Shown piece by piece: positions 1 through 64,000 of a stretch of 64,000 nt of DNA. The stretch is from positions 186,001-250,000 of the forward strand of contig RHPI01001037.1 in the NCBI GenBank assembly GCA_009103225.1. The letters run 5' to 3'. How positions within the stretch are numbered: position 1 is the first letter of the stretch; every line of letters begins with the position of its first letter. The position numbers and the translations under genes are program-made. The notes beneath the pieces are model-generated. The model made no database searches. It worked only from the letters and a program-made list of their open reading frames with translations, and had not been told where the DNA came from. The DNA comes from Chlorokybus atmophyticus (taxonomy: Eukaryota > Plantae > Mesostigma and Chlorokybus algae).

Positions 1-991
1 GTGATATCAGCAGGATAGGGTCGACATTACCTTGGTAGGTGTGCATACGGTATGTCAATCTCCATGGACACATTGCTAGAGTCTGATACTGCAGTTCAAG
101 ATTGGATGTCAGCACCGCAAACACAGCACGAACTCAATCCAAGACTTCATGAAGACTTGGTTGCAGCGCACGCAACTGCGATCAACAGTGGCCACACCCC
201 CGACTCAACAATGTGGCCTTGTATAGTCAGGAACAGAAAACAAAGCATAACGAAGAGAGAAAAGCCATGTGACGTGGCACGACTGGCAAAGACCAACACT
301 TACTAATCTGCCAGAAGTTGTTAGGGTCGGGCAAATTGACAGCCATGTGGCTGACGACAGTCAGCGCATCGTCTTCACCAGTCACCCTCCCAGAATCCTA
401 CCAACACACTTTGATCGTATCCTGGCATCCCATTTGCGCCCAAACAACGGTTTGTTGTTGCTCGTTGGCTTGTATTTGAGCTTGGGTTCTTACCTGTGGC
501 GGCCTCGGTGGAAATGGGTCCTGAAACGCGTTTACAATCGGCGAATACAGCACGCCTTGCGAGTGCAACACGGACTCTGTCAGGAAAGTGGCGTCATAAT
601 TGCTGAAGGAGCTGCCGGCTTCCTGCTTCGGAAACCAAGCGTTCGTATCACAGCCTCGGTACCCAGCTAAACTCAACGACACAGCTGTTAACCGAGCAAC
701 ACGTGCAGCAACACCCAGCTCACAGACAAGATCACACAGCAAAAGCCCACTCCATCGCAACTGTTCACAGCTCTAGCACAAGAAAGCAGCGCAATGCACG
801 CAGCCACAAGCATGTACCGGGACACCACTGGAAGACTCTGTGGCCAGCCCGCAGCATCCAGCAAATTGGCTGCCCGGTGCTGAAGCACCAACACCTCCTC
901 TGTAGCCACGCGCTGCTGTGGAAGCAGGCAAGCGGCCGGCGAAGCGTCCAGCGACACGACCCGCCAACGCCGCCGCCGCCGCTCGCAGCAT
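1..991 (-). CDS. Probable multi-exon gene of unknown function, 5' part; likely continues beyond the window start
   Basis: ATG at 991 opens MLRAAAAALAGRVAGRFAGRLPASTAARGY, which is Arg/Ala-rich like a mitochondrial presequence. A downstream open segment (GYRGCDTNAWFPKQ...DPFPPRPPQ) ends at a CAG|GTAAGA donor. No family recognised and exon joins are uncertain. Confidence 0.3.
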
Positions 992-2114
992 CTTCACCAC
1001 GTGGCACAAACCACCATGCCCACCATTCAGAAGCTCAAAGGTTAGGGTTTTGGCCCAGTCATACGCCGACAACGTCTGCGCACAGCGTCGGCTCCCAGGG
1101 TGTGCGCATGCGTTGGATTGGTATGTGACTGCGTCGACTGCCCCGCAGACGGTGACGGCTGACCCTGGCGCCAAGTTCTCACTCAGAGCTCAACTGCGCC
1201 TACACCACAGCAGTCAGCGGTGGCGGTGGTGGTGGCGGCGGAGAAGGTGGCGGAGAAGGGCGACAACGACGACGGCGACGCAAACAAGACGCGCGAAGCT
1301 AGGTTGGCGCTGAGACTGGAGGAGAAGTCGTGCTGAGTGGACCGCAGCGCTGAGGTAAGCTTGGTTGTGGTATGTGCTCCCGACGACAGCATGGTGACCG
1401 ATGCGGCATATACTGTCCAGCCCTCTTGTGTAGCGGGCGGTAGCCCACTGCTCCAGCTCGAAGAGGCTGGAGCAGTGGGCTACCGCCCGCTACACTTGTG
1501 TGTCAAGTTCACGACTGCATTGATTGCTGTTATGGTCACAGCGTGGGTGTAGCGCGCTTGCCTGCGTTGTCAGTCGGTATGAAGTCTGACTGGAACCCCT
1601 GTCTTGTGAATCGAACGCAAGTGATACGACTTTTGGATGAGGAAGTTGGTGACTTTTCATTGTTTTGCTGACTGAGGTGGCGTGCTTGACGAGGGGCCGC
1701 TGGCCTGACAGGGGCTCAAGCGTTGCTTGTTCTGTTCATCTGATTGCGGGTGCACATGACCAATAGCAGGTGGCGTTGAAGATGGAGTACGGCTTCCTGG
1801 GTGTCTGAAGCAGAGCGTTTTCCATCAAAGACGCTCGCGTGTCATGGACAGCGTACGCACCAGCTGCTCTTCTGCGACATGTCATCAACATGGGTTGCAT
1901 AAGCATGTGCTCAGCCATACTCACAACAAGGCAACCTCAAAGCAGAATGCTGATCTCTGTAGACTTAGTTGGGATTCTCCACAAGGAGCTCTTTCAGCAA
2001 GAGCAGTTGGATCTTTTCGCTGCCACTCCCTTCCAAGACATGCTTGGCGCTTATGGCGGTGTAGTCGTTTGCCCGCAATGTGTTACTGACTAGTGCACTC
2101 GGGTATGACTACAG

Positions 2115-5043
2115 ACCATTGGTGGCTCGCGCGTGCGGCCAGATGCGGAGAGCTTGAGCCAGAGGTAGTGCATCTGTTTGCCAAGCCGTGTCATTGCCTT
2201 TATATCATGAACATGATGGGGCTTCTATCTTAACCTTAATCTCAATCTTGATTCATCTGGGTAATCACTTGCTTCTTATTCATGCGCATCATTTGGCTTG
2301 CTGCAGGGATGCTGAGCAGCCAGCGCAACATGACCCGCTTGCAAGTATTGAGCAGCGAGTGAACATTCGCGAAGATGGTGAACTGTCAGATCAGCAGGAG
2401 TTGCCTGAAACCAATGCTGACCGGCCCGATATCTTCGCAGAGCGTTCTGAACAGCATGCCACGACTAGCCAGCAGCACGACAGCAGAGGTCGAGAACGCG
2501 CTGGCAAGGAGCGGCGACAGCATTCCCGCAGCAGGTCTCGCAGTGGCTCTCCCCGACGCCGACTCCATCACAGGCGCAGGCATTCGCGATCAACGTCATG
2601 GTCTCGAAGCCCGAGGTCAAGATCGAGATCCCCTGCTAGGTATAGATCAACCAGCAGATCATGGTCTAGATCACCTCGTAGATCAAGACGGTATCATCGA
2701 AGGCATAGCAGGGAGCGCGATGAGCGCTACTACAGACGTGATCACGATGAGAGGTACACACCGGTGAACAGAGCACATCTGTCTAGTTGGGGTACGTATT
2801 TGTTGACCGTGTTCACTTTGTGATGGTGCAGGTGGGATCATCATCGTTCTGACGGCTACAGTGATGACGACAGCTACCGCCCCAGACGACAAGACCCTTC
2901 CACAACCATTCTTGTGCAGGGGTTGCCCACTCACAAGGCTGAACAAGAAATTGGGGCATACTTTGGGGCTTGGGCACCAGTGCAGGCTGTGAGGGTAGTG
3001 AGAGATCGGGCAACCAACTTGTCGCGCGGGTTGGCATATGTCGATTTTGCTACTTTGGCAGCTGCGAAGGCCGTATTGGACCAAAGTCAGCAGTATCCCC
3101 TCGTGTGGGACGACATGCAGCTTGCAGTGGAGTTCGACCGCTCTTCTAGGAACAGAGACCTGCCCAGTAGAGGCTCAGCTGACTGGCTGTGCGAGTCCTG
3201 CGGTGGCGTCAACTTTGCACGCCGGATGCAGTGCTATCAGTGCAATGCTGCAAGGCCTGAACATGCTCAGCTTGCCAACTCAGGAAGCTCTGAACAGCCC
3301 TCCAATACGCTTGTCATTAGAGGTCTTGACATGGACGTCACAGAGGACGAAGTCAACACTGCATTCAGCCAATACGCTGCCATCAAGGAACTGAGGCTTG
3401 TTCGGGACAGGCGCACTGGGCTGCCTAGGGGATTTGCCTTCATTACCTTCTACTCGGTTCAGGATGCCACATTTGCTCTTGCGAAGGTGGTTGCACCCTC
3501 TGGCTTGCAACTGCCGCGCCAGCAGCATCATCGTGCACATGTGGCATATGCTCGGGATGCTAAGGACTCAGCTGGACCGTCTCAGCTGGCGGCTGCGGCA
3601 ATTGAAGCTGCGCAGTTTTCTCAACAATATGCCCGCAACAGCGGTGCGCACTCCTCGTGGCTTTCGGCACCACCAGCCAGCTGGGATGCCGAACTAGCAG
3701 GCTGGGCACCGAAGGAGTTTGGTGCCAGCTCGGATCCAGCTGCTGTTGACAATACATCTCAAGCTAGAGTTGCAGAGACCGCCTACGCTGGTGCACCAGG
3801 CCACCCAGTGACGGGCAACCCTGATGGTTCTGCAGCAAGGCATGCACGTTCTAGCGCTCAGGAACAGCAGCCAGCCCAAGCAGCGGCTGTCATTCAAATA
3901 CCGGCGGGCTTCGTGTATGATGCTGCTTCTGGCTACTATATGAATGCGGACTCAGGGTATTACTATGATGCAAATTCAGGTACTGCATTAGTGGTGTTTC
4001 TCCAGTATGGCATACTTTGTCATCTGCCCGTGTGCTGACTTGGACACTGCACCAGGCTTGTACTACCATGGTGCTACTAGTACCTGGTATCGCTACGATT
4101 TTGAAGCAAACACATATGTGGCCTATGTCGCTCCAGAGGCTCAGGAAACAGATTGTGATGATGCACAGCCGAAGTCCAAAGAGCGTTCCGGGGGTGTCGT
4201 GAAGGCTGTGAGCACTGTTGGGAAGAAGCATGTTGACAAGGACCTGCAGGTCTGGATTAGTTCATGAGCTGGCCTACTGCTACGGTTTTGCATTCAATGC
4301 TCTTGCTACTATCAGCTCTGTGTTGCTCACCGTCCTTTCAACAGGTTTGGAGCCAGCGACAGAAAGAGAAAGCTGCGGATGTTGCAACACCTTCACAGCA
4401 GGCCGAGGACAAGCCAAAAGGAAGAGGCGCCAGCATTGGTGCTTCATTCAAACCGAACACGCAGGGTCTACTGGCAGCTGCGTATCGTGAGCAGGTACGT
4501 CGGCAATCCCTCGATGGCTGGTCATATGGCAGTAGTTCACTTGTTTCACAGCACTCCATGCCAGCCTGCTTTAACACTCTGTGCATACTTGCTCTGCAGC
4601 AGTTGGCCACTGCCAAGACGCAGCCCGCAGGTGGAAAGTATCGCGACCGTGCTGCTGAGCGGCGTGCTTTGCATACTACGCAAGCAGGTGGTGGGGGGCT
4701 AGCAGCGGCAGCGGATGATGATGATCCTGTTACAGTGTCAAGTTCCAATGGTGCTCTCCGCAAGGATAATGTTGGTGGCCGCATGCGCGGTATGGGATGG
4801 CGAGATGGCGAGGTACGTTTTGGCTTGGACTGAGGCTGTATTACACTTGATATGAGAAGACTGGCAAGGTTTGAGTTCCATGTTTGAGCAAGCGCAGTGC
4901 ACTATTTCCGGACTTGTATGTTTACTTTAACGCAGGGGCTGGGCAAGCATGGAACAGGCGTTGTGGAACCTGTCTTTGCAGACTCACGAAATGAGCGCGC
5001 TGGGTTGGGCTCACAGAGCAGGTACGCATTCGATCTGTCCTAG
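2115..5043 (+). CDS. SUA: RBM5/RBM10/SUA-like splicing factor (RS-rich, RRM, RanBP2 zinc finger, RRM, OCRE, G-patch); true start not resolved
   Basis: RS-rich exon; RRM1 (PSTTILVQGLP...SRGLAYVDF); RanBP2 finger DWLCESCGGVNFARRMQCYQC; RRM2 (SNTLVIRGL...RGFAFITF); OCRE (GFVYDAASGYYMNADSGYYYD); KYRDRAAERR; G-patch split over exons (NVGGRMRGMGWRDGE|GLGKHGTGVVEPV); TAG at 5041-5043. Confidence 0.92.
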
Positions 5044-5778
5044 CGCTGTCTTTTGCACTATTTGCCATCGTGGCTGTCGCAGCATCTTGCACGTCACTGC
5101 AATGCATTAGTGTGCTTGTAAAACAGAACCATGTGTGTGGTTTAACATCAGCCCTGTGTGCTTTAGAGCCCCTGCTGATCCGCGCTTTGAAATTCTGCCC
5201 GGAGACAGCTACAGAGTGCAGATACAAAAGAAGGCGATGGCACGCTTTAACAGCATGTTGGATCAGTAGCAACTGCCATGCATGTGCACTTTTGTTCACA
5301 GTCCGTAGAGTTTCTTCGTTTATTGTTGGGGCAATAGGAACTCGCTTTGGCCATGCGCATGGTTATGTTTGGTTCTGTGTTGCATTGGGACATGCACTAG
5401 TGCCAATACTGCCATATATTCATGATGCATGATGCATGATGCATGAAGTTACAATCCTGTCTGGAGGCGCTGACATGCATGTGCTGTCTGTGCGCATGGG
5501 GGGGGTTGGGCCAGTTCCTGGCTTGTACATACTCTTGAACACAACCAGTCTTAAGTAGCTGGCTTGCTGTAGGGCCAAACCACACCGCAACCACTGTCAA
5601 CGTCAAAAACTACTACACTACTAAGCTTTACATAGCTACTACTACTGTTTCTGCTGCTCATGTACTTGCTCATGTAATACACCGCAGTTTCTTGTATACC
5701 ATTAGCAGTGCGCTGGCGTTGCTCTCATTGGTCTGCTGTAGCTTGATTGGCTCCAAGGAAGCGCATTGCAGTCATAGC

Positions 5779-6207
5779 TTAATCATTATCCTCAGGAGGC
5801 GGTGGTGGTGGGGGAGGGGTCGGTGGTGGGGGAGGGGACTTGATGCACTTGTTGTTTGCCCCATCCACGCACACGCACTCAGTGCACGTGTTGTAGATTG
5901 CGCAGTTGGGTGGGCTGGTGGAGTCCTTGGCCTGCTCTGCCGGGGGGACGCTGTTGGGCTCGCAGGTGCACTTTGTGTCGGGGACTGTCGGGCACTTGTC
6001 GCCGACACGGTTGGCACAAGAAGACTTCGTTCTGTCAAGCGTCCGCTCGCACAAGTACAGCTCCATGCCAGCATTCGGCCCAACCGGTGGGACGTACGGA
6101 AAGACCTTGTACTCGTAGCAGAGCTTGCCGCAGGGAAACTCTGCACTTACTGGCACCGCTGCGCTTGCGCACAGCAGCACCAGCACCAGTGCCACGACGA
6201 TTTTCAT
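5779..6207 (-). CDS. Single-exon secreted cysteine-rich protein with C-terminal Ser-Pro5/polyproline tail (142 aa)
   Basis: ATG at 6207, signal peptide MKIVVALVLVLLCASAAVPVSA, 12 Cys in the mature part, then SPPPPPTPPPPPPPPEDND and TAA. Confidence 0.75.
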   Translation of the reverse strand: MKIVVALVLVLLCASAAVPVSAEFPCGKLCYEYKVFPYVPPVGPNAGMELYLCERTLDRTKSSCANRVGDKCPTVPDTKCTCEPNSVPPAEQAKDSTSPPNCAIYNTCTECVCVDGANNKCIKSPPPPPTPPPPPPPPEDND

Positions 6208-8295
6208 CCTTGCTCGCGACGTCAGGCCAGCTTCCTGAAGGTCACAGAACAGTGCCATGAGCCACGAGTAATTGCGCACCACACAAGCAGTACAGCTGTC
6301 AGGCATGGGAGCATCAAAGAGACAGCCCGCAGTACCAGCACGCATGCAATGCACAAGCCAGGGAGACGGGCATAACACAGCAAAGCCAGAGAGAGAGTGG
6401 CAAATTCGTGTCATGACCAACTCCATGGCTACAGGCAGCAGTGCAGCAAGCCTCCCACAACTCACGCAAGCACAAGCGAGAGAGACAACCAGAGGTAAGC
6501 TCAAACCTGTGAAACTAGCACTTGCCTTTGGGGTGGGTAGGCAGTGGTGGCAATTGTGGCGGCAGTAAAAGCGGGCGACTGCAAATTACACATGCACTCT
6601 GCAACCCATGCACAACATCCGCTTATGTATGTCACACTGTGCGACTCGCACACGCACAGCCAAGAAAGGCCGGTTCAGAACCCTGTCATGGAGAGGCCTA
6701 TCAGGCCGAAGAAAGCAGGCCACGCATGCTGGCGAAGGTGTGACACGTAGAGGACGTACTGCTTTAACGGCCCATTGGCGCAGTGCTCGGCAACGCGTAG
6801 GGCTGCTTGCGCAAGAACGAAGGACCGAAGCCTGCGCATGGCGCTGCTTTGCATGGCATGCACGGTGCATCGGCATGCGTGGCACAGCTTACTGGAATAC
6901 CGGTAGGTAGATAGTCCATTTACATAGTTGAATGTCATGCATGACATGTTGCACGACGCCCGTTTCAAATTGCAAGCCGACGTACTGTAAGGTATTGAAC
7001 ACGTGAGGCGTCTACGAACCACCATGGAAACGGGCCATGTCACGTCGCGAGTGTCGGCGGCGCACGAATGTGTCGTGAGAGTTGGGGCCTCCGACCTGCC
7101 CGTTCTTGTCATCCAATGGTGGTCATGTGCCACGTGCTGCGCATTGCCGCAGGTTTACATGTAACGCTGTGTGCGAATTAGTGATCAGACTGGATCATCC
7201 CGTGTCTCCAAGGAGCCATTATGGCTCTTGGTTAGTAATTGGTTGGAAAGGTGGCTGTAAACATAAAGAAGTCAACCCTTGAAAAGCCACATTTGACAAC
7301 CAATATGATAATTCGTACGTAACACGCATGTTTGTAACACGAAGGTTGTTTAGTGCCACATTACACGACATCTATTGATAACACTTCTCTTGGTAGAAGA
7401 GCTCAACATCTTACCACGATCCTTCTTCGTGGTATAACGTTAAGTTGTTTACTTCATTACATATGTATGTTCGTAAGTGTGGAGTATTCAAGAATTGTAA
7501 TTGAGCCGATGCAAGTTGTTTACCGGGTAGCCGAGCACTGGCATATACAGTGCATGATTCCTTCAAATTACGTATAAGAGTTGCAAATATAGAAGTCGCA
7601 ATCAAACAACTCAAGCGGCCCTTATGGTAAAGGCTAAATGCAAACAAGCACACATCAAGATGCTTAACATTTCAGTGGGTGCTTAGGTTGAGTTGCAACA
7701 ACTGACGCTCCAATCAAGATGAGATATATGACATGGACATTATGACCCATAGGCATCAACAAGGGCCCCCGGGTGTGGGGCGAGAAGATACAGCATGTAG
7801 CGTAGAACAACCGCAGAGTGTAGTGTAGGGAGAGGGCAAGGAGAGGTTAGATCCTAGCTTTCATGATGTAGCATGAAATGCGTACATGTACACGTGACAG
7901 ATATGTTGTTCTTGTCATAGCCTCTGTGTTTAATGGGGAGTTAAAATAAGATCTTAAGACGAGCTTGAACGGTGTCGTTTATTCGATACATTGCGGATGG
8001 CGACCAGTGTTTGGTATTCACGTATCATGTACAAAAGATGCGAAGCGGAGGTTGCGTATGCAAATGAGCATGAACATGCAGTGCCACACCCACGTCCACC
8101 ACTGGTTGGTGAGTAACACTCATCAACCGTTGATAAGTGCTTTGAGTCAATCACCGCTAAGGCATGCATAGCTATGTATTGGCATAGGTAGGCATGCATG
8201 GATATCGTATGTTATTTTACAGATGATAACTTAGCTGCACACGCAAATCGTCGTGTATATGGTTGCTGGGTTGCTTACGCGCGCACGTGTGCATA

Positions 8296-8564
8296 CTATT
8301 TAATATACAGATGTGCACAGGCTGTGCACATCTGTATATTATATAGCGCACACACGCACGCGCAAGCGCCACACGCGTGTGTGGCGCTTGCGCGGTTGCC
8401 CACGTGCACCCCGGGGTGTTCAAGGGGCCTCGATTAAACAGCACCCACGAATTTACACCTCTTGCACACAACAATCCGCTTGTAAGCGGATTGTTGTGTA
8501 AACCACTCACACAACAGCGTACCATGCTCGCTACCACACTCCGGACACATAAGCCAACGCTAGC

Positions 8565-8643
<79 letters not shown>

Positions 8644-8717
8644 CCTCCCTCCGAGGGAGTCGTTGGTCAGCTGGGGTGACCCTTGGTCAACCCCCCACTG
8701 GGTTGGGGGGTCACCCC
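8296..8717. repeat. Cluster of near-perfect short-loop inverted repeats (hairpin/cruciform array)
   Basis: 20-bp stem with 1-nt loop at 8301-8341; 16-bp stem with 4-nt loop at 8359-8394; 16-bp stem with 2-nt loop at 8466-8499; 7-bp stem at 8645-8659; 10-bp outer stem at 8673-8717. Confidence 0.9.
8567..8640. repeat. (CT)n microsatellite, about 37 units
   Basis: Directly visible perfect dinucleotide run. Confidence 0.99.
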
Positions 8718-9820
8718 TTCACCCACATGACGAAGCAGTGTAGGCAAGGCACTGCATCTTACTAGCGGCTTGGCCTCAACTTTAGTCACGACTTGACAAT
8801 TGGCTCGATTTACTTAAAGCCAGAAAGTTGTCAGTCGCTTGCATTGCCTGTGCATTGATATAGCCTACAAGATGCATATCATAGTGATATTACAGCTATA
8901 ATGTGCGCAGCTCGCCAGGCAGAGCACAACATCGGCTTCATTACATGTGCCACCGACTGACACGAGTACGAGCTAAAAAAGTGTCGTAAGTATAATGACC
9001 ATGCGCCGGATGACAAGTTCATCCCTTCGACGACAGAGAGATCTTTAGCAGTCATAGAGCCTCCTTCCACAAGCTGATTACCAATTGCGCACGCATGCTC
9101 AAGCTTAGAGGGCATAGAAGTTCAAAGGCTAGCCAGTGTCGGGCTTCATGTCTTGAACGAGGGCTGTTTCCTTTGATTACTAAGTGCTGCACTCGATGAA
9201 TTCGACCTCAGCTAGATCTACATACGGACTTCGCGAGTAAGATTCTCAAGCAAAGTGACTTCTTTTCGCAAGTCACGAGATTTGCGACTTAGCGAATTCG
9301 GCCAATGCCTCACTGGCCGATTCAACTTTTCAATCCACTTCAATTCACGAGTGAACTATCACTCGAAATGTTGAGAAAGGCTTGCGCCTCAAAATTCCCA
9401 AGTGCGGAGAAAGCGCGTGGCCACCTGAGACTGCAAAGGAAAAGAAAGATAACGAACCCTACTCAAGCTTCAATGACCTACCCAACCCTGAAGTTGAATC
9501 CAGCTTCGACGTTCCGGGTGGTCGTAAAAACCGCGTATCTTGTTCAAACAGGTAAATCCTCATGCGGCAATAAGAAGCGCTTTAAGTGCTTTTGTGCGCT
9601 GCCCAAAAAAGCTAGCCAATGCCTTAGAGACTTCGCAACAGTTCGCTTGGCGAGGAACTTAGGATAATAGCGACTTTGCTAGATCCTCCCTGCTTAGAGT
9701 CTTTTGGGTGTCTTTCTCTAAATAGGTTAGAAGCCAAAGTTAATTAGGTTCTAAACTAATTGACTCGTCGTTCTGTTACCTTCCGCCGCAGCTTCCCGTC
9801 ACCGCACGAGAACTCGCCCC

Positions 9821-10007
9821 NNNNNNNNNNNNNNNNNNNNNNNNNNNNNNNNNNNNNNNNNNNNNNNNNNNNNNNNNNNNNNNNNNNNNNNNNNNNNNNN
9901 NNNNNNNNNNNNNNNNNNNNNNNNNNNNNNNNNNNNNNNNNNNNNNNNNNNNNNNNNNNNNNNNNNNNNNNNNNNNNNNNNNNNNNNNNNNNNNNNNNNN
10001 NNNNNNN
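9821..10007. other. Assembly gap (187 N)
   Basis: Run of N. Confidence 1.
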
Positions 10008-10117
10008 CCAACTTCGGAAACTATGAAGTGATAATATTTACCCTTGTTGTTGTATTTTAGAATGCAGAACCACTTGAAACTAGCATCACTACAATGTTCA
10101 TGTACGTACAGTGGATC

Positions 10118-10623
10118 TGTCACAAATTGGGATAAATTGTGACAGACCTCACTTATGGTAGTGTCTTTTACTACCATAGCCTAGTGGTCGGGCCCCAATT
10201 GTTACAATGGTAACGGAGCTTGACGTCTCAGGTTCAATTCCCGTAGGGGACTGAGGCAGATCCAAGGCAAAAACAAAACATTGGGGGCGGCTTGCCCTAG
10301 GCTGGGCGCGGGATCACGACCTGCGCGCTGAGCCAGTTAAACCTAAGGCCGCGTGAGCGGTCGCGCTGCGATGGCAGGTCGCGCGGTGAGGATGGCCGTT
10401 CGGTTGGTCAAGACCGTTCGTGGGCCGGATCCATCAGGCCGCGGGCAGACCGATCGTGGTACGGTCGCGATCACGGCGACGTGGGCTAGTGCCTCATTGG
10501 ATTATGAGGAACTCATGGGTTAAATTGGGGAGGAATGTCACAAATTGGGATAAATTGTGACAGACCTCACTCATGGTAGTGTCTTTACTACCATAGCCTA
10601 GTGGTCGGGCCCCAATTATTACA
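10118..10623 (+). mobile_element. Complete non-autonomous LTR retroelement (TRIM), 506 bp
   Basis: LTRs at 10118-10206 (89 bp) and 10536-10623 (88 bp), both TGT...ACA, differing by 2 substitutions and 1 indel. 5-bp TSD GGATC at 10113-10117 and 10624-10628. PBS-like TGGTAACGGAGC at 10208-10219. PPT GGGGAGGAA at 10527-10535 abuts the 3' LTR. No recognisable coding capacity. Confidence 0.93.
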
Positions 10624-11341
10624 GGATCACTTGTGCATTGCAACGTGCTCGTGACGTGGTGCTGTAAAGAAGGCAACCACAGCTGTATGTATGATGTCAG
10701 GGTACCCTGGATCACCTATCTACCAGTAGTAGTGGTGGTGACTAGGTAGTCACTACATAGTCACCACCATCACAAGGTAGGTGACGTACCTACACAATTA
10801 CCTTGTCAAACGCCGTGCTTTTAACGTGAGGCTTGCATGCTGACGCAAAATGTGATAATGCGATGGTGCAATGGTTGCTATGCGTGTCGTTATTGAAGGC
10901 TTGTGCCAAGTTGTTGTGTGTAGCACTAAACATAGCGCTGCACACCATGTGGAACCCATGAGTTCTTTATCGCGATGTTGGCAGCGTTTTTTATTTCAAT
11001 GAGTTTAATATTTATAGCTTACAGTTAGTAGCACGCTTTTCCTCATCGTACTTGCACACAAATGCATGCCACAACACCAGATTACATCCTGTATACACGC
11101 AATGATTATTGCAAATGCATGGGGCAACAAGGTCCATCGCCAACCATTGGCAATCCTCCTTCTTGAACACAATGAATAAAAACAACATCATACACTGGAA
11201 TGCCAATTCAAGTGCCCCAACATACATTCCTAATTTACTTCACATCCTTTCAACCAACCATTCTCGACTAGTGGTGTTGTCTTAGCGCTGTATTGCGTTC
11301 GTGCAACCCACGGCGGTGCTTGTCTCATTGTAAATGCCGGA

Positions 11342-13988
11342 CTACACATTTATAGCGACAATCACATCACGTTCGGCATAGCTCGCATCGTAGCATGATT
11401 GGCCAGCCGGTTGCTTTGACTTGTACACATATGCAGAGTAGTCGTAGAGGACCACGATTAGTGGAGAAAACGGATGGAAGAAAGTCTCTTGGACACACTC
11501 TGCAGCTCGAAGAACACCATTACTGATATCTGGATACTGCTTAACGGTGACGGTGAAAGCATAGGTGGAGGTAACATAGTTAAAATGCTGGGAGTAGACA
11601 ACGTCATCATTGTATTGGCTCCAAGTGTACAAAGCAGTCTGCGTGTGCTTTGGAGCACCTGCTCTGCCGTAATACTTCATGACAATTGTTGTAGCGTTTT
11701 GCATCTGCCAACCAGGAAACAAAGACATTGTGAGCTGCCATGGCTTTACGTCGCTGCAATATGCACTCGAATGTTAACTTACTATATCCAAAGCGCGCGC
11801 GTACAACGGGGGTCTGAAGGTCTTGTTTTGCTCATGCACGTTTCTGTATGCTTCAGTAAGCACAGTGTTAGTTACATTTCCACGAGAAGTCTGCCAAGCA
11901 GCGATCACATCAGGTGGCTGGTAAAACATTTTTCACATTCAGACTCTATGACGACATGAAGCACAAGACATACCACAGCAGTGCCGACAAACTTCGAGGT
12001 GGCCATGAACAGGCTCAAGGTCGTCAGAAACTCATCTGAAGGAGCTGTGCGTGTGTAGTTGAGCTCAAAGCCGAGTGTCGCTTCTGTGTGCAGCACCTTG
12101 CCAGTCGCATGTGACGAACCTCGATATAGCCAAAGATGCATTGGCATCGACCTGCATAGAGAAATGGCTTTGCTGCCGTTCAGAGAAATTACACCAGGTC
12201 TAACATGCATGCATGGTAAGCCATACACACCTTGTAACCTCCTTTGGCACCATTAGCAACAGCCGTTGTCTTTAAGTACTTCAGTTTACAGACAAAGGCG
12301 ATGCGATGCTTGTGGCCATCATTGAGCACGCTTACAAACGGCGTGATGTCAACTGCGAATGCTCACCACTGCGGCCGGCTGTTGAAGCTCACCCGGTCGC
12401 TTGCCAAATGTCACATCCGCAACCACACCATCCAACAGCACGTGAACAGCAAACGGCGCGTACGGGAATCCTGTTTGAGAGTAAATCAACCTCACCTGCC
12501 ATGGTACGATGCTGGTTTGGCTCTTTGTTGCACAACAATAGTGCACTCACTTGCAATACAGCTACGCAACTCAGCAAGAGAGCAGCATAGCAGTGTAGCA
12601 AGAAAGAAAAAGAGTTAGACATGTAATCATGGCGTGCATGCATCGCCCTTACCTCCAGCACTGCTCGTTTGATGTTGGTGGCTGTTTTGACAGCGACGGA
12701 CGGGGAGGGTGACAAGGTTGTAGTTGTGTTCTCAACGGGTATTCGTGGTAGCATCTGCGACCTTCATGCAGATACTGGCAGGACAATGCCAGCTGCATCC
12801 GGCTTGGGGTATGCTGCTGTTGTGGCGAAAAACTTTGCGGTCACAGCCACGTTGTAGGGGAAGTCGCAGATACATGTATCAACATCAGGAAACTCCACAA
12901 ACACCCGCAGCTCGCCTGACCGCCTCGGAAGAGTACTGCATAGTACGCTTCACCCCACAACACAAAGAGGTCATCAGCTTTGGCATAATCACACTGCCAG
13001 TCAAGGTGCCTACAGCACGTAGGTCTCATACTTCGCTTGTACAATGTCTCACCTGTGTGATGTCACCTGCGAAGTCAAACCAATGTTTCATCGGTTTGGC
13101 CTCTGGTTTGGCCAGGACGATTGCGACGCCGCGACGGAGAAAGCCAATGCTGTTCTTATGCCTTGTGGCAGGTGCGAGGTCCAGCACAGTAGATATATCC
13201 ACACCTGCGTGGCAATCTTGTTGAAGCTGCTGTTGTTCGAGGTCTCGTTACCACGTACTACCTCACCTCGAGGCCATACGCCAAGCGTGAAAGGCGTATC
13301 AGGTGGCTGGTATGGCGTGCATTTGGCCACGCATTTGTGCTGAACACGTGCAACAAGCTCGACGCGTGCCCACGTGTTGCAGGTAGGCGGAGAGTATGCA
13401 GACACGAACACCGGGGCTTCCTTCAGAACAGAATATCTCGCCAGAAGCACGGCACATGAAGGCGTCTGTGGCGCAGTCGACGGCGGGGGTCTTTGCAGGT
13501 ACCATGCCTGCCAGTCGTCGCCGCAATTGCATGATACACAAGAAAACTAACCGACACACTGACGAATGGTGTTGTGCAGTGCAAAGCGAAGGGACAAATT
13601 GAACATAGAGAGATTAATTTTCAGCACAGTAGACCTGCTTGATCAAGTGACTACACCGGATTGCACGGAACCGAACAGGGTGTTACCTTTGTAAATGTGG
13701 AAGCTGGATCCGGCAAAAGGTCGGTATTGAATGGAGTGGCCGCTGCCAACGCTAAGGACAGCAATGCCAGTATCAACACCACGTGTTGAGTGGGCTTTGC
13801 ATGGCGCCCTTCTCCGCCTTGACACTCGACCACACCACACCACACCACACCACACCACACCACACCACACCACACCACACCACATTACATCACACCACAC
13901 CTGCAGGAGCATGGAGCTCAGTGTTTATACCGCGTGTGCTAAGATGCTGATAGGGCGATAAAGCCCAGGAGACGCATAGACTGCTCAT
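11342..13988 (-). pseudogene. Peptide-N4-(N-acetyl-beta-glucosaminyl)asparagine amidase A (PNGase A)-like gene, apparently disrupted
   Basis: Ordered PNGase A-like segments: hydrophobic leader; PSCAVLL..APVFVSAYSPPTC..WARVEL; GDITQ; PYNVAVTAKFF; GIVLPVS; TNIKRAVLEV; VLLDG; VDITPFVSVLNDGHKH; VDAN/HLWL. In-frame TGA at 12764-12766, frame shift near 12350-12390, and a frame shift splitting VDAN from HLWL near 12140. Confidence 0.7.
13831..13900. repeat. (CACAC)n pentanucleotide microsatellite filling a predicted intron of the PNGase-like locus
   Basis: About 13 near-perfect CACAC units. On the minus strand the array starts at the CAG|GTGTGG donor. Confidence 0.9.
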
Positions 13989-14299
13989 GACTATGAACGG
14001 TTGGTGCAAAGCAGAACGTGGTCATCATACACGAAAGTGCAAGTGTACATACACGGAGACTCCATGGCAGACACTGATATGCCGTGGAGATACCTATCTT
14101 GCAGATTGAGTACTGAAGCACTTGTAGGTGGTATGATATGAAAGAGACTGTGGTTGCAGCGGTGCAACGGATAGTGGATACTTCTCAAAACGACAAGCAC
14201 GAGTTGAGCAGTACATCAAGCACACAGTACAAGCTTGACAGGACTTCACGCGTGCTTTGCTTCGTTGTGCGCTGTACGCTAGCAAACGTAGCAAGTGAC

Positions 14300-16053
14300 A
14301 CGAGGTCTTGTCAACAACCTCCGCCACACCAGTGTGTCACTTCCAGCGCGAGTAGCCTAGGAAGCGCCCTCGTCATGGCCAGCACACATCCGAGTGCTTT
14401 CTTCTGCTCTGTGATGTGCGTTCTGTCAGCAGTTTGCTGCCGCTTCAACTGCGCCCAACAACTCCTGCGGTGCATACAAATGGTAAGTGCTGGTGGTTGC
14501 TGTGCCAAAGTGCCTTCGCTGCAAAGCACCTGCAAGAATGCAACCAACACGCGATGCATATAACACCCGTTACCCCCTGAGGGCCGGAAGTGAGAGCAAG
14601 CCAATCGACCTTCATGCACATGTATGCGATACGCAATTGCCCAACGCCGGCGCAATCAGCAGGCACCGGCACAGCTTGCGACGTGCTCATCAACTCGTAG
14701 GTGGGTGTGTATTGACGGTTGTTGAGGGCAACTGTTCAACAGTTGTGCATGACATTACCGTCGCTGGGCTGTTTGCAGTACTTGCTTGCTGCATGCGCCA
14801 CAGAGTTTTTGGTTCAACCGAAACCTTCTTTGTATGAGGACGCGAGGTTGGTTAGCTGTTGGCTGGTGTGGAAGGAGCCGAGCCTGCATGGTTTGTGATT
14901 GGCAATGCTCTTGCATACTACACTGCCAGCTATTGTAGTAGAGGCAAGTGTTCTGCCTGGCATATACGGTGCGGCACCCAGTACCAACGATCAACATTGC
15001 ATGTTGGCAGGCACGGCTTGCCTGTACAGCACCGTGCCTCTGCCTGGCTGTACGCAAGCCACCATTGATTCTGTAATTTGCGTCCAGACCAAGCAAGGCA
15101 ACACCTTTGAAAGAAAGGCACGTTTAGCCGCACCTGCTCGCACTGTAGAGTTCAGAAGTAAGGCATCACACAGATGAATCAGCAGTGTAAGATTTACAAA
15201 CATTTTGAGATGATCAAGAGAGGGATGGGATAAAGCAGTTGCAAGCTGCAAGCACGAGTAGAAGGCCTACCACTTATGGCTGACGGTTGGACTACGTTTG
15301 CGACCATGCCATAAGTCTGCAGTGTGGGGCGCGTGCGCGCGTGTGTGCGTGCGCATGCATTCTCTAACCTCCAGCTTCAAGAACTGACGTACAAGGCCTA
15401 TTGGCACAGGCCACTGCGACTGCCAACACGCACATGTACAGACGATTTGAGCTGCCTCCGTCACTGTGTGCAACTCACAAGCGAGCTTGCTGGAAAGCGA
15501 TCAACACACTCTTTGTGAAAGCAAGGCTGCTGGTCGGTTGGCTGCTTGCTTACAAGCGTTTTCTGTTCTGTCTTGCGCTAGAGAAAGGCACGCATTCATT
15601 CAATCTCAAGCAAGCTTGCCGCTTGACAAATGCGCACATGCAAGTGCTGGCATTTTCAACTCACCTAGTAAGCGCTCGGACAGGTCATTCTAAAGCTCAA
15701 GTTTGCTGGCATTGTCGCGCTGCAAAGCCTGTGTCGTGCTGCAGGCGCAACAACCCAAGCGTGCACGTTGCCTGGCTCAAGCTGTGTGTGACGCAAGTCA
15801 TGCTTCCCAGCACACTTCGCCACCATGGCGCCCGCGTGCCTCACCCCGTGCGTTCAGCTGCTTCACTGCATGCAGTAGTAGCAGTCCTCATCACGGCCTG
15901 TACCGCCGTCCTAAGCACGTACCAGGGAACCCGCCTACAGATATTTGGGCTGCAGCGAGGACTGGACGAAGCGGCGGCGGCGGCGGCAGTTGGAGGAGGA
16001 GGAGGAAGAGTAGGCGGAGCAGCGGCGGAGGTTGTGGACTGCAGTGTCTTCAT
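14300..16053 (-). CDS. Probable multi-exon gene of unknown function
   Basis: ATG at 16053 (MKTLQSTTSAAAPPTLPPPPPTAAAAAASSS, transit-peptide-like). Short GT-AG bounded open segments follow (SQWPVPIGLVRQFLKLE; TYGMVANVVQPSAIS; VALLGLDANYRINGG). I could not assemble a consistent model; the 3' end is approximate. Confidence 0.3.
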
Positions 16054-16127
16054 CGGGTGCTGACAGGGCGGTTTTGTGCAATCTGCGAGGGCTGGTGCTG
16101 GGCTTCACTGCTGTGTAAGCAGTCAGG

Positions 16128-17992
16128 ATGCCGCAGCGCCATAGCAAGAACAACAACGACAGGGGGCAGTTCACCTATGAGGAGCGCAGGAAGCTGCGAT
16201 ACGGCACTCAGGTACGGCAGTAGTAAAGCTTGTCGTCAGCATGTGGGCAGGGGAAGCCAAGTTTGATATGTTGCTGATTTGCACTTGATGCCAGCTGCAT
16301 GCTTGGTGAAATGGTTATTTGTAATGAGAACGGCAGGGGTTCAGCTGGTGCGTACTGCAGTTTTGGGTAATGCTGCAATCCAACGTACTCTTTGAATTTG
16401 AACTGCTGTTGTCACAATGTTAATTTGTTGTTAATGTACCATTTCGCTGTCGTTACAACCATAGATTTGAAACTGAGCGCTCATGCTTTCAGCTCAATAA
16501 ATATATATATGTGTTGCTGATTTGCACTGGGTGCCAGCTGCATGCTTGGTGCAATGGTTATTTGTAATGAGAACGGCAGGGGTTCAGCTGGTGCGTACTA
16601 CAGTTTTGGGTAATGCTGCAATCCAACGTACTCTTTGAACTGTTGTTGTCACAATGTTAGTTTGTTTATGTACCATTTCGCTGTCGTTACAACAACAGAT
16701 TTGTAACTGAGCGCTCATGCTTGCAACTCAATGAACGCACGTTGTTTCTTTAGGTTAGACCATGTATATGTCACCAGTTCCGCTACCACCAAAGCTTTTG
16801 TGACGCAGGCAGAGCGCCTTGGCAAGGACTCCATCAAAGCATTTGATGCATGCTGCTTGTGTTTGCATACGGCTTCCGACCCCCTGGCGTGCCAGAGCGG
16901 ACACCTGTTCTGCAAGGAGTGCATTTACGAGTGCCTCCTGCAGCAGAAAAAAGATATTAAAAGGTGACAACGATGCCTGACTCCTTGTGGCATGTGTGGT
17001 GGCTACTACCACGAGTAGTGGCTACTATCAAATCTCGCATTGTATTGTTTGCACGTCATCGGCATGGTTTGGAGTACTCGACATACATACACACAGCAGT
17101 GGCTTTGCAGGCAGCAGGAAGCATACTCTCAGCAGTTGCTGGCTGATGAGGCAGAGGCAGCCGCACGCGCGAATGCACACAGAGAGAAGGAGCTTGAGCT
17201 GTTTGAGCGATCAAACAACAGTGCCGCTCCTCTCGACTACAGCCACACTATGTACACAACGTGTACTCTGCAGCTTTTCAGCATTGCGTATGCGCTTGCT
17301 GTTGCATGCTGTCTGACCTTTGGTTATTGTCCACATACAGCAGGGAGAATATCAGCAATGAAGCTGAGCAGAGGACGACGCATGGAGCGTCGAGCGTCAA
17401 GACCACGCAGTTTGAGGAGGAGGCTTTGAGAGGCATGAAAGCTTTCTGGCTGCCTTCAATGACTCCTGAAGCCAACGGACGAGCGGAACCGCCATCATCG
17501 GACACAATCTGCCCAGAAGGCAGAGAAAGACTGCGCCTAAAGCAGCTGTTTCCTATCCACTTTACAGAGGTAAAGCAGAGCACATGCTTGTTGACAAAGT
17601 GTTGTGCGCTAAGGCATGCTGTCATGCGTAGCATTGTGATACATGTGATTGGTGGGCAGGTTCCCGAGCACGCCAGGTCCCAACAGGGCCGCCAGGACGA
17701 CATCTTTATGTGTCCTTCCTGTAAAGACACCCTGACCAACACGACGAAGCTCGTGACGGTTTCCCTCTGCGGGCACGTGCTGTGCAGCGAGTGTGCGAAG
17801 CGGTTCATCATTCCAGATAAGGTTTGCTTCGTCTGCAGCAAGAAGTGCAAGGAGAAGGACCTGGTGGAGCTGCAAAAGGGAGGCACCGGGTTCGCCGCGC
17901 ACGGAGAGGATCTCACAGCCAAGACCTTTAAGCACGTTGGTGGCAGCTCAATAGCCAACGTTGATAAGCCAGGCAAAGCGATACCTAAATAG
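16128..17992 (+). CDS. NOSIP: Nitric oxide synthase-interacting protein / CSU1-like RING E3 ligase
   Basis: Exon 1 (16128-16211) MPQRHSKNNNDRGQFTYEERRKLRYGTQ joins exon 2 (16809-16963) AERLGKDSIKAFDACCLCL. Also AFWLPSMTP, C-terminal RING CPSC...CGHVLCSECAKRF...CFVC, and LQKGGTGFAAHG; TAG at 17990-17992. Confidence 0.96.
16269..16732. repeat. Tandem duplication of about 230 bp inside NOSIP intron 1
   Basis: Copies at about 16269-16498 and 16512-16732 align along their length with scattered substitutions and small indels. Confidence 0.93.
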
Positions 17993-18544
17993 GTTATGTT
18001 GTCTCCAAGAGGGACAGTTGAACTGTGCGTTATCTGGGGTTGCAATGTCATGTGCGCTGCAGCAGTTTGGCATACTGGCACTCTTTGGGCTGCAACTGTC
18101 ATGGCCAAGCCCAAAACGCATGTGCGCAACAATGATGGTCATCACGGCATTTGATGCAGACGCATGCACTGAGCACGCATGCATGCTTACTCCACAGGCT
18201 TCCTGCTCACCAAGCACAGTGTAGCCGGCACAGCCACGCAGAGCTGCGGGGGGGGACAACCTATGCAACACATTGGCATGCAGTTATGTCCCACCTCGCT
18301 GCGCGAGGTGGGACATGAGCAGTTCAGCAGCAGTTTAGTAACGCACAGAACATGAACGGGTAGGGTACAGAGGTTGCACAGTGGTTGGGGTACAGAGGTT
18401 GCACAGCAGGTGGCCGCAGATCAGGTGCGGTGCATGCGAGCCTGCTGCTTTTCTACAGTGCAAGCGCTTGCGAAGCGCCTGCCAGTCTCCAACACTGGCA
18501 TGCTGCTTGCATTTGCGTAGTGAGCAGAGGTGCACGGCTCGGTC

Positions 18545-20395
18545 ATGATGATGGCGGCGGCGACCACCTCCTCCTCTGCCGCCGCCGCCCTCGACGCCAG
18601 CGTGCGGCCAAGCGGCCCCTGGCCTACATCTCGCAAGCGGCGCCACCGCTCAACTGCAGCCCTCGGACCAGCAGAAGGAGGCGCAGCAGCAGGAGGCGGT
18701 GGAGGAGGAGGTGGGGTGGGAGGCGATCTGAGGCTGTTCCGCCAGGCGCTCAGTGCAGAGTTGGCAGGCCTGAATGGCTTGCAGGCGCTGCCGCTCCCAC
18801 AGGAGCTGGCTTACAGGGCCAAAGGTGAGGGGGAGCTGCTTTGAACTTGAGGCGCACGTCTTGCATCCTTGTCGCAGCACTTCAGTATGCTTGCTTCTTG
18901 TGTGTTGGTTGTGCTTGCGGGGTGAACAGCTGGTGAGAAGACCAGCAACTAGGCTCAGTCTTGTTTCAATGTCTGCGCCGTATTGCAAGCTCATACCATC
19001 AAGGCGTACACTAGCAAATGCAGGCAAGCACTGCTGCACACGAAGTCTGGCATGGCTTTGAGTTGAGTCACAGCAATTGGTTGTGCGCATGCCGCCTTGC
19101 ACGTCCATAGTTGTGAACACTTGTGATTTGCAAGCATGCGTGCTGTGTGGTTTCCATAATGGACATGTAGTGCATGCGTGTTCTTGTGTAATAATTGGGC
19201 GGTGCTGAAACTGTTGTCATCCTGTTGCCATAGCCTCCAATTCAAGGCGAATGGCGGTGCAGACAGAGCTCTTGGAGTCCGCTCGTTTGCAGAAGGTATG
19301 CTTTGTTGCAGCTGCTTCTTTGCTTGGCGTTTAGTACTCCATCTATCCAAAGGAACGTGACACTTCCATCACCATAAACAGGCGTGGTATGTTCACGCCA
19401 ATGCTCTGCCTGCTGGTCAATACTTTGGGGGGCGGCTGATACCTCGCGCGCACTATGACGTGCCGCCACTCGCCTTTGACATGTGGGTCTTTGGTAAGGT
19501 GTATGCATTGCACCTTCTTGTCATTGCGTGACCGATTGGATTGTTCTCATGCGCAGGGCCCCATAGGTGGCTGGTCTCGCTGGATTTCATACCCCTGTTC
19601 AGACACCTCTCTTATCGCGAACGCTACATGGCTCCCCTCATGAGCATCAAACGCAGGTATGGACATTGTCACCTCCTATCACAGCGACCTGAACCCAAAG
19701 TGTCACATGTCACATGGTTGACACATTGGCATGACACTCTATGATGCAGTTATGCGGATGCGTGCATGACATTTGAAGAGGAGTTCTTCGCGTCGCAGCG
19801 GTACATGTCTGAGGGAGCGATGGTGATGACGGCATTGTGGCCGCATGCGTCTTTTGTAGTTTCCGACACCCTTTCGAAAGCATACCCCGCACTCCGGGCA
19901 CACAAGGACGACAAGAGCGCCCATCAACACCGATTGCATGCGCGCGCCCTCCCTGCCTTCCAACAGACCATACGACTGTACTTTGGTGGGTGGCACGTTG
20001 CATCATCTCAGCAAGGCATTCAAATAGTACATACAGCTTTCCACACGCATAGTTGCATAGAAAGATGACCATGGTTTGCTCTGTACTAGAACAACAGCTC
20101 GCAAACCATACCAGGCACATTTACTCGACCATGCCCAATAAGCTGGTGGTGCTCATTTTGTCACTGTCAACCCAACCATTTGATGGCTTCTTTTTGTGCA
20201 GATCTGTTGGCGAGCGCGCAGCCTGTGACAGAGTATGAGGGGCAGCGTGTGAGCGCAGAGCAGCAGCTGTATGTGCGCTCACTGTGTGCACGGCCTGAGC
20301 CCTCTGAAGGCTTGCTGGCCTCCGTCTTCGGGGAGGACTGGGCACATGCGCTTGCCGATGCGCTGCTGCAGAATGGGGTTGGGGTTCCATCATAG
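18545..20395 (+). CDS. Ferredoxin-dependent bilin reductase family protein (HY2/PebB/PUBS-like), with plastid-type N-terminus
   Basis: Spliced core ...ESARLQK|AWYVHANALPAGQYFGGRLIPRAHYDVPPLAFDMWVF|GPHRWLVSLDFIPLFRHLSYRERYMAPL and C-terminus AFQQTIRLYF|DLLASAQPV...QQLYVR...EPSEGLLASVFGEDWA. These match FDBR motifs (PxxxYDxP, LDxxP, AxPV, FGxxW). TAG at 20393-20395. Confidence 0.82.
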
Positions 20396-20522
20396 GTGCT
20401 TGGCGTGTGTTGCTGCCAAGTGTGTAGTATTGCATTGCGAGGTTGTCGTCAGTGTAGCAAGGCATGTGCAACAGAAAAAAAACATCAATCAAGAAGTCCA
20501 ATGATTCGCTCATTCACCTATG

Positions 20523-23319
20523 CTAGTCTAAGTCAAACACAGATGCTGCTGTCAATCGAGGCTTGACTAGTTGGGTTTTCTTTTCCTTCTCCTCCCTCTG
20601 TGGCTCCTGCCTCTCAAGTACAATCACCGGCTGCTGCTCTGATGTATTGCGCTCAGCAGACTGAAGCGCTATAGAAGGAGACCACGCTTCAGGGCAAGAA
20701 CTGCTCTTGCACGTCCCAGATGGTTTCTCTGGCTCCGGCTCTGGCTCCAGCCCTATGCTGTTTGCCTGTGGCATGGTCTTGGCATTGGCTTCCTCGCTGC
20801 CACTTTCACTAACAACGCTGGCTGCCCCGCTTGCTTCCAGCACCGCCTGGGAGCAGTCATCGTTGTGCTCAACTGTATCTGTAATGCTGGCTAGTAGCTC
20901 ATGTCGGCTTCCCACGGCATGGCTGTTGACGTCCTTGTGCTCTCCTTCAAGCGCGCACTTTTCCTCCTGCTGTGCAACCACAGTAGCAGGTGGCTGTTCT
21001 TCCTGGCAAACATTGCTCGCGCCGATTCCTTCAGCTTCCTCTCTGCTCTGTGCCGGCTCCTCAAACGCCTGCATGCAAGTGGCAAGTGATGTAGTATGTA
21101 ATGCAAGCCAACTAATTACACAACATGTGATGTTGGTCTCAGTTCACTGTGCCTAGACTGTGCACCTTTGGTGGAGGTGGCGTGGGTTTCGTGACAGGTA
21201 GAGTGACGGTCATCACTCTCTTGCTCTTGTCAAACTTTGCATGGCCTCTTGCATCATCCACTTGGTAGGGCAGGTCTATCTGTATGCACACATGGGCACA
21301 ACGTTCAACAAGGATTAAGGTAACCTTGCAACATTGTTGCAAGAAGATTTACCCGAGCTGTAGCGTAGCCAGGAGCACGGATATCAACGCTGTGTGGCGC
21401 CACGTTAAGGTCGACCCCGGCAGCAGAGGTCAGCTTTGCGAGAGTTATTTTTAATAGCAGCGTTGTTGGCCTCGTGGACGCCACTGACCCGGAGTTAGCC
21501 TCGGCAGTTTTGTCCATCCTGCACGCTGCCGTCAATTCAGCATCGCGCATCATTACACAGGCATACGCAACTGCATACGCAGTGAGTTTTGCAAAGAATA
21601 CACACCAATGGTCTTTTAAGGTTGTGTTCTCCACAACATGCGTGATAGTATACTCAGGTGCCGGCAACATTGGCCTTGCAGCATTATCCTCCATGACCAC
21701 TATTCTGTCTCTCATACATGCTTCATTGTCTTGTTTCTGCTCCACCGATGCAGCAACTGGCGTTGTTATTGCTGGCTTTGTTGATGGGAATGCAAAAGGA
21801 CTGCCCTGCTGTGCACTGGAGCCTGAACAAAGGTTGTTTGTATAAGCAAAAACATGTGATTGAGCAACTGCCTTGAGCATTGCGTGAACACACTATGAAT
21901 ACATACTTTTAGGCTCTGCTGCCTTCTTGATTGCTTGCACGCTGGGGGCACCACCAGGCCCCTTGTACTTGATCCTTGGGAAGCTCAAGTCTGAAGGACC
22001 AACAACCATGAGAGAAACACCATCACAACCAGCACTGCATGCAGGTGATCTACCCCACATACCGGTTGTAAGAGTGATGCCCCGGTGGTCCCTTACGGCA
22101 TCCATGGCTGTGCGTGCAACAAGCTCCTTGAATCTCTTATCGCTACTCGCTTTCTCCACAACATGCGGGTTGACGATGAAGTCCACAGCTACACAGGCGT
22201 TTCCATCCTTGTCCATGTCATCTCGGGGATTTGATAGCGTGAAGGGGATGCGCCAGTCGGACCCGCCCGACAGCGATTTTACAACCTTCTTGCAGGTAGC
22301 TTCCTCCACTTTGTCGCTGCTGCACACGTTTATGAACACCTTCATGTTGATCTTTCTGCCTTTGTTGTTGGGTGCACCCTTCGTGCGGGTTTTGACCACA
22401 AATGCAGCCTCTGGCACAATAAGTGTTGTGTCGGGCCCGCTACCGGGATGCACGCGGCCTTCATTCTCCATCTGGCGCAGATAGGTCTCATTCTCCTGCA
22501 GACGAGTTGTGTGTCACGCAGCTAACAACAAATGTGCAGTGAGGTGATATGCTGTGGCAACTTCAGTTGCCACAGCATATTAGTTGCAGTAGGTGTTAAT
22601 TTTGCTCACCTCCCTATGTTTGGGGTCCTGGATCTCTTTGGCGTAGTCGGAGAAGAGCTTCATGAACTCTGGGTCTCTGAAAGCCTTCTCGAACCTGCTC
22701 AGCTCCTGATTGCGCAGTCCGCAGGCTGATTAGTTACGTGTTCTGTTGTTATGACGTGCACAACCATATGCAGTGACATGAATTTAGCACGCAGGTTCCC
22801 TTGTTCATGTATGACGACATATGAGAACTGAGGGTGTGCTTTGATGGCTGCACTGTTGCCGTTGCAGTTCGTGTCAAGGACTATTGTCATGATAGCGAGA
22901 ACGTAACGAAACATTACAACACTGACAATACAAGTGTCCACAACTTGCACCTGGCAATATCAGCAATTCACCATAGTCACAATGGTGGTAAAGCTATGTC
23001 GCTTGTCACGCAAAGTAGCACTGAAATGCACCCTGCGTATGCGCATGCAGTACGGTGTAGTCCCGACTTTGAACAACACCATGTGCAAAACAAGGGGCGG
23101 AGTGTTCAATGCACCCTCGTAAGGCATGTGTACTTGCATGTAATTGTGCGCTGGGTTTCCACTGACCAACAGCAGCCGCCTACTGCTCGCAGTGTCTGTG
23201 CAGCAGACTCGGTTACTTTGACTGACACGAATAAGCATAATCCATACCTCGGTGGACATGTTGAGCTCCTTCATCTTCTCCGCCGCCTTGTCCGCCACCT
23301 CCTCCGCCGCCGCCGCCAT
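20523..23319 (-). CDS. DNAAF2: Dynein axonemal assembly factor 2 (Kintoun/PF13), PIH1 plus CS domains
   Basis: ELSRFEKAFRDPEFMKLFSDYAKEIQDPKHRE|ENETYLRQME, KVFINVC, WRIPFTL, AKFDKSKRVMTVTLPV, then an acidic low-complexity tail ending SVFDLD. Confidence 0.92.
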
Positions 23320-24133
23320 GTTGTTGCCCGCCAGGCGATATCCGCGCCGACAGTTAGCAGCAGCGCTGCGCTTGTCGCTTGCATTTCCGGCCACGTGAGC
23401 AAAGACGTCGATGTCAGCAGTAAGGGACCGATATCGTCAAGAACGGTGATAACGACCTCTAGGAGAGTTGGCTGGTGCAAAACTTTGCGAAAAGAACGCC
23501 GTCATCAACAAAAGAAAAAATGACGGCGTTCCTTGCCAGCCAAGTAGCCTGTCGCAAAGTGATCATATTGTCTTGCACTAAGAGTTTTCCCCTCCATGCA
23601 CTTCGGACCAGCCTCCCGCCAGCACAGCACAGCCAGTAGTACTTCGCGCAGTGCATGGTTGTGCAAAAGAAGCGCGAGGATGTTGCAAGCATGCATTTCC
23701 GCGCCATGCATCACATGCAGCAAGCATTACGCACCTCAATGCTGCACATATGTATCATGGTTGACTGTTGTTGGTGACTTCAGCATTGTGGTTGGTTGGT
23801 TGGTTGGTTGGCTGTGTAGCGTGGCTGATTACTGTTGGTGGTCACTCAGACCGAGTGACTCGAAATTGTCTGTAAGTCACCAATGGTGACTCACCGTCGT
23901 TTCTACACGCGCACCACCTGTCTCAGTAACTTTACGCATGATTTACACAGTGATATGCTGATGTATACGCCCACCGCAATGTGCATCGCCCTGCTCATTG
24001 TAGCTTCACAACATGCCAACTCGCAAGCATTGACGAGGATAACATTACAATGATTTGGACAACATATCCAGGCGAAAGCAGTCCTCACGCATACAGTTTA
24101 GGTCCATAGTCTGTAGTACAAGCGGGCTATATG

Positions 24134-26203
24134 TCAAAAGTACTGCTGACCCATAATATCAGCCCGATCATTGCCGCGCTGTCCAGCGGTGTTGATAGGT
24201 CGCAACAGATCCAGCTTTGCATGATCCACCATATGCTGTCTACCCACCGGGTCGAGAACAACAATCTCGTCAAAAGTTTGCGACCAGACGATATCACCAT
24301 CGTGTGCCGAGAATGGCTGCGCATGGAACACCATCTGCATGGACGAGCGCTCCGTCCCGATCACCGTGAGCACGATGATGGCGTCTTCATCAATGAGCTC
24401 CTGTTCGCTCTTCCCGTAGAGCGGGCTGCTTTGGTCAATAGCGTGGCGGATCATTGCTCCCACGCGTAGGTAAGGTATCTCACTCAACACAAGGGACAGC
24501 TCCGCAGGCTCAGAGAGTGGTAGATCCATCCGCGCGTTGTTTTTGTCCTCAGCAAGTTGGTAGTATAATAGGCTGAACTTAACGTCCAGCAACTCCACCC
24601 CTACTGGACCTGTAAGCACGAGCCGCGTCACCAGCGACCTGCACAGAAGTCCACCATCATCACGGATGCATGTTGTGCACATATGAGCATGTGAAGATGT
24701 CTGTGCAGTGAGCATGCAAGTACCAGGTTTCCTCCTCTCCATCCGGGACATCAGTATCCTTGAATACGACGGCTCTTGTGGCGCACTTGATGGGTAGGCT
24801 AGGCTGGGCCAGCCGCAAAAACACTGCCAAGCAGATGCGCATCAAAGTGTGCCCCGGAAGTTTGCAATGACCAGTCATCACATATTGCCACGTATTTAAC
24901 AGACAGTACCACTGCAGCGATGCGTGTAAGTGTCTTACCAGCGCCAGAAAGCAGGCAGAAGCACAGCTGCGCCACCAATGTGACCATGCTGGACATGAAG
25001 GTCACGAACCCTGTGGGTGGCAAGCGCGGGTTTCCACCAAACGAGGTGGCCAGGCATACAGCATGCACAAAGCTGTGATACAGCAAGTTGTCCCCCTGCA
25101 AGATAACAACATAAGCACAAGTCACACACGTGCCTTTGACCATGACACAAGTCTTGCCAAACAGGTTCCATGATGCAGCTTGAAAGCTCAGAGGGGGGAT
25201 TGACTAACTTCTCTCCTTGAAAGCGCAGAAGGAGAAGTCAGTCAATCTCCTCAATCTCCTCTGAGCTTTCAAGCCTGCACCTGAAGGCATGGCCTGGACT
25301 GCGGTATCAAGCTTGGAACTAGCATTGTAAAGTCTGAGGCGAAGCATTCCTCAACATCGTTGTGCATCTCGGTGGGCAGGGGCTCGAGCTCGACGACCCC
25401 GAGCCAGATGATTGGGCTGAACACCGCTCCAAGCACCACTGGCACTAGGAAGAAGCTGGCGATGAAGAGCGAAAACGGGAGGCGAAGAGACCACTGCATT
25501 GGCAAACAAACATATGGCTGCGTGAGCATGTCACAGTTGCCATCAAGCTGCAGGTTGTACATGTGTTGATGCACAGGGGTTGCACATAATGCAGTGCGTG
25601 CGTGCGTGCGTGCGTGTTGTGGTGGTAGGGATGGAGGTGGGGGCGGGGGTCAGCGCTCCTGATGCCATTAACTTGGGTGTGTGGGTGAGATTGTGCACGA
25701 AACATGTAACACATGGTTGCCAGCTACGCTACTGCAAGAGCATCAACCAGCAACGTGACAGGTTCAATCTGGTAGACGGTTTTGCTGTTTGCTTGAAATG
25801 TAGGCCGCGTACGCACAGCTGCATGCACATCAGCTTGTTCACTACACAACACCTCCCTAACAAGGTCTGCTGCTGCAGACAATTTCTTCTATGCCACCTT
25901 ACGAGCATTGTTGTATACGGTCGCACAGCATAACGACATGAAATGACTGTTGCAAGGCTTAGTCAGTAAGGAGTAAGAAATCGCACGCGTGCAAGCACAG
26001 GAAGCCTTGCTCGTCAGTTTAGTGTGCACACACGCCAGTACACTTGTGAGGTTACGCTGCGCATGTGCTGACGTATGCATATAAGAGTCTGTATCCAGAA
26101 CAACCAGCCTGCTGTGCACCTGAAAGGCGTCGGAGAGGCGCAACCCCAGGCCTTGCCGCTTGGATATGATGCTGGAAACGCCCCGCTTGCCCCTCAGCTG
26201 CAT
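24134..26203 (-). CDS. Inward-rectifier (Kir/IRK)-like channel subunit with atypical pore
   Basis: Slide helix SDAFQ|WSLRLPF; TM1; extracellular Cys (EECFASDF); pore helix; TM2 ending SGAVFLRLAQP; Kir cytoplasmic motifs IRHAIDQSSPLYG, IIVLTVIGTERSSMQ and DIVWSQTFDEIV. Confidence 0.85.
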
Positions 26204-26569
26204 GGCCGGGCATCAACACAGAGGTGGAAGGGAAGTTCTAGCAAGAGCTCAGCCTACTCAACCTACAAGCCTCATCAGACTCGTCTGCACACGAGCTAGC
26301 TACAACACGAATGGTTTAATCATGCTGGGGAGCAGGCAACACCCCCCCACTTTACAGCGTCAATGCACCAGCAAGTTTACCTGCTTTAGAACAGTACAAT
26401 CAATAGCCTACTTGCTTGCTCGCTTGTTTACTCAAGCAGCGCAATCCCTGCGTCAGGCTAGGCTAGTCTACTGCCCGACCAGGCCGCGCCGGCCGTCTAT
26501 TTTAGCCTCGCCTTGAACTGGTCTGGGCTGTAGATGCTACCAGCCAGTGTAGGTGAAGGCAGCAATGCG

Positions 26570-28938
26570 ATGCGCGGGGGGCGGCGGCGTGGGGCGGTTG
26601 GCTTGCTGGTGATCGTCGTGCTGCTCGGGCTGGTTCTCGTGCAGCAGCTGTCCGTGCTGTCCAGACTGCCGATTGGGGCAAGAGCAGGAGCAGGAGCAGG
26701 AGCAGGAGTGAAGGTTGGGACGAGCTTCAGCGACGCCGGCAGCGCTGCCGTGAAGGAGGCCAAGCCTGGTGCTGAGGGTGGCAAGCTCACAGCAACACAA
26801 AGCTCCTGTGCGAACACCTCCGCCCTCCTGCCTCCGGCTGCTCTGTCATGGACGGTGGAGGCGGAGAGGATTGTCGTGCAGGCGTTTACGAAGCTGCAGT
26901 CACCTCCCGACTGCAAAAGCGCACGAGCAGTGAGTGCTGAAAGCAGCAGTCCGTGTACAATGGTTACAAAACCATGCACTTGTAAGACACTGAGCATTAC
27001 ATGCTTGTGGTGCATGGCGCCATGCTTGCCGCACAATTTGGCGTAAGCGCTCTGGGTGGCTGCAATGATTGCATGTCTAAGCCGGTGTATGCTCCGTACA
27101 TGCTCAACGCACTGGATTCGCAGCTCCCACAAGTGGCTTGTGACCTTTGCTTTGTTCAGCAAATCAAACTCACCATGGTCAAATGCATGTGCTTGTTCCA
27201 GTCCTTCAAGGTCTACTTTGCATCAACAAAAGGGCCGATTGCTACCTGTGACAATGACATGAATGTTGTGAGCAGGTGTTTCATGTGCCCCGCGAGTTTG
27301 GGTTCTACGCGACTATGCACTCATTCCAGCTGTCCTGGGTCATGGCCCTCCATCTCAATCGCACACTGCTGCCGCTGCCCAACCCCTGGGAGGTGAGCAA
27401 AGCAGCAGTGTAATTTTGTGTTCTATCATACAACCATTTCACGCAGTATTGTGAAGCAGATTGTGTATGCTAGCTAACCATGTTGTTGCATGAGACCAAC
27501 AGATGGTTTTGTTGCGCAGGGTTCTGTCAAAGAAATAGAGAAAGGCATAGCTGGTTACAACCTGTTTCGCAAAGTCGTTCTTCCAGCGCGCTGCGAAAGT
27601 GTGTTCAAGACGGTCAGGATTCATGGGAAGGAAGCTGATGCAATGGTAAGTTCATTTGTGAGCATTGTCAAGGCTGCCACGTTTCCTGCTGCATGCCCAG
27701 GTGCTGATGCAATGCCGACATGTTGTTAGCTGACAGGTGCTGCAAACGCCAATACATTGTGGTAACATTGTGTCACCATCCCACGCTATCCACAACAGCT
27801 CGGCCCTGAGGGTGCACTTCTGCGGCGGGCGTCCAGGCCAGCTGGCCTTGCGGGCTGCGAGCGGCTTCCCCCCATGGCTGTGGCAGGTATCAACTGCTTG
27901 GCAACCACTGGAGTGAGGTTGTTTGCTGCCTGTGTTAAGTTCTGCTACATGAATGAACCCTGTGCGACTGGTTGTTCATCACTGCAACGCGTGTGCAGAA
28001 ACTGTTGGCAACTCCAGGAGCGCTGTCCATTGGGCCTCAGTTTACTGCAGCACATGCGCAGTTCATGCTGCATTCTATTCTCTCCAAGCATATGCTGGAC
28101 ACGGTGGCTACCTTTCTGCAAGACACTACTGCGTCGCAGTCTCCCGTTTTTCCAGATGTGGTCGACCGGCCAGTAGTGGGAGTTCATGTGCGAAGGTATG
28201 GGTTTCAACACTATGAATCTGTATCTGTTGTGTGCAGTACAAAGTCCTCGTAGCTTTGCCGCTTTGCGCAGGACTCGGCGGTCATTCTGAAAGGTGTCAC
28301 GCACAACCCACCACCATATGTTGCAGGGGTGACAAGTTGAATGAAGATGCGTACTTTCAAAAGCACAAGGCATACCGACCATTGTCCGACTACTGGCAGA
28401 GAGCTGCTGTGCTTGGCGGTTGGCAATCAGGCTGCTGCCTGCAAACTATGCTTGTCATGTCCGATGAACCATCATTATTTCAGGTATGGGATATGTATAC
28501 TGCCGCAGCTGATTGGCGAGCATGCCCTGGCAATGCTGAATACGCTTGAACAAGATTGGTTGACGATAGCATGCGGGGTACATCAACACACATCGTGTTG
28601 TTGCGCAGGACAAGCACTCAGTGGATGACAGCTTGAAAGAAGCTCTGCAGAACGCCCAAATTAGTTCCAAGTGCCATCAAGTTGTGCCAGCAGTCCACTA
28701 TGATGAAGGTGCCATTGGGGCAAGTGTGTTGTCGCAGCGGACATCGCAGACTCAGATTGCTCGGTTGGTAGCTTCCAGTAGGGAACTGTGTCACAAGGCC
28801 GATCAGCTTGTGGTCACAGCTTCCTCCAACGTGGGTCGATTTCTGATGGAATACCTTGGTGCCAGCAGGCGTGTTGCCCAAGTTGAGCTGCAAGGACCAT
28901 TAGGGGACTTTACTGACCTCATCTGGCATATAAAATAG
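26570..28938 (+). CDS. GT23 alpha-1,6-fucosyltransferase-like (FUT8/NodZ family) type II membrane protein
   Basis: N-terminal signal anchor GAVGLLVIVVLLGLVLV; motif I VGVHVRR|GDK across a GT-AG intron; motif III LVVTASSNVGRFLMEY; stop at 28936-28938. Confidence 0.82.
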
Positions 28939-29210
28939 GCTGTACAGGGTTGACATCAGCTATGCAATGCCATGACAACCTAGACAGGTTGCAGCACCAA
29001 CCCCACCATTTGCTGGGCAGAATCAATGTCGCGCTTGATTGTATTGATATTTGCATCTTGGCATGGATGCCACAGGTGGCAGAACTGACGTCTACACGTT
29101 ACACCTATGACTGTCAACATACACAGACAGAAGCCGAGCTGTCAACACAGCACATCCAGCTTCAGTCCGCCTTGCCAACTGTCAACCTGCCACGGCTGCC
29201 ACAGCTGTGC

Positions 29211-31505
29211 TCAACCACCAGTGCGGGTGCGGGCTTCCTTTTCAGCTTTCAGCTTTGTAGGTGCCCTCGTCACCAGATCGTACACCTGCGAACAGGTGTC
29301 TCAATCTTACATCCGGCTGTCGGACATGTTGCGCACCAGCGCATCCGTGTTGCTTCAAGCAAAACTGACCTTGCGTACTCCAGTAGTCAGGCCTGTGCCA
29401 GGCAGCGCGCGGCTGTCAACCCAGCGAACAGGGTATGCTGACTTCGTGGTCTGTGCTTGCAGCTCTGACACTGCCAGACATCAAGCATTGAGATGACATT
29501 CCACAAAGATGCTGCATTAAGGCGTGATGCACGACAACTCATACCACCACTTACATGAGCCTTCAATGACTAGCTGTTCAACATGGAGGTCATGTCGCAC
29601 GTGTGAGAAGATATGTCTTAGTTGGCCTACTCGAGATCGCCGCAGGACTTTGCAGGTGGTGATGCTGATGCCCAGCCCCTTGAGCAGATGCTTATTCATT
29701 GCAGCACGTAAGCTGGCTTCAGAAGTAGAAGCACCTGAGGCCAAAACAACGGCGGGAAACTCCCAGAGACCAGCAAGCAGGCCTGACTCTGGTCGCTGAA
29801 CCAATAAGTAGAAGCAGGCGTCGGCAGCCTGGAGTTGCACCACACACACAGCAACTTGTTCTTTGCGCTGTGGCCTGCGCACAACTGCTGATGCATCAGA
29901 CCCCTCAGCCAAGCTCTCATGCACATGTCTCCCTCAACCACGTAGCGGCTGCCAAGTTTATTTACGCACGCTTCTTGCAGAGGCAAACACTTTGGCAGAT
30001 GCATACCTTTGCTTGGGTAGTCTGTCACTGGGCGTCCGTTGTCATCTTGACCGGCATAAGCGTGGCACTGCGTAGACACTGGACACTGGCTACACTTGGG
30101 GTTCCCCGGCGTGCATATCAGTGCACCCAGTTCCATCATTGCTTGGTTCCAATCACCAGGACGTTGTCGATCAACTAGTTGTGCCGCAAGCCGCCTGCCA
30201 GGGGCGATTTGCTGAGATCACTGAGAGCGTAACCTTTAAACATGAAAGCTATGCACCACGCTAGAGGTTTAACAAATTCAGCACCAAAGGTCACAACTGC
30301 ATGAGCAAACGGCAGAGCATGTCTTGAGGTTGTGACAAAAGGGGGGGCATTTTACCAGTGCGTGGCAACTGTCTGTGCTGCTTTTGGATCAGCTGATATC
30401 GCCCGCAACCGGGATAATACGCGAATGACATTGCCATCCACCACTGGTGTATCGACACTGAATGCAACAGAAGCAATGGCACCAGCTGTGTATGGACCGA
30501 TTCCTGTGCAGTAAACATTAGGACAATGGGGGACTGATGTCGCATTTGCAAGGCAAGTCAGTGCCGGCTCTTAAAAGACGTGCAACCTGGTATCTTGCGC
30601 AGTTGCTCCACAGTGCAGGGCAGCTGACCGTTGTGATGCTTGACCAAATAATCCGCACCCTATCCAAGTGTCGGATCATCGGCACAAGACGCTTCGTAGA
30701 CACTGCATGCCAAAGCCATCACATCGCGACATACACCCTAGATGAACACTCACCTCCCAGAGGAACTTTGCGCGGCGATAATAGCCCAACCCTGCCCACA
30801 GCTCATTCACCTCCTGCAAATATATACACACGGTTGGTACTGGTGGTGCTCAACTGTGTCATTGAGATGCACAGCCAGGATATGTGTGCAAGTCATTCCT
30901 GCAACCTGGCAAGGGCCATATGAAATGGCAACAGATTATGTAGTATGAGATGGTGCTTGTCGTGTTGTAATGCTGATGGCAGCTGGCAATGTAAAGCAGG
31001 AGAAATGAAACTTGGAAGCACCAATACTGCTGTGGCTTACCTCTAGAGTTGCTTTAGCTAAGGCTGCAACTGTGGGCCACCGCTTCAACCACCGTTCAAA
31101 GTATGGGATGACAGTCACTATCTGTGTTTGCTGCGACATCACCTCGCTGACCCACACCGCATACGCAAAGTGCTGTGGATCATCAGGTGGCGGTGCTGTG
31201 GGTTCAACCAGAGACTTGGCATTATAACGCCAGGGGAGCACGCGGTGATTGCTGTCATACCACTCCAACAGCTGAAGCCTCAAAAGAGAGCATTCGCTGG
31301 GACTGAAATTAGAGACAAAGCTTGCTGATCTCAAGTCTTCAACATCTGGGATGGAGCAGGCACTTGGTTTGGAAGGAGGCAGCTGCCGCGAGTGAGAAGC
31401 TGATGCCTTGGGTGTGTGTGACAAAGTCGGCTGCTTGATGCTCGCGGAGCGTGTTGCAAGCCGTGCAGATGTACGCACAGCAGTGCTGCCATTGGACTTC
31501 ACCAT
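29211..31505 (-). CDS. MUTYH: Adenine DNA glycosylase MutY homolog
   Basis: [15 protein letters not shown]; [14 protein letters not shown]; [16 protein letters not shown]; Fe-S motif [24 protein letters not shown]; NUDIX-like [15 protein letters not shown]; C-terminal GLTTGVRK|VY; TGA at 29211-29213. Confidence 0.96.
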
Positions 31506-31861
31506 GTCGGCGATGTTATGGGTTATTTGCCATTTATGGCTAACAGGAATCGTACTGCTTCACGCATGCTGCTTGTGTTCAGACGGCAGCCTGCAAGAGT
31601 GCGCAGTTGTTGGTGTGGTTATGCAGTATTCAGTATACACTGTGCACGTGCCAACTCTCGTTCACACAAGCATGCTACCGGGGGGCAAGAGGGAGAAGAA
31701 AGTGGGACACGCTAGCCGTTGAAGTTCCGTACACATGAATCATCCTCAATCAGGAGCAACCAAGCTGAAGGTGTCACGGTGCGCATTGCATGCATGCGCA
31801 ATGCATGCAACGCACAATGCAGACACTTGCGGAGCTGAATTTCCTGAGGCATACCACTGCG

Positions 31862-32062
31862 TCATTGCCTGTGGTATCCTATGCGAGACGCTGCAGACGG
31901 CTTGTGAGGCGGCGGAGGCGGAGGCGGCAATGCCGCGCTTTGCTGTTGCTGTTGCAGGATAGCCCCCTGAGCAGCCGCAGCCGCGGCCGCCGCTTTGACC
32001 TCCTCCAGCTCCCGCTTGTCCTCCGCCTTCAGCTCGATGCGGGTGGGCGGCCGGCGCAGCAT
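31862..32062 (-). CDS. CDC26: Anaphase-promoting complex subunit CDC26 (66 aa, single exon)
   Basis: MLRRPPTRIELKAEDKRELEEV matches the CDC26 N-terminal signature MLRRKPTxIxLKxED; ends SRIGYHRQ like plant CDC26. Confidence 0.9.
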   Translation of the reverse strand: MLRRPPTRIELKAEDKRELEEVKAAAAAAAAQGAILQQQQQSAALPPPPPPPHKPSAASRIGYHRQ

Positions 32063-32305
32063 CCCGGGGGCCAGCAACGGCGGCAACCACGGCGGCAACC
32101 ACGGCGACAACGCCAACAGCGATCAACCCAAAAACCCTGGTCCGGGGATTTGAATCAAGTGTTTGTTATTTGCATGTTTGGCGTTACTTCAAACCAAGAC
32201 TGCCGTTGGGCCAGCCGTCAGCGCACAGCAGTGTAGTTAGCGGCGGGTGAAGAGGCGGCGCCCTGCCGCCCCACCGCCGTCTGTGAGCCCACACCATCCC
32301 CACTA

Positions 32306-32547
<242 letters not shown>

Positions 32548-33312
32548 GTGCTTGCTACCGTGTTAAAGCACCGCACAGTCATACCCACGCCTCCAATGCA
32601 TTGTCTGATTGTTCGGGCTTGCCAGGCAGAGTCGCAGATGTCGGAAGCTTGATGATTTGGTATGCTTGACTATGCCTATGTACAGCTGATCACGTCATTG
32701 GCATGACTGCTTTCTTGTTTGAAGTTCATGGAGCTGGTGTCTTTCGAAGTTTGCAGAAGCGAGCAACTGGTAAAGTGTAGTAATCTTTGTATTGAATTGG
32801 ATTGCCTCTCCGTTAGTTTTTGTTATAGCCGCAGCATGGGCGGATTCATGCAACCTGAACTCATGTACACGACCAGATTTTACTCAACGTATTTTATTGC
32901 CGCTAAGAACGGCAATCTGCTGGGCATCTCAAGTGTAACCAACTGGTGCGTCAACAAGTATAGCAGACCGCACCACACTATCGACCAGCTGGCGACCGGT
33001 GAAAACCACACATTGACTTCTGCATCACTGGCAGAGATGATGGTAATCTCTAAGCCTGTTTACTTGTGTGCACAGCAAGCTAATGCCACAGATCCGCATG
33101 CCAATGCAGCCAAGCAGCATCACAACCACCATGTACATTGATCTGCACACCACAGGTCTAGCATTGATAACCTGAACGAATTGCCCTTGCTGCAAGAGGA
33201 AAAGTCAATAGAACAGATACTGAACGACACAACGTATAGCTTAAGCACACTCAAAACAGTCACTACAAGTTACAGGATAATTCGATTGTTTGAGACTGCA
33301 TTATATGCTACG

Positions 33313-34912
33313 CTACTTTTTGTAGGTGTTGTTCAGGTAGTCCACAATGTCACCACTCTCGAGCATCTCCACGCCAGTATTGGGATCATACAAGTACGGC
33401 ACCTGTAGCATCAGTCCCACATTAGCAACCAAGTTGGATAGTTTGGCAAATCGGTCACTGCTGTGTGCCATTCGTGGCCATGCCCTAAACCAAACTGACC
33501 CAAAATACCAATGCAAATGCGTCTTGTCAGTGGCATAAGGCACCTGGAAAAAGCCAATCTTCTCCTTCAACAACTTGCGCTTGTGGCTTCCACGGGGTGT
33601 CGTGCGCATGATGTGAGGCAGTTCCAGCTCGCTTAGGGTCTCGCGCACCAACTTGGTGAACGGGGAAATCTGGGAAGTGCATACCCAACATTGGTCATAA
33701 CACTTCTACATTCAAAATGCCGATGCAACCACAGGCAATGGAGATGTGGCTGCGTCGCATGCCGAAGGTAGACAGCCATGTGCACTTGCCTCGTAGCCCC
33801 AAAGCTCCAGTGGCTTTGCGGCCGACTTTGCAGGGATGTAACGCGATCCATGGTTCATGCGGAACAGTAGCCCGATACCAGCAGTCAGAGCGGTGAGCGC
33901 ACCCAACTTAAGCTGTTGACAAGGATGCTGTTTAATGCAACCCCCCCTTCACTGACGCAACAGACTGCCACTGTGGACATATCACAAATAGAACACAATG
34001 TGTCAACTGTGCCTACCGTGAAAGGCACAGATGCTCCGTTCCCATACTTCTCAAACAGGTAGTTGATGATGTCATCCGACTCGTACATGGAAACACCAGT
34101 GTTGGGATCCACCTGCAGACAGCGATCAGGCTGCAGTAATAGTTGTACAGCATCTGGCGGTATTTGCATCCGACTCGACTCACAACTTCTGGCTGTAAAA
34201 ATTCGTGGCTTCAGCATACCATGTAGGGATGTTGGGATTTGCCGCCAATCTCCTTCACTTTCGGGCGGTAGGTCGGTCCACCAGCAGGAGTTGGATAGAA
34301 TAAAACATCGAGGTTGAGAACATTCACTGCTTCCCTCACTTTGCGACAGAAGGGGCAGCTGTTGATATACAGTTAAGACAGCAGGAACGCTAAGAGACGC
34401 TCAGAGAGCTTTGTGTGCAGTTGAAGCCTTAGCCAAGTGCCACATTTGTTTATTGAAAGAGAACTGAGACACCAGTATGCGGACGGAACTCTCCTCACCC
34501 TTCAAACTCGTAGATTTCAATGGGTTTGGGCGGCAAGGCAGTCCCGCTCCCGACCTCCGACGCCACGAAGGCGCCGGTGGCGAGCCTAAGGATGGCGACG
34601 GGAATCGAAAGCGCGATATCCGCCAGCTTGTCCGTCCGTGGGATAAACAGTTTCTGCTTCAACGGCTGCTTCTGTAGCTTTCCACCTGATGTTCATGAGG
34701 CTCAGGACATGTCTGTTGCAGAGCTCATTCACTGCACATTTAACACAGCACGCACTGTTTTTGGCGTCGGCTCTCACGGTTCGTGCATGGCGAGCAGGCG
34801 CAGGCACCACGCTTGGGCGAGTGCTGGCTGGCTTTAAGACGAGTTTGCTTTCTTTACCAGCTGCGCCACCCACATGCGGGCGTGACAGCAGAGCACTTGC
34901 CGTCATTGCCAT
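33313..34912 (-). CDS. Plastid-targeted tandem GST-N/thioredoxin-fold protein
   Basis: Transit-peptide-like MAMTASALLSRP...; PIEIYEFEG|CPFCRKV; VDPNTGVSMYESDDIINYLFEKYG; second domain PLELWGYE...LVRETLSELELPH...DPNTGVEMLESGDIVDYLNNTY. Confidence 0.88.
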
Positions 34913-36269
34913 CCTACAGGCATGAAGGGTTCAGCGTGATCGTTAGACGTCACTGCCAGTATCAAGTACAGAACATGACTGCGGTTGCTCAACAGTAGCA
35001 GCGACACAGTCGGAAGCCAAGCATTGGTGCAAGTTGGCGCTGTGAACCTGGCATTGAACTGCAACCAGGTATACTATCCGCATAACGGACATGTGGTATG
35101 AGCTTCAGTTGAACAGTGTGTCACATGCAAACCAGAACATTGCCCTTATGGACACAATCAGCAAGTCGGCAGAAGACCACCCAGTGCATAACCATGTTAA
35201 GTTGTTACTCTCTGTGGATAGTACGAGCTTGCATGTAATGGGAAGTGATTGCAATGCTGCACTTGCGTGCAGTCCGGCACAATTTGTCAGGCATTGCCGC
35301 AGTATATTCCGGACCTGCTCCTCAATGCCAGCTGCACGACACTGAAGGCTGCGACGGCAGGGGTCGTAGCTTCTAGTGCCGTGTAGTTGGCATTGAGGAG
35401 CACGACAAGAGTACACATTTGCATGCTTTGTGCATGTTCATGTGCTCACAGCAGTGCATGCGGCACGCACTGACGTAACGACCAATGCAAGCAATATTCA
35501 GCAAATGCAGACCGACAACGCCAGACAAAGCCAAGCGGCAAACGTGTGTATCAAAACATGCTGCAAGACCTGCTTGACAGCTCCGCCGCCGCCGCTGCCG
35601 CCGCCCGTTAACAAAGCCAGCAACTACGACGCCTACCCGGCTGGCTGGCAGCTCCTGCATTGCCTGCAAGTTGGCCGTTGCATATACGTGCTGGTTTTTG
35701 CAACAGCTGGGCCGGCGGCGGGCACTTTACACAATGGTTGGCATGGGGGCGCAAGCTCCCTGTGGATAGCTTAAATAGACGCATTGATTGCTGGTGCATT
35801 GACACGTCCCCCAACCCTTGGCCAAAGCTGTCGCCGGGGCTTGCGGCACAGTGGTCGCAACAGCACCTCGTGGTGGCACTATCAAGTGTTGATGGGTGCA
35901 ACCCGGTATGTGTTCCCGCTTTGTCGTAGCATCTTCTTGCACAAGCAAGCTCTGACTTCCCGCGATCAAGGCAGCCTGCCGCTGATATGGCGTTGTCTCT
36001 GAAGCCGGTACGGGCTTTTGTGTGTGTGACAATGACTCGCAAGTGTCCTGGATTGCTGGCTTTGCCCTGGCTGCATGCATAAACGACGGCAGCCAAGCGT
36101 TCCGCCGCGTTTTGCACTGCCGGCGACATTTGGCATTATACTTTGTACGCAATACTGCCTCCCAGAGTTTGATCGTCATCGTGGATATAGGGGGTTGCCA
36201 CTGTGCATGTCTTCATCACCAACCTTGGCAATCTGCATACACTTCCTGACATGCATGCAAGTGGTGAGC

Positions 36270-38261
36270 ATGGGCCCTTTTTTGACTACAGTTGTGCCAA
36301 AACAGACAGCGGTGGATCTGTTCACGGATGATGAAGCGGAAGGCCTTGCGGACACCGCTTTTCACCCTTCTGGCAAGCAAGCTGCAACAAGCTACAGCAA
36401 CGGCGCAATCAAGGTGCGGTGGCTTCTGCCAACAAGCGCTTGACATGCACAGAACGAGCATGTCAAGCGCTTCCAAGTGACGCCAATTTAACACAATTGC
36501 ATCTGTGGCCAAAGCCGGGGATGATTTTCGACGAACGATGGCGATCTAGATTGCAACATATGACAGTCTAGACTTGAGCGCAACTGCAAGCTGACCCGTT
36601 GGCTTATGCCTGTTGGTGTCCCTTACTGTACGGAGCATGCGATGAGGGACTGCCACCTTTCATGTGCACCGCAGGTTTGGGAACAGGATGAGAGCAGCAC
36701 TGAGTCGTCGTGGCACTGTGCAGCGCAGTGGCAGGTACTGTGCCTGAGGTGCAGCAGAAATACATAAGGAAGCCATAGTAGCCACACATTGCATGCGTTT
36801 GTTGGCAACACGTTCTTAAAGGCGCGTATGCTTGATTAGCCTCGCTTCTTTGAGTAAACATTGGTCGTGATTGCAGGAGGAAAGGGGTGAGATTGTGCGT
36901 CTCACCTGGTGCCCACCAGCATATGGACATGCATTGGTAATGTGTGTTGTCGATGGCTCTGTGGTTATCCGGGCCGACTCAGCATTGCGAGGTCAGGCAT
37001 CATCCTGCATAAGCATATGCATGTCCAGCTGTCCATGCTGAGCAACTGGTGTTGGCAGAGCCCGAGTCGTTAGGCGATGAGATGATGGAGGATGACCCAC
37101 AACATCACTGGAAGCTGATCGCAGTGCTGCAGGATAGCCGCAAGGCTGTGGTGGATGCAGCATTTGCCCCCGCACAGCTAGGCTGTTGGCTGGTGAGAGA
37201 GTGCAGTGTTGAAATCTATGTCATATAAAGCTGCATGCTGGTGTGTGGCTGAGGTGTCTACCACTACTACGCAGGCAACTGCTTCATCAGATGGTTGGGT
37301 GCGGGTTTACAAGCCCACGGATGTGCTTGACATTCAGAAGTGGCGGTTGCAGGTTTGGCTGCTCTTGTGAGGCCAGTCAATTTTATGTACATGTTAGCGT
37401 GCATGTGAGCTTGTATGGTTAAGGAGTCAAATGCTTGTCCTCTGTGTGGTCTCAGCAACAATTTGAGGCTTGTCCAAGTGGCAGCTGCACCAGTCTGAGT
37501 TGGAGACCCACGCTAACGCCAGGGCTGCCTCCCATGCTTGCAGTGGGGTGCTCAGATGGCACAGCGACAGTAAGCGCATGCTTCCTGCACATGTCCTGTA
37601 CCCAAGCTTCAAAGTAGTGATTGTGGTTTCGCGCAGATGTGGGGTTTTAAAGCGCCGCTGGGCCGGTGGTTGCTGCTAACAACCTTGACGGGCCATCCAG
37701 CACAGGTCACCAGCATTTCCTGGGCTCCAAACATGGGCAGGTTGGTCTCAATGATGCATGTATGCAGTACTGCATCATTGCTTGGCGATGCTGAGCATCT
37801 CATGCAGCAATCAATGCAGTTGCGTGCACCTCGAGCTTGCCGGTGCATGATAGCCTTGGACGGTACGTTCCAACCAGTACTTGCTGTTGACAGGTCATTA
37901 GAGCTGATTGCCGTGGCATCAGGTGAATCAGTCCACCTTTGGCAAGTGCAACTAGACCGACGTACGCTCACAGAGGCCAAGCTGCATGTCACTGCTAAAC
38001 ATGAACAGATCGCAGTGTTTGACGACCACCACAGTAAGGTGAGGTGCTTCTGCGCACTTTGATGATGTTAATTGGGTTGATCCTGATGGAGAGAGGTTTT
38101 GTGATTAGGTATGGAAGGTGGAGTGGAACTTTGTTGGTAACACCCTCGCTTCTTCTGGAGAAGACGGCCAGATCCGGCTGTGGGTTGCAAACGTGCTTGG
38201 GGAGTGGGGCCCTCTCGCAACTCTGACGGCCCAAGCGCGCGCACACACAGAAGCGCCCTAA
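36270..38261 (+). CDS. SEH1: WD40 nucleoporin Seh1
   Basis: IVRLTWCPPAYG; DGWVRVYKPTDVLDIQKWRLQ; VTSISWAPNMGR|SLELIAVASG; VWKVEWNFVGNTLASSGEDGQIRLW; TAA at 38259-38261. Start codon tentative. Confidence 0.85.
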
Positions 38262-38851
38262 AACAAACACAGTGTACCTGTACCATATAACACTGTTGCT
38301 TGGCAAATCAGTATTGTCCAACAGTTGCTGCTTGACGCTGCTGGTAGCTGGAAGAACGCTGACAATGATGTGAGCCCAGTTGAGCAACGGTGCACTTGCG
38401 GCTTGTGTTTGTAATCCATGCCAAGTGCGGTGAGCATTGCTTCAACATCAGCACTGTCAATGAGGTTGAAAGGGAAACTACTCTAGCGTCTTCATCTGTG
38501 ACCACTTGGCAACATACATCCTCGCCATCCCTAGGGCACCTCGTGCCTAGATCCTGAGAAGCCAATTGCAGAGCAGTGCTGATGCACTCACCCCGGCGCG
38601 CAAGACAGTGGACTCTGCAAGTACCGCGCGCACGCATGCGGACACAATCTCAGGCGCAGATTATCTATGTACTAACAACTAAGCTCAACGTGTTGAGTAC
38701 ACAAAAATTGACACTATGACAATGTACTGCAAGAGATTTTTACTTATCTCCACTATCAACGTGCCAGTGTTGCAACTCCTTTTCATGCCTGGCACAACCG
38801 TCTCAAGTGTTTACGACACCCAGTTCGCAACTGGATGTGCACGCCCACTAC

Positions 38852-41800
38852 TCAGCTGACCGTGAAGCTTGCTGCTGTATTGCTGCCACCGACCCTCACG
38901 AAGAAGGTGCCCGGTTCCAAGACAACAGTGTTGGTATCCGGATTGTAATAGCTCATGTCGGCAAAGAAGAGGGTGAATGAAACAGATATGATTTTGCCGG
39001 CAGTGACATCCGCCAGCCTGCTGAAGCGGCGCAGCATGCTGACCTCGGGTGTGACAGCCGAGCGCGTGCCCTGATTAATGTACAATAGCACCACAAATGA
39101 GCCTGTGCGCGTGCCAGTGTTCTTCACTGTGAAGCTCACTGTCACAGTGCCTCCCACATTAATTGCGGTGGGCGTCACAACAGGGTTGGACACAACCCAA
39201 GTGGTGTAACTGAGGCCAGTGCCAAACGCGAACTCAACCTGCGCGCAAATGAACACAAATATAAGCACTTCATGACGTATGTTACACTCGCATGATTGCC
39301 ATTTCGTGGCCCTAGAGCACTTACAGGGCAGTTGGCCAGCGCTCCAGTTGGACCCGGCACACATGTGTTCTCGTAGACCTTGTGGTAGTAGGGCACAGCA
39401 ACTTCCACGCTGTTCCTCGGGTAAGTGTATGGCAGGCGACCGCTTGGGTTGATGATGCCATACAGCACTTCAGCGATGGCTTCACCACCATCCGGCCCAG
39501 GAACACCAGCCTGCACATACCATGGAGTTAAGCACCACGCAAGCTGCAATTGAGATCTTGCACGCAATGGTGATGCTTCAACCCACCTGCAAAACTGCCA
39601 AAGCGCCATCCGTCTGTCCGGCAGTGAGTCGAGGACGGCCTTCGATCAGAACAACCGCCACTGGCTTGCCTGTGGCAATCATTGAAGCCACCAGCTGCAG
39701 CTGACCGTCAGGCAGTTCCAGGGCATTGATGTTTCCTGCAGTACCCCATATGAGAGATAGCTCTCTCATAACTACAACTCAGATTAATATCATGTCAAAG
39801 TGCTCACACCTCCTATTTCAAAGTACGGGGCCTCTCCCAAGCAAACAATGATCGCTGCTGCGCTAGAAGCTGCAGCATTGGCACCTGTGTAGTTACCAAC
39901 AAGTCAACGTGTCAGGACTGCAATAGAAGTGATCCAGACATTGCCACAGACAAGCATGAACTGACGCGCAATGTGAACATTCTCAGCTTACCGGCAATGT
40001 CAAGGTTGGACCCGTCTATGGCGCAGCCCTGCTGGTATTTGACATTGGCTGCACCGCCAAGGGCAGCCATTGCTTGAAAGATTGTCGAACCATAAGTGAA
40101 GCTTGACTCGGAGGGTGCGCCCGTGGCGCTGAAAGTCCAAGGCCCAGATTGATACGTGAGGCTGTTGCCGGTGGGCCCGACTACAAGCACCTTTGTGGCC
40201 AAAGCTAGAGGCAGCATGGGCTTGGTTGTGCCAGAGACCACATTGTTTCTGAGCAGGACAATAGACTGGCGAACAGCGTCGAGCACTGTCTTGCGGTCCG
40301 CACCACTGCCGACACTGTTGATCTGTGTATGCAATGAGTAGTTGCTGGGCCACTGGTCAACAAGTTTAATGAGGTTGCAAGTACAACAGTGGTATGTACC
40401 TGCGCGGCAGAAGGTGTAGGCAAACCAGTGCCAGTAAGGAGCCCCAGATTCTTCTTCAGCTGCAGTATGCGACCAACGGAGGTGTCGATTCTAGACTGTG
40501 GAACAACACCTGCCGCGATTAGGTCCAAAATGTAGCCACCAACGGTGCGATCGCTCCCCACCACCATCATGTCAACGGTGGAGGACTGCAGAACCAATGA
40601 TTGTTCATTGTTAACATATACCTTAAACACTGGACTGCACACGCATGCCTAGCAGTGTGTGTCGCAACAAGGTTGTCATAGCTCATAAGGCTTGCCAAGC
40701 TCCTACCTGCATGGTGAGGCGTGCAGCGTCCGATGCATTTGCAGCAACCTTGTGAAAGCGAATAAAGTATGAGTTCGCCTCAGCATACTCAGCTATGACA
40801 GGCCCATTGAACTTCAGCTGGTTTCGCAGAATCTGCAGCACAGACACGCTGTTATATGAGGGCACTAGTCATATGAAAAGTGCTGATTACGGCTGCAGCA
40901 ACCAGGTAATGCAGCAAGGGTGCTCACGTTTGTAGTATACTGCTTGGAGAGTGTCACTGGCTGGCCATTGATCTCACTATAACCCAACTCAACGGCGCCA
41001 GCACCTGAGAAATTGGCAACATCATGTTACTTATGCTGGCGTAGTAGTGTGACATGCACCTGAAAGACAACTTACCCGCACTGATGGCAGCAGAGTACGG
41101 TGGGACATGATACTGCTGCAGGGTCTGCATGGGCAGCATGGCAGGCCAGCGGTCATGCCCAGCCTTTGCTGCACCTCCACCTAACGAGTTGCAAGTGGCA
41201 TTTGTTGATGAAGCACGAGAGCAACACTTGTGTGCACAATAGGCTGCTTGTGAGAACAAGATGGCTTACCTATCCAGTGTGCAACTGTGGCTCCATTGGA
41301 AGTCGCGGCAGTGAGAGAGGCTCCCTTCGCCCCCGTGACAAACGCCCTTGCCATCTCTCCAGTAAGGTACGGATCCTCACCAAACGTGTGTTGGAAGCGC
41401 GCCCACCCAGGGTGGACGGCAATTGTGCAAGTCGGAGCGATCATCCACTTGATGTAGGACGCGCCGTGGTCCTTTGCCACCATCTGGCCATTGAGGTTGC
41501 TCACGGTTACGTTGAAGGTCGCAGCGATGTTTGTCTGCATGGGCCAGAGGGTGGCGTCTACAACACCGTTGGCCCCGTGAAGGGCATCATAGAAGAACAA
41601 CACAGGCGTCTTGGACTCCACTGAGGTGGCGACACTCTGCAAATTTTGGAGCAGGTAACGCCATGCCGCACTGGTTGGCCAGCCCGTGTTGGCAACATCT
41701 GATCAATGACAACATGCGCACATTTAGCATAAAACCCGCTGTTGAGATGTGTGCTGCTTGTTCACGCTGTGTTGTGCTTACTCGGTGCTCCAAAGAAGCC

Positions 41801-42679
41801 GCCAATGCAGTACGGCTGCGAGAGCAAGATGGTGGCTGCTGTGGCGTTGAACTCGAAGCCTCGTGGCGAAGCCGCGTCGTTGTAAATGACTGCGTCAACG
41901 TTCAGTAGAATCATCTGACCAACTTTTTGGCACGGTGTCATGCTTGCAACGGTGGCCATCACGTCCGAATCAAAAGGGTTCGCAGGGTCCCCGGGCGACT
42001 GATCCTGAAGCATCCGCCTTGGTATGGGAGCGGCTGGCATCTGCCAAACAATCATGCACAGCACATCAGTGTTCTGGGCATTGCATCCCGTACACGCACT
42101 CTATGCCAACCTGACAGGCCCTATACATGTGTATACTCATGGTCAAGTGTGCTGACCTCAACAGAAGTGTGCTGCAGGTCGCGACCGAGGTGGACTCCGA
42201 TCATGAAGACACCCCATAGCAGCAGCAAGGGCGCTCCCGCTAACACACTGGTGGGGACCCGCCATTGGAAACGCGCTGGCGCGAACCTTGAGCGCCCGGA
42301 GTCTATAAATCCACGAGCGGCACAATTAGCCAATGACGTACCTATGGCTTCGCTACAGCTGCAAGCCCTACACATGCAACTGCCTTTGGCAGCTGTTTGA
42401 CATGCAACACTGCAAAGGGCACTCTCTCAAGCTTGTCTACCACTTGTAGTTGTAGGTAACCGCTACCACAGCTGACCTGGGCGACAGTTTGCTACTGCAG
42501 GTTCCCATCCAATGCTTGCCTGAGTGGTGACTGTGCTTGTGATCGCTGCTCTTGTGGTTTGTCACGCTGTGAGGCTCAACAACCAACATATCGACTTGCG
42601 CTTCACCAGGCCCATAGCTGCCGATGGTCTTTGATCTCAAGAACCGCGCGCGTGGACTGTTGGTCGCGAGCTCCGCCAT
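38852..42679 (-). CDS. Glycoside hydrolase family 3 (beta-glucosidase-like), membrane-anchored, with Fn3-like C-terminal domain
   Basis: QKVGQM; YDALHGAN; TFGEDPY; SIVLLRN..LPL; VLVVGP; LIEGRP; PSGRLPYTYP; FAFGTGLSYT; Fn3-like VSFTVKNTGTRTG...LRRFSR. TM segment VLAGAPLLLLWGVFMIGVHLG. Confidence 0.9.
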
Positions 42680-45390
42680 CTTTGGCCAAGTAGAACTTGA
42701 CGCGAGAGAAGCTTACTGTGTTAACAACAAAGCGCTACCATCTGCAAAGCAACCCCCGAAAGCGCTTGTCAACTCACAGCGGACAAAAAGACAGTCATAA
42801 CATGCAGCAGAGCGACCATGCAAGAGCGGAACATATCGCGTTAGCCCTCATGAATGGATGCTGCTTTTGAGGCCTTTCACTGAAAAATGGTTTGGATCAA
42901 TACATACGCACAGCAGTGGCAAGATGGACGAGAGACACCGGCACATGCTGCGATATTAAAGTGTGCTTCGGCTCATACTGACTTCAACAACCCATGAACC
43001 CATGGGTGGATGCCAAAGACTGTCAGAGCATGCTGATACTGTGCATTTTGCTGGGCGTGTTGATGTGACATGCGGTGTGCTTACTTGAGGCCAAGACTGC
43101 AGTACAGCAGCGCTGCACTTTCATTCGCTTCAATGCCATAGAGTAGATTGTGAGGAGTAAGCATTCTTTACGGGCAGTTCGCCCACACAATTGGAACATT
43201 TGAAACGTTGACTTTCAGCGTATATGCAGTGCGGGCTGAAATGAGCTAATCAACTTGCCAAGCGACATGTACACCCTTTACAATGTTACGCAAGTAAACG
43301 CATACAAGATATGAGCAAAAGCAAGACGTACAGCTCAGTGGCACAGCACAACCAGCTGCATTGGCCTCACACAACAAGTCTCCTAAACCAGCATGCGTGC
43401 TCCTACCACTAGATTTTCTTGGCAAGCGGAAAGGGCTGGTCACCTGAACCAGCTGAATGCCTCACCCATGCCTGGCGCCTATGTCCGCCGCCGCCGCCAC
43501 CACCGCCGCTGCCGCCGTGGGAGGAATACACGGCGCAGCAAAGAACTTAGCCAGTGCGGTCAGCAAACCGGTTAGTCAAACCGCCGTTACTACATGACAA
43601 ACGGCCGAAATAGGATGCAGCAGAGTTCGCAGTCTAGCGTTGTCAATTTGACTACCCGAAGAGATGATTCCCTGGTCAGCCCGTGGTCAAGTTCGACAGG
43701 GACCCGGTCAACCGTGCCTCGACATTACATTTTCAATGTCCCGATATCCGTCCCCTTCACGCCGCTTTTGCGCCGACCGGTCGTCCTCGCCGTCCAATGA
43801 GCGTGGCTCAGGGTTGCACCTGAAATGATTGCCGTCACGACCCGGCAGCCATTTGGGGTCAGCGTGCTATTCGATGGAGTCGTACCGTTCACACGTGCAC
43901 GTGCGAGCGCTCGTTGCATACCAGGCATCCGTTAACAGCATTGCGTCCATCAGTGGCGCAAACCTACGGGTGCCAAGCAATATTCTGACCAATGGGCCAT
44001 TAGCAATGACTCTGAAGCCAATTTGGTTCTTTTTCAGGATGAGAAAATAATGCGGCAACTCTCATTTCTACTGATTGGCTTGAAGTCTTGAGAACCACGA
44101 TCTGTCTCATTTGTTGCAACTTTTCGTGCTTAAAGCACACTGTCGCGTGGCTCAAACAGTTTTCACTAGCGTGCGGAGTCAATAAGGTTACAACAAAATA
44201 TAGCATATTGTGCCACACAATACTTCGGTTGAGAAGTGATTTGCACGAACCCACAAACTTTAGATTAACGCGCACTTTGAGTGTAACAGTTACAGTCAAT
44301 AGGTTTTTGGAGATATAATAATGGCCCTCGATTGAGGTAGCGTGTTGTTTGAGATATGAAAGTCACCTCAATTACAACATACATGTTTACATGTTCACAG
44401 CCCACGAACCTTGTGTGCATAGCCACATCTCAGATGTGACATGTGTAACTAGTGGTGCGGCTGTTTGGTTGGGCCGGCCTGCATTAAGAACTTACACATC
44501 AGGGCCGTGGAAGGCCGTGAGTGGCACCCGCGACTGTCAGACAGCCCCTCGCGACTGCCGGGCTGAGGCTGCCTCTTCTTAGCTGGGCGGCGACAATTAG
44601 CCCAAAGCCATTGGATGTACATTAGTTACATCTTGCCCGTCCAAAGCACACCCCCACGTTATGCAATTGCTTAAAATATATGCGAATGAATGACAACATT
44701 GAGCGCATTATGTAACAACAATAAATGCTGCTGAAATGCTGGATGTGGCAGTATATTGACAGATATTGCCGTATGTGCATGCACATGAGGACAGTTCTCC
44801 TTGACCTAAGCACTTTGGTTGAAACTAATGCGATCGGTCGATTCTTACGCAACCGATCTAGCAGTGCATATTTTAGCATACTCGTAGTATTTCATAAACA
44901 ATGACTAGTTGCTGTAATATCGCTAAACACGGTGTGTACACGGATTTATTGAGCACAATACAATAACGTAACAACTGTGAGTTCTGATGTGAAGTCGATA
45001 AATTGTGTTTGCTTTGTGTTTGCTCTATTTATCTGGTACTATATACAAGTTGCCGCACCGTTACGTTGCAGTGCGTCAATTTGATTACCATGTAAGTCAG
45101 GCGGTGACATCGTTAAAAACGCATTTGCTCATTACGACGTAATAAGCCGGAAGCATCTTTTACCGCCTCGGTGACGGCGAATGAGAAACAACCGCTTTAG
45201 TGTCAAGCGCATTCTCGGCACAGCGCAACAGTTTGCCATTGGTACGAGGTTGAACGGCCCAAGAAGCTTTGAACCCATCCTACTAACAGCAATCGCACTA
45301 TGTCCGTTACAAAGCGATTTCGTAAGCATATTTTAACCGATTTTGTTTGGACGACAGACAATGCATCGCTCGAACAAGTGTCTTTGAATA

Positions 45391-46337
45391 CTGTATTTCG
45401 TCGAATGCAACCCCCCCTTCCAAACAAAGCCCCCCGTTACTATAATTTAGGAGGGGGGGTTGTATAAGAGGGGGTCCATTGTACTAGGGGGGAGTATCTA
45501 TGCGCTGCGTCGCGTCAATTACACGACGTAATGTAACCCGGCGCCGTATTTGACACCTACCCGCAGCAGTCATGAAAAACGGCGCAATAGTCTGCAGTCA
45601 AAACGCCAATGGGCCTTCCCCCTGCCAAAGCTTATGCCGGCTCGGTCAGCGCTAAGAATGGTGGAATGGCCGTTAGGTTGCGGTGGTCGCAAGTGGACGA
45701 GTATGAATGTGTTGCCGTACTGCGGTTGTCGACGTTGATGTGGGTATAAGACATGATGGTTCCGACGGCAATGCAGCGCTGTGGATCAGTGTCGGTTGAG
45801 CGCGTTGTTCGGTCTGTACCACGCTGTCACCAGCTATTGTATATATATAGCGTGACAGATGCAAATTGTACGATGTTTACCGTATTTCATAACGGTTGCT
45901 GCTAAGTTACTATCGTTAGAACATCGGTCACGGTACTAATAGCGCCGACCATCAGCACTAACTTCGCACTGATCAGGGCTGCGGTCAGCCAAGGTTTTGC
46001 CGCATTTTGCGGCCTACGTCGCCATGCCTCATCGCGACCGTTTGCTTCAATCATAAACAATCGGGCATAATCCATCCTCTCATTGGCGTCTTTACTGCTA
46101 GCGGCGGCGGCGGCAGTGGCGCCCACGGCCGTGTCAAAGCCGCGGTAATGAGCATATTTTAGCCTTATAATGTATATAAAGTGTTGGATATTGCAATGTT
46201 TCCACCCATTTATACACCCCCCCACACCCCTGGGAATGTATTGGGGTAGGGGGTGTTCTATGACAAACAAAGCCCCCCTCTGGTATTTCAAGGAAGGGGT
46301 GTTGTAAAGGAGGGGGGTTGTATTCGACGAATTACCA
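45391..46337. mobile_element. Non-autonomous TIR DNA transposon (MITE-like; TA target suggests Tc1/mariner-pogo superfamily)
   Basis: 26-bp terminal inverted repeats, 22/26 identical (CTGTATTTCGTCGAATGCAACCCCCC vs TGGTAATTCGTCGAATACAACCCCCC). TA flanks both ends (45389-45390, 46338-46339). Subterminal CAAACAAAGCCCCCC occurs near both ends. No intact transposase. Confidence 0.62.
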
Positions 46338-46499
46338 TAGTGCGTGCCATAAGCAAAATGTACTTGGGTTGGTCGTGAGTAAGTGATTAACAACGGCAAC
46401 ATTCGTGTGCATGTGCACATGCATGTTAAATCATTTAATTGTGCCTAATGCCAACAAGTTGTTGGGACATGTTTCCATTCACTACTCATTGTTCCCCAC

Positions 46500-47760
46500 A
46501 TAACTATAGTGGGCGCGCCGCTCACTATCGGCATCCCCATAGTGATCCCGATAGGGATAGGGATAGGAATAGAGATAGGGAGCCCTAGCGTTATCCCTAT
46601 AGGGACCGAGTCACGCGTCTCGTTGACGCGGCCGTCACGTGAGATGGCGTTAGATCTGACGGCCGGGCAAGCACCATGAGTTGGGTGGCAATCCGACGGT
46701 CTAAACAGCCCCAGACCAGAGGTGCGGTGGTGAGTGTGAGCACATGCGTGGGGAGTTGTAACTTCCACACAACCATGTGACTTAAAGGTTTGACAATGAA
46801 GACACATTGTCAATGAAACAATATGCCCATGTGAGGGCATGTGTGGTGAGTTTATTGCCACACGTTGTTGGCGTGTGTGGTTCAAACGTGGCATCATAAA
46901 GCTGTAGCTCTCTTGGCCAAAAGTAAAAGTGGTAGTGTGTACATTAATTACAAGTCAATTGATGCATTGCCCTTTGACCAAGGCTTATATATGAGTGAGC
47001 AAGTGCTCACTAGTAGGAGGGCAAGCTAAGAAGCAAGCTTGCGGCATTCAAGCTATAGTGTAAGTGCATAGGCTGACCATGTATAGCTGATGCAATTGCA
47101 CACCACAAGCATGCACAGTCAAACGGCAGCACAAGGACAAGCAGCACAGCACAATGATAAACAATGGTAGGGGCAGCTAGAGTAGACCAGGTGCATGCGC
47201 CGAGCTGAGTGCATGCGTGTGTGTGCTTGTGCATAGGAGCAAGTGCGTTTTCGAAAACGCTCTACAAGTGGAATGTTTGAGTAGATCATTGAAGGAGGTG
47301 CCAAGCCAAGAAGAAATAGGCTATAAGAGTGCAACTAGGTGATTGGTATATTTGTTGATGTGGTTTATGTTACTAACATCGAGTTGATGTTGTTTTTGTT
47401 GAGTCACTAGTAGTCTTGCACAAGTTGAGAATAACTTGTTTGTGAGCAAGTGTCTTTTTGGTGTTAAAGTGTTGTACGAGAGCAACATGCAAGAGAGCAC
47501 ACATAGTGATATTTAAGTCAAGTGTTACTTATCCAGAGCTAGTGCGTAAGTGCACAAGTGTGCAACAGTGACAAGTCGAAGTGTGTCTTAGCAAGAGTGC
47601 TACACATGTGAGCAAACACATAGGTATTGCACAAGGCAAGAGTGACTTGTGTGTGCGTTGTGTCATAGCAAGAGTGCTATACACAAGTGCATTGCGAGTA
47701 CATTGTCGTCACTCAAGTGTGGTATAAGCATATTTAGCTTGGGCCGGCATCATGTCATAT
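46500..47760. repeat. Degenerate repetitive tract, probably transposon-derived
   Basis: GGGATA-type hexamer repeats near 46550-46580, several short hairpins near 46790-46880, and recurring (G)AGCAAG(A/T)GTG-like motifs over 46995-47700. No credible ORF. Confidence 0.4.
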
Positions 47761-48610
47761 GTGTCGGACACGCCTTGGGGATTCTTATGTGTGATTAATA
47801 AACTTGTTGTTGACGTATACATAATCCATCAGTAACTTGATATCACATGATTGATGGAGCGTGCAGCTCCCTTAATCACTTGCCGCACGCTCCATGTCAT
47901 GTACATGAATATGGGAAAGTATCAATGGCATGTGGCTCTTTTTATCGCATCGACGTTTGCTTCCACCATAGCATAGTGGTTGAGGCACCGGTGTCACACT
48001 CCAATTTACGTTGTATATGGAGCCACTTTGAAGAGAAAGCAAGGTGCGTATACTATAGTAAAATTGCTGTCGCCAACTTGAAGCCTTTGATTTCCAATGT
48101 GCATGGCATGCACATTCATGCGGATGCATGATAATTCAGCTGATTATGCTTGATCAATATAGTCTTTGCTCATGTGCCACACGTCAAACATGTGTGGCAG
48201 ACAATCTCAATAAGAACTGCCCAATGTAGCATTCCTCTAACCGGAACCTTGCCTCAGCGTGCGTGCTGCACTTGACAAGTTGAGTGCCTACAGCGTGTCC
48301 CGCATAGCAAACACTGCGTATGCAAGGACTATTGCATCTCTCTGGTAAGACATGACCAAAACTATGACAACAACTACAACATACAATAGCTGTGCAGCAT
48401 TATGGTACAATCTACACCTACCGACATTCGTACTGTAGCACGCTCACGCTTACACATGTACACAGTGGTGCCCTTAGGGCTATTGTCGAGTATCCCATAC
48501 TGATAACTAACCTCCCTATACAAGTCGTCCCTATTTGCGAAGTGCCTGTATTCCTCAAGAACTTCCACACGTCTGCCAACTACATACTCGTAATGGTTGT
48601 AAGGATACAT

Positions 48611-51235
48611 TTACATCCACTGCCGTTGCTGCACCTGCAGCGTCACAACACAGGTCTCATGTCAGACTCTGGAGTGGTTGCAGTTGCGGAAATAGAGCTA
48701 CAGGCACGCTGCTACCCACCTTATTAGACTGCATTTGATAAAACCTCAGCTCCGAGCCGGCTAGCCTGACTGCCCCAAGCATTTCCTGAAGCGTTTGCGC
48801 CACAGCCGGGGATGGCATCAGAATAGGAGCGGCGATCTGATGCCATTTGTCGAGCACATGCAGTGCAGCACCTATGTGTGGACGAATGTTGTTCCATTCT
48901 GAGATACAATATGAGCTGTTTGTGCCAACGGGGCAATGCGTGTGCGTGTTACCTGACTTGCGCAGCGCTTGATGGGTTTCACAAGCAACGCTCACGCCTT
49001 CTGCATGCGCCATCAGCTGCTTCACTAGTGCGTCATGCCAACGCTCAACGGCCTCCAGGTGCTCACTGCCAGGGCATGCATCTGGCGGCGTCGACGCCAC
49101 AGGTGCACTCCCGCAATCTGCATCCAAGAAAATACCAGGTTGTTGCTCTCATTGCATGTCACAATGCGTGTTGAAGACCATACTCACCATGAGCTCGCGA
49201 TATCAACCCGGCGAGTTTCTCTTCCATTTGCTGCAACACGTCTTGCTCGGAACACAACAGCTCAGCCGTTGTGTCCGTCGCTGCATCCAGGGTGACCGCT
49301 GGATAACACTGCGTGGCCGCCTCTGCCCAGCATGCGCGTGCCGCAGCTTCCTCAGTCTGCATGCACGCCTCAACAGTGCTTGGACAACATTGCACAATGG
49401 ATTCTGTCGTGGGCTGAGGTCTGTTAGTCTCTTCCTCTTCATCAAGTGGTCGCACTTTGGTGCAACGCAAACAGCTGTTGTTTGGGGAAGCCACATCCGT
49501 GACACCCTCGCTGATGATGTACACGTCTCCCCCACTAGAAGCCGTGCTGGCAGCATCGCAACCCATCACAGTGTTGTGGAGACACTCATTCGATATGCAA
49601 GACTCGTCTTCATCCGTGTCTTCTGACCTGCTTTTATCTACGCTAATGCTGGCTCTCTTGTACGATGCAGCTTCCAGCTCTTGTATTCTCAACTGCAGAC
49701 ACTGTTGTTGCTGCCATTCCGCCTGTAAGTGCTGCTGAAGGTCCGCGCACTCAGCCTCGTAGTCACGGAGGCTTTTGTACAACAATTGCACGCACTCTTC
49801 GACGTCCTGGAGAATGAGGGAAGCACCATCGTGCATTACAAGTCTGGCAAGCATGCTCATGTGTGTGCGTGTGCGCGTGCACATGTTTGTGCGCGTTTGT
49901 GTGGGCGTGTGTGCGTGCGTACGTGTGTGTGTGTGTGTGCATACCTGCAGTTTTAGCCCAATCTGCTGCGTCAGCCCTGACTGCTCCTCACGCGCGAAGA
50001 GTTCGGACTCAAGCTGCTTTGTGCACGAGGCGAGAGTGCGGCTGAGGTGAGCGCGCTCGCTGGACAGCCGCATACGCTGGTCGCGCTCAGACCAAAGCTC
50101 CTTCACTACCTGCGCAGGAATGCAAAAGGGGGTGCGGTCACATTGATTTGTTTTCGCGGGCAGCTGCTACTTCTGCGCAACACGCACCAATGTTTCTCAC
50201 CTGCTGCATGTGCTTGCGCATGTCTGCGGCGTCTTCTTCGCCATCAGCACGGCGCAGCTGCTCAGCTTTGAGCTGCTGCTGGAGCGAATGGCACTGCTGC
50301 TGCAAACACCACACTTGGCGGTTCAGACCCTCCATAACAACGCCCTCATCCTGCTTTGCTGAAGCTGGTGCGTCCCTGATAAGCTGCCGGCCTGCCTCCC
50401 GCAACCAGGCCGTGGCAAGTTTTATCTCCTCCGCGGCGGCGGCCTGCTCCGCCTGCAGACGCTCGGCGTCTGCGGCTAGGGTGCGGGTACGCTCCATGGC
50501 GTGACAGAGTTGGGCGGTGAGGTCTGCGTTCTTCGCGCGCTCGGATGCCAGCTCCGAGGCCAGCGCCAAAGCGTGCGCGGTCGCGATGCGGAGGCCCTCC
50601 TGCAGCTCGCACAGGCAGACGGCGATGCTCGACCTCCGCTTCTTCTTTGGCTGCTTCCTCCTTGTAGTTGTCTTGTTCTTGCCTGAAATGCCAAGTACAC
50701 AAGCAGCATGATATTGGTCTGCAGGCTTTGTGGGCTTTATGAGCATGTGCATTACTGCTGAAACAGAAGCAGCAGCAGATGCCAACTGACTGTTTTATGC
50801 AAACCGACGAGAGCGCGAATGTCACGAGAACATGCGGCAACCTTGCAGCGTGCATCAAAGCCATGTGGTTGCGTATCGATCGCCCCAACAACCCTGCCAC
50901 AGCCAAGGCGACCCACAGGAGAGCTCAAACTGTTCTGCGCTTCACCGCTTGTGTGCAACAGCATGCGCCATGCTATAACACGATTCTTTCCGTTCGGGGC
51001 GGGACTCGCATGTGCAGCTTGAGCGTGAGAAGTTACATAAACCAGCTGTGTCTCTCCGTCACAATGCGCTTTTCTTGTACCGATGAGGGGTGTGAAGGAC
51101 CAGACAAAATCAACAAATCATATGTTGCAATTGCTTGTACCAAGGCTTCAGGCCACTTGCATGCTATAGCGCACCTTGCTGCTTTGTGTGAGTGAACTCG
51201 GTGTCCAATGCGTCGGCGGCTGTGTCCGCCACCAT
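48611..51235 (-). CDS. Uncharacterised coiled-coil protein
   Basis: Chain of GT-AG bounded open exons with heptad-like E/Q/L/A-rich text (ELASERAKNADLTAQL; LQQQLKAEQLRR; QLRIQELEAA). Last exon VQQRQWM then TAA at 48611-48613. The 5' exons are tentative. Confidence 0.6.
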
Positions 51236-52056
51236 GGCCCACGCCAACCAGGCCCGCCACCCAAGACCACCAGACCAGCGCCGCCTATCTGCGTGACCTT
51301 ACGTCATGGACAAAACGTTTCCCTGACGGTTCTCTAGATAGACAATGGCTCTGCCACCTGCATTGTGCCTGATTGTTCGCCTCTGCGCCGCCCCTTGCCG
51401 CCGCCGCCGTGGGCAGCACCACGTGGCGGCAAACCGAGGGAAAAGGGCGCACGACAAACACGGTTGCACACTTCACGCGTTAACGGCAACGGCAATGCCG
51501 AGAACAGCTAAGACGCCGTCCGTCAGCCGTTCTGTCGTTTGTTAGCGTGTTGCACAGCGTCACGACATCCTGGGCGGACAACCACTGCGTTTGCCTTCAA
51601 CTGTGTAATACATTTGTTGATGAACTCGTAACGTGCGTCACGTACGTGGTTATCTTGAATGTGACTGCACAGCTGCTGTACACAATGGCTGCACACTTAG
51701 CCAAGCTGGACCCCTTGTGTTCTGTTATACTTCAGGACACCCGTGTAGTGCGAATTCTCATCTCTAATGCCTGCACGTAAACGTAGCAATTATTTGTCTG
51801 CTTTACGCCCGGGCGTTTACCCAGTGTAAAGTTTGGCCTTGCTATCATGACAGAGTTTCTGCGCAGGTCAGCTGCTGCTTGTCTAGGTGCGTAAAGGCTA
51901 TGGCTGCATGCACAGAGAAACAGCTAACCTTGGGGTCAAAGTACTACCAAACATCATACTCAACAAGCACTACAAGCCTGCTTTGCAGGACACGATAACA
52001 ACTTTTAAGGGTGCAGCTGTTGTGTGCCTTCACAACGTGTGTATGTAACCTGTTGT

Positions 52057-54936
<2,880 letters not shown>

Positions 54937-55771
54937 GCTGGAAGCAAGCAGCAACTGTCACTGCTGAGCTGCACCGACACTCCCACCGACACTACTCCAC
55001 CCTCCTAGCAGCGCCAGCGACGGCGCATACCCGTCAAAATGCCAGTGAACACCATCTCGACGGCAACCGCCGACAATTGCAGCTGTTGTGGCGATTGAGG
55101 CGAATGGTCGGTAGAACGCAAGAGTCGACGCCTCCACGTCAGCGTAAGCGGTGAGATCCATAGCTCGACGTACCAGGTGGCAAGTCTAGCTGGCAGCGCT
55201 GCTTCGGTGCTGGCGGCGGCGGCGGCGGTGCTGGTCGTCCTGGTGCTGGTGGCTATGGTTACCGTCGTGGAGCACCAGGCCATGTTTGGACTTCAGCTAT
55301 CAGCTGCAGGAGCAGCAGGAGCAGGACGGGGCGGCTTTGCATGTGCGTGCGGCATTGCAGGCTGTAAATTACGTGCGCTAAGATAAGCAGTAGTGGTAGT
55401 CTAGACTTAGCAGCGGTCTTAGCACAGCAGCAGTAACGTTGCTTTCAACTATCAGGCGTTTAGAGTACCAATGTAGCCTGCCGTAAGAGTAGTATCTGTG
55501 TAAGCCGTGATAACTATCTCCCGTGCATGCGTGCATGCGCTCTCCGGCGCAGGCAGTGTGCAATTGGGTTGGCTGCGTTTGGCTTGCTTATTCCTATGCA
55601 GTTTTGCAGCTTGTGCTTGGGACTTCAGATATTGCGCATGCAGATTGAGACGTGATGAGACACATGCAGTCTTGCCCAGTGTGTTACTACTATGTTAGCT
55701 TGTGCAGCTGATTGCGCATTGCTGCAGCTGGCAACGAAAGCTCCATTGTGCCAACATGGCAGCAGAATGCC

Positions 55772-57627
55772 ATGCCTGCGCTCCTCTATCGTTCCACGAG
55801 CTTTCACTCGCCTGCGGCGGCTGCCATACTGGCGTCAAGCGCTCAGGTGCATGGCAGATGGCCTGGTCATGCATGGCCTGGTTGGTTGGTGCAGGATGAG
55901 CCACGACTTCTTCATGCACAAACCAGTGAGCCAGACAAGCTGTTGCTGCAGACAGTGGAGAAGATGAGTGTCATGCTGCCTGCTACGGCCGAGGGAGGGG
56001 GCAAGCCCAAGCAGAAGGGGGGCGAGTCGTTCGTCAAGGATTTGCTGGCGGGAGGCATATCTGCCGCCATCTCCAAGACTGCGGTAGCACCCATTGAGCG
56101 CGTCAAGCTGCTTCTGCAGACACAAGACTCCAATCCACAGGTCCGTGCGTACGGCTGCAACAGCTCACCCCTCATGAGTGCCTCGAGGTGCTGTGCAAAA
56201 CGTTAACTGTGTGACAAACCGTGAGGTATAAACAAACTAGATTCACCTGTGCGGAAGTGGTAATGGCTGTCCATGAGAACGTGGTATAAGCATGGTAGCT
56301 GACTGAGCGCATGCATGCAAGTCACCTTGTAGGGCAGGCGTACTGCATGCAAATGCCAAACACTGACTGTGACAATCAGTTTGGCCGTGCTGCACGTCTT
56401 CAATAACTGCCACACAGCTGTAGTGCTGCACTGTACTCGATGGTGCTTGCATGACTGGTCGCTTGTTGGCACAATACGCAGATTACCCCCGAGAAGCGGT
56501 ACAAGGGCATCATCGACTGCTTTCGGCGAGTGGTTCAAGAGCAAGGCGTCCTGTCACTATGGCGAGGAAACATGGCGAATGTCATCCGGTACTTCCCGAC
56601 TCAGGCAAGCTGCTTGGCTCCCTTGCTACTGTCACGTGTGCTTGTCACTCTGCTCAACATCATGGACCAGGCATCTAGCAAAGCTGATACCAGTTGTTGC
56701 ACAGGCACTCAACTTTGCCTTTAAGGACAAGTACCGTCAACTCTTCAACCCATATGACAAGAACAAAGAGTTTTGGAAATTCTTTGCAGGCAAGTTGTAC
56801 TACATACCTATCGCTGTACTTCACACCCTGCACAGCTTCATCGGCGACATCATACTCGTGCAGGCAATTTGGCTGCTGGTGGAGCGGCTGGCGCGACCAG
56901 CTTGGTCAGTGGAGCAGGTTTTAGCCCTTTCTTGAGATGATGCCAGAATGCTTACATGTGAATGACTTTGTTTGGTTGTTGCGCAGCTCTTCGTCTACCC
57001 CCTGGACTTTGCTCGGACGCGTTTAGCAGCTGACGTAGGCAAAGCGGGGATGGACCGCCAGTTCAATGGTACTTGGGACGTGCTTACGAAGATCTATCGG
57101 TCGGACGGACTGAGAGGCCTTTACAGAGGGTTCTGGCCATCGGTTCAGGCAAGGCTGTGTGCAAACCTTTCATGGTGTCAATCTGTGCAGTCGATTGACG
57201 CTCTGCTTACATGATGTCATCCAGGCGACTATGCACAGCATTCCCTTTGCGCTGTCATATGACCTTGTATGTGCAGGGCATCATTGTGTACCGTGCGGCA
57301 TTCTTTGGTGGCTATGACACGGCCAAGGCGGTAGTGTTCAAGGACCCGGACCATGCGAACCTGTTTGCCAAGTGGGCTGTGGCCCAAAGTGTCACCGCCA
57401 TTGCAGGCTTGATGTCGCATCCCTTCGACACCATTCGGCGTCGCATGATGATGCAAAGTGGTGCAAAACAAGTGAAGTACAAGAGCACGGCAGAAGCATG
57501 GACGCGGACCATCACCGAAGAAGGCCTGCGCGGCTTATACAAGGGTGGCGGCAGTAACATCTTGCGAGGGCTGGGTGGTGCGCTTGTCCTGACCTTCTAT
57601 GACGAAGTTAAGAAGCTCCTGTACTGA
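55772..57627 (+). CDS. ADP/ATP carrier (mitochondrial carrier family), animal-ANT/PM-ANT1-like type
   Basis: [15 protein letters not shown]; [15 protein letters not shown]|ALNFAFKD; [16 protein letters not shown]; RRRMMM signature; [14 protein letters not shown]; TGA at 57625-57627. The start could alternatively be at 55964. Confidence 0.95.
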
Positions 57628-57944
57628 ACATAGCCGCCTGCAACGTTGCATAGTCAGGGTTACGTCAACTTTGTAGATCGTGTATGTATTTGTACAGTTG
57701 TTAGGTAATTTAGAGTGTACAGTATGTCATGTTTGGTAAATAGTAGCGCGCCTGTGAATACCTGCATCGAAGTGAACTGGCAGCAGGGCACGCTTCAACT
57801 GAGCATATGCCAACCGTTATTGATGTTACCGATGTCTTGGCATTGCATGTAAGTGTTGCAGTGCTCAGGTTGTAATTTGCAAACGTAGGTCGCTGCATTG
57901 TGGACTGGCGCAAGGACGGGAGATCGCAGTGCAGATATTGTACA

Positions 57945-57952
<8 letters not shown>

Positions 57953-57975
<23 letters not shown>
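57953..57975. repeat. (TA)n microsatellite
   Basis: About 11 TA units. Confidence 0.9.
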
Positions 57976-60809
57976 GATAAATGCCATGATGAGAATGCGA
58001 CTCACAAAACAAGCATGATGCATGCATGCACAAGCAAGCCACCCCATGCAAGCAACTTGTTTAATAACCATCGGGCTACATATACAAGATAGGGAGCTAC
58101 CTTCACTATTGTGTATACATAAGTGGTTTGCTTCCGTGGCATTGCACCTGTAGGTATGCAGAATAACTTTCGGTCATTAAGCAATCTAGTCTCTATAATT
58201 TATATAAGATAGCAGAGCTCTTGCAAAGCACAGCATGCTGCACGCAGTGGTGTGTTACATGACAAATGTACACAGATGCCGAAGGGGATGCGCAAATGCA
58301 TCAACTACATGGTATGCACCACACGAAGTATACAACATCATATGCACTCACCAAAGTAACCATTGGGGTGCTTCACAATTGGATGTAACTTATTACTCAA
58401 CAGATCAATTAGTAAACATCCATCCCCATCAGCCATGCATGCATGCAAACATAGTAGTAATCAATGCATATTGCACTACAGCAAGTGCGGGTGCGATTAG
58501 AACACATGATGTTGCCTACAAGGCCGCAAACATCAAGGGAGGGCATGACGTGCATGGGAATGCACGTGCATGTGGTACGGTAGCTACAAAAACCCTACGA
58601 GCGCATGCGTTGTTTGAGCAAGTGATGTTGCTCAAGCAAAAGGCCACGGCTATTGGAGGAGCATATGACATGATAGGGATTGCGCGTGCTTGTGGTACGG
58701 TAGCTAATTTAAACCCTCAAAGCACAAACCCATTCACGTTAAAGGCAATGAGCGGCGACGGCGATCGTGGGTGGGACAGCGACGGCTGATCGAGTCAGTT
58801 GGTTGTCTTAACAAGCAGTGGCGTCAGCACTGACACAAAGCCGAGTGTGTGGCATCATCTGTGATCCATACGTTAATTGATCACATGCATAATCAACTTG
58901 GTTCGGCTGGCTGCAGTGGTACTGTTATAACATTATACTTAAGGTTGAAGCGGTGCAGTAGGTAGCTTGAGAGCACGTGCTTAGCCCGTCATAATTGAGA
59001 TGAATGCGAGCGGTAGTAAGCCGTTGGTGACAGCAAATGTTCATATGGACACGTGTAGCCATGAGAGTGTATATACACTCTCAGGGCCATGTTTGATGTT
59101 CCCAAAGTATGACTGATATAACATATGATACTCATGAGGTGAGATGATGTTTTTAAGGTAGGGAATATGTTTGCATATGCTGACATGTCAGCGCACACTG
59201 CTAAGGCTCGTGTGAGCTATTGATTGATGTATATGTTAGGTCGGAGAGCAACAAGGGTATAAGTAGGCAAGTTGCAGCTACTAGTGGGCATTATGTGAGC
59301 ACTGCTTGTTTACCACTTGTGTGTGGGGTGCCTGACTAGTAGCGGTCGAAGGGGTTGTCCCTACCATCATACGTCGGAGGTAGTGTGTATGTGTGTGTGC
59401 ACCGCTTAGGGTGAGTGTGTGCTGCATGCGCGTGCACATGTGTGTCACTTAATGTCTGTGTGTGTATCGATAATGCGAGAAGGGTATGCCCGTTTAGTGC
59501 GTGTGCGTGGCGCAGGAGGTGAGCTTGCGTGGTCATCTTGGGCTCCTTACTTGGTGTCTTGGGCTGCTTGACCTTCCATCCACTGTGTGCTGTAAGTCTT
59601 AGTGCTTGTGCATGAATATGCCGTTCATGCAGTAAGTAAGTGTGGAAACATCACAAGTGCGTGCCGATTGCTTCCATGTTTTTATCACTGCATTGCAATC
59701 GTTGCATACGATATCATAGCCTACAAGGCGTTTGCCATTAGCATGCAATTGCCGTGATATTGGATAGAAGGCGCATGGGCAATGCGTCAACAGCCTCGAG
59801 GAACGAAGAACGAGGAACGAGGAACGAGGAAACAAATTACGGCAAAGTAGCAACATTATTGATTGTTCGATACAGCCACATGATTGGCAAGCTTGTGTTA
59901 CAGCCTGTGGGCTAGAGAGCCTGGTGCTGGTGGTGAGGCGTTAGCTGTGCTGGCTGGTTTGTGAGGGAGCTGGGCTAGAGAGCATATTGATGGTGGGGGC
60001 ACGGGCTGTGGTTGTGTCAGTGTTGGTTGGAGTGTGCTGTTGTGGTTGTGGGTGAGATGGGGTGGAGGGGGCCGCGCAAGCGCAAGCCCCCGCTGGCACA
60101 AATTTTGCTGTACAGACACCCCGTAGGGTGTTGTTGGGCGTTGCAGCAACCGAAGTGCAATGGAAGCCACGCAGCCCAGGCCATCCGTCTTCGTGATCAC
60201 GGATAGACCCCAGCCAGGTAAGTGCCCACGACCGATACATGAGCGCATTATGTACCCCGACACTCCGGACACTCGGAACTCGCACACCGTCAGACTGCTG
60301 GGCGCTCGATCGACAGGCTAGCCGTCGGATGAGTAGCAGATCCACGACCAGAGCGCGGTTTTCGTCGTCTCCTGACACCATGGCGGTGGCCTTGGCGGTG
60401 GCGGGCATGGCAGCCGTGGCACACGGCTTCTTCCAGACATGGCAGGCGTCTCAGTGAGGACGGCGCATGTCAGCACAAGCGCAACCCGCTGCTGCCACAC
60501 GCATCACTTGGTCGCCTGGTCGTAACACCTGCTACTGCAAGTAGTTAGTCAGGTGGTGCCGTCGCTGTCAGCGAGTAGCAAGATCTGCACACAGCGTAGT
60601 ATACACCCAACTCAGCTTTGAATGGACTATATTATGCACGTCACGCATAGCAATGTATACCAGTGTCAGCCCCCCTTCTCGTGTCAGCACGTTCAAGCAA
60701 TTAGCCAGCTCATCCACGAGGAGCATGGCCCATGCACACCAGCAGACATGCTTTGCGTCATGCACGATCTGAGAGCGAAGAGAGGGACAGGCCGAAGGTG
60801 ATGATCGTC

Positions 60810-62261
60810 TTAATGATACGCACGCCATCTGAATGCCTCGACCAGCTCAGCTTCGGTCAGCTGCCGGGATTCTCCCGGTGCGAGTCCTTGCAGCGTCCAA
60901 GGACCCACAGCATAGCGCACGAGGCGCAGAGTGGGGAACCCCACAGCCGCAGTCATCCGGCGCACCTGTGTGCGCAAGAGACAGATTGATGGCGCATGTT
61001 GCTCGTGGTTGTTGATCACGACACGCACCCACGCTCGCTTGCAGAAAGCTACCTGGCGGTTGCGGCCCTCTCGCAAGGTGACGCTGAGCCATGTGGTCGG
61101 GATGGATGCACGGTGACGGATGGGTGGATCGCGCGGCCATAGTTTCATGGGTTCTGGGATGATAGAGGCTTCCGCGGGGGCAGTGAGCCCATCCTTGAGG
61201 TTGACACCAGCCCTCAGCTGGCGCTGAGCCTCATCCGTGACATCCCCCTCAACCTACGTTGATGCTTGATGATCAACCGCTTGTTTTGCGTCCTACACTT
61301 CAACACACGCACATGGGTGCTCTCCCATTCCTTACGCACTGTGTACTTGATAGTGCATACGTGCGCGCACACGCGTGTGTTTGTATGTGTGTGCGCGTGC
61401 ACAACGTACCTGAACCCAGTATGTCTTAGGCCACTTTGTTTGCGGTGAGCTGATTCGTGCTTGCAAGGGTCCTGAGTTGGTGAGTACGATAAGGCCCTCG
61501 CTGTCGCGGTCGAGGCGGCCGGCGGGGTAGACGTCGCGTGTACTCACGTACGAGGCCAGCGTCGCACGGGGGGTACCGCCTCCCGACCTATTTGTGTCCG
61601 TGAACTGGCACAGCACGTCATACGGCTTGTTCAACAGAACCACCACCGCTTTCGCAGTGGCAGCTCGGGTGCCACCTGCACCACCTGCACAACGCATTGT
61701 CGTTTGCCATGCTGGTTTTGTGTGGACACATTTGCTTGTGTGCGAATGCCCTCGACATTGTTTAACATCCAGGGGGATGGCCACTCGTCAAAGGACAGCA
61801 GTTGATGTGAATCAATTCTGATCGTGCATGCATGCGTGTTATGAAATTAACTTTGACTGACAAGCAACGGCATGGAGTGTGGCTACAGTATACTCTGCGT
61901 TCCCAATGCTGCTACAGGCGGGTTTGTAGTGCAGACGTGATGCTCCACAGTGTTTACTCGCTCAGCATGCATGTGTGACACAGCGCAATACAGCGTCGCT
62001 TCAGCGTTTTCTGCCTGCGGAAGCAGAGCGGTAGGCCGCCTTACTGCTGCTGGCATCCCCAGACGAACACCTTCCTCCCCGAGCAGCTACTTCTTGCTTG
62101 TCCTGGCGCCTGTCGCCACCAGCAGCAGCACGCCGCTCCCTTGCCCTTCCTGCTGCCGCTGCGCAGGTGACCACGTTGCTTTGGCGCCTGCTGAGCGCGG
62201 CGAGCAGGACGGCGCTGCGGCTGCGGCAGTGTGGGAACAGGTCCACCACGCCCACCAGCAT
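60810..62261 (-). CDS. rluE: RsuA-family pseudouridine synthase, RluE-like, with organellar transit peptide
   Basis: [14 protein letters not shown]; [14 protein letters not shown] (catalytic Asp motif); KTYWVQ|VEG; [25 protein letters not shown]|[17 protein letters not shown]. Upstream exon from ATG 62261 is transit-peptide-like and joins in phase 1. Confidence 0.92.
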
Positions 62262-62526
62262 GCTGCTGCTCACCACCTCTCCACACCCTCGTCCTCGTCC
62301 ACGTCCACCTCCTCAACCAACTCCACCCCAGCAGCGTTTTAGGGTTTGAACGGCTTGTTTGCTTGAAAATTCAAATCGTCCTCGCAGTCTTGTCCACTTC
62401 ATCCCCGAGGCGGCGGCGGCGGCCGGAGAGACAGAGGCCCTGCAGCATCACCTGTGCGGGATGGTGTCTTCGAGCCTGTGTGAGTTCATCAGCTACCTCT
62501 GAGCGTCTTGGGGCTTTGCTGCCGCT

Positions 62527-64000
62527 ATGCAGGACGGAGAGGAGGAGGGCGTCACACGCGCCTCGTCTCGCAGCCACCAGCTCTCGCGCGGGCGGGACGA
62601 GGCGCACGGCCACAGGTGGGGTGGTTGCGAAGCCGAGCGCAGCAACCGCACGAAGGCTCTACTGGAAAACATCGCACTCAAGCGCAGCCAGGCGGCAGCA
62701 GCCACAGGTAGGCCTGCAATGCGCAGTCGTTAGCACCAGATAACGCACTTAACGCAGCTTTATTGACGACAAACGTACTTGTGGACAAACGTCAAGAAAG
62801 CGTTTTTCTGATGATCCCTGTGCCCCTCTCAGGCAAGGAGAACATGCACTATGCGTCCCGCTCTGGCTCAAACCAGCCGTCGTACGCGGAGCTTGAAGAC
62901 TTTGACGACAACGAGGCTGACGACGTCACAGTTGCACCAGTGAAGGTCGATTGCTTGAAAGTTGCGTTGAGTTTTCAGTTATTACGAAAACATTCTTGCT
63001 TCAAGCTATGCATGTTCGGGCGCGTGCATGCTTGCCTACTTGAGCTGAGTGTGCATTGTGCATGTGAACAACACTCACTCTTGACACTTGCATAGGAACA
63101 CATACGAGTAGTACCGCGCATCCATGAGCATAAACATGACACAGTCCTTAGCATCATCATTTTGACACATGACCTTGTGTGCAACAGCCCAGCGCACAGC
63201 AACCGGCACCTATACCAAAGCGAAGACTGAAAAAGCTCAACAGCAATGCGCCGCTCGTCAAACCATCTGCTCGGGCGATCATTGAGTTAGCCGACTCCGA
63301 TGACGGGACTGAAGAAACTGCAGCACGCACGCCGTCGGCTAATAGCAATGAAGCGGATGCGCTGCTGGACTCGCTGCAGTCGCTCACCATCGCGCGTCAC
63401 GAGCGTGCATCGCACTCTGCCAAGCAGGAAGACACACATTCCTCCAGCAGGCCAGAACACTCAGCGCTGAGTCAAGATCGGCACGACACAAGCGTTGACA
63501 CCACAATTAACCTGACAGAAGACAGTCCCACCGGAGCAACAGCTTCAGTCTCGAGCGAAGGTGTTGACTTAGAGCTGCCCAATCCTCGTGGAGGGCCCGC
63601 TTTCGTTGTTCCGAAGGACGTCGCCAGCGGTCTATTTGCTCATCAGCGCGAGGGCCTGAGGTGGCTGTGGGACCTTCACTTGCGGGCTCCTGGAGGGATT
63701 TTGGGCGATGATATGGGCTTGGGTAAGACGAGACAGGTGAGAAAGGTTGCTCAGTGCATAGTTGTTATTGAAAACCGACGTACAACATGTGGCAATTTCT
63801 GATGCTCTGCTGCAGATTGCAGCCTTTCTGCGCGGCCTCATGCACGGCAAACACGCCAAGCGAGCCCTGCTTGTGGCGCCGACAACCCTCCTCGCGCATT
63901 GGGAGAAAGAGCTTGAGACCTGCGGCCTCGGGCGAAGTACCTATCAGTGCGTGTCATGCACTTCATCAAACCCTCATCGCACCTTGCGTTGTCTAACCCA
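62527..64000 (+). CDS. SNF2-family ATPase (CHR24/ERCC6L-like), 5' part; truncated by the window end
   Basis: LFAHQREGLRWLWDLH..GGILGDDMGLGKTRQ|IAAFLRGL..KRALLVAPTTLLAHWEKEL (helicase motifs I and Ia). Confidence 0.9.

What the first reader, a model, noticed from the sequence alone, without database searches (positions are those of the whole stretch)
29211..32062. CDC26 placed as an apparent upstream ORF of MUTYH: candidate new bicistronic transcript
Seen: a 66-aa CDC26 ORF ends only 356 nt upstream of the MUTYH ATG on the same strand. The spacer holds two normal-length GT-AG intron candidates (31765-31854, 90 nt; 31591-31678, 88 nt) and lacks the GCC-rich leader seen at many other gene starts here. 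The CDC26 ATG has C at +4 (GGGATGC), while the MUTYH ATG has G at -3 and +4 (GACATGG). No in-frame fusion was found. Established: in Arabidopsis CDC26 is translated as a uORF on the TTM3 mRNA, and polycistronic mRNAs read by leaky scanning are known in green algae. Inference: CDC26 kept the uORF arrangement with a different partner, coupling APC/C dosage to 8-oxoG repair.
Basis: partly seen in the sequence, partly recalled or inferred. Interest (0 to 1): 0.8.

Follow-up and report, generated by a model that had tools for sequence, protein, structure and literature searches.

The report
CDC26-MUTYH two-gene mRNA in Chlorokybus
In the early-branching streptophyte alga Chlorokybus, the tiny cell-cycle gene CDC26 sits in the first exon of the messenger RNA of the DNA-repair gene MUTYH, so one spliced mRNA carries both; elsewhere in plants and green algae CDC26 shares an mRNA with a different gene, TTM3.

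Summary
Both ORFs are real and lie on the minus strand. CDC26 (32062..31862, 66 aa) matches Pfam PF10471 above its cut-off. MUTYH (ATG 31505, stop 29211) splices to 479 aa, identical to the published Chlorokybus atmophyticus model Chrsp29S04478. CDC26 is not on record as a called gene.

One spliced RNA contig starts at 32139 and runs through the whole CDC26 ORF. It removes a single 264-nt GT-AG intron (31854..31591) whose donor lies 7 nt after the CDC26 stop, then continues into MUTYH. The mature spacer is 92 nt.

Published work reports CDC26 paired with TTM3 in land plants and chlorophytes. I found no CDC26 upstream of MUTYH in eight other loci, so this looks like a partner swap.

- Not shown: a single full-length molecule, exclusivity of the two-gene form, or translation of either ORF.
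- AUG depletion before MUTYH is absent (3 intervening AUGs, about 2.9 expected).
- The junction comes from one run only.
- "Coupling APC/C dosage to 8-oxoG repair" is untested.

This scan has already noted other two-gene mRNAs in this genome, but not this pair. Verdict: a new member of a known kind.

The parts
32063..32139 (-). 5' leader of the shared transcript, at least 77 nt. It has no AUG, is 0.68 GC, and holds a 12-nt GCC-rich repeat in 2.9 copies (32077-32111).
   Evidence: The 5' end of RNA contig X1 record 1 is at 32139. Composition and AUG list. Repeat. The true transcription start is not mapped.
31862..32062 (-). ORF 1: CDC26, 66 aa plus stop, entirely within exon 1. Its AUG is the first on the contig; context cccgggAUGc.
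   Evidence: Pfam PF10471, E 4.9e-8, above the cut-off. N-terminal residues 1-23 align to human CDC26 in 3hym/4ui9. Not on record as a called gene.
31591..31854 (-). Intron 1, 264 nt, GT..AG. The donor starts 7 nt after the CDC26 stop and the acceptor lies 85 nt before the MUTYH AUG.
   Evidence: Joint 31589/31854 in X1 record 1, 255 letters on the shorter side, CT..AC on the + strand. No contig depth in bin 31602-31778. No TGTAA or AATAAA inside.
31506..31590 (-). Exon 2 leader. With the 7 nt at 31855-31861 it forms the 92-nt mature spacer. It holds two small uORF AUGs, at 31567 (14 codons) and 31533 (5 codons). A third AUG at 31865 overlaps the CDC26 stop (13 codons). All three end before the MUTYH AUG.
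   Evidence: Spliced mRNA reconstruction and AUG list.
29211..31505 (-). ORF 2: MUTYH (adenine DNA glycosylase), 479 aa in 8 coding exons; AUG context gccgacAUGg. Further introns: 31040..30814, 30753..30660, 30586..30504, 30355..30195, 30006..29885, 29554..29471, 29369..29286.
   Evidence: All joints are GT-AG in RNA contigs, and several are also seen in runs X2 and X3. The translation is identical to P0025, Chlorokybus atmophyticus Chrsp29S04478. HhH-GPD, EndIII Fe-S and NUDIX_4 domains. Nearest relatives are land-plant MUTYH at 45-51% identity.
28939..29210 (-). MUTYH 3' UTR region, with TGTAA at 29103..29099. It abuts or overlaps the 3' end of a convergent + strand gene whose stop is at 28938.
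   Evidence: The contig runs from MUTYH into + strand exons whose introns are GT..AG on the + strand. TGTAA position. The poly(A) site is not mapped.

Best explanation
CDC26 and MUTYH are transcribed together from a promoter upstream of about 32139 into one nine-exon mRNA. Exon 1 holds a short AUG-free, GC-rich leader, the complete 66-codon CDC26 ORF and 7 more bases. A 264-nt intron is then removed. Exon 2 starts 85 nt before the MUTYH AUG, so the mature spacer is 92 nt.

Inferred translation:
- Ribosomes loading at the cap initiate at the CDC26 AUG, the first on the RNA (context G at -3, C at +4).
- A minority scan past it, or resume scanning after one of three very short intervening ORFs, and initiate at the MUTYH AUG (G at -3, G at +4).
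- MUTYH is therefore made at a low level from the same message.

Eight exon junctions lie downstream of the CDC26 stop, so the mRNA is probably also exposed to nonsense-mediated decay, as reported for Arabidopsis CDC26/TTM3.

Evolutionary reading: CDC26 kept its habit of riding as ORF 1 on another gene's mRNA, but in the Chlorokybus lineage the carrier is MUTYH rather than TTM3.

Shown here: the ORFs, the splice that joins them, and the identity of both proteins. Inferred: exclusivity of the two-gene form, the translation mechanism, decay sensitivity, and the direction of the swap.
For: -: the 5057-nt contig X1 record 1 matches the window with no other letters. It covers 32139-31854, skips 31853-31590 at a GT-AG joint, and continues through all eight MUTYH coding exons. 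It carries 14 GT-AG joints in total, so it comes from RNA. No contig lies inside intron 1.
- the stop is retained, the spacer is 92 nt, the CDC26 AUG is the first AUG, and the three small ORFs end before the MUTYH AUG.
- ORF 1 is CDC26.
- ORF 2 is identical to the published Chlorokybus MUTYH model.
- the GC-rich leader sits before CDC26, and intron 1 has no TGTAA or AATAAA signal.
- (PMC11291117): CDC26 is ORF 1 of a conserved two-gene mRNA with TTM3 in plants and chlorophytes. Leaky scanning is the mechanism tested there. Typical loci have 5' UTRs of 54-83 nt and inter-ORF spacers of tens to hundreds of nt, which this locus fits.
- (PMC7896298): in Chlamydomonas a putative APC15, another small APC/C subunit, is ORF 1 upstream of a putative DNA-repair metallo-beta-lactamase. 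That is a parallel pairing.
Against: - Only one run (X1, same strain) covers the CDC26 exon and the joint. X2 and X3 cover only MUTYH pieces.
- Contigs cannot show molecule ends. The same contig also fuses MUTYH with a convergent gene, so contig continuity alone is weak. The argument rests on the splice joint itself.
- A start site inside exon 2 that gives a MUTYH-only mRNA would leave no trace in contigs.
- AUGs before ORF 2 are not depleted: 3 observed against 2.9 expected. An added inter-ORF AUG more than halved ORF 2 output in the published reporter tests.
- The CDC26 AUG has a purine at -3, so it is not clearly weak.
- No ribosome profiling or proteomic data are available.
Confidence: 0.72

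Rival explanations
1. Two mostly independent genes. CDC26 and MUTYH are expressed mainly as separate mRNAs, and the joined form is a minority read-through transcript made by intergenic splicing, as described for hundreds of Arabidopsis loci.
For: PMC9768141, listed, reports 271 Arabidopsis loci that produce polycistronic read-through transcripts, with intergenic splicing named in its title. Contigs show presence only, not proportions or ends. Only one run holds the joint.
Against: A separate CDC26 mRNA would need its 3' UTR inside the 264-nt interval. Yet no contig lies there in a run where the flanking exons are assembled, and the interval has no TGTAA or AATAAA. The GC-rich leader typical of a first exon is before CDC26, not before MUTYH.
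Confidence: 0.17
2. The CDC26 ORF acts only as a repressive upstream ORF, or is a decaying copy, and the working CDC26 is encoded elsewhere in the genome.
For: Earlier scan note s1-172098 reports a second CDC26-like ORF elsewhere in this genome (I did not check it). uORFs of this length are commonly repressive.
Against: The ORF here is intact and starts exactly with the conserved MLRRxPTxIELK segment, which in the human protein is the solved segment (29-residue chain) in the Cdc26-Apc6 entry 3hym. It scores above the Pfam cut-off. The other copy is reported to carry an in-frame TAG, so this one is the better candidate for the functional gene.
Confidence: 0.07
3. Assembly artefact: the assembler joined unrelated RNA fragments at a shared short word.
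For: The same contig does merge two convergent genes at their 3' ends.
Against: The joint has exact GT..AG ends. Only 2 ambiguous letters are shared between its sides, with 255 and more matching letters on each side and no mismatches. It uses exactly the donor and acceptor predicted from sequence.
Confidence: 0.03

Closest known systems
CDC26/TTM3 bicistronic locus of Arabidopsis and green algae (Lorenzo-Orts et al. 2019, as summarised in PMC11291117 and PMC6973038)
   Same: CDC26 of about 65 aa is ORF 1 of a nuclear mRNA whose longer ORF 2 encodes an unrelated enzyme. The 5' leader is short, the stop is retained and there is no fusion. Exposure to nonsense-mediated decay is likely.
   Different: ORF 2 here is MUTYH (HhH-GPD, Fe-S, NUDIX_4), not the CYTH-domain phosphatase TTM3. 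Here an intron is spliced out 7 nt after the CDC26 stop. Whether Chlorokybus still has TTM3, and what lies upstream of it, was not testable.
Chlamydomonas Cre12.g513245/Cre12.g513254: putative APC15 followed by a putative DNA-repair metallo-beta-lactamase (PMC7896298; listed in Dataset S01 of PMC11291117)
   Same: A very small APC/C subunit is ORF 1 and a DNA-repair enzyme is ORF 2 on one mRNA. The inter-ORF spacer is 82 nt there and 92 nt here.
   Different: A different APC/C subunit and a different repair enzyme, so the loci are not homologous. That locus is backed by Iso-Seq and ribosome profiling; this one by a single short-read contig.
Exclusively polycistronic nuclear loci of chlorophyte algae read by leaky scanning (PMC7896298, PMC11291117)
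   Same: A small ORF 1, a short leader, a spacer of tens to hundreds of nt, and a better start context at ORF 2 (G at +4) than at ORF 1 (C at +4).
   Different: The organism is a streptophyte alga, not a chlorophyte. AUGs before ORF 2 are not depleted. Three tiny ORFs lie between the two starts, so reinitiation may contribute.
Other candidate two-gene mRNAs noted by this scan in the same genome (for example TatB-NTH1, s1-194310)
   Same: Same genome and same layout. In TatB-NTH1, ORF 2 is also a base-excision glycosylase of the HhH-GPD superfamily.
   Different: Different ORF 1. Those pairs lie 8-45 nt apart within one exon, whereas here an intron separates the ORFs. I did not check those notes.

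Membership tests
CDC26 (APC/C subunit, Pfam PF10471) | N-terminal MLRR-x-PT-x-(I/L)-E-L segment starting at residue 1. In the human protein this is the solved segment (29-residue chain) in the Cdc26-Apc6 entry 3hym. | tested here: met
   Pfam 34.2 bits against a cut-off of 24.5, profile positions 1-39. Residues 1-23 align to human CDC26 chains in 3hym and 4ui9.
CDC26 (APC/C subunit, Pfam PF10471) | Very small protein (under about 100 aa) with a low-complexity tail. | tested here: met
   66 aa; poly-Ala, poly-Gln and poly-Pro runs after residue 23.
CDC26 (APC/C subunit, Pfam PF10471) | Physical association with APC6/CDC16 in the APC/C. | not testable with these tools
   Needs pull-down or complex structure prediction with the Chlorokybus APC6, which I could not fetch.
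MUTYH / MutY adenine DNA glycosylase | HhH-GPD catalytic domain with the catalytic Glu (SEVMSQQTQ) and Asp (VDGNVIRV) motifs. | tested here: met
   PF00730 hit. Both motifs are present in the spliced protein. The assignment of these motifs to E. coli Glu37 and Asp138 comes from my own knowledge.
MUTYH / MutY adenine DNA glycosylase | Fe-S cluster loop Cys-X6-Cys-X2-Cys-X5-Cys. | tested here: met
   PF10576 at its cut-off. The pattern [17 protein letters not shown] is in the spliced protein.
MUTYH / MutY adenine DNA glycosylase | C-terminal NUDIX-like domain that distinguishes MutY from endonuclease III. | tested here: met
   PF14815, E 1e-13. Best full-length relatives are named adenine DNA glycosylase, at 45-51% identity.
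Bicistronic nuclear mRNA of the green lineage | Both complete ORFs on one mature transcript. | tested here: met
   A spliced RNA contig carries both, and the exon junction itself links the two. No single-molecule read was available.
Bicistronic nuclear mRNA of the green lineage | No monocistronic forms (exclusively polycistronic). | tested here: inconclusive
   No contig lies in the intron, but contigs cannot show starts or ends, and filters drop records.
Bicistronic nuclear mRNA of the green lineage | Weak start context at ORF 1 and strong at ORF 2. | tested here: inconclusive
   ORF 1 has G at -3 and C at +4; ORF 2 has G at -3 and G at +4. No Chlorokybus-specific consensus was built.
Bicistronic nuclear mRNA of the green lineage | Under-representation of AUG between the ORF 1 start and the ORF 2 start. 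| tested here: not met
   3 observed against 2.86 expected from shuffles; P(<=obs) 0.68. This is within the range of the published loci (0-29).
Bicistronic nuclear mRNA of the green lineage | Both ORFs translated. | not testable with these tools
   No ribosome profiling or proteomics for Chlorokybus was on hand.
CDC26/TTM3 locus | ORF 2 is the CYTH-domain triphosphate tunnel metalloenzyme TTM3. | tested here: not met
   ORF 2 carries HhH-GPD, Fe-S and NUDIX_4 domains and is MUTYH.

The most novel reading that the evidence does not exclude
CDC26 is an obligate 'hitch-hiker' ORF in the green lineage. It is always expressed as ORF 1 of another gene's mRNA, and the carrier can be exchanged (TTM3 in chlorophytes and land plants, MUTYH in Chlorokybus). 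That would mean selection acts on the two-gene format itself, for example stabilising or loading onto polysomes an mRNA for a 66-codon ORF, and not on a CDC26-TTM3 functional link. Together with the APC15 / DNA-repair locus of Chlamydomonas, it would also suggest that small APC/C subunits are repeatedly paired with DNA-repair enzymes.
Probability: 0.3. Interest if true: 0.7.

Novelty: new member of a known kind. Interest (0 to 1): 0.55.

Why it matters
The CDC26/TTM3 mRNA is the textbook conserved two-gene nuclear mRNA of plants, and it has been read as hinting at a link between the cell cycle and polyphosphate metabolism. A streptophyte alga in which CDC26 rides on a different gene would separate two ideas: that CDC26 needs a carrier mRNA, and that CDC26 needs TTM3. 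It would make that question testable by swapping carriers.

The locus also adds a case with RNA support to the evidence that two-gene nuclear mRNAs occur in the earliest-branching streptophytes, not only in chlorophytes. It also flags a CDC26 gene that is not on record as a called gene and that sits in what would be read as the MUTYH 5' UTR.

Tried and rejected
- An exact look-up of the CDC26 protein found no called gene. The word search found no relatives, because the protein is short and low-complexity. I therefore could not survey partners from the CDC26 side.
- The spliced MUTYH protein has no window reference and I did not type it in. The full-library search with exon 1 returned it as P0025. 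P0025 is held only in EukProt, with no contig on record.
- No MUTYH context from another streptophyte alga (Mesostigma, Klebsormidium, Chara, other Chlorokybus species) could be retrieved. The eight loci checked are chlorophytes, a moss, probable land plants and one unknown metagenome contig.
- The Lorenzo-Orts 2019 paper is not held. I cite it only through PMC11291117 and PMC6973038.
- The supplements of Gallaher 2021 are not held, so its full locus lists were not checked for MUTYH.
- Rfam finds nothing credible in the leader or intron. The bacterial-type promoter/terminator scan is irrelevant for a eukaryote.
- In-frame CDC26-MUTYH fusion is rejected because the stop lies before the donor.
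- Depth values were not used, because each is a mean over a whole contig.

Full report
**What is in the sequence.** Both genes lie on the minus strand.

- The ORF 32062..31862 encodes 66 aa. It starts MLRRPPTRIELK and continues into poly-Ala, poly-Gln and poly-Pro runs.
- It matches Pfam PF10471 (ANAPC_CDC26) over profile positions 1-39, at 34.2 bits against a curated cut-off of 24.5.
- Its first 23 residues align to human CDC26 in the APC/C structures 3hym and 4ui9. In 3hym, the Cdc26-Apc6 entry, this N-terminal segment is the whole solved chain (29 residues).
- The next ATG-initiated long ORF starts at 31505 and carries an HhH-GPD domain. ORFs further downstream carry the endonuclease III-type Fe-S loop and a NUDIX_4 domain. 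That combination defines MutY/MUTYH.

**RNA evidence.** Four small public runs hold parts of the stretch. I laid them on 27000-32300, stopping short of the long dinucleotide repeat.

- Run X1 holds a 5057-nt contig that matches with no mismatches.
- The contig starts at 32139, covers the whole CDC26 ORF, and skips 264 nt at an exact GT..AG joint (31854..31591 on the minus strand).
- It resumes at 31590, runs through the MUTYH ATG, and removes seven more GT-AG introns.
- Runs X2 (a different study) and X3 (95-99% alike, so probably a diverged lineage) confirm several MUTYH joints. Neither covers the CDC26 exon.
- No contig lies inside the 264-nt interval.
- The contig also continues into a convergent + strand gene whose introns are GT..AG on the + strand. 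Contig continuity alone therefore proves nothing.
- The splice joint is what counts. It needs reads in which the last bases of the CDC26 exon are joined to the exon that holds the MUTYH start.
The real intron uses the donor of the first and the acceptor of the second.

**Anatomy of the mature mRNA.**

| Element | Detail |
|---|---|
| 5' leader | at least 77 nt, no AUG |
| CDC26 start | cccgggAUGc |
| After the CDC26 stop | 7 nt, then the exon junction, then 85 nt |
| MUTYH start | gccgacAUGg |
| Mature spacer | 92 nt |

- Three small AUGs lie between the two starts. One overlaps the CDC26 stop (31865, 13 codons). The other two are in exon 2 (31567, 14 codons; 31533, 5 codons). All three end before the MUTYH AUG.
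- The spliced MUTYH is 479 aa, with the catalytic Glu and Asp motifs and the C-X6-C-X2-C-X5-C loop.
- Leader and CDC26 exon are 0.68 GC. The spacer, intron and MUTYH are 0.51-0.55 GC. The GC/GCC-rich first-exon signature therefore sits before CDC26, consistent with one promoter.
- The intron has no TGTAA or AATAAA. A TGTAA lies 108 nt after the MUTYH stop.
- AUGs before ORF 2 are not depleted: 3 observed against 2.9 expected.

**Organism and annotation.**

- A full-library search with MUTYH exon 1 returned a 479-aa protein, P0025. It is identical to my spliced prediction.
- P0025 is named EP00898 Chlorokybus atmophyticus, jgi/Chlat1 Chrsp29S04478. This confirms the organism named in earlier scan notes.
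- The 66-aa CDC26 is not on record as a gene product.
- The closest full-length relatives of the MUTYH are land-plant adenine DNA glycosylases at 45-51% identity.

**Comparison with what is known.**

- PMC11291117 describes CDC26/TTM3 as a deeply conserved bicistronic locus of land plants and green algae.
- Its supplements list the pair as colinear or bicistronic in Chlamydomonas, Volvox, Dunaliella, Auxenochlorella, Prototheca, two Chlorella species and Nannochloris. They contain no MUTYH entry.
- No held paper links CDC26 and MUTYH as a locus. None treats nuclear polycistrons in Chlorokybus.
- I looked 2.3-8 kb upstream of MUTYH, or as far as the contig reached (295 nt on one Logan contig, about 1.2 kb on the metagenome contig). 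The loci were Tetrabaena, Apatococcus, Picochlorum, Ostreobium, the moss Ceratodon, two low-GC Logan contigs and one metagenome contig. None holds a CDC26 motif.
- The pairing therefore looks specific to the Chlorokybus lineage. The closest relatives could not be tested.
- One parallel: in Chlamydomonas a putative APC15, another tiny APC/C subunit, is ORF 1 upstream of a putative DNA-repair metallo-beta-lactamase.

**Mechanism.**

- Shown: co-occurrence of both ORFs on a spliced RNA, with the stop retained.
- Inferred: cap-dependent initiation at the CDC26 AUG, with MUTYH made by ribosomes that scan past it. The published algal work supports leaky scanning, short leaders (medians 54-83 nt) and spacers like this one.
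- In that work an extra inter-ORF AUG more than halved ORF 2 output. The three small AUGs here should therefore keep MUTYH output low, or require reinitiation after very short ORFs.
- Eight exon junctions lie downstream of the CDC26 stop. Sensitivity to nonsense-mediated decay is expected, as reported for Arabidopsis CDC26/TTM3.
The carrier-mRNA reading is at least as likely.

**Limits.**

- One run only supports the joint.
- Contigs cannot show molecule ends or proportions.
- A start site within exon 2 would be invisible.
- There are no translation data.
- TTM3 and the second CDC26-like ORF noted by the scan (s1-172098) could not be examined.
- Records resembling human DNA are dropped silently by the read tool, so gaps in MUTYH coverage mean nothing.

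**Verdict.** This is a real and well-anchored two-gene transcript. It is a new member of a known kind, with an evolutionary twist: CDC26 has changed its carrier. This scan has already reported several other two-gene mRNAs in this genome, but not this pair.

Noticed in passing
window 32309-32545: A perfect (GA)118.5 microsatellite on the gene's strand, about 170 nt upstream of the 5' end of the CDC26-MUTYH contig. It could be a GAGA-type promoter element or simply a repeat.
   Followed up: no
window 27276-28938 (+ strand): A convergent spliced gene with GT-AG introns on the + strand and its stop at 28938. Its 3' end meets the MUTYH 3' UTR (stops 272 nt apart), so the assembler fused both transcripts into one contig. 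The two exons tried gave no Pfam hit.
   Followed up: partly
window 33313-34912 (- strand): The upstream neighbour on the same strand has two GST_N_3 / glutaredoxin-like segments and an N-terminal Ala/Ser/Arg-rich stretch that looks like a transit peptide.
   Followed up: partly
window 31780-31821 (inside intron 1): A GCATGC-rich 15-nt tandem and palindromic tract in 2.7 copies. Intron 1 holds 8 ATGs that splicing removes from the spacer (counted by eye on the intron sequence printed).
   Followed up: no
L003 (Apatococcus) 5001-16899 and L004 (Picochlorum) 5001-8723: ERO1 lies downstream of MUTYH in both trebouxiophyte loci: the next gene, same strand, in Picochlorum; two genes on, opposite strand, in Apatococcus. 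This may be conserved local synteny. ERO1 was not looked for in the Chlorokybus window.
   Followed up: no
window 29371-29584: Run X3 contigs match at 95-99% with a C>T at 29410 and a diverged intron of the same length. A related Chlorokybus lineage shares the MUTYH splice sites.
   Followed up: no
window 31505-31300 (MUTYH residues 1-70): A 70-residue Ser/Thr/Ala/Arg-rich N-terminal extension precedes the conserved MutY core. It may be an organelle or nuclear targeting region. No prediction was run.
   Followed up: no
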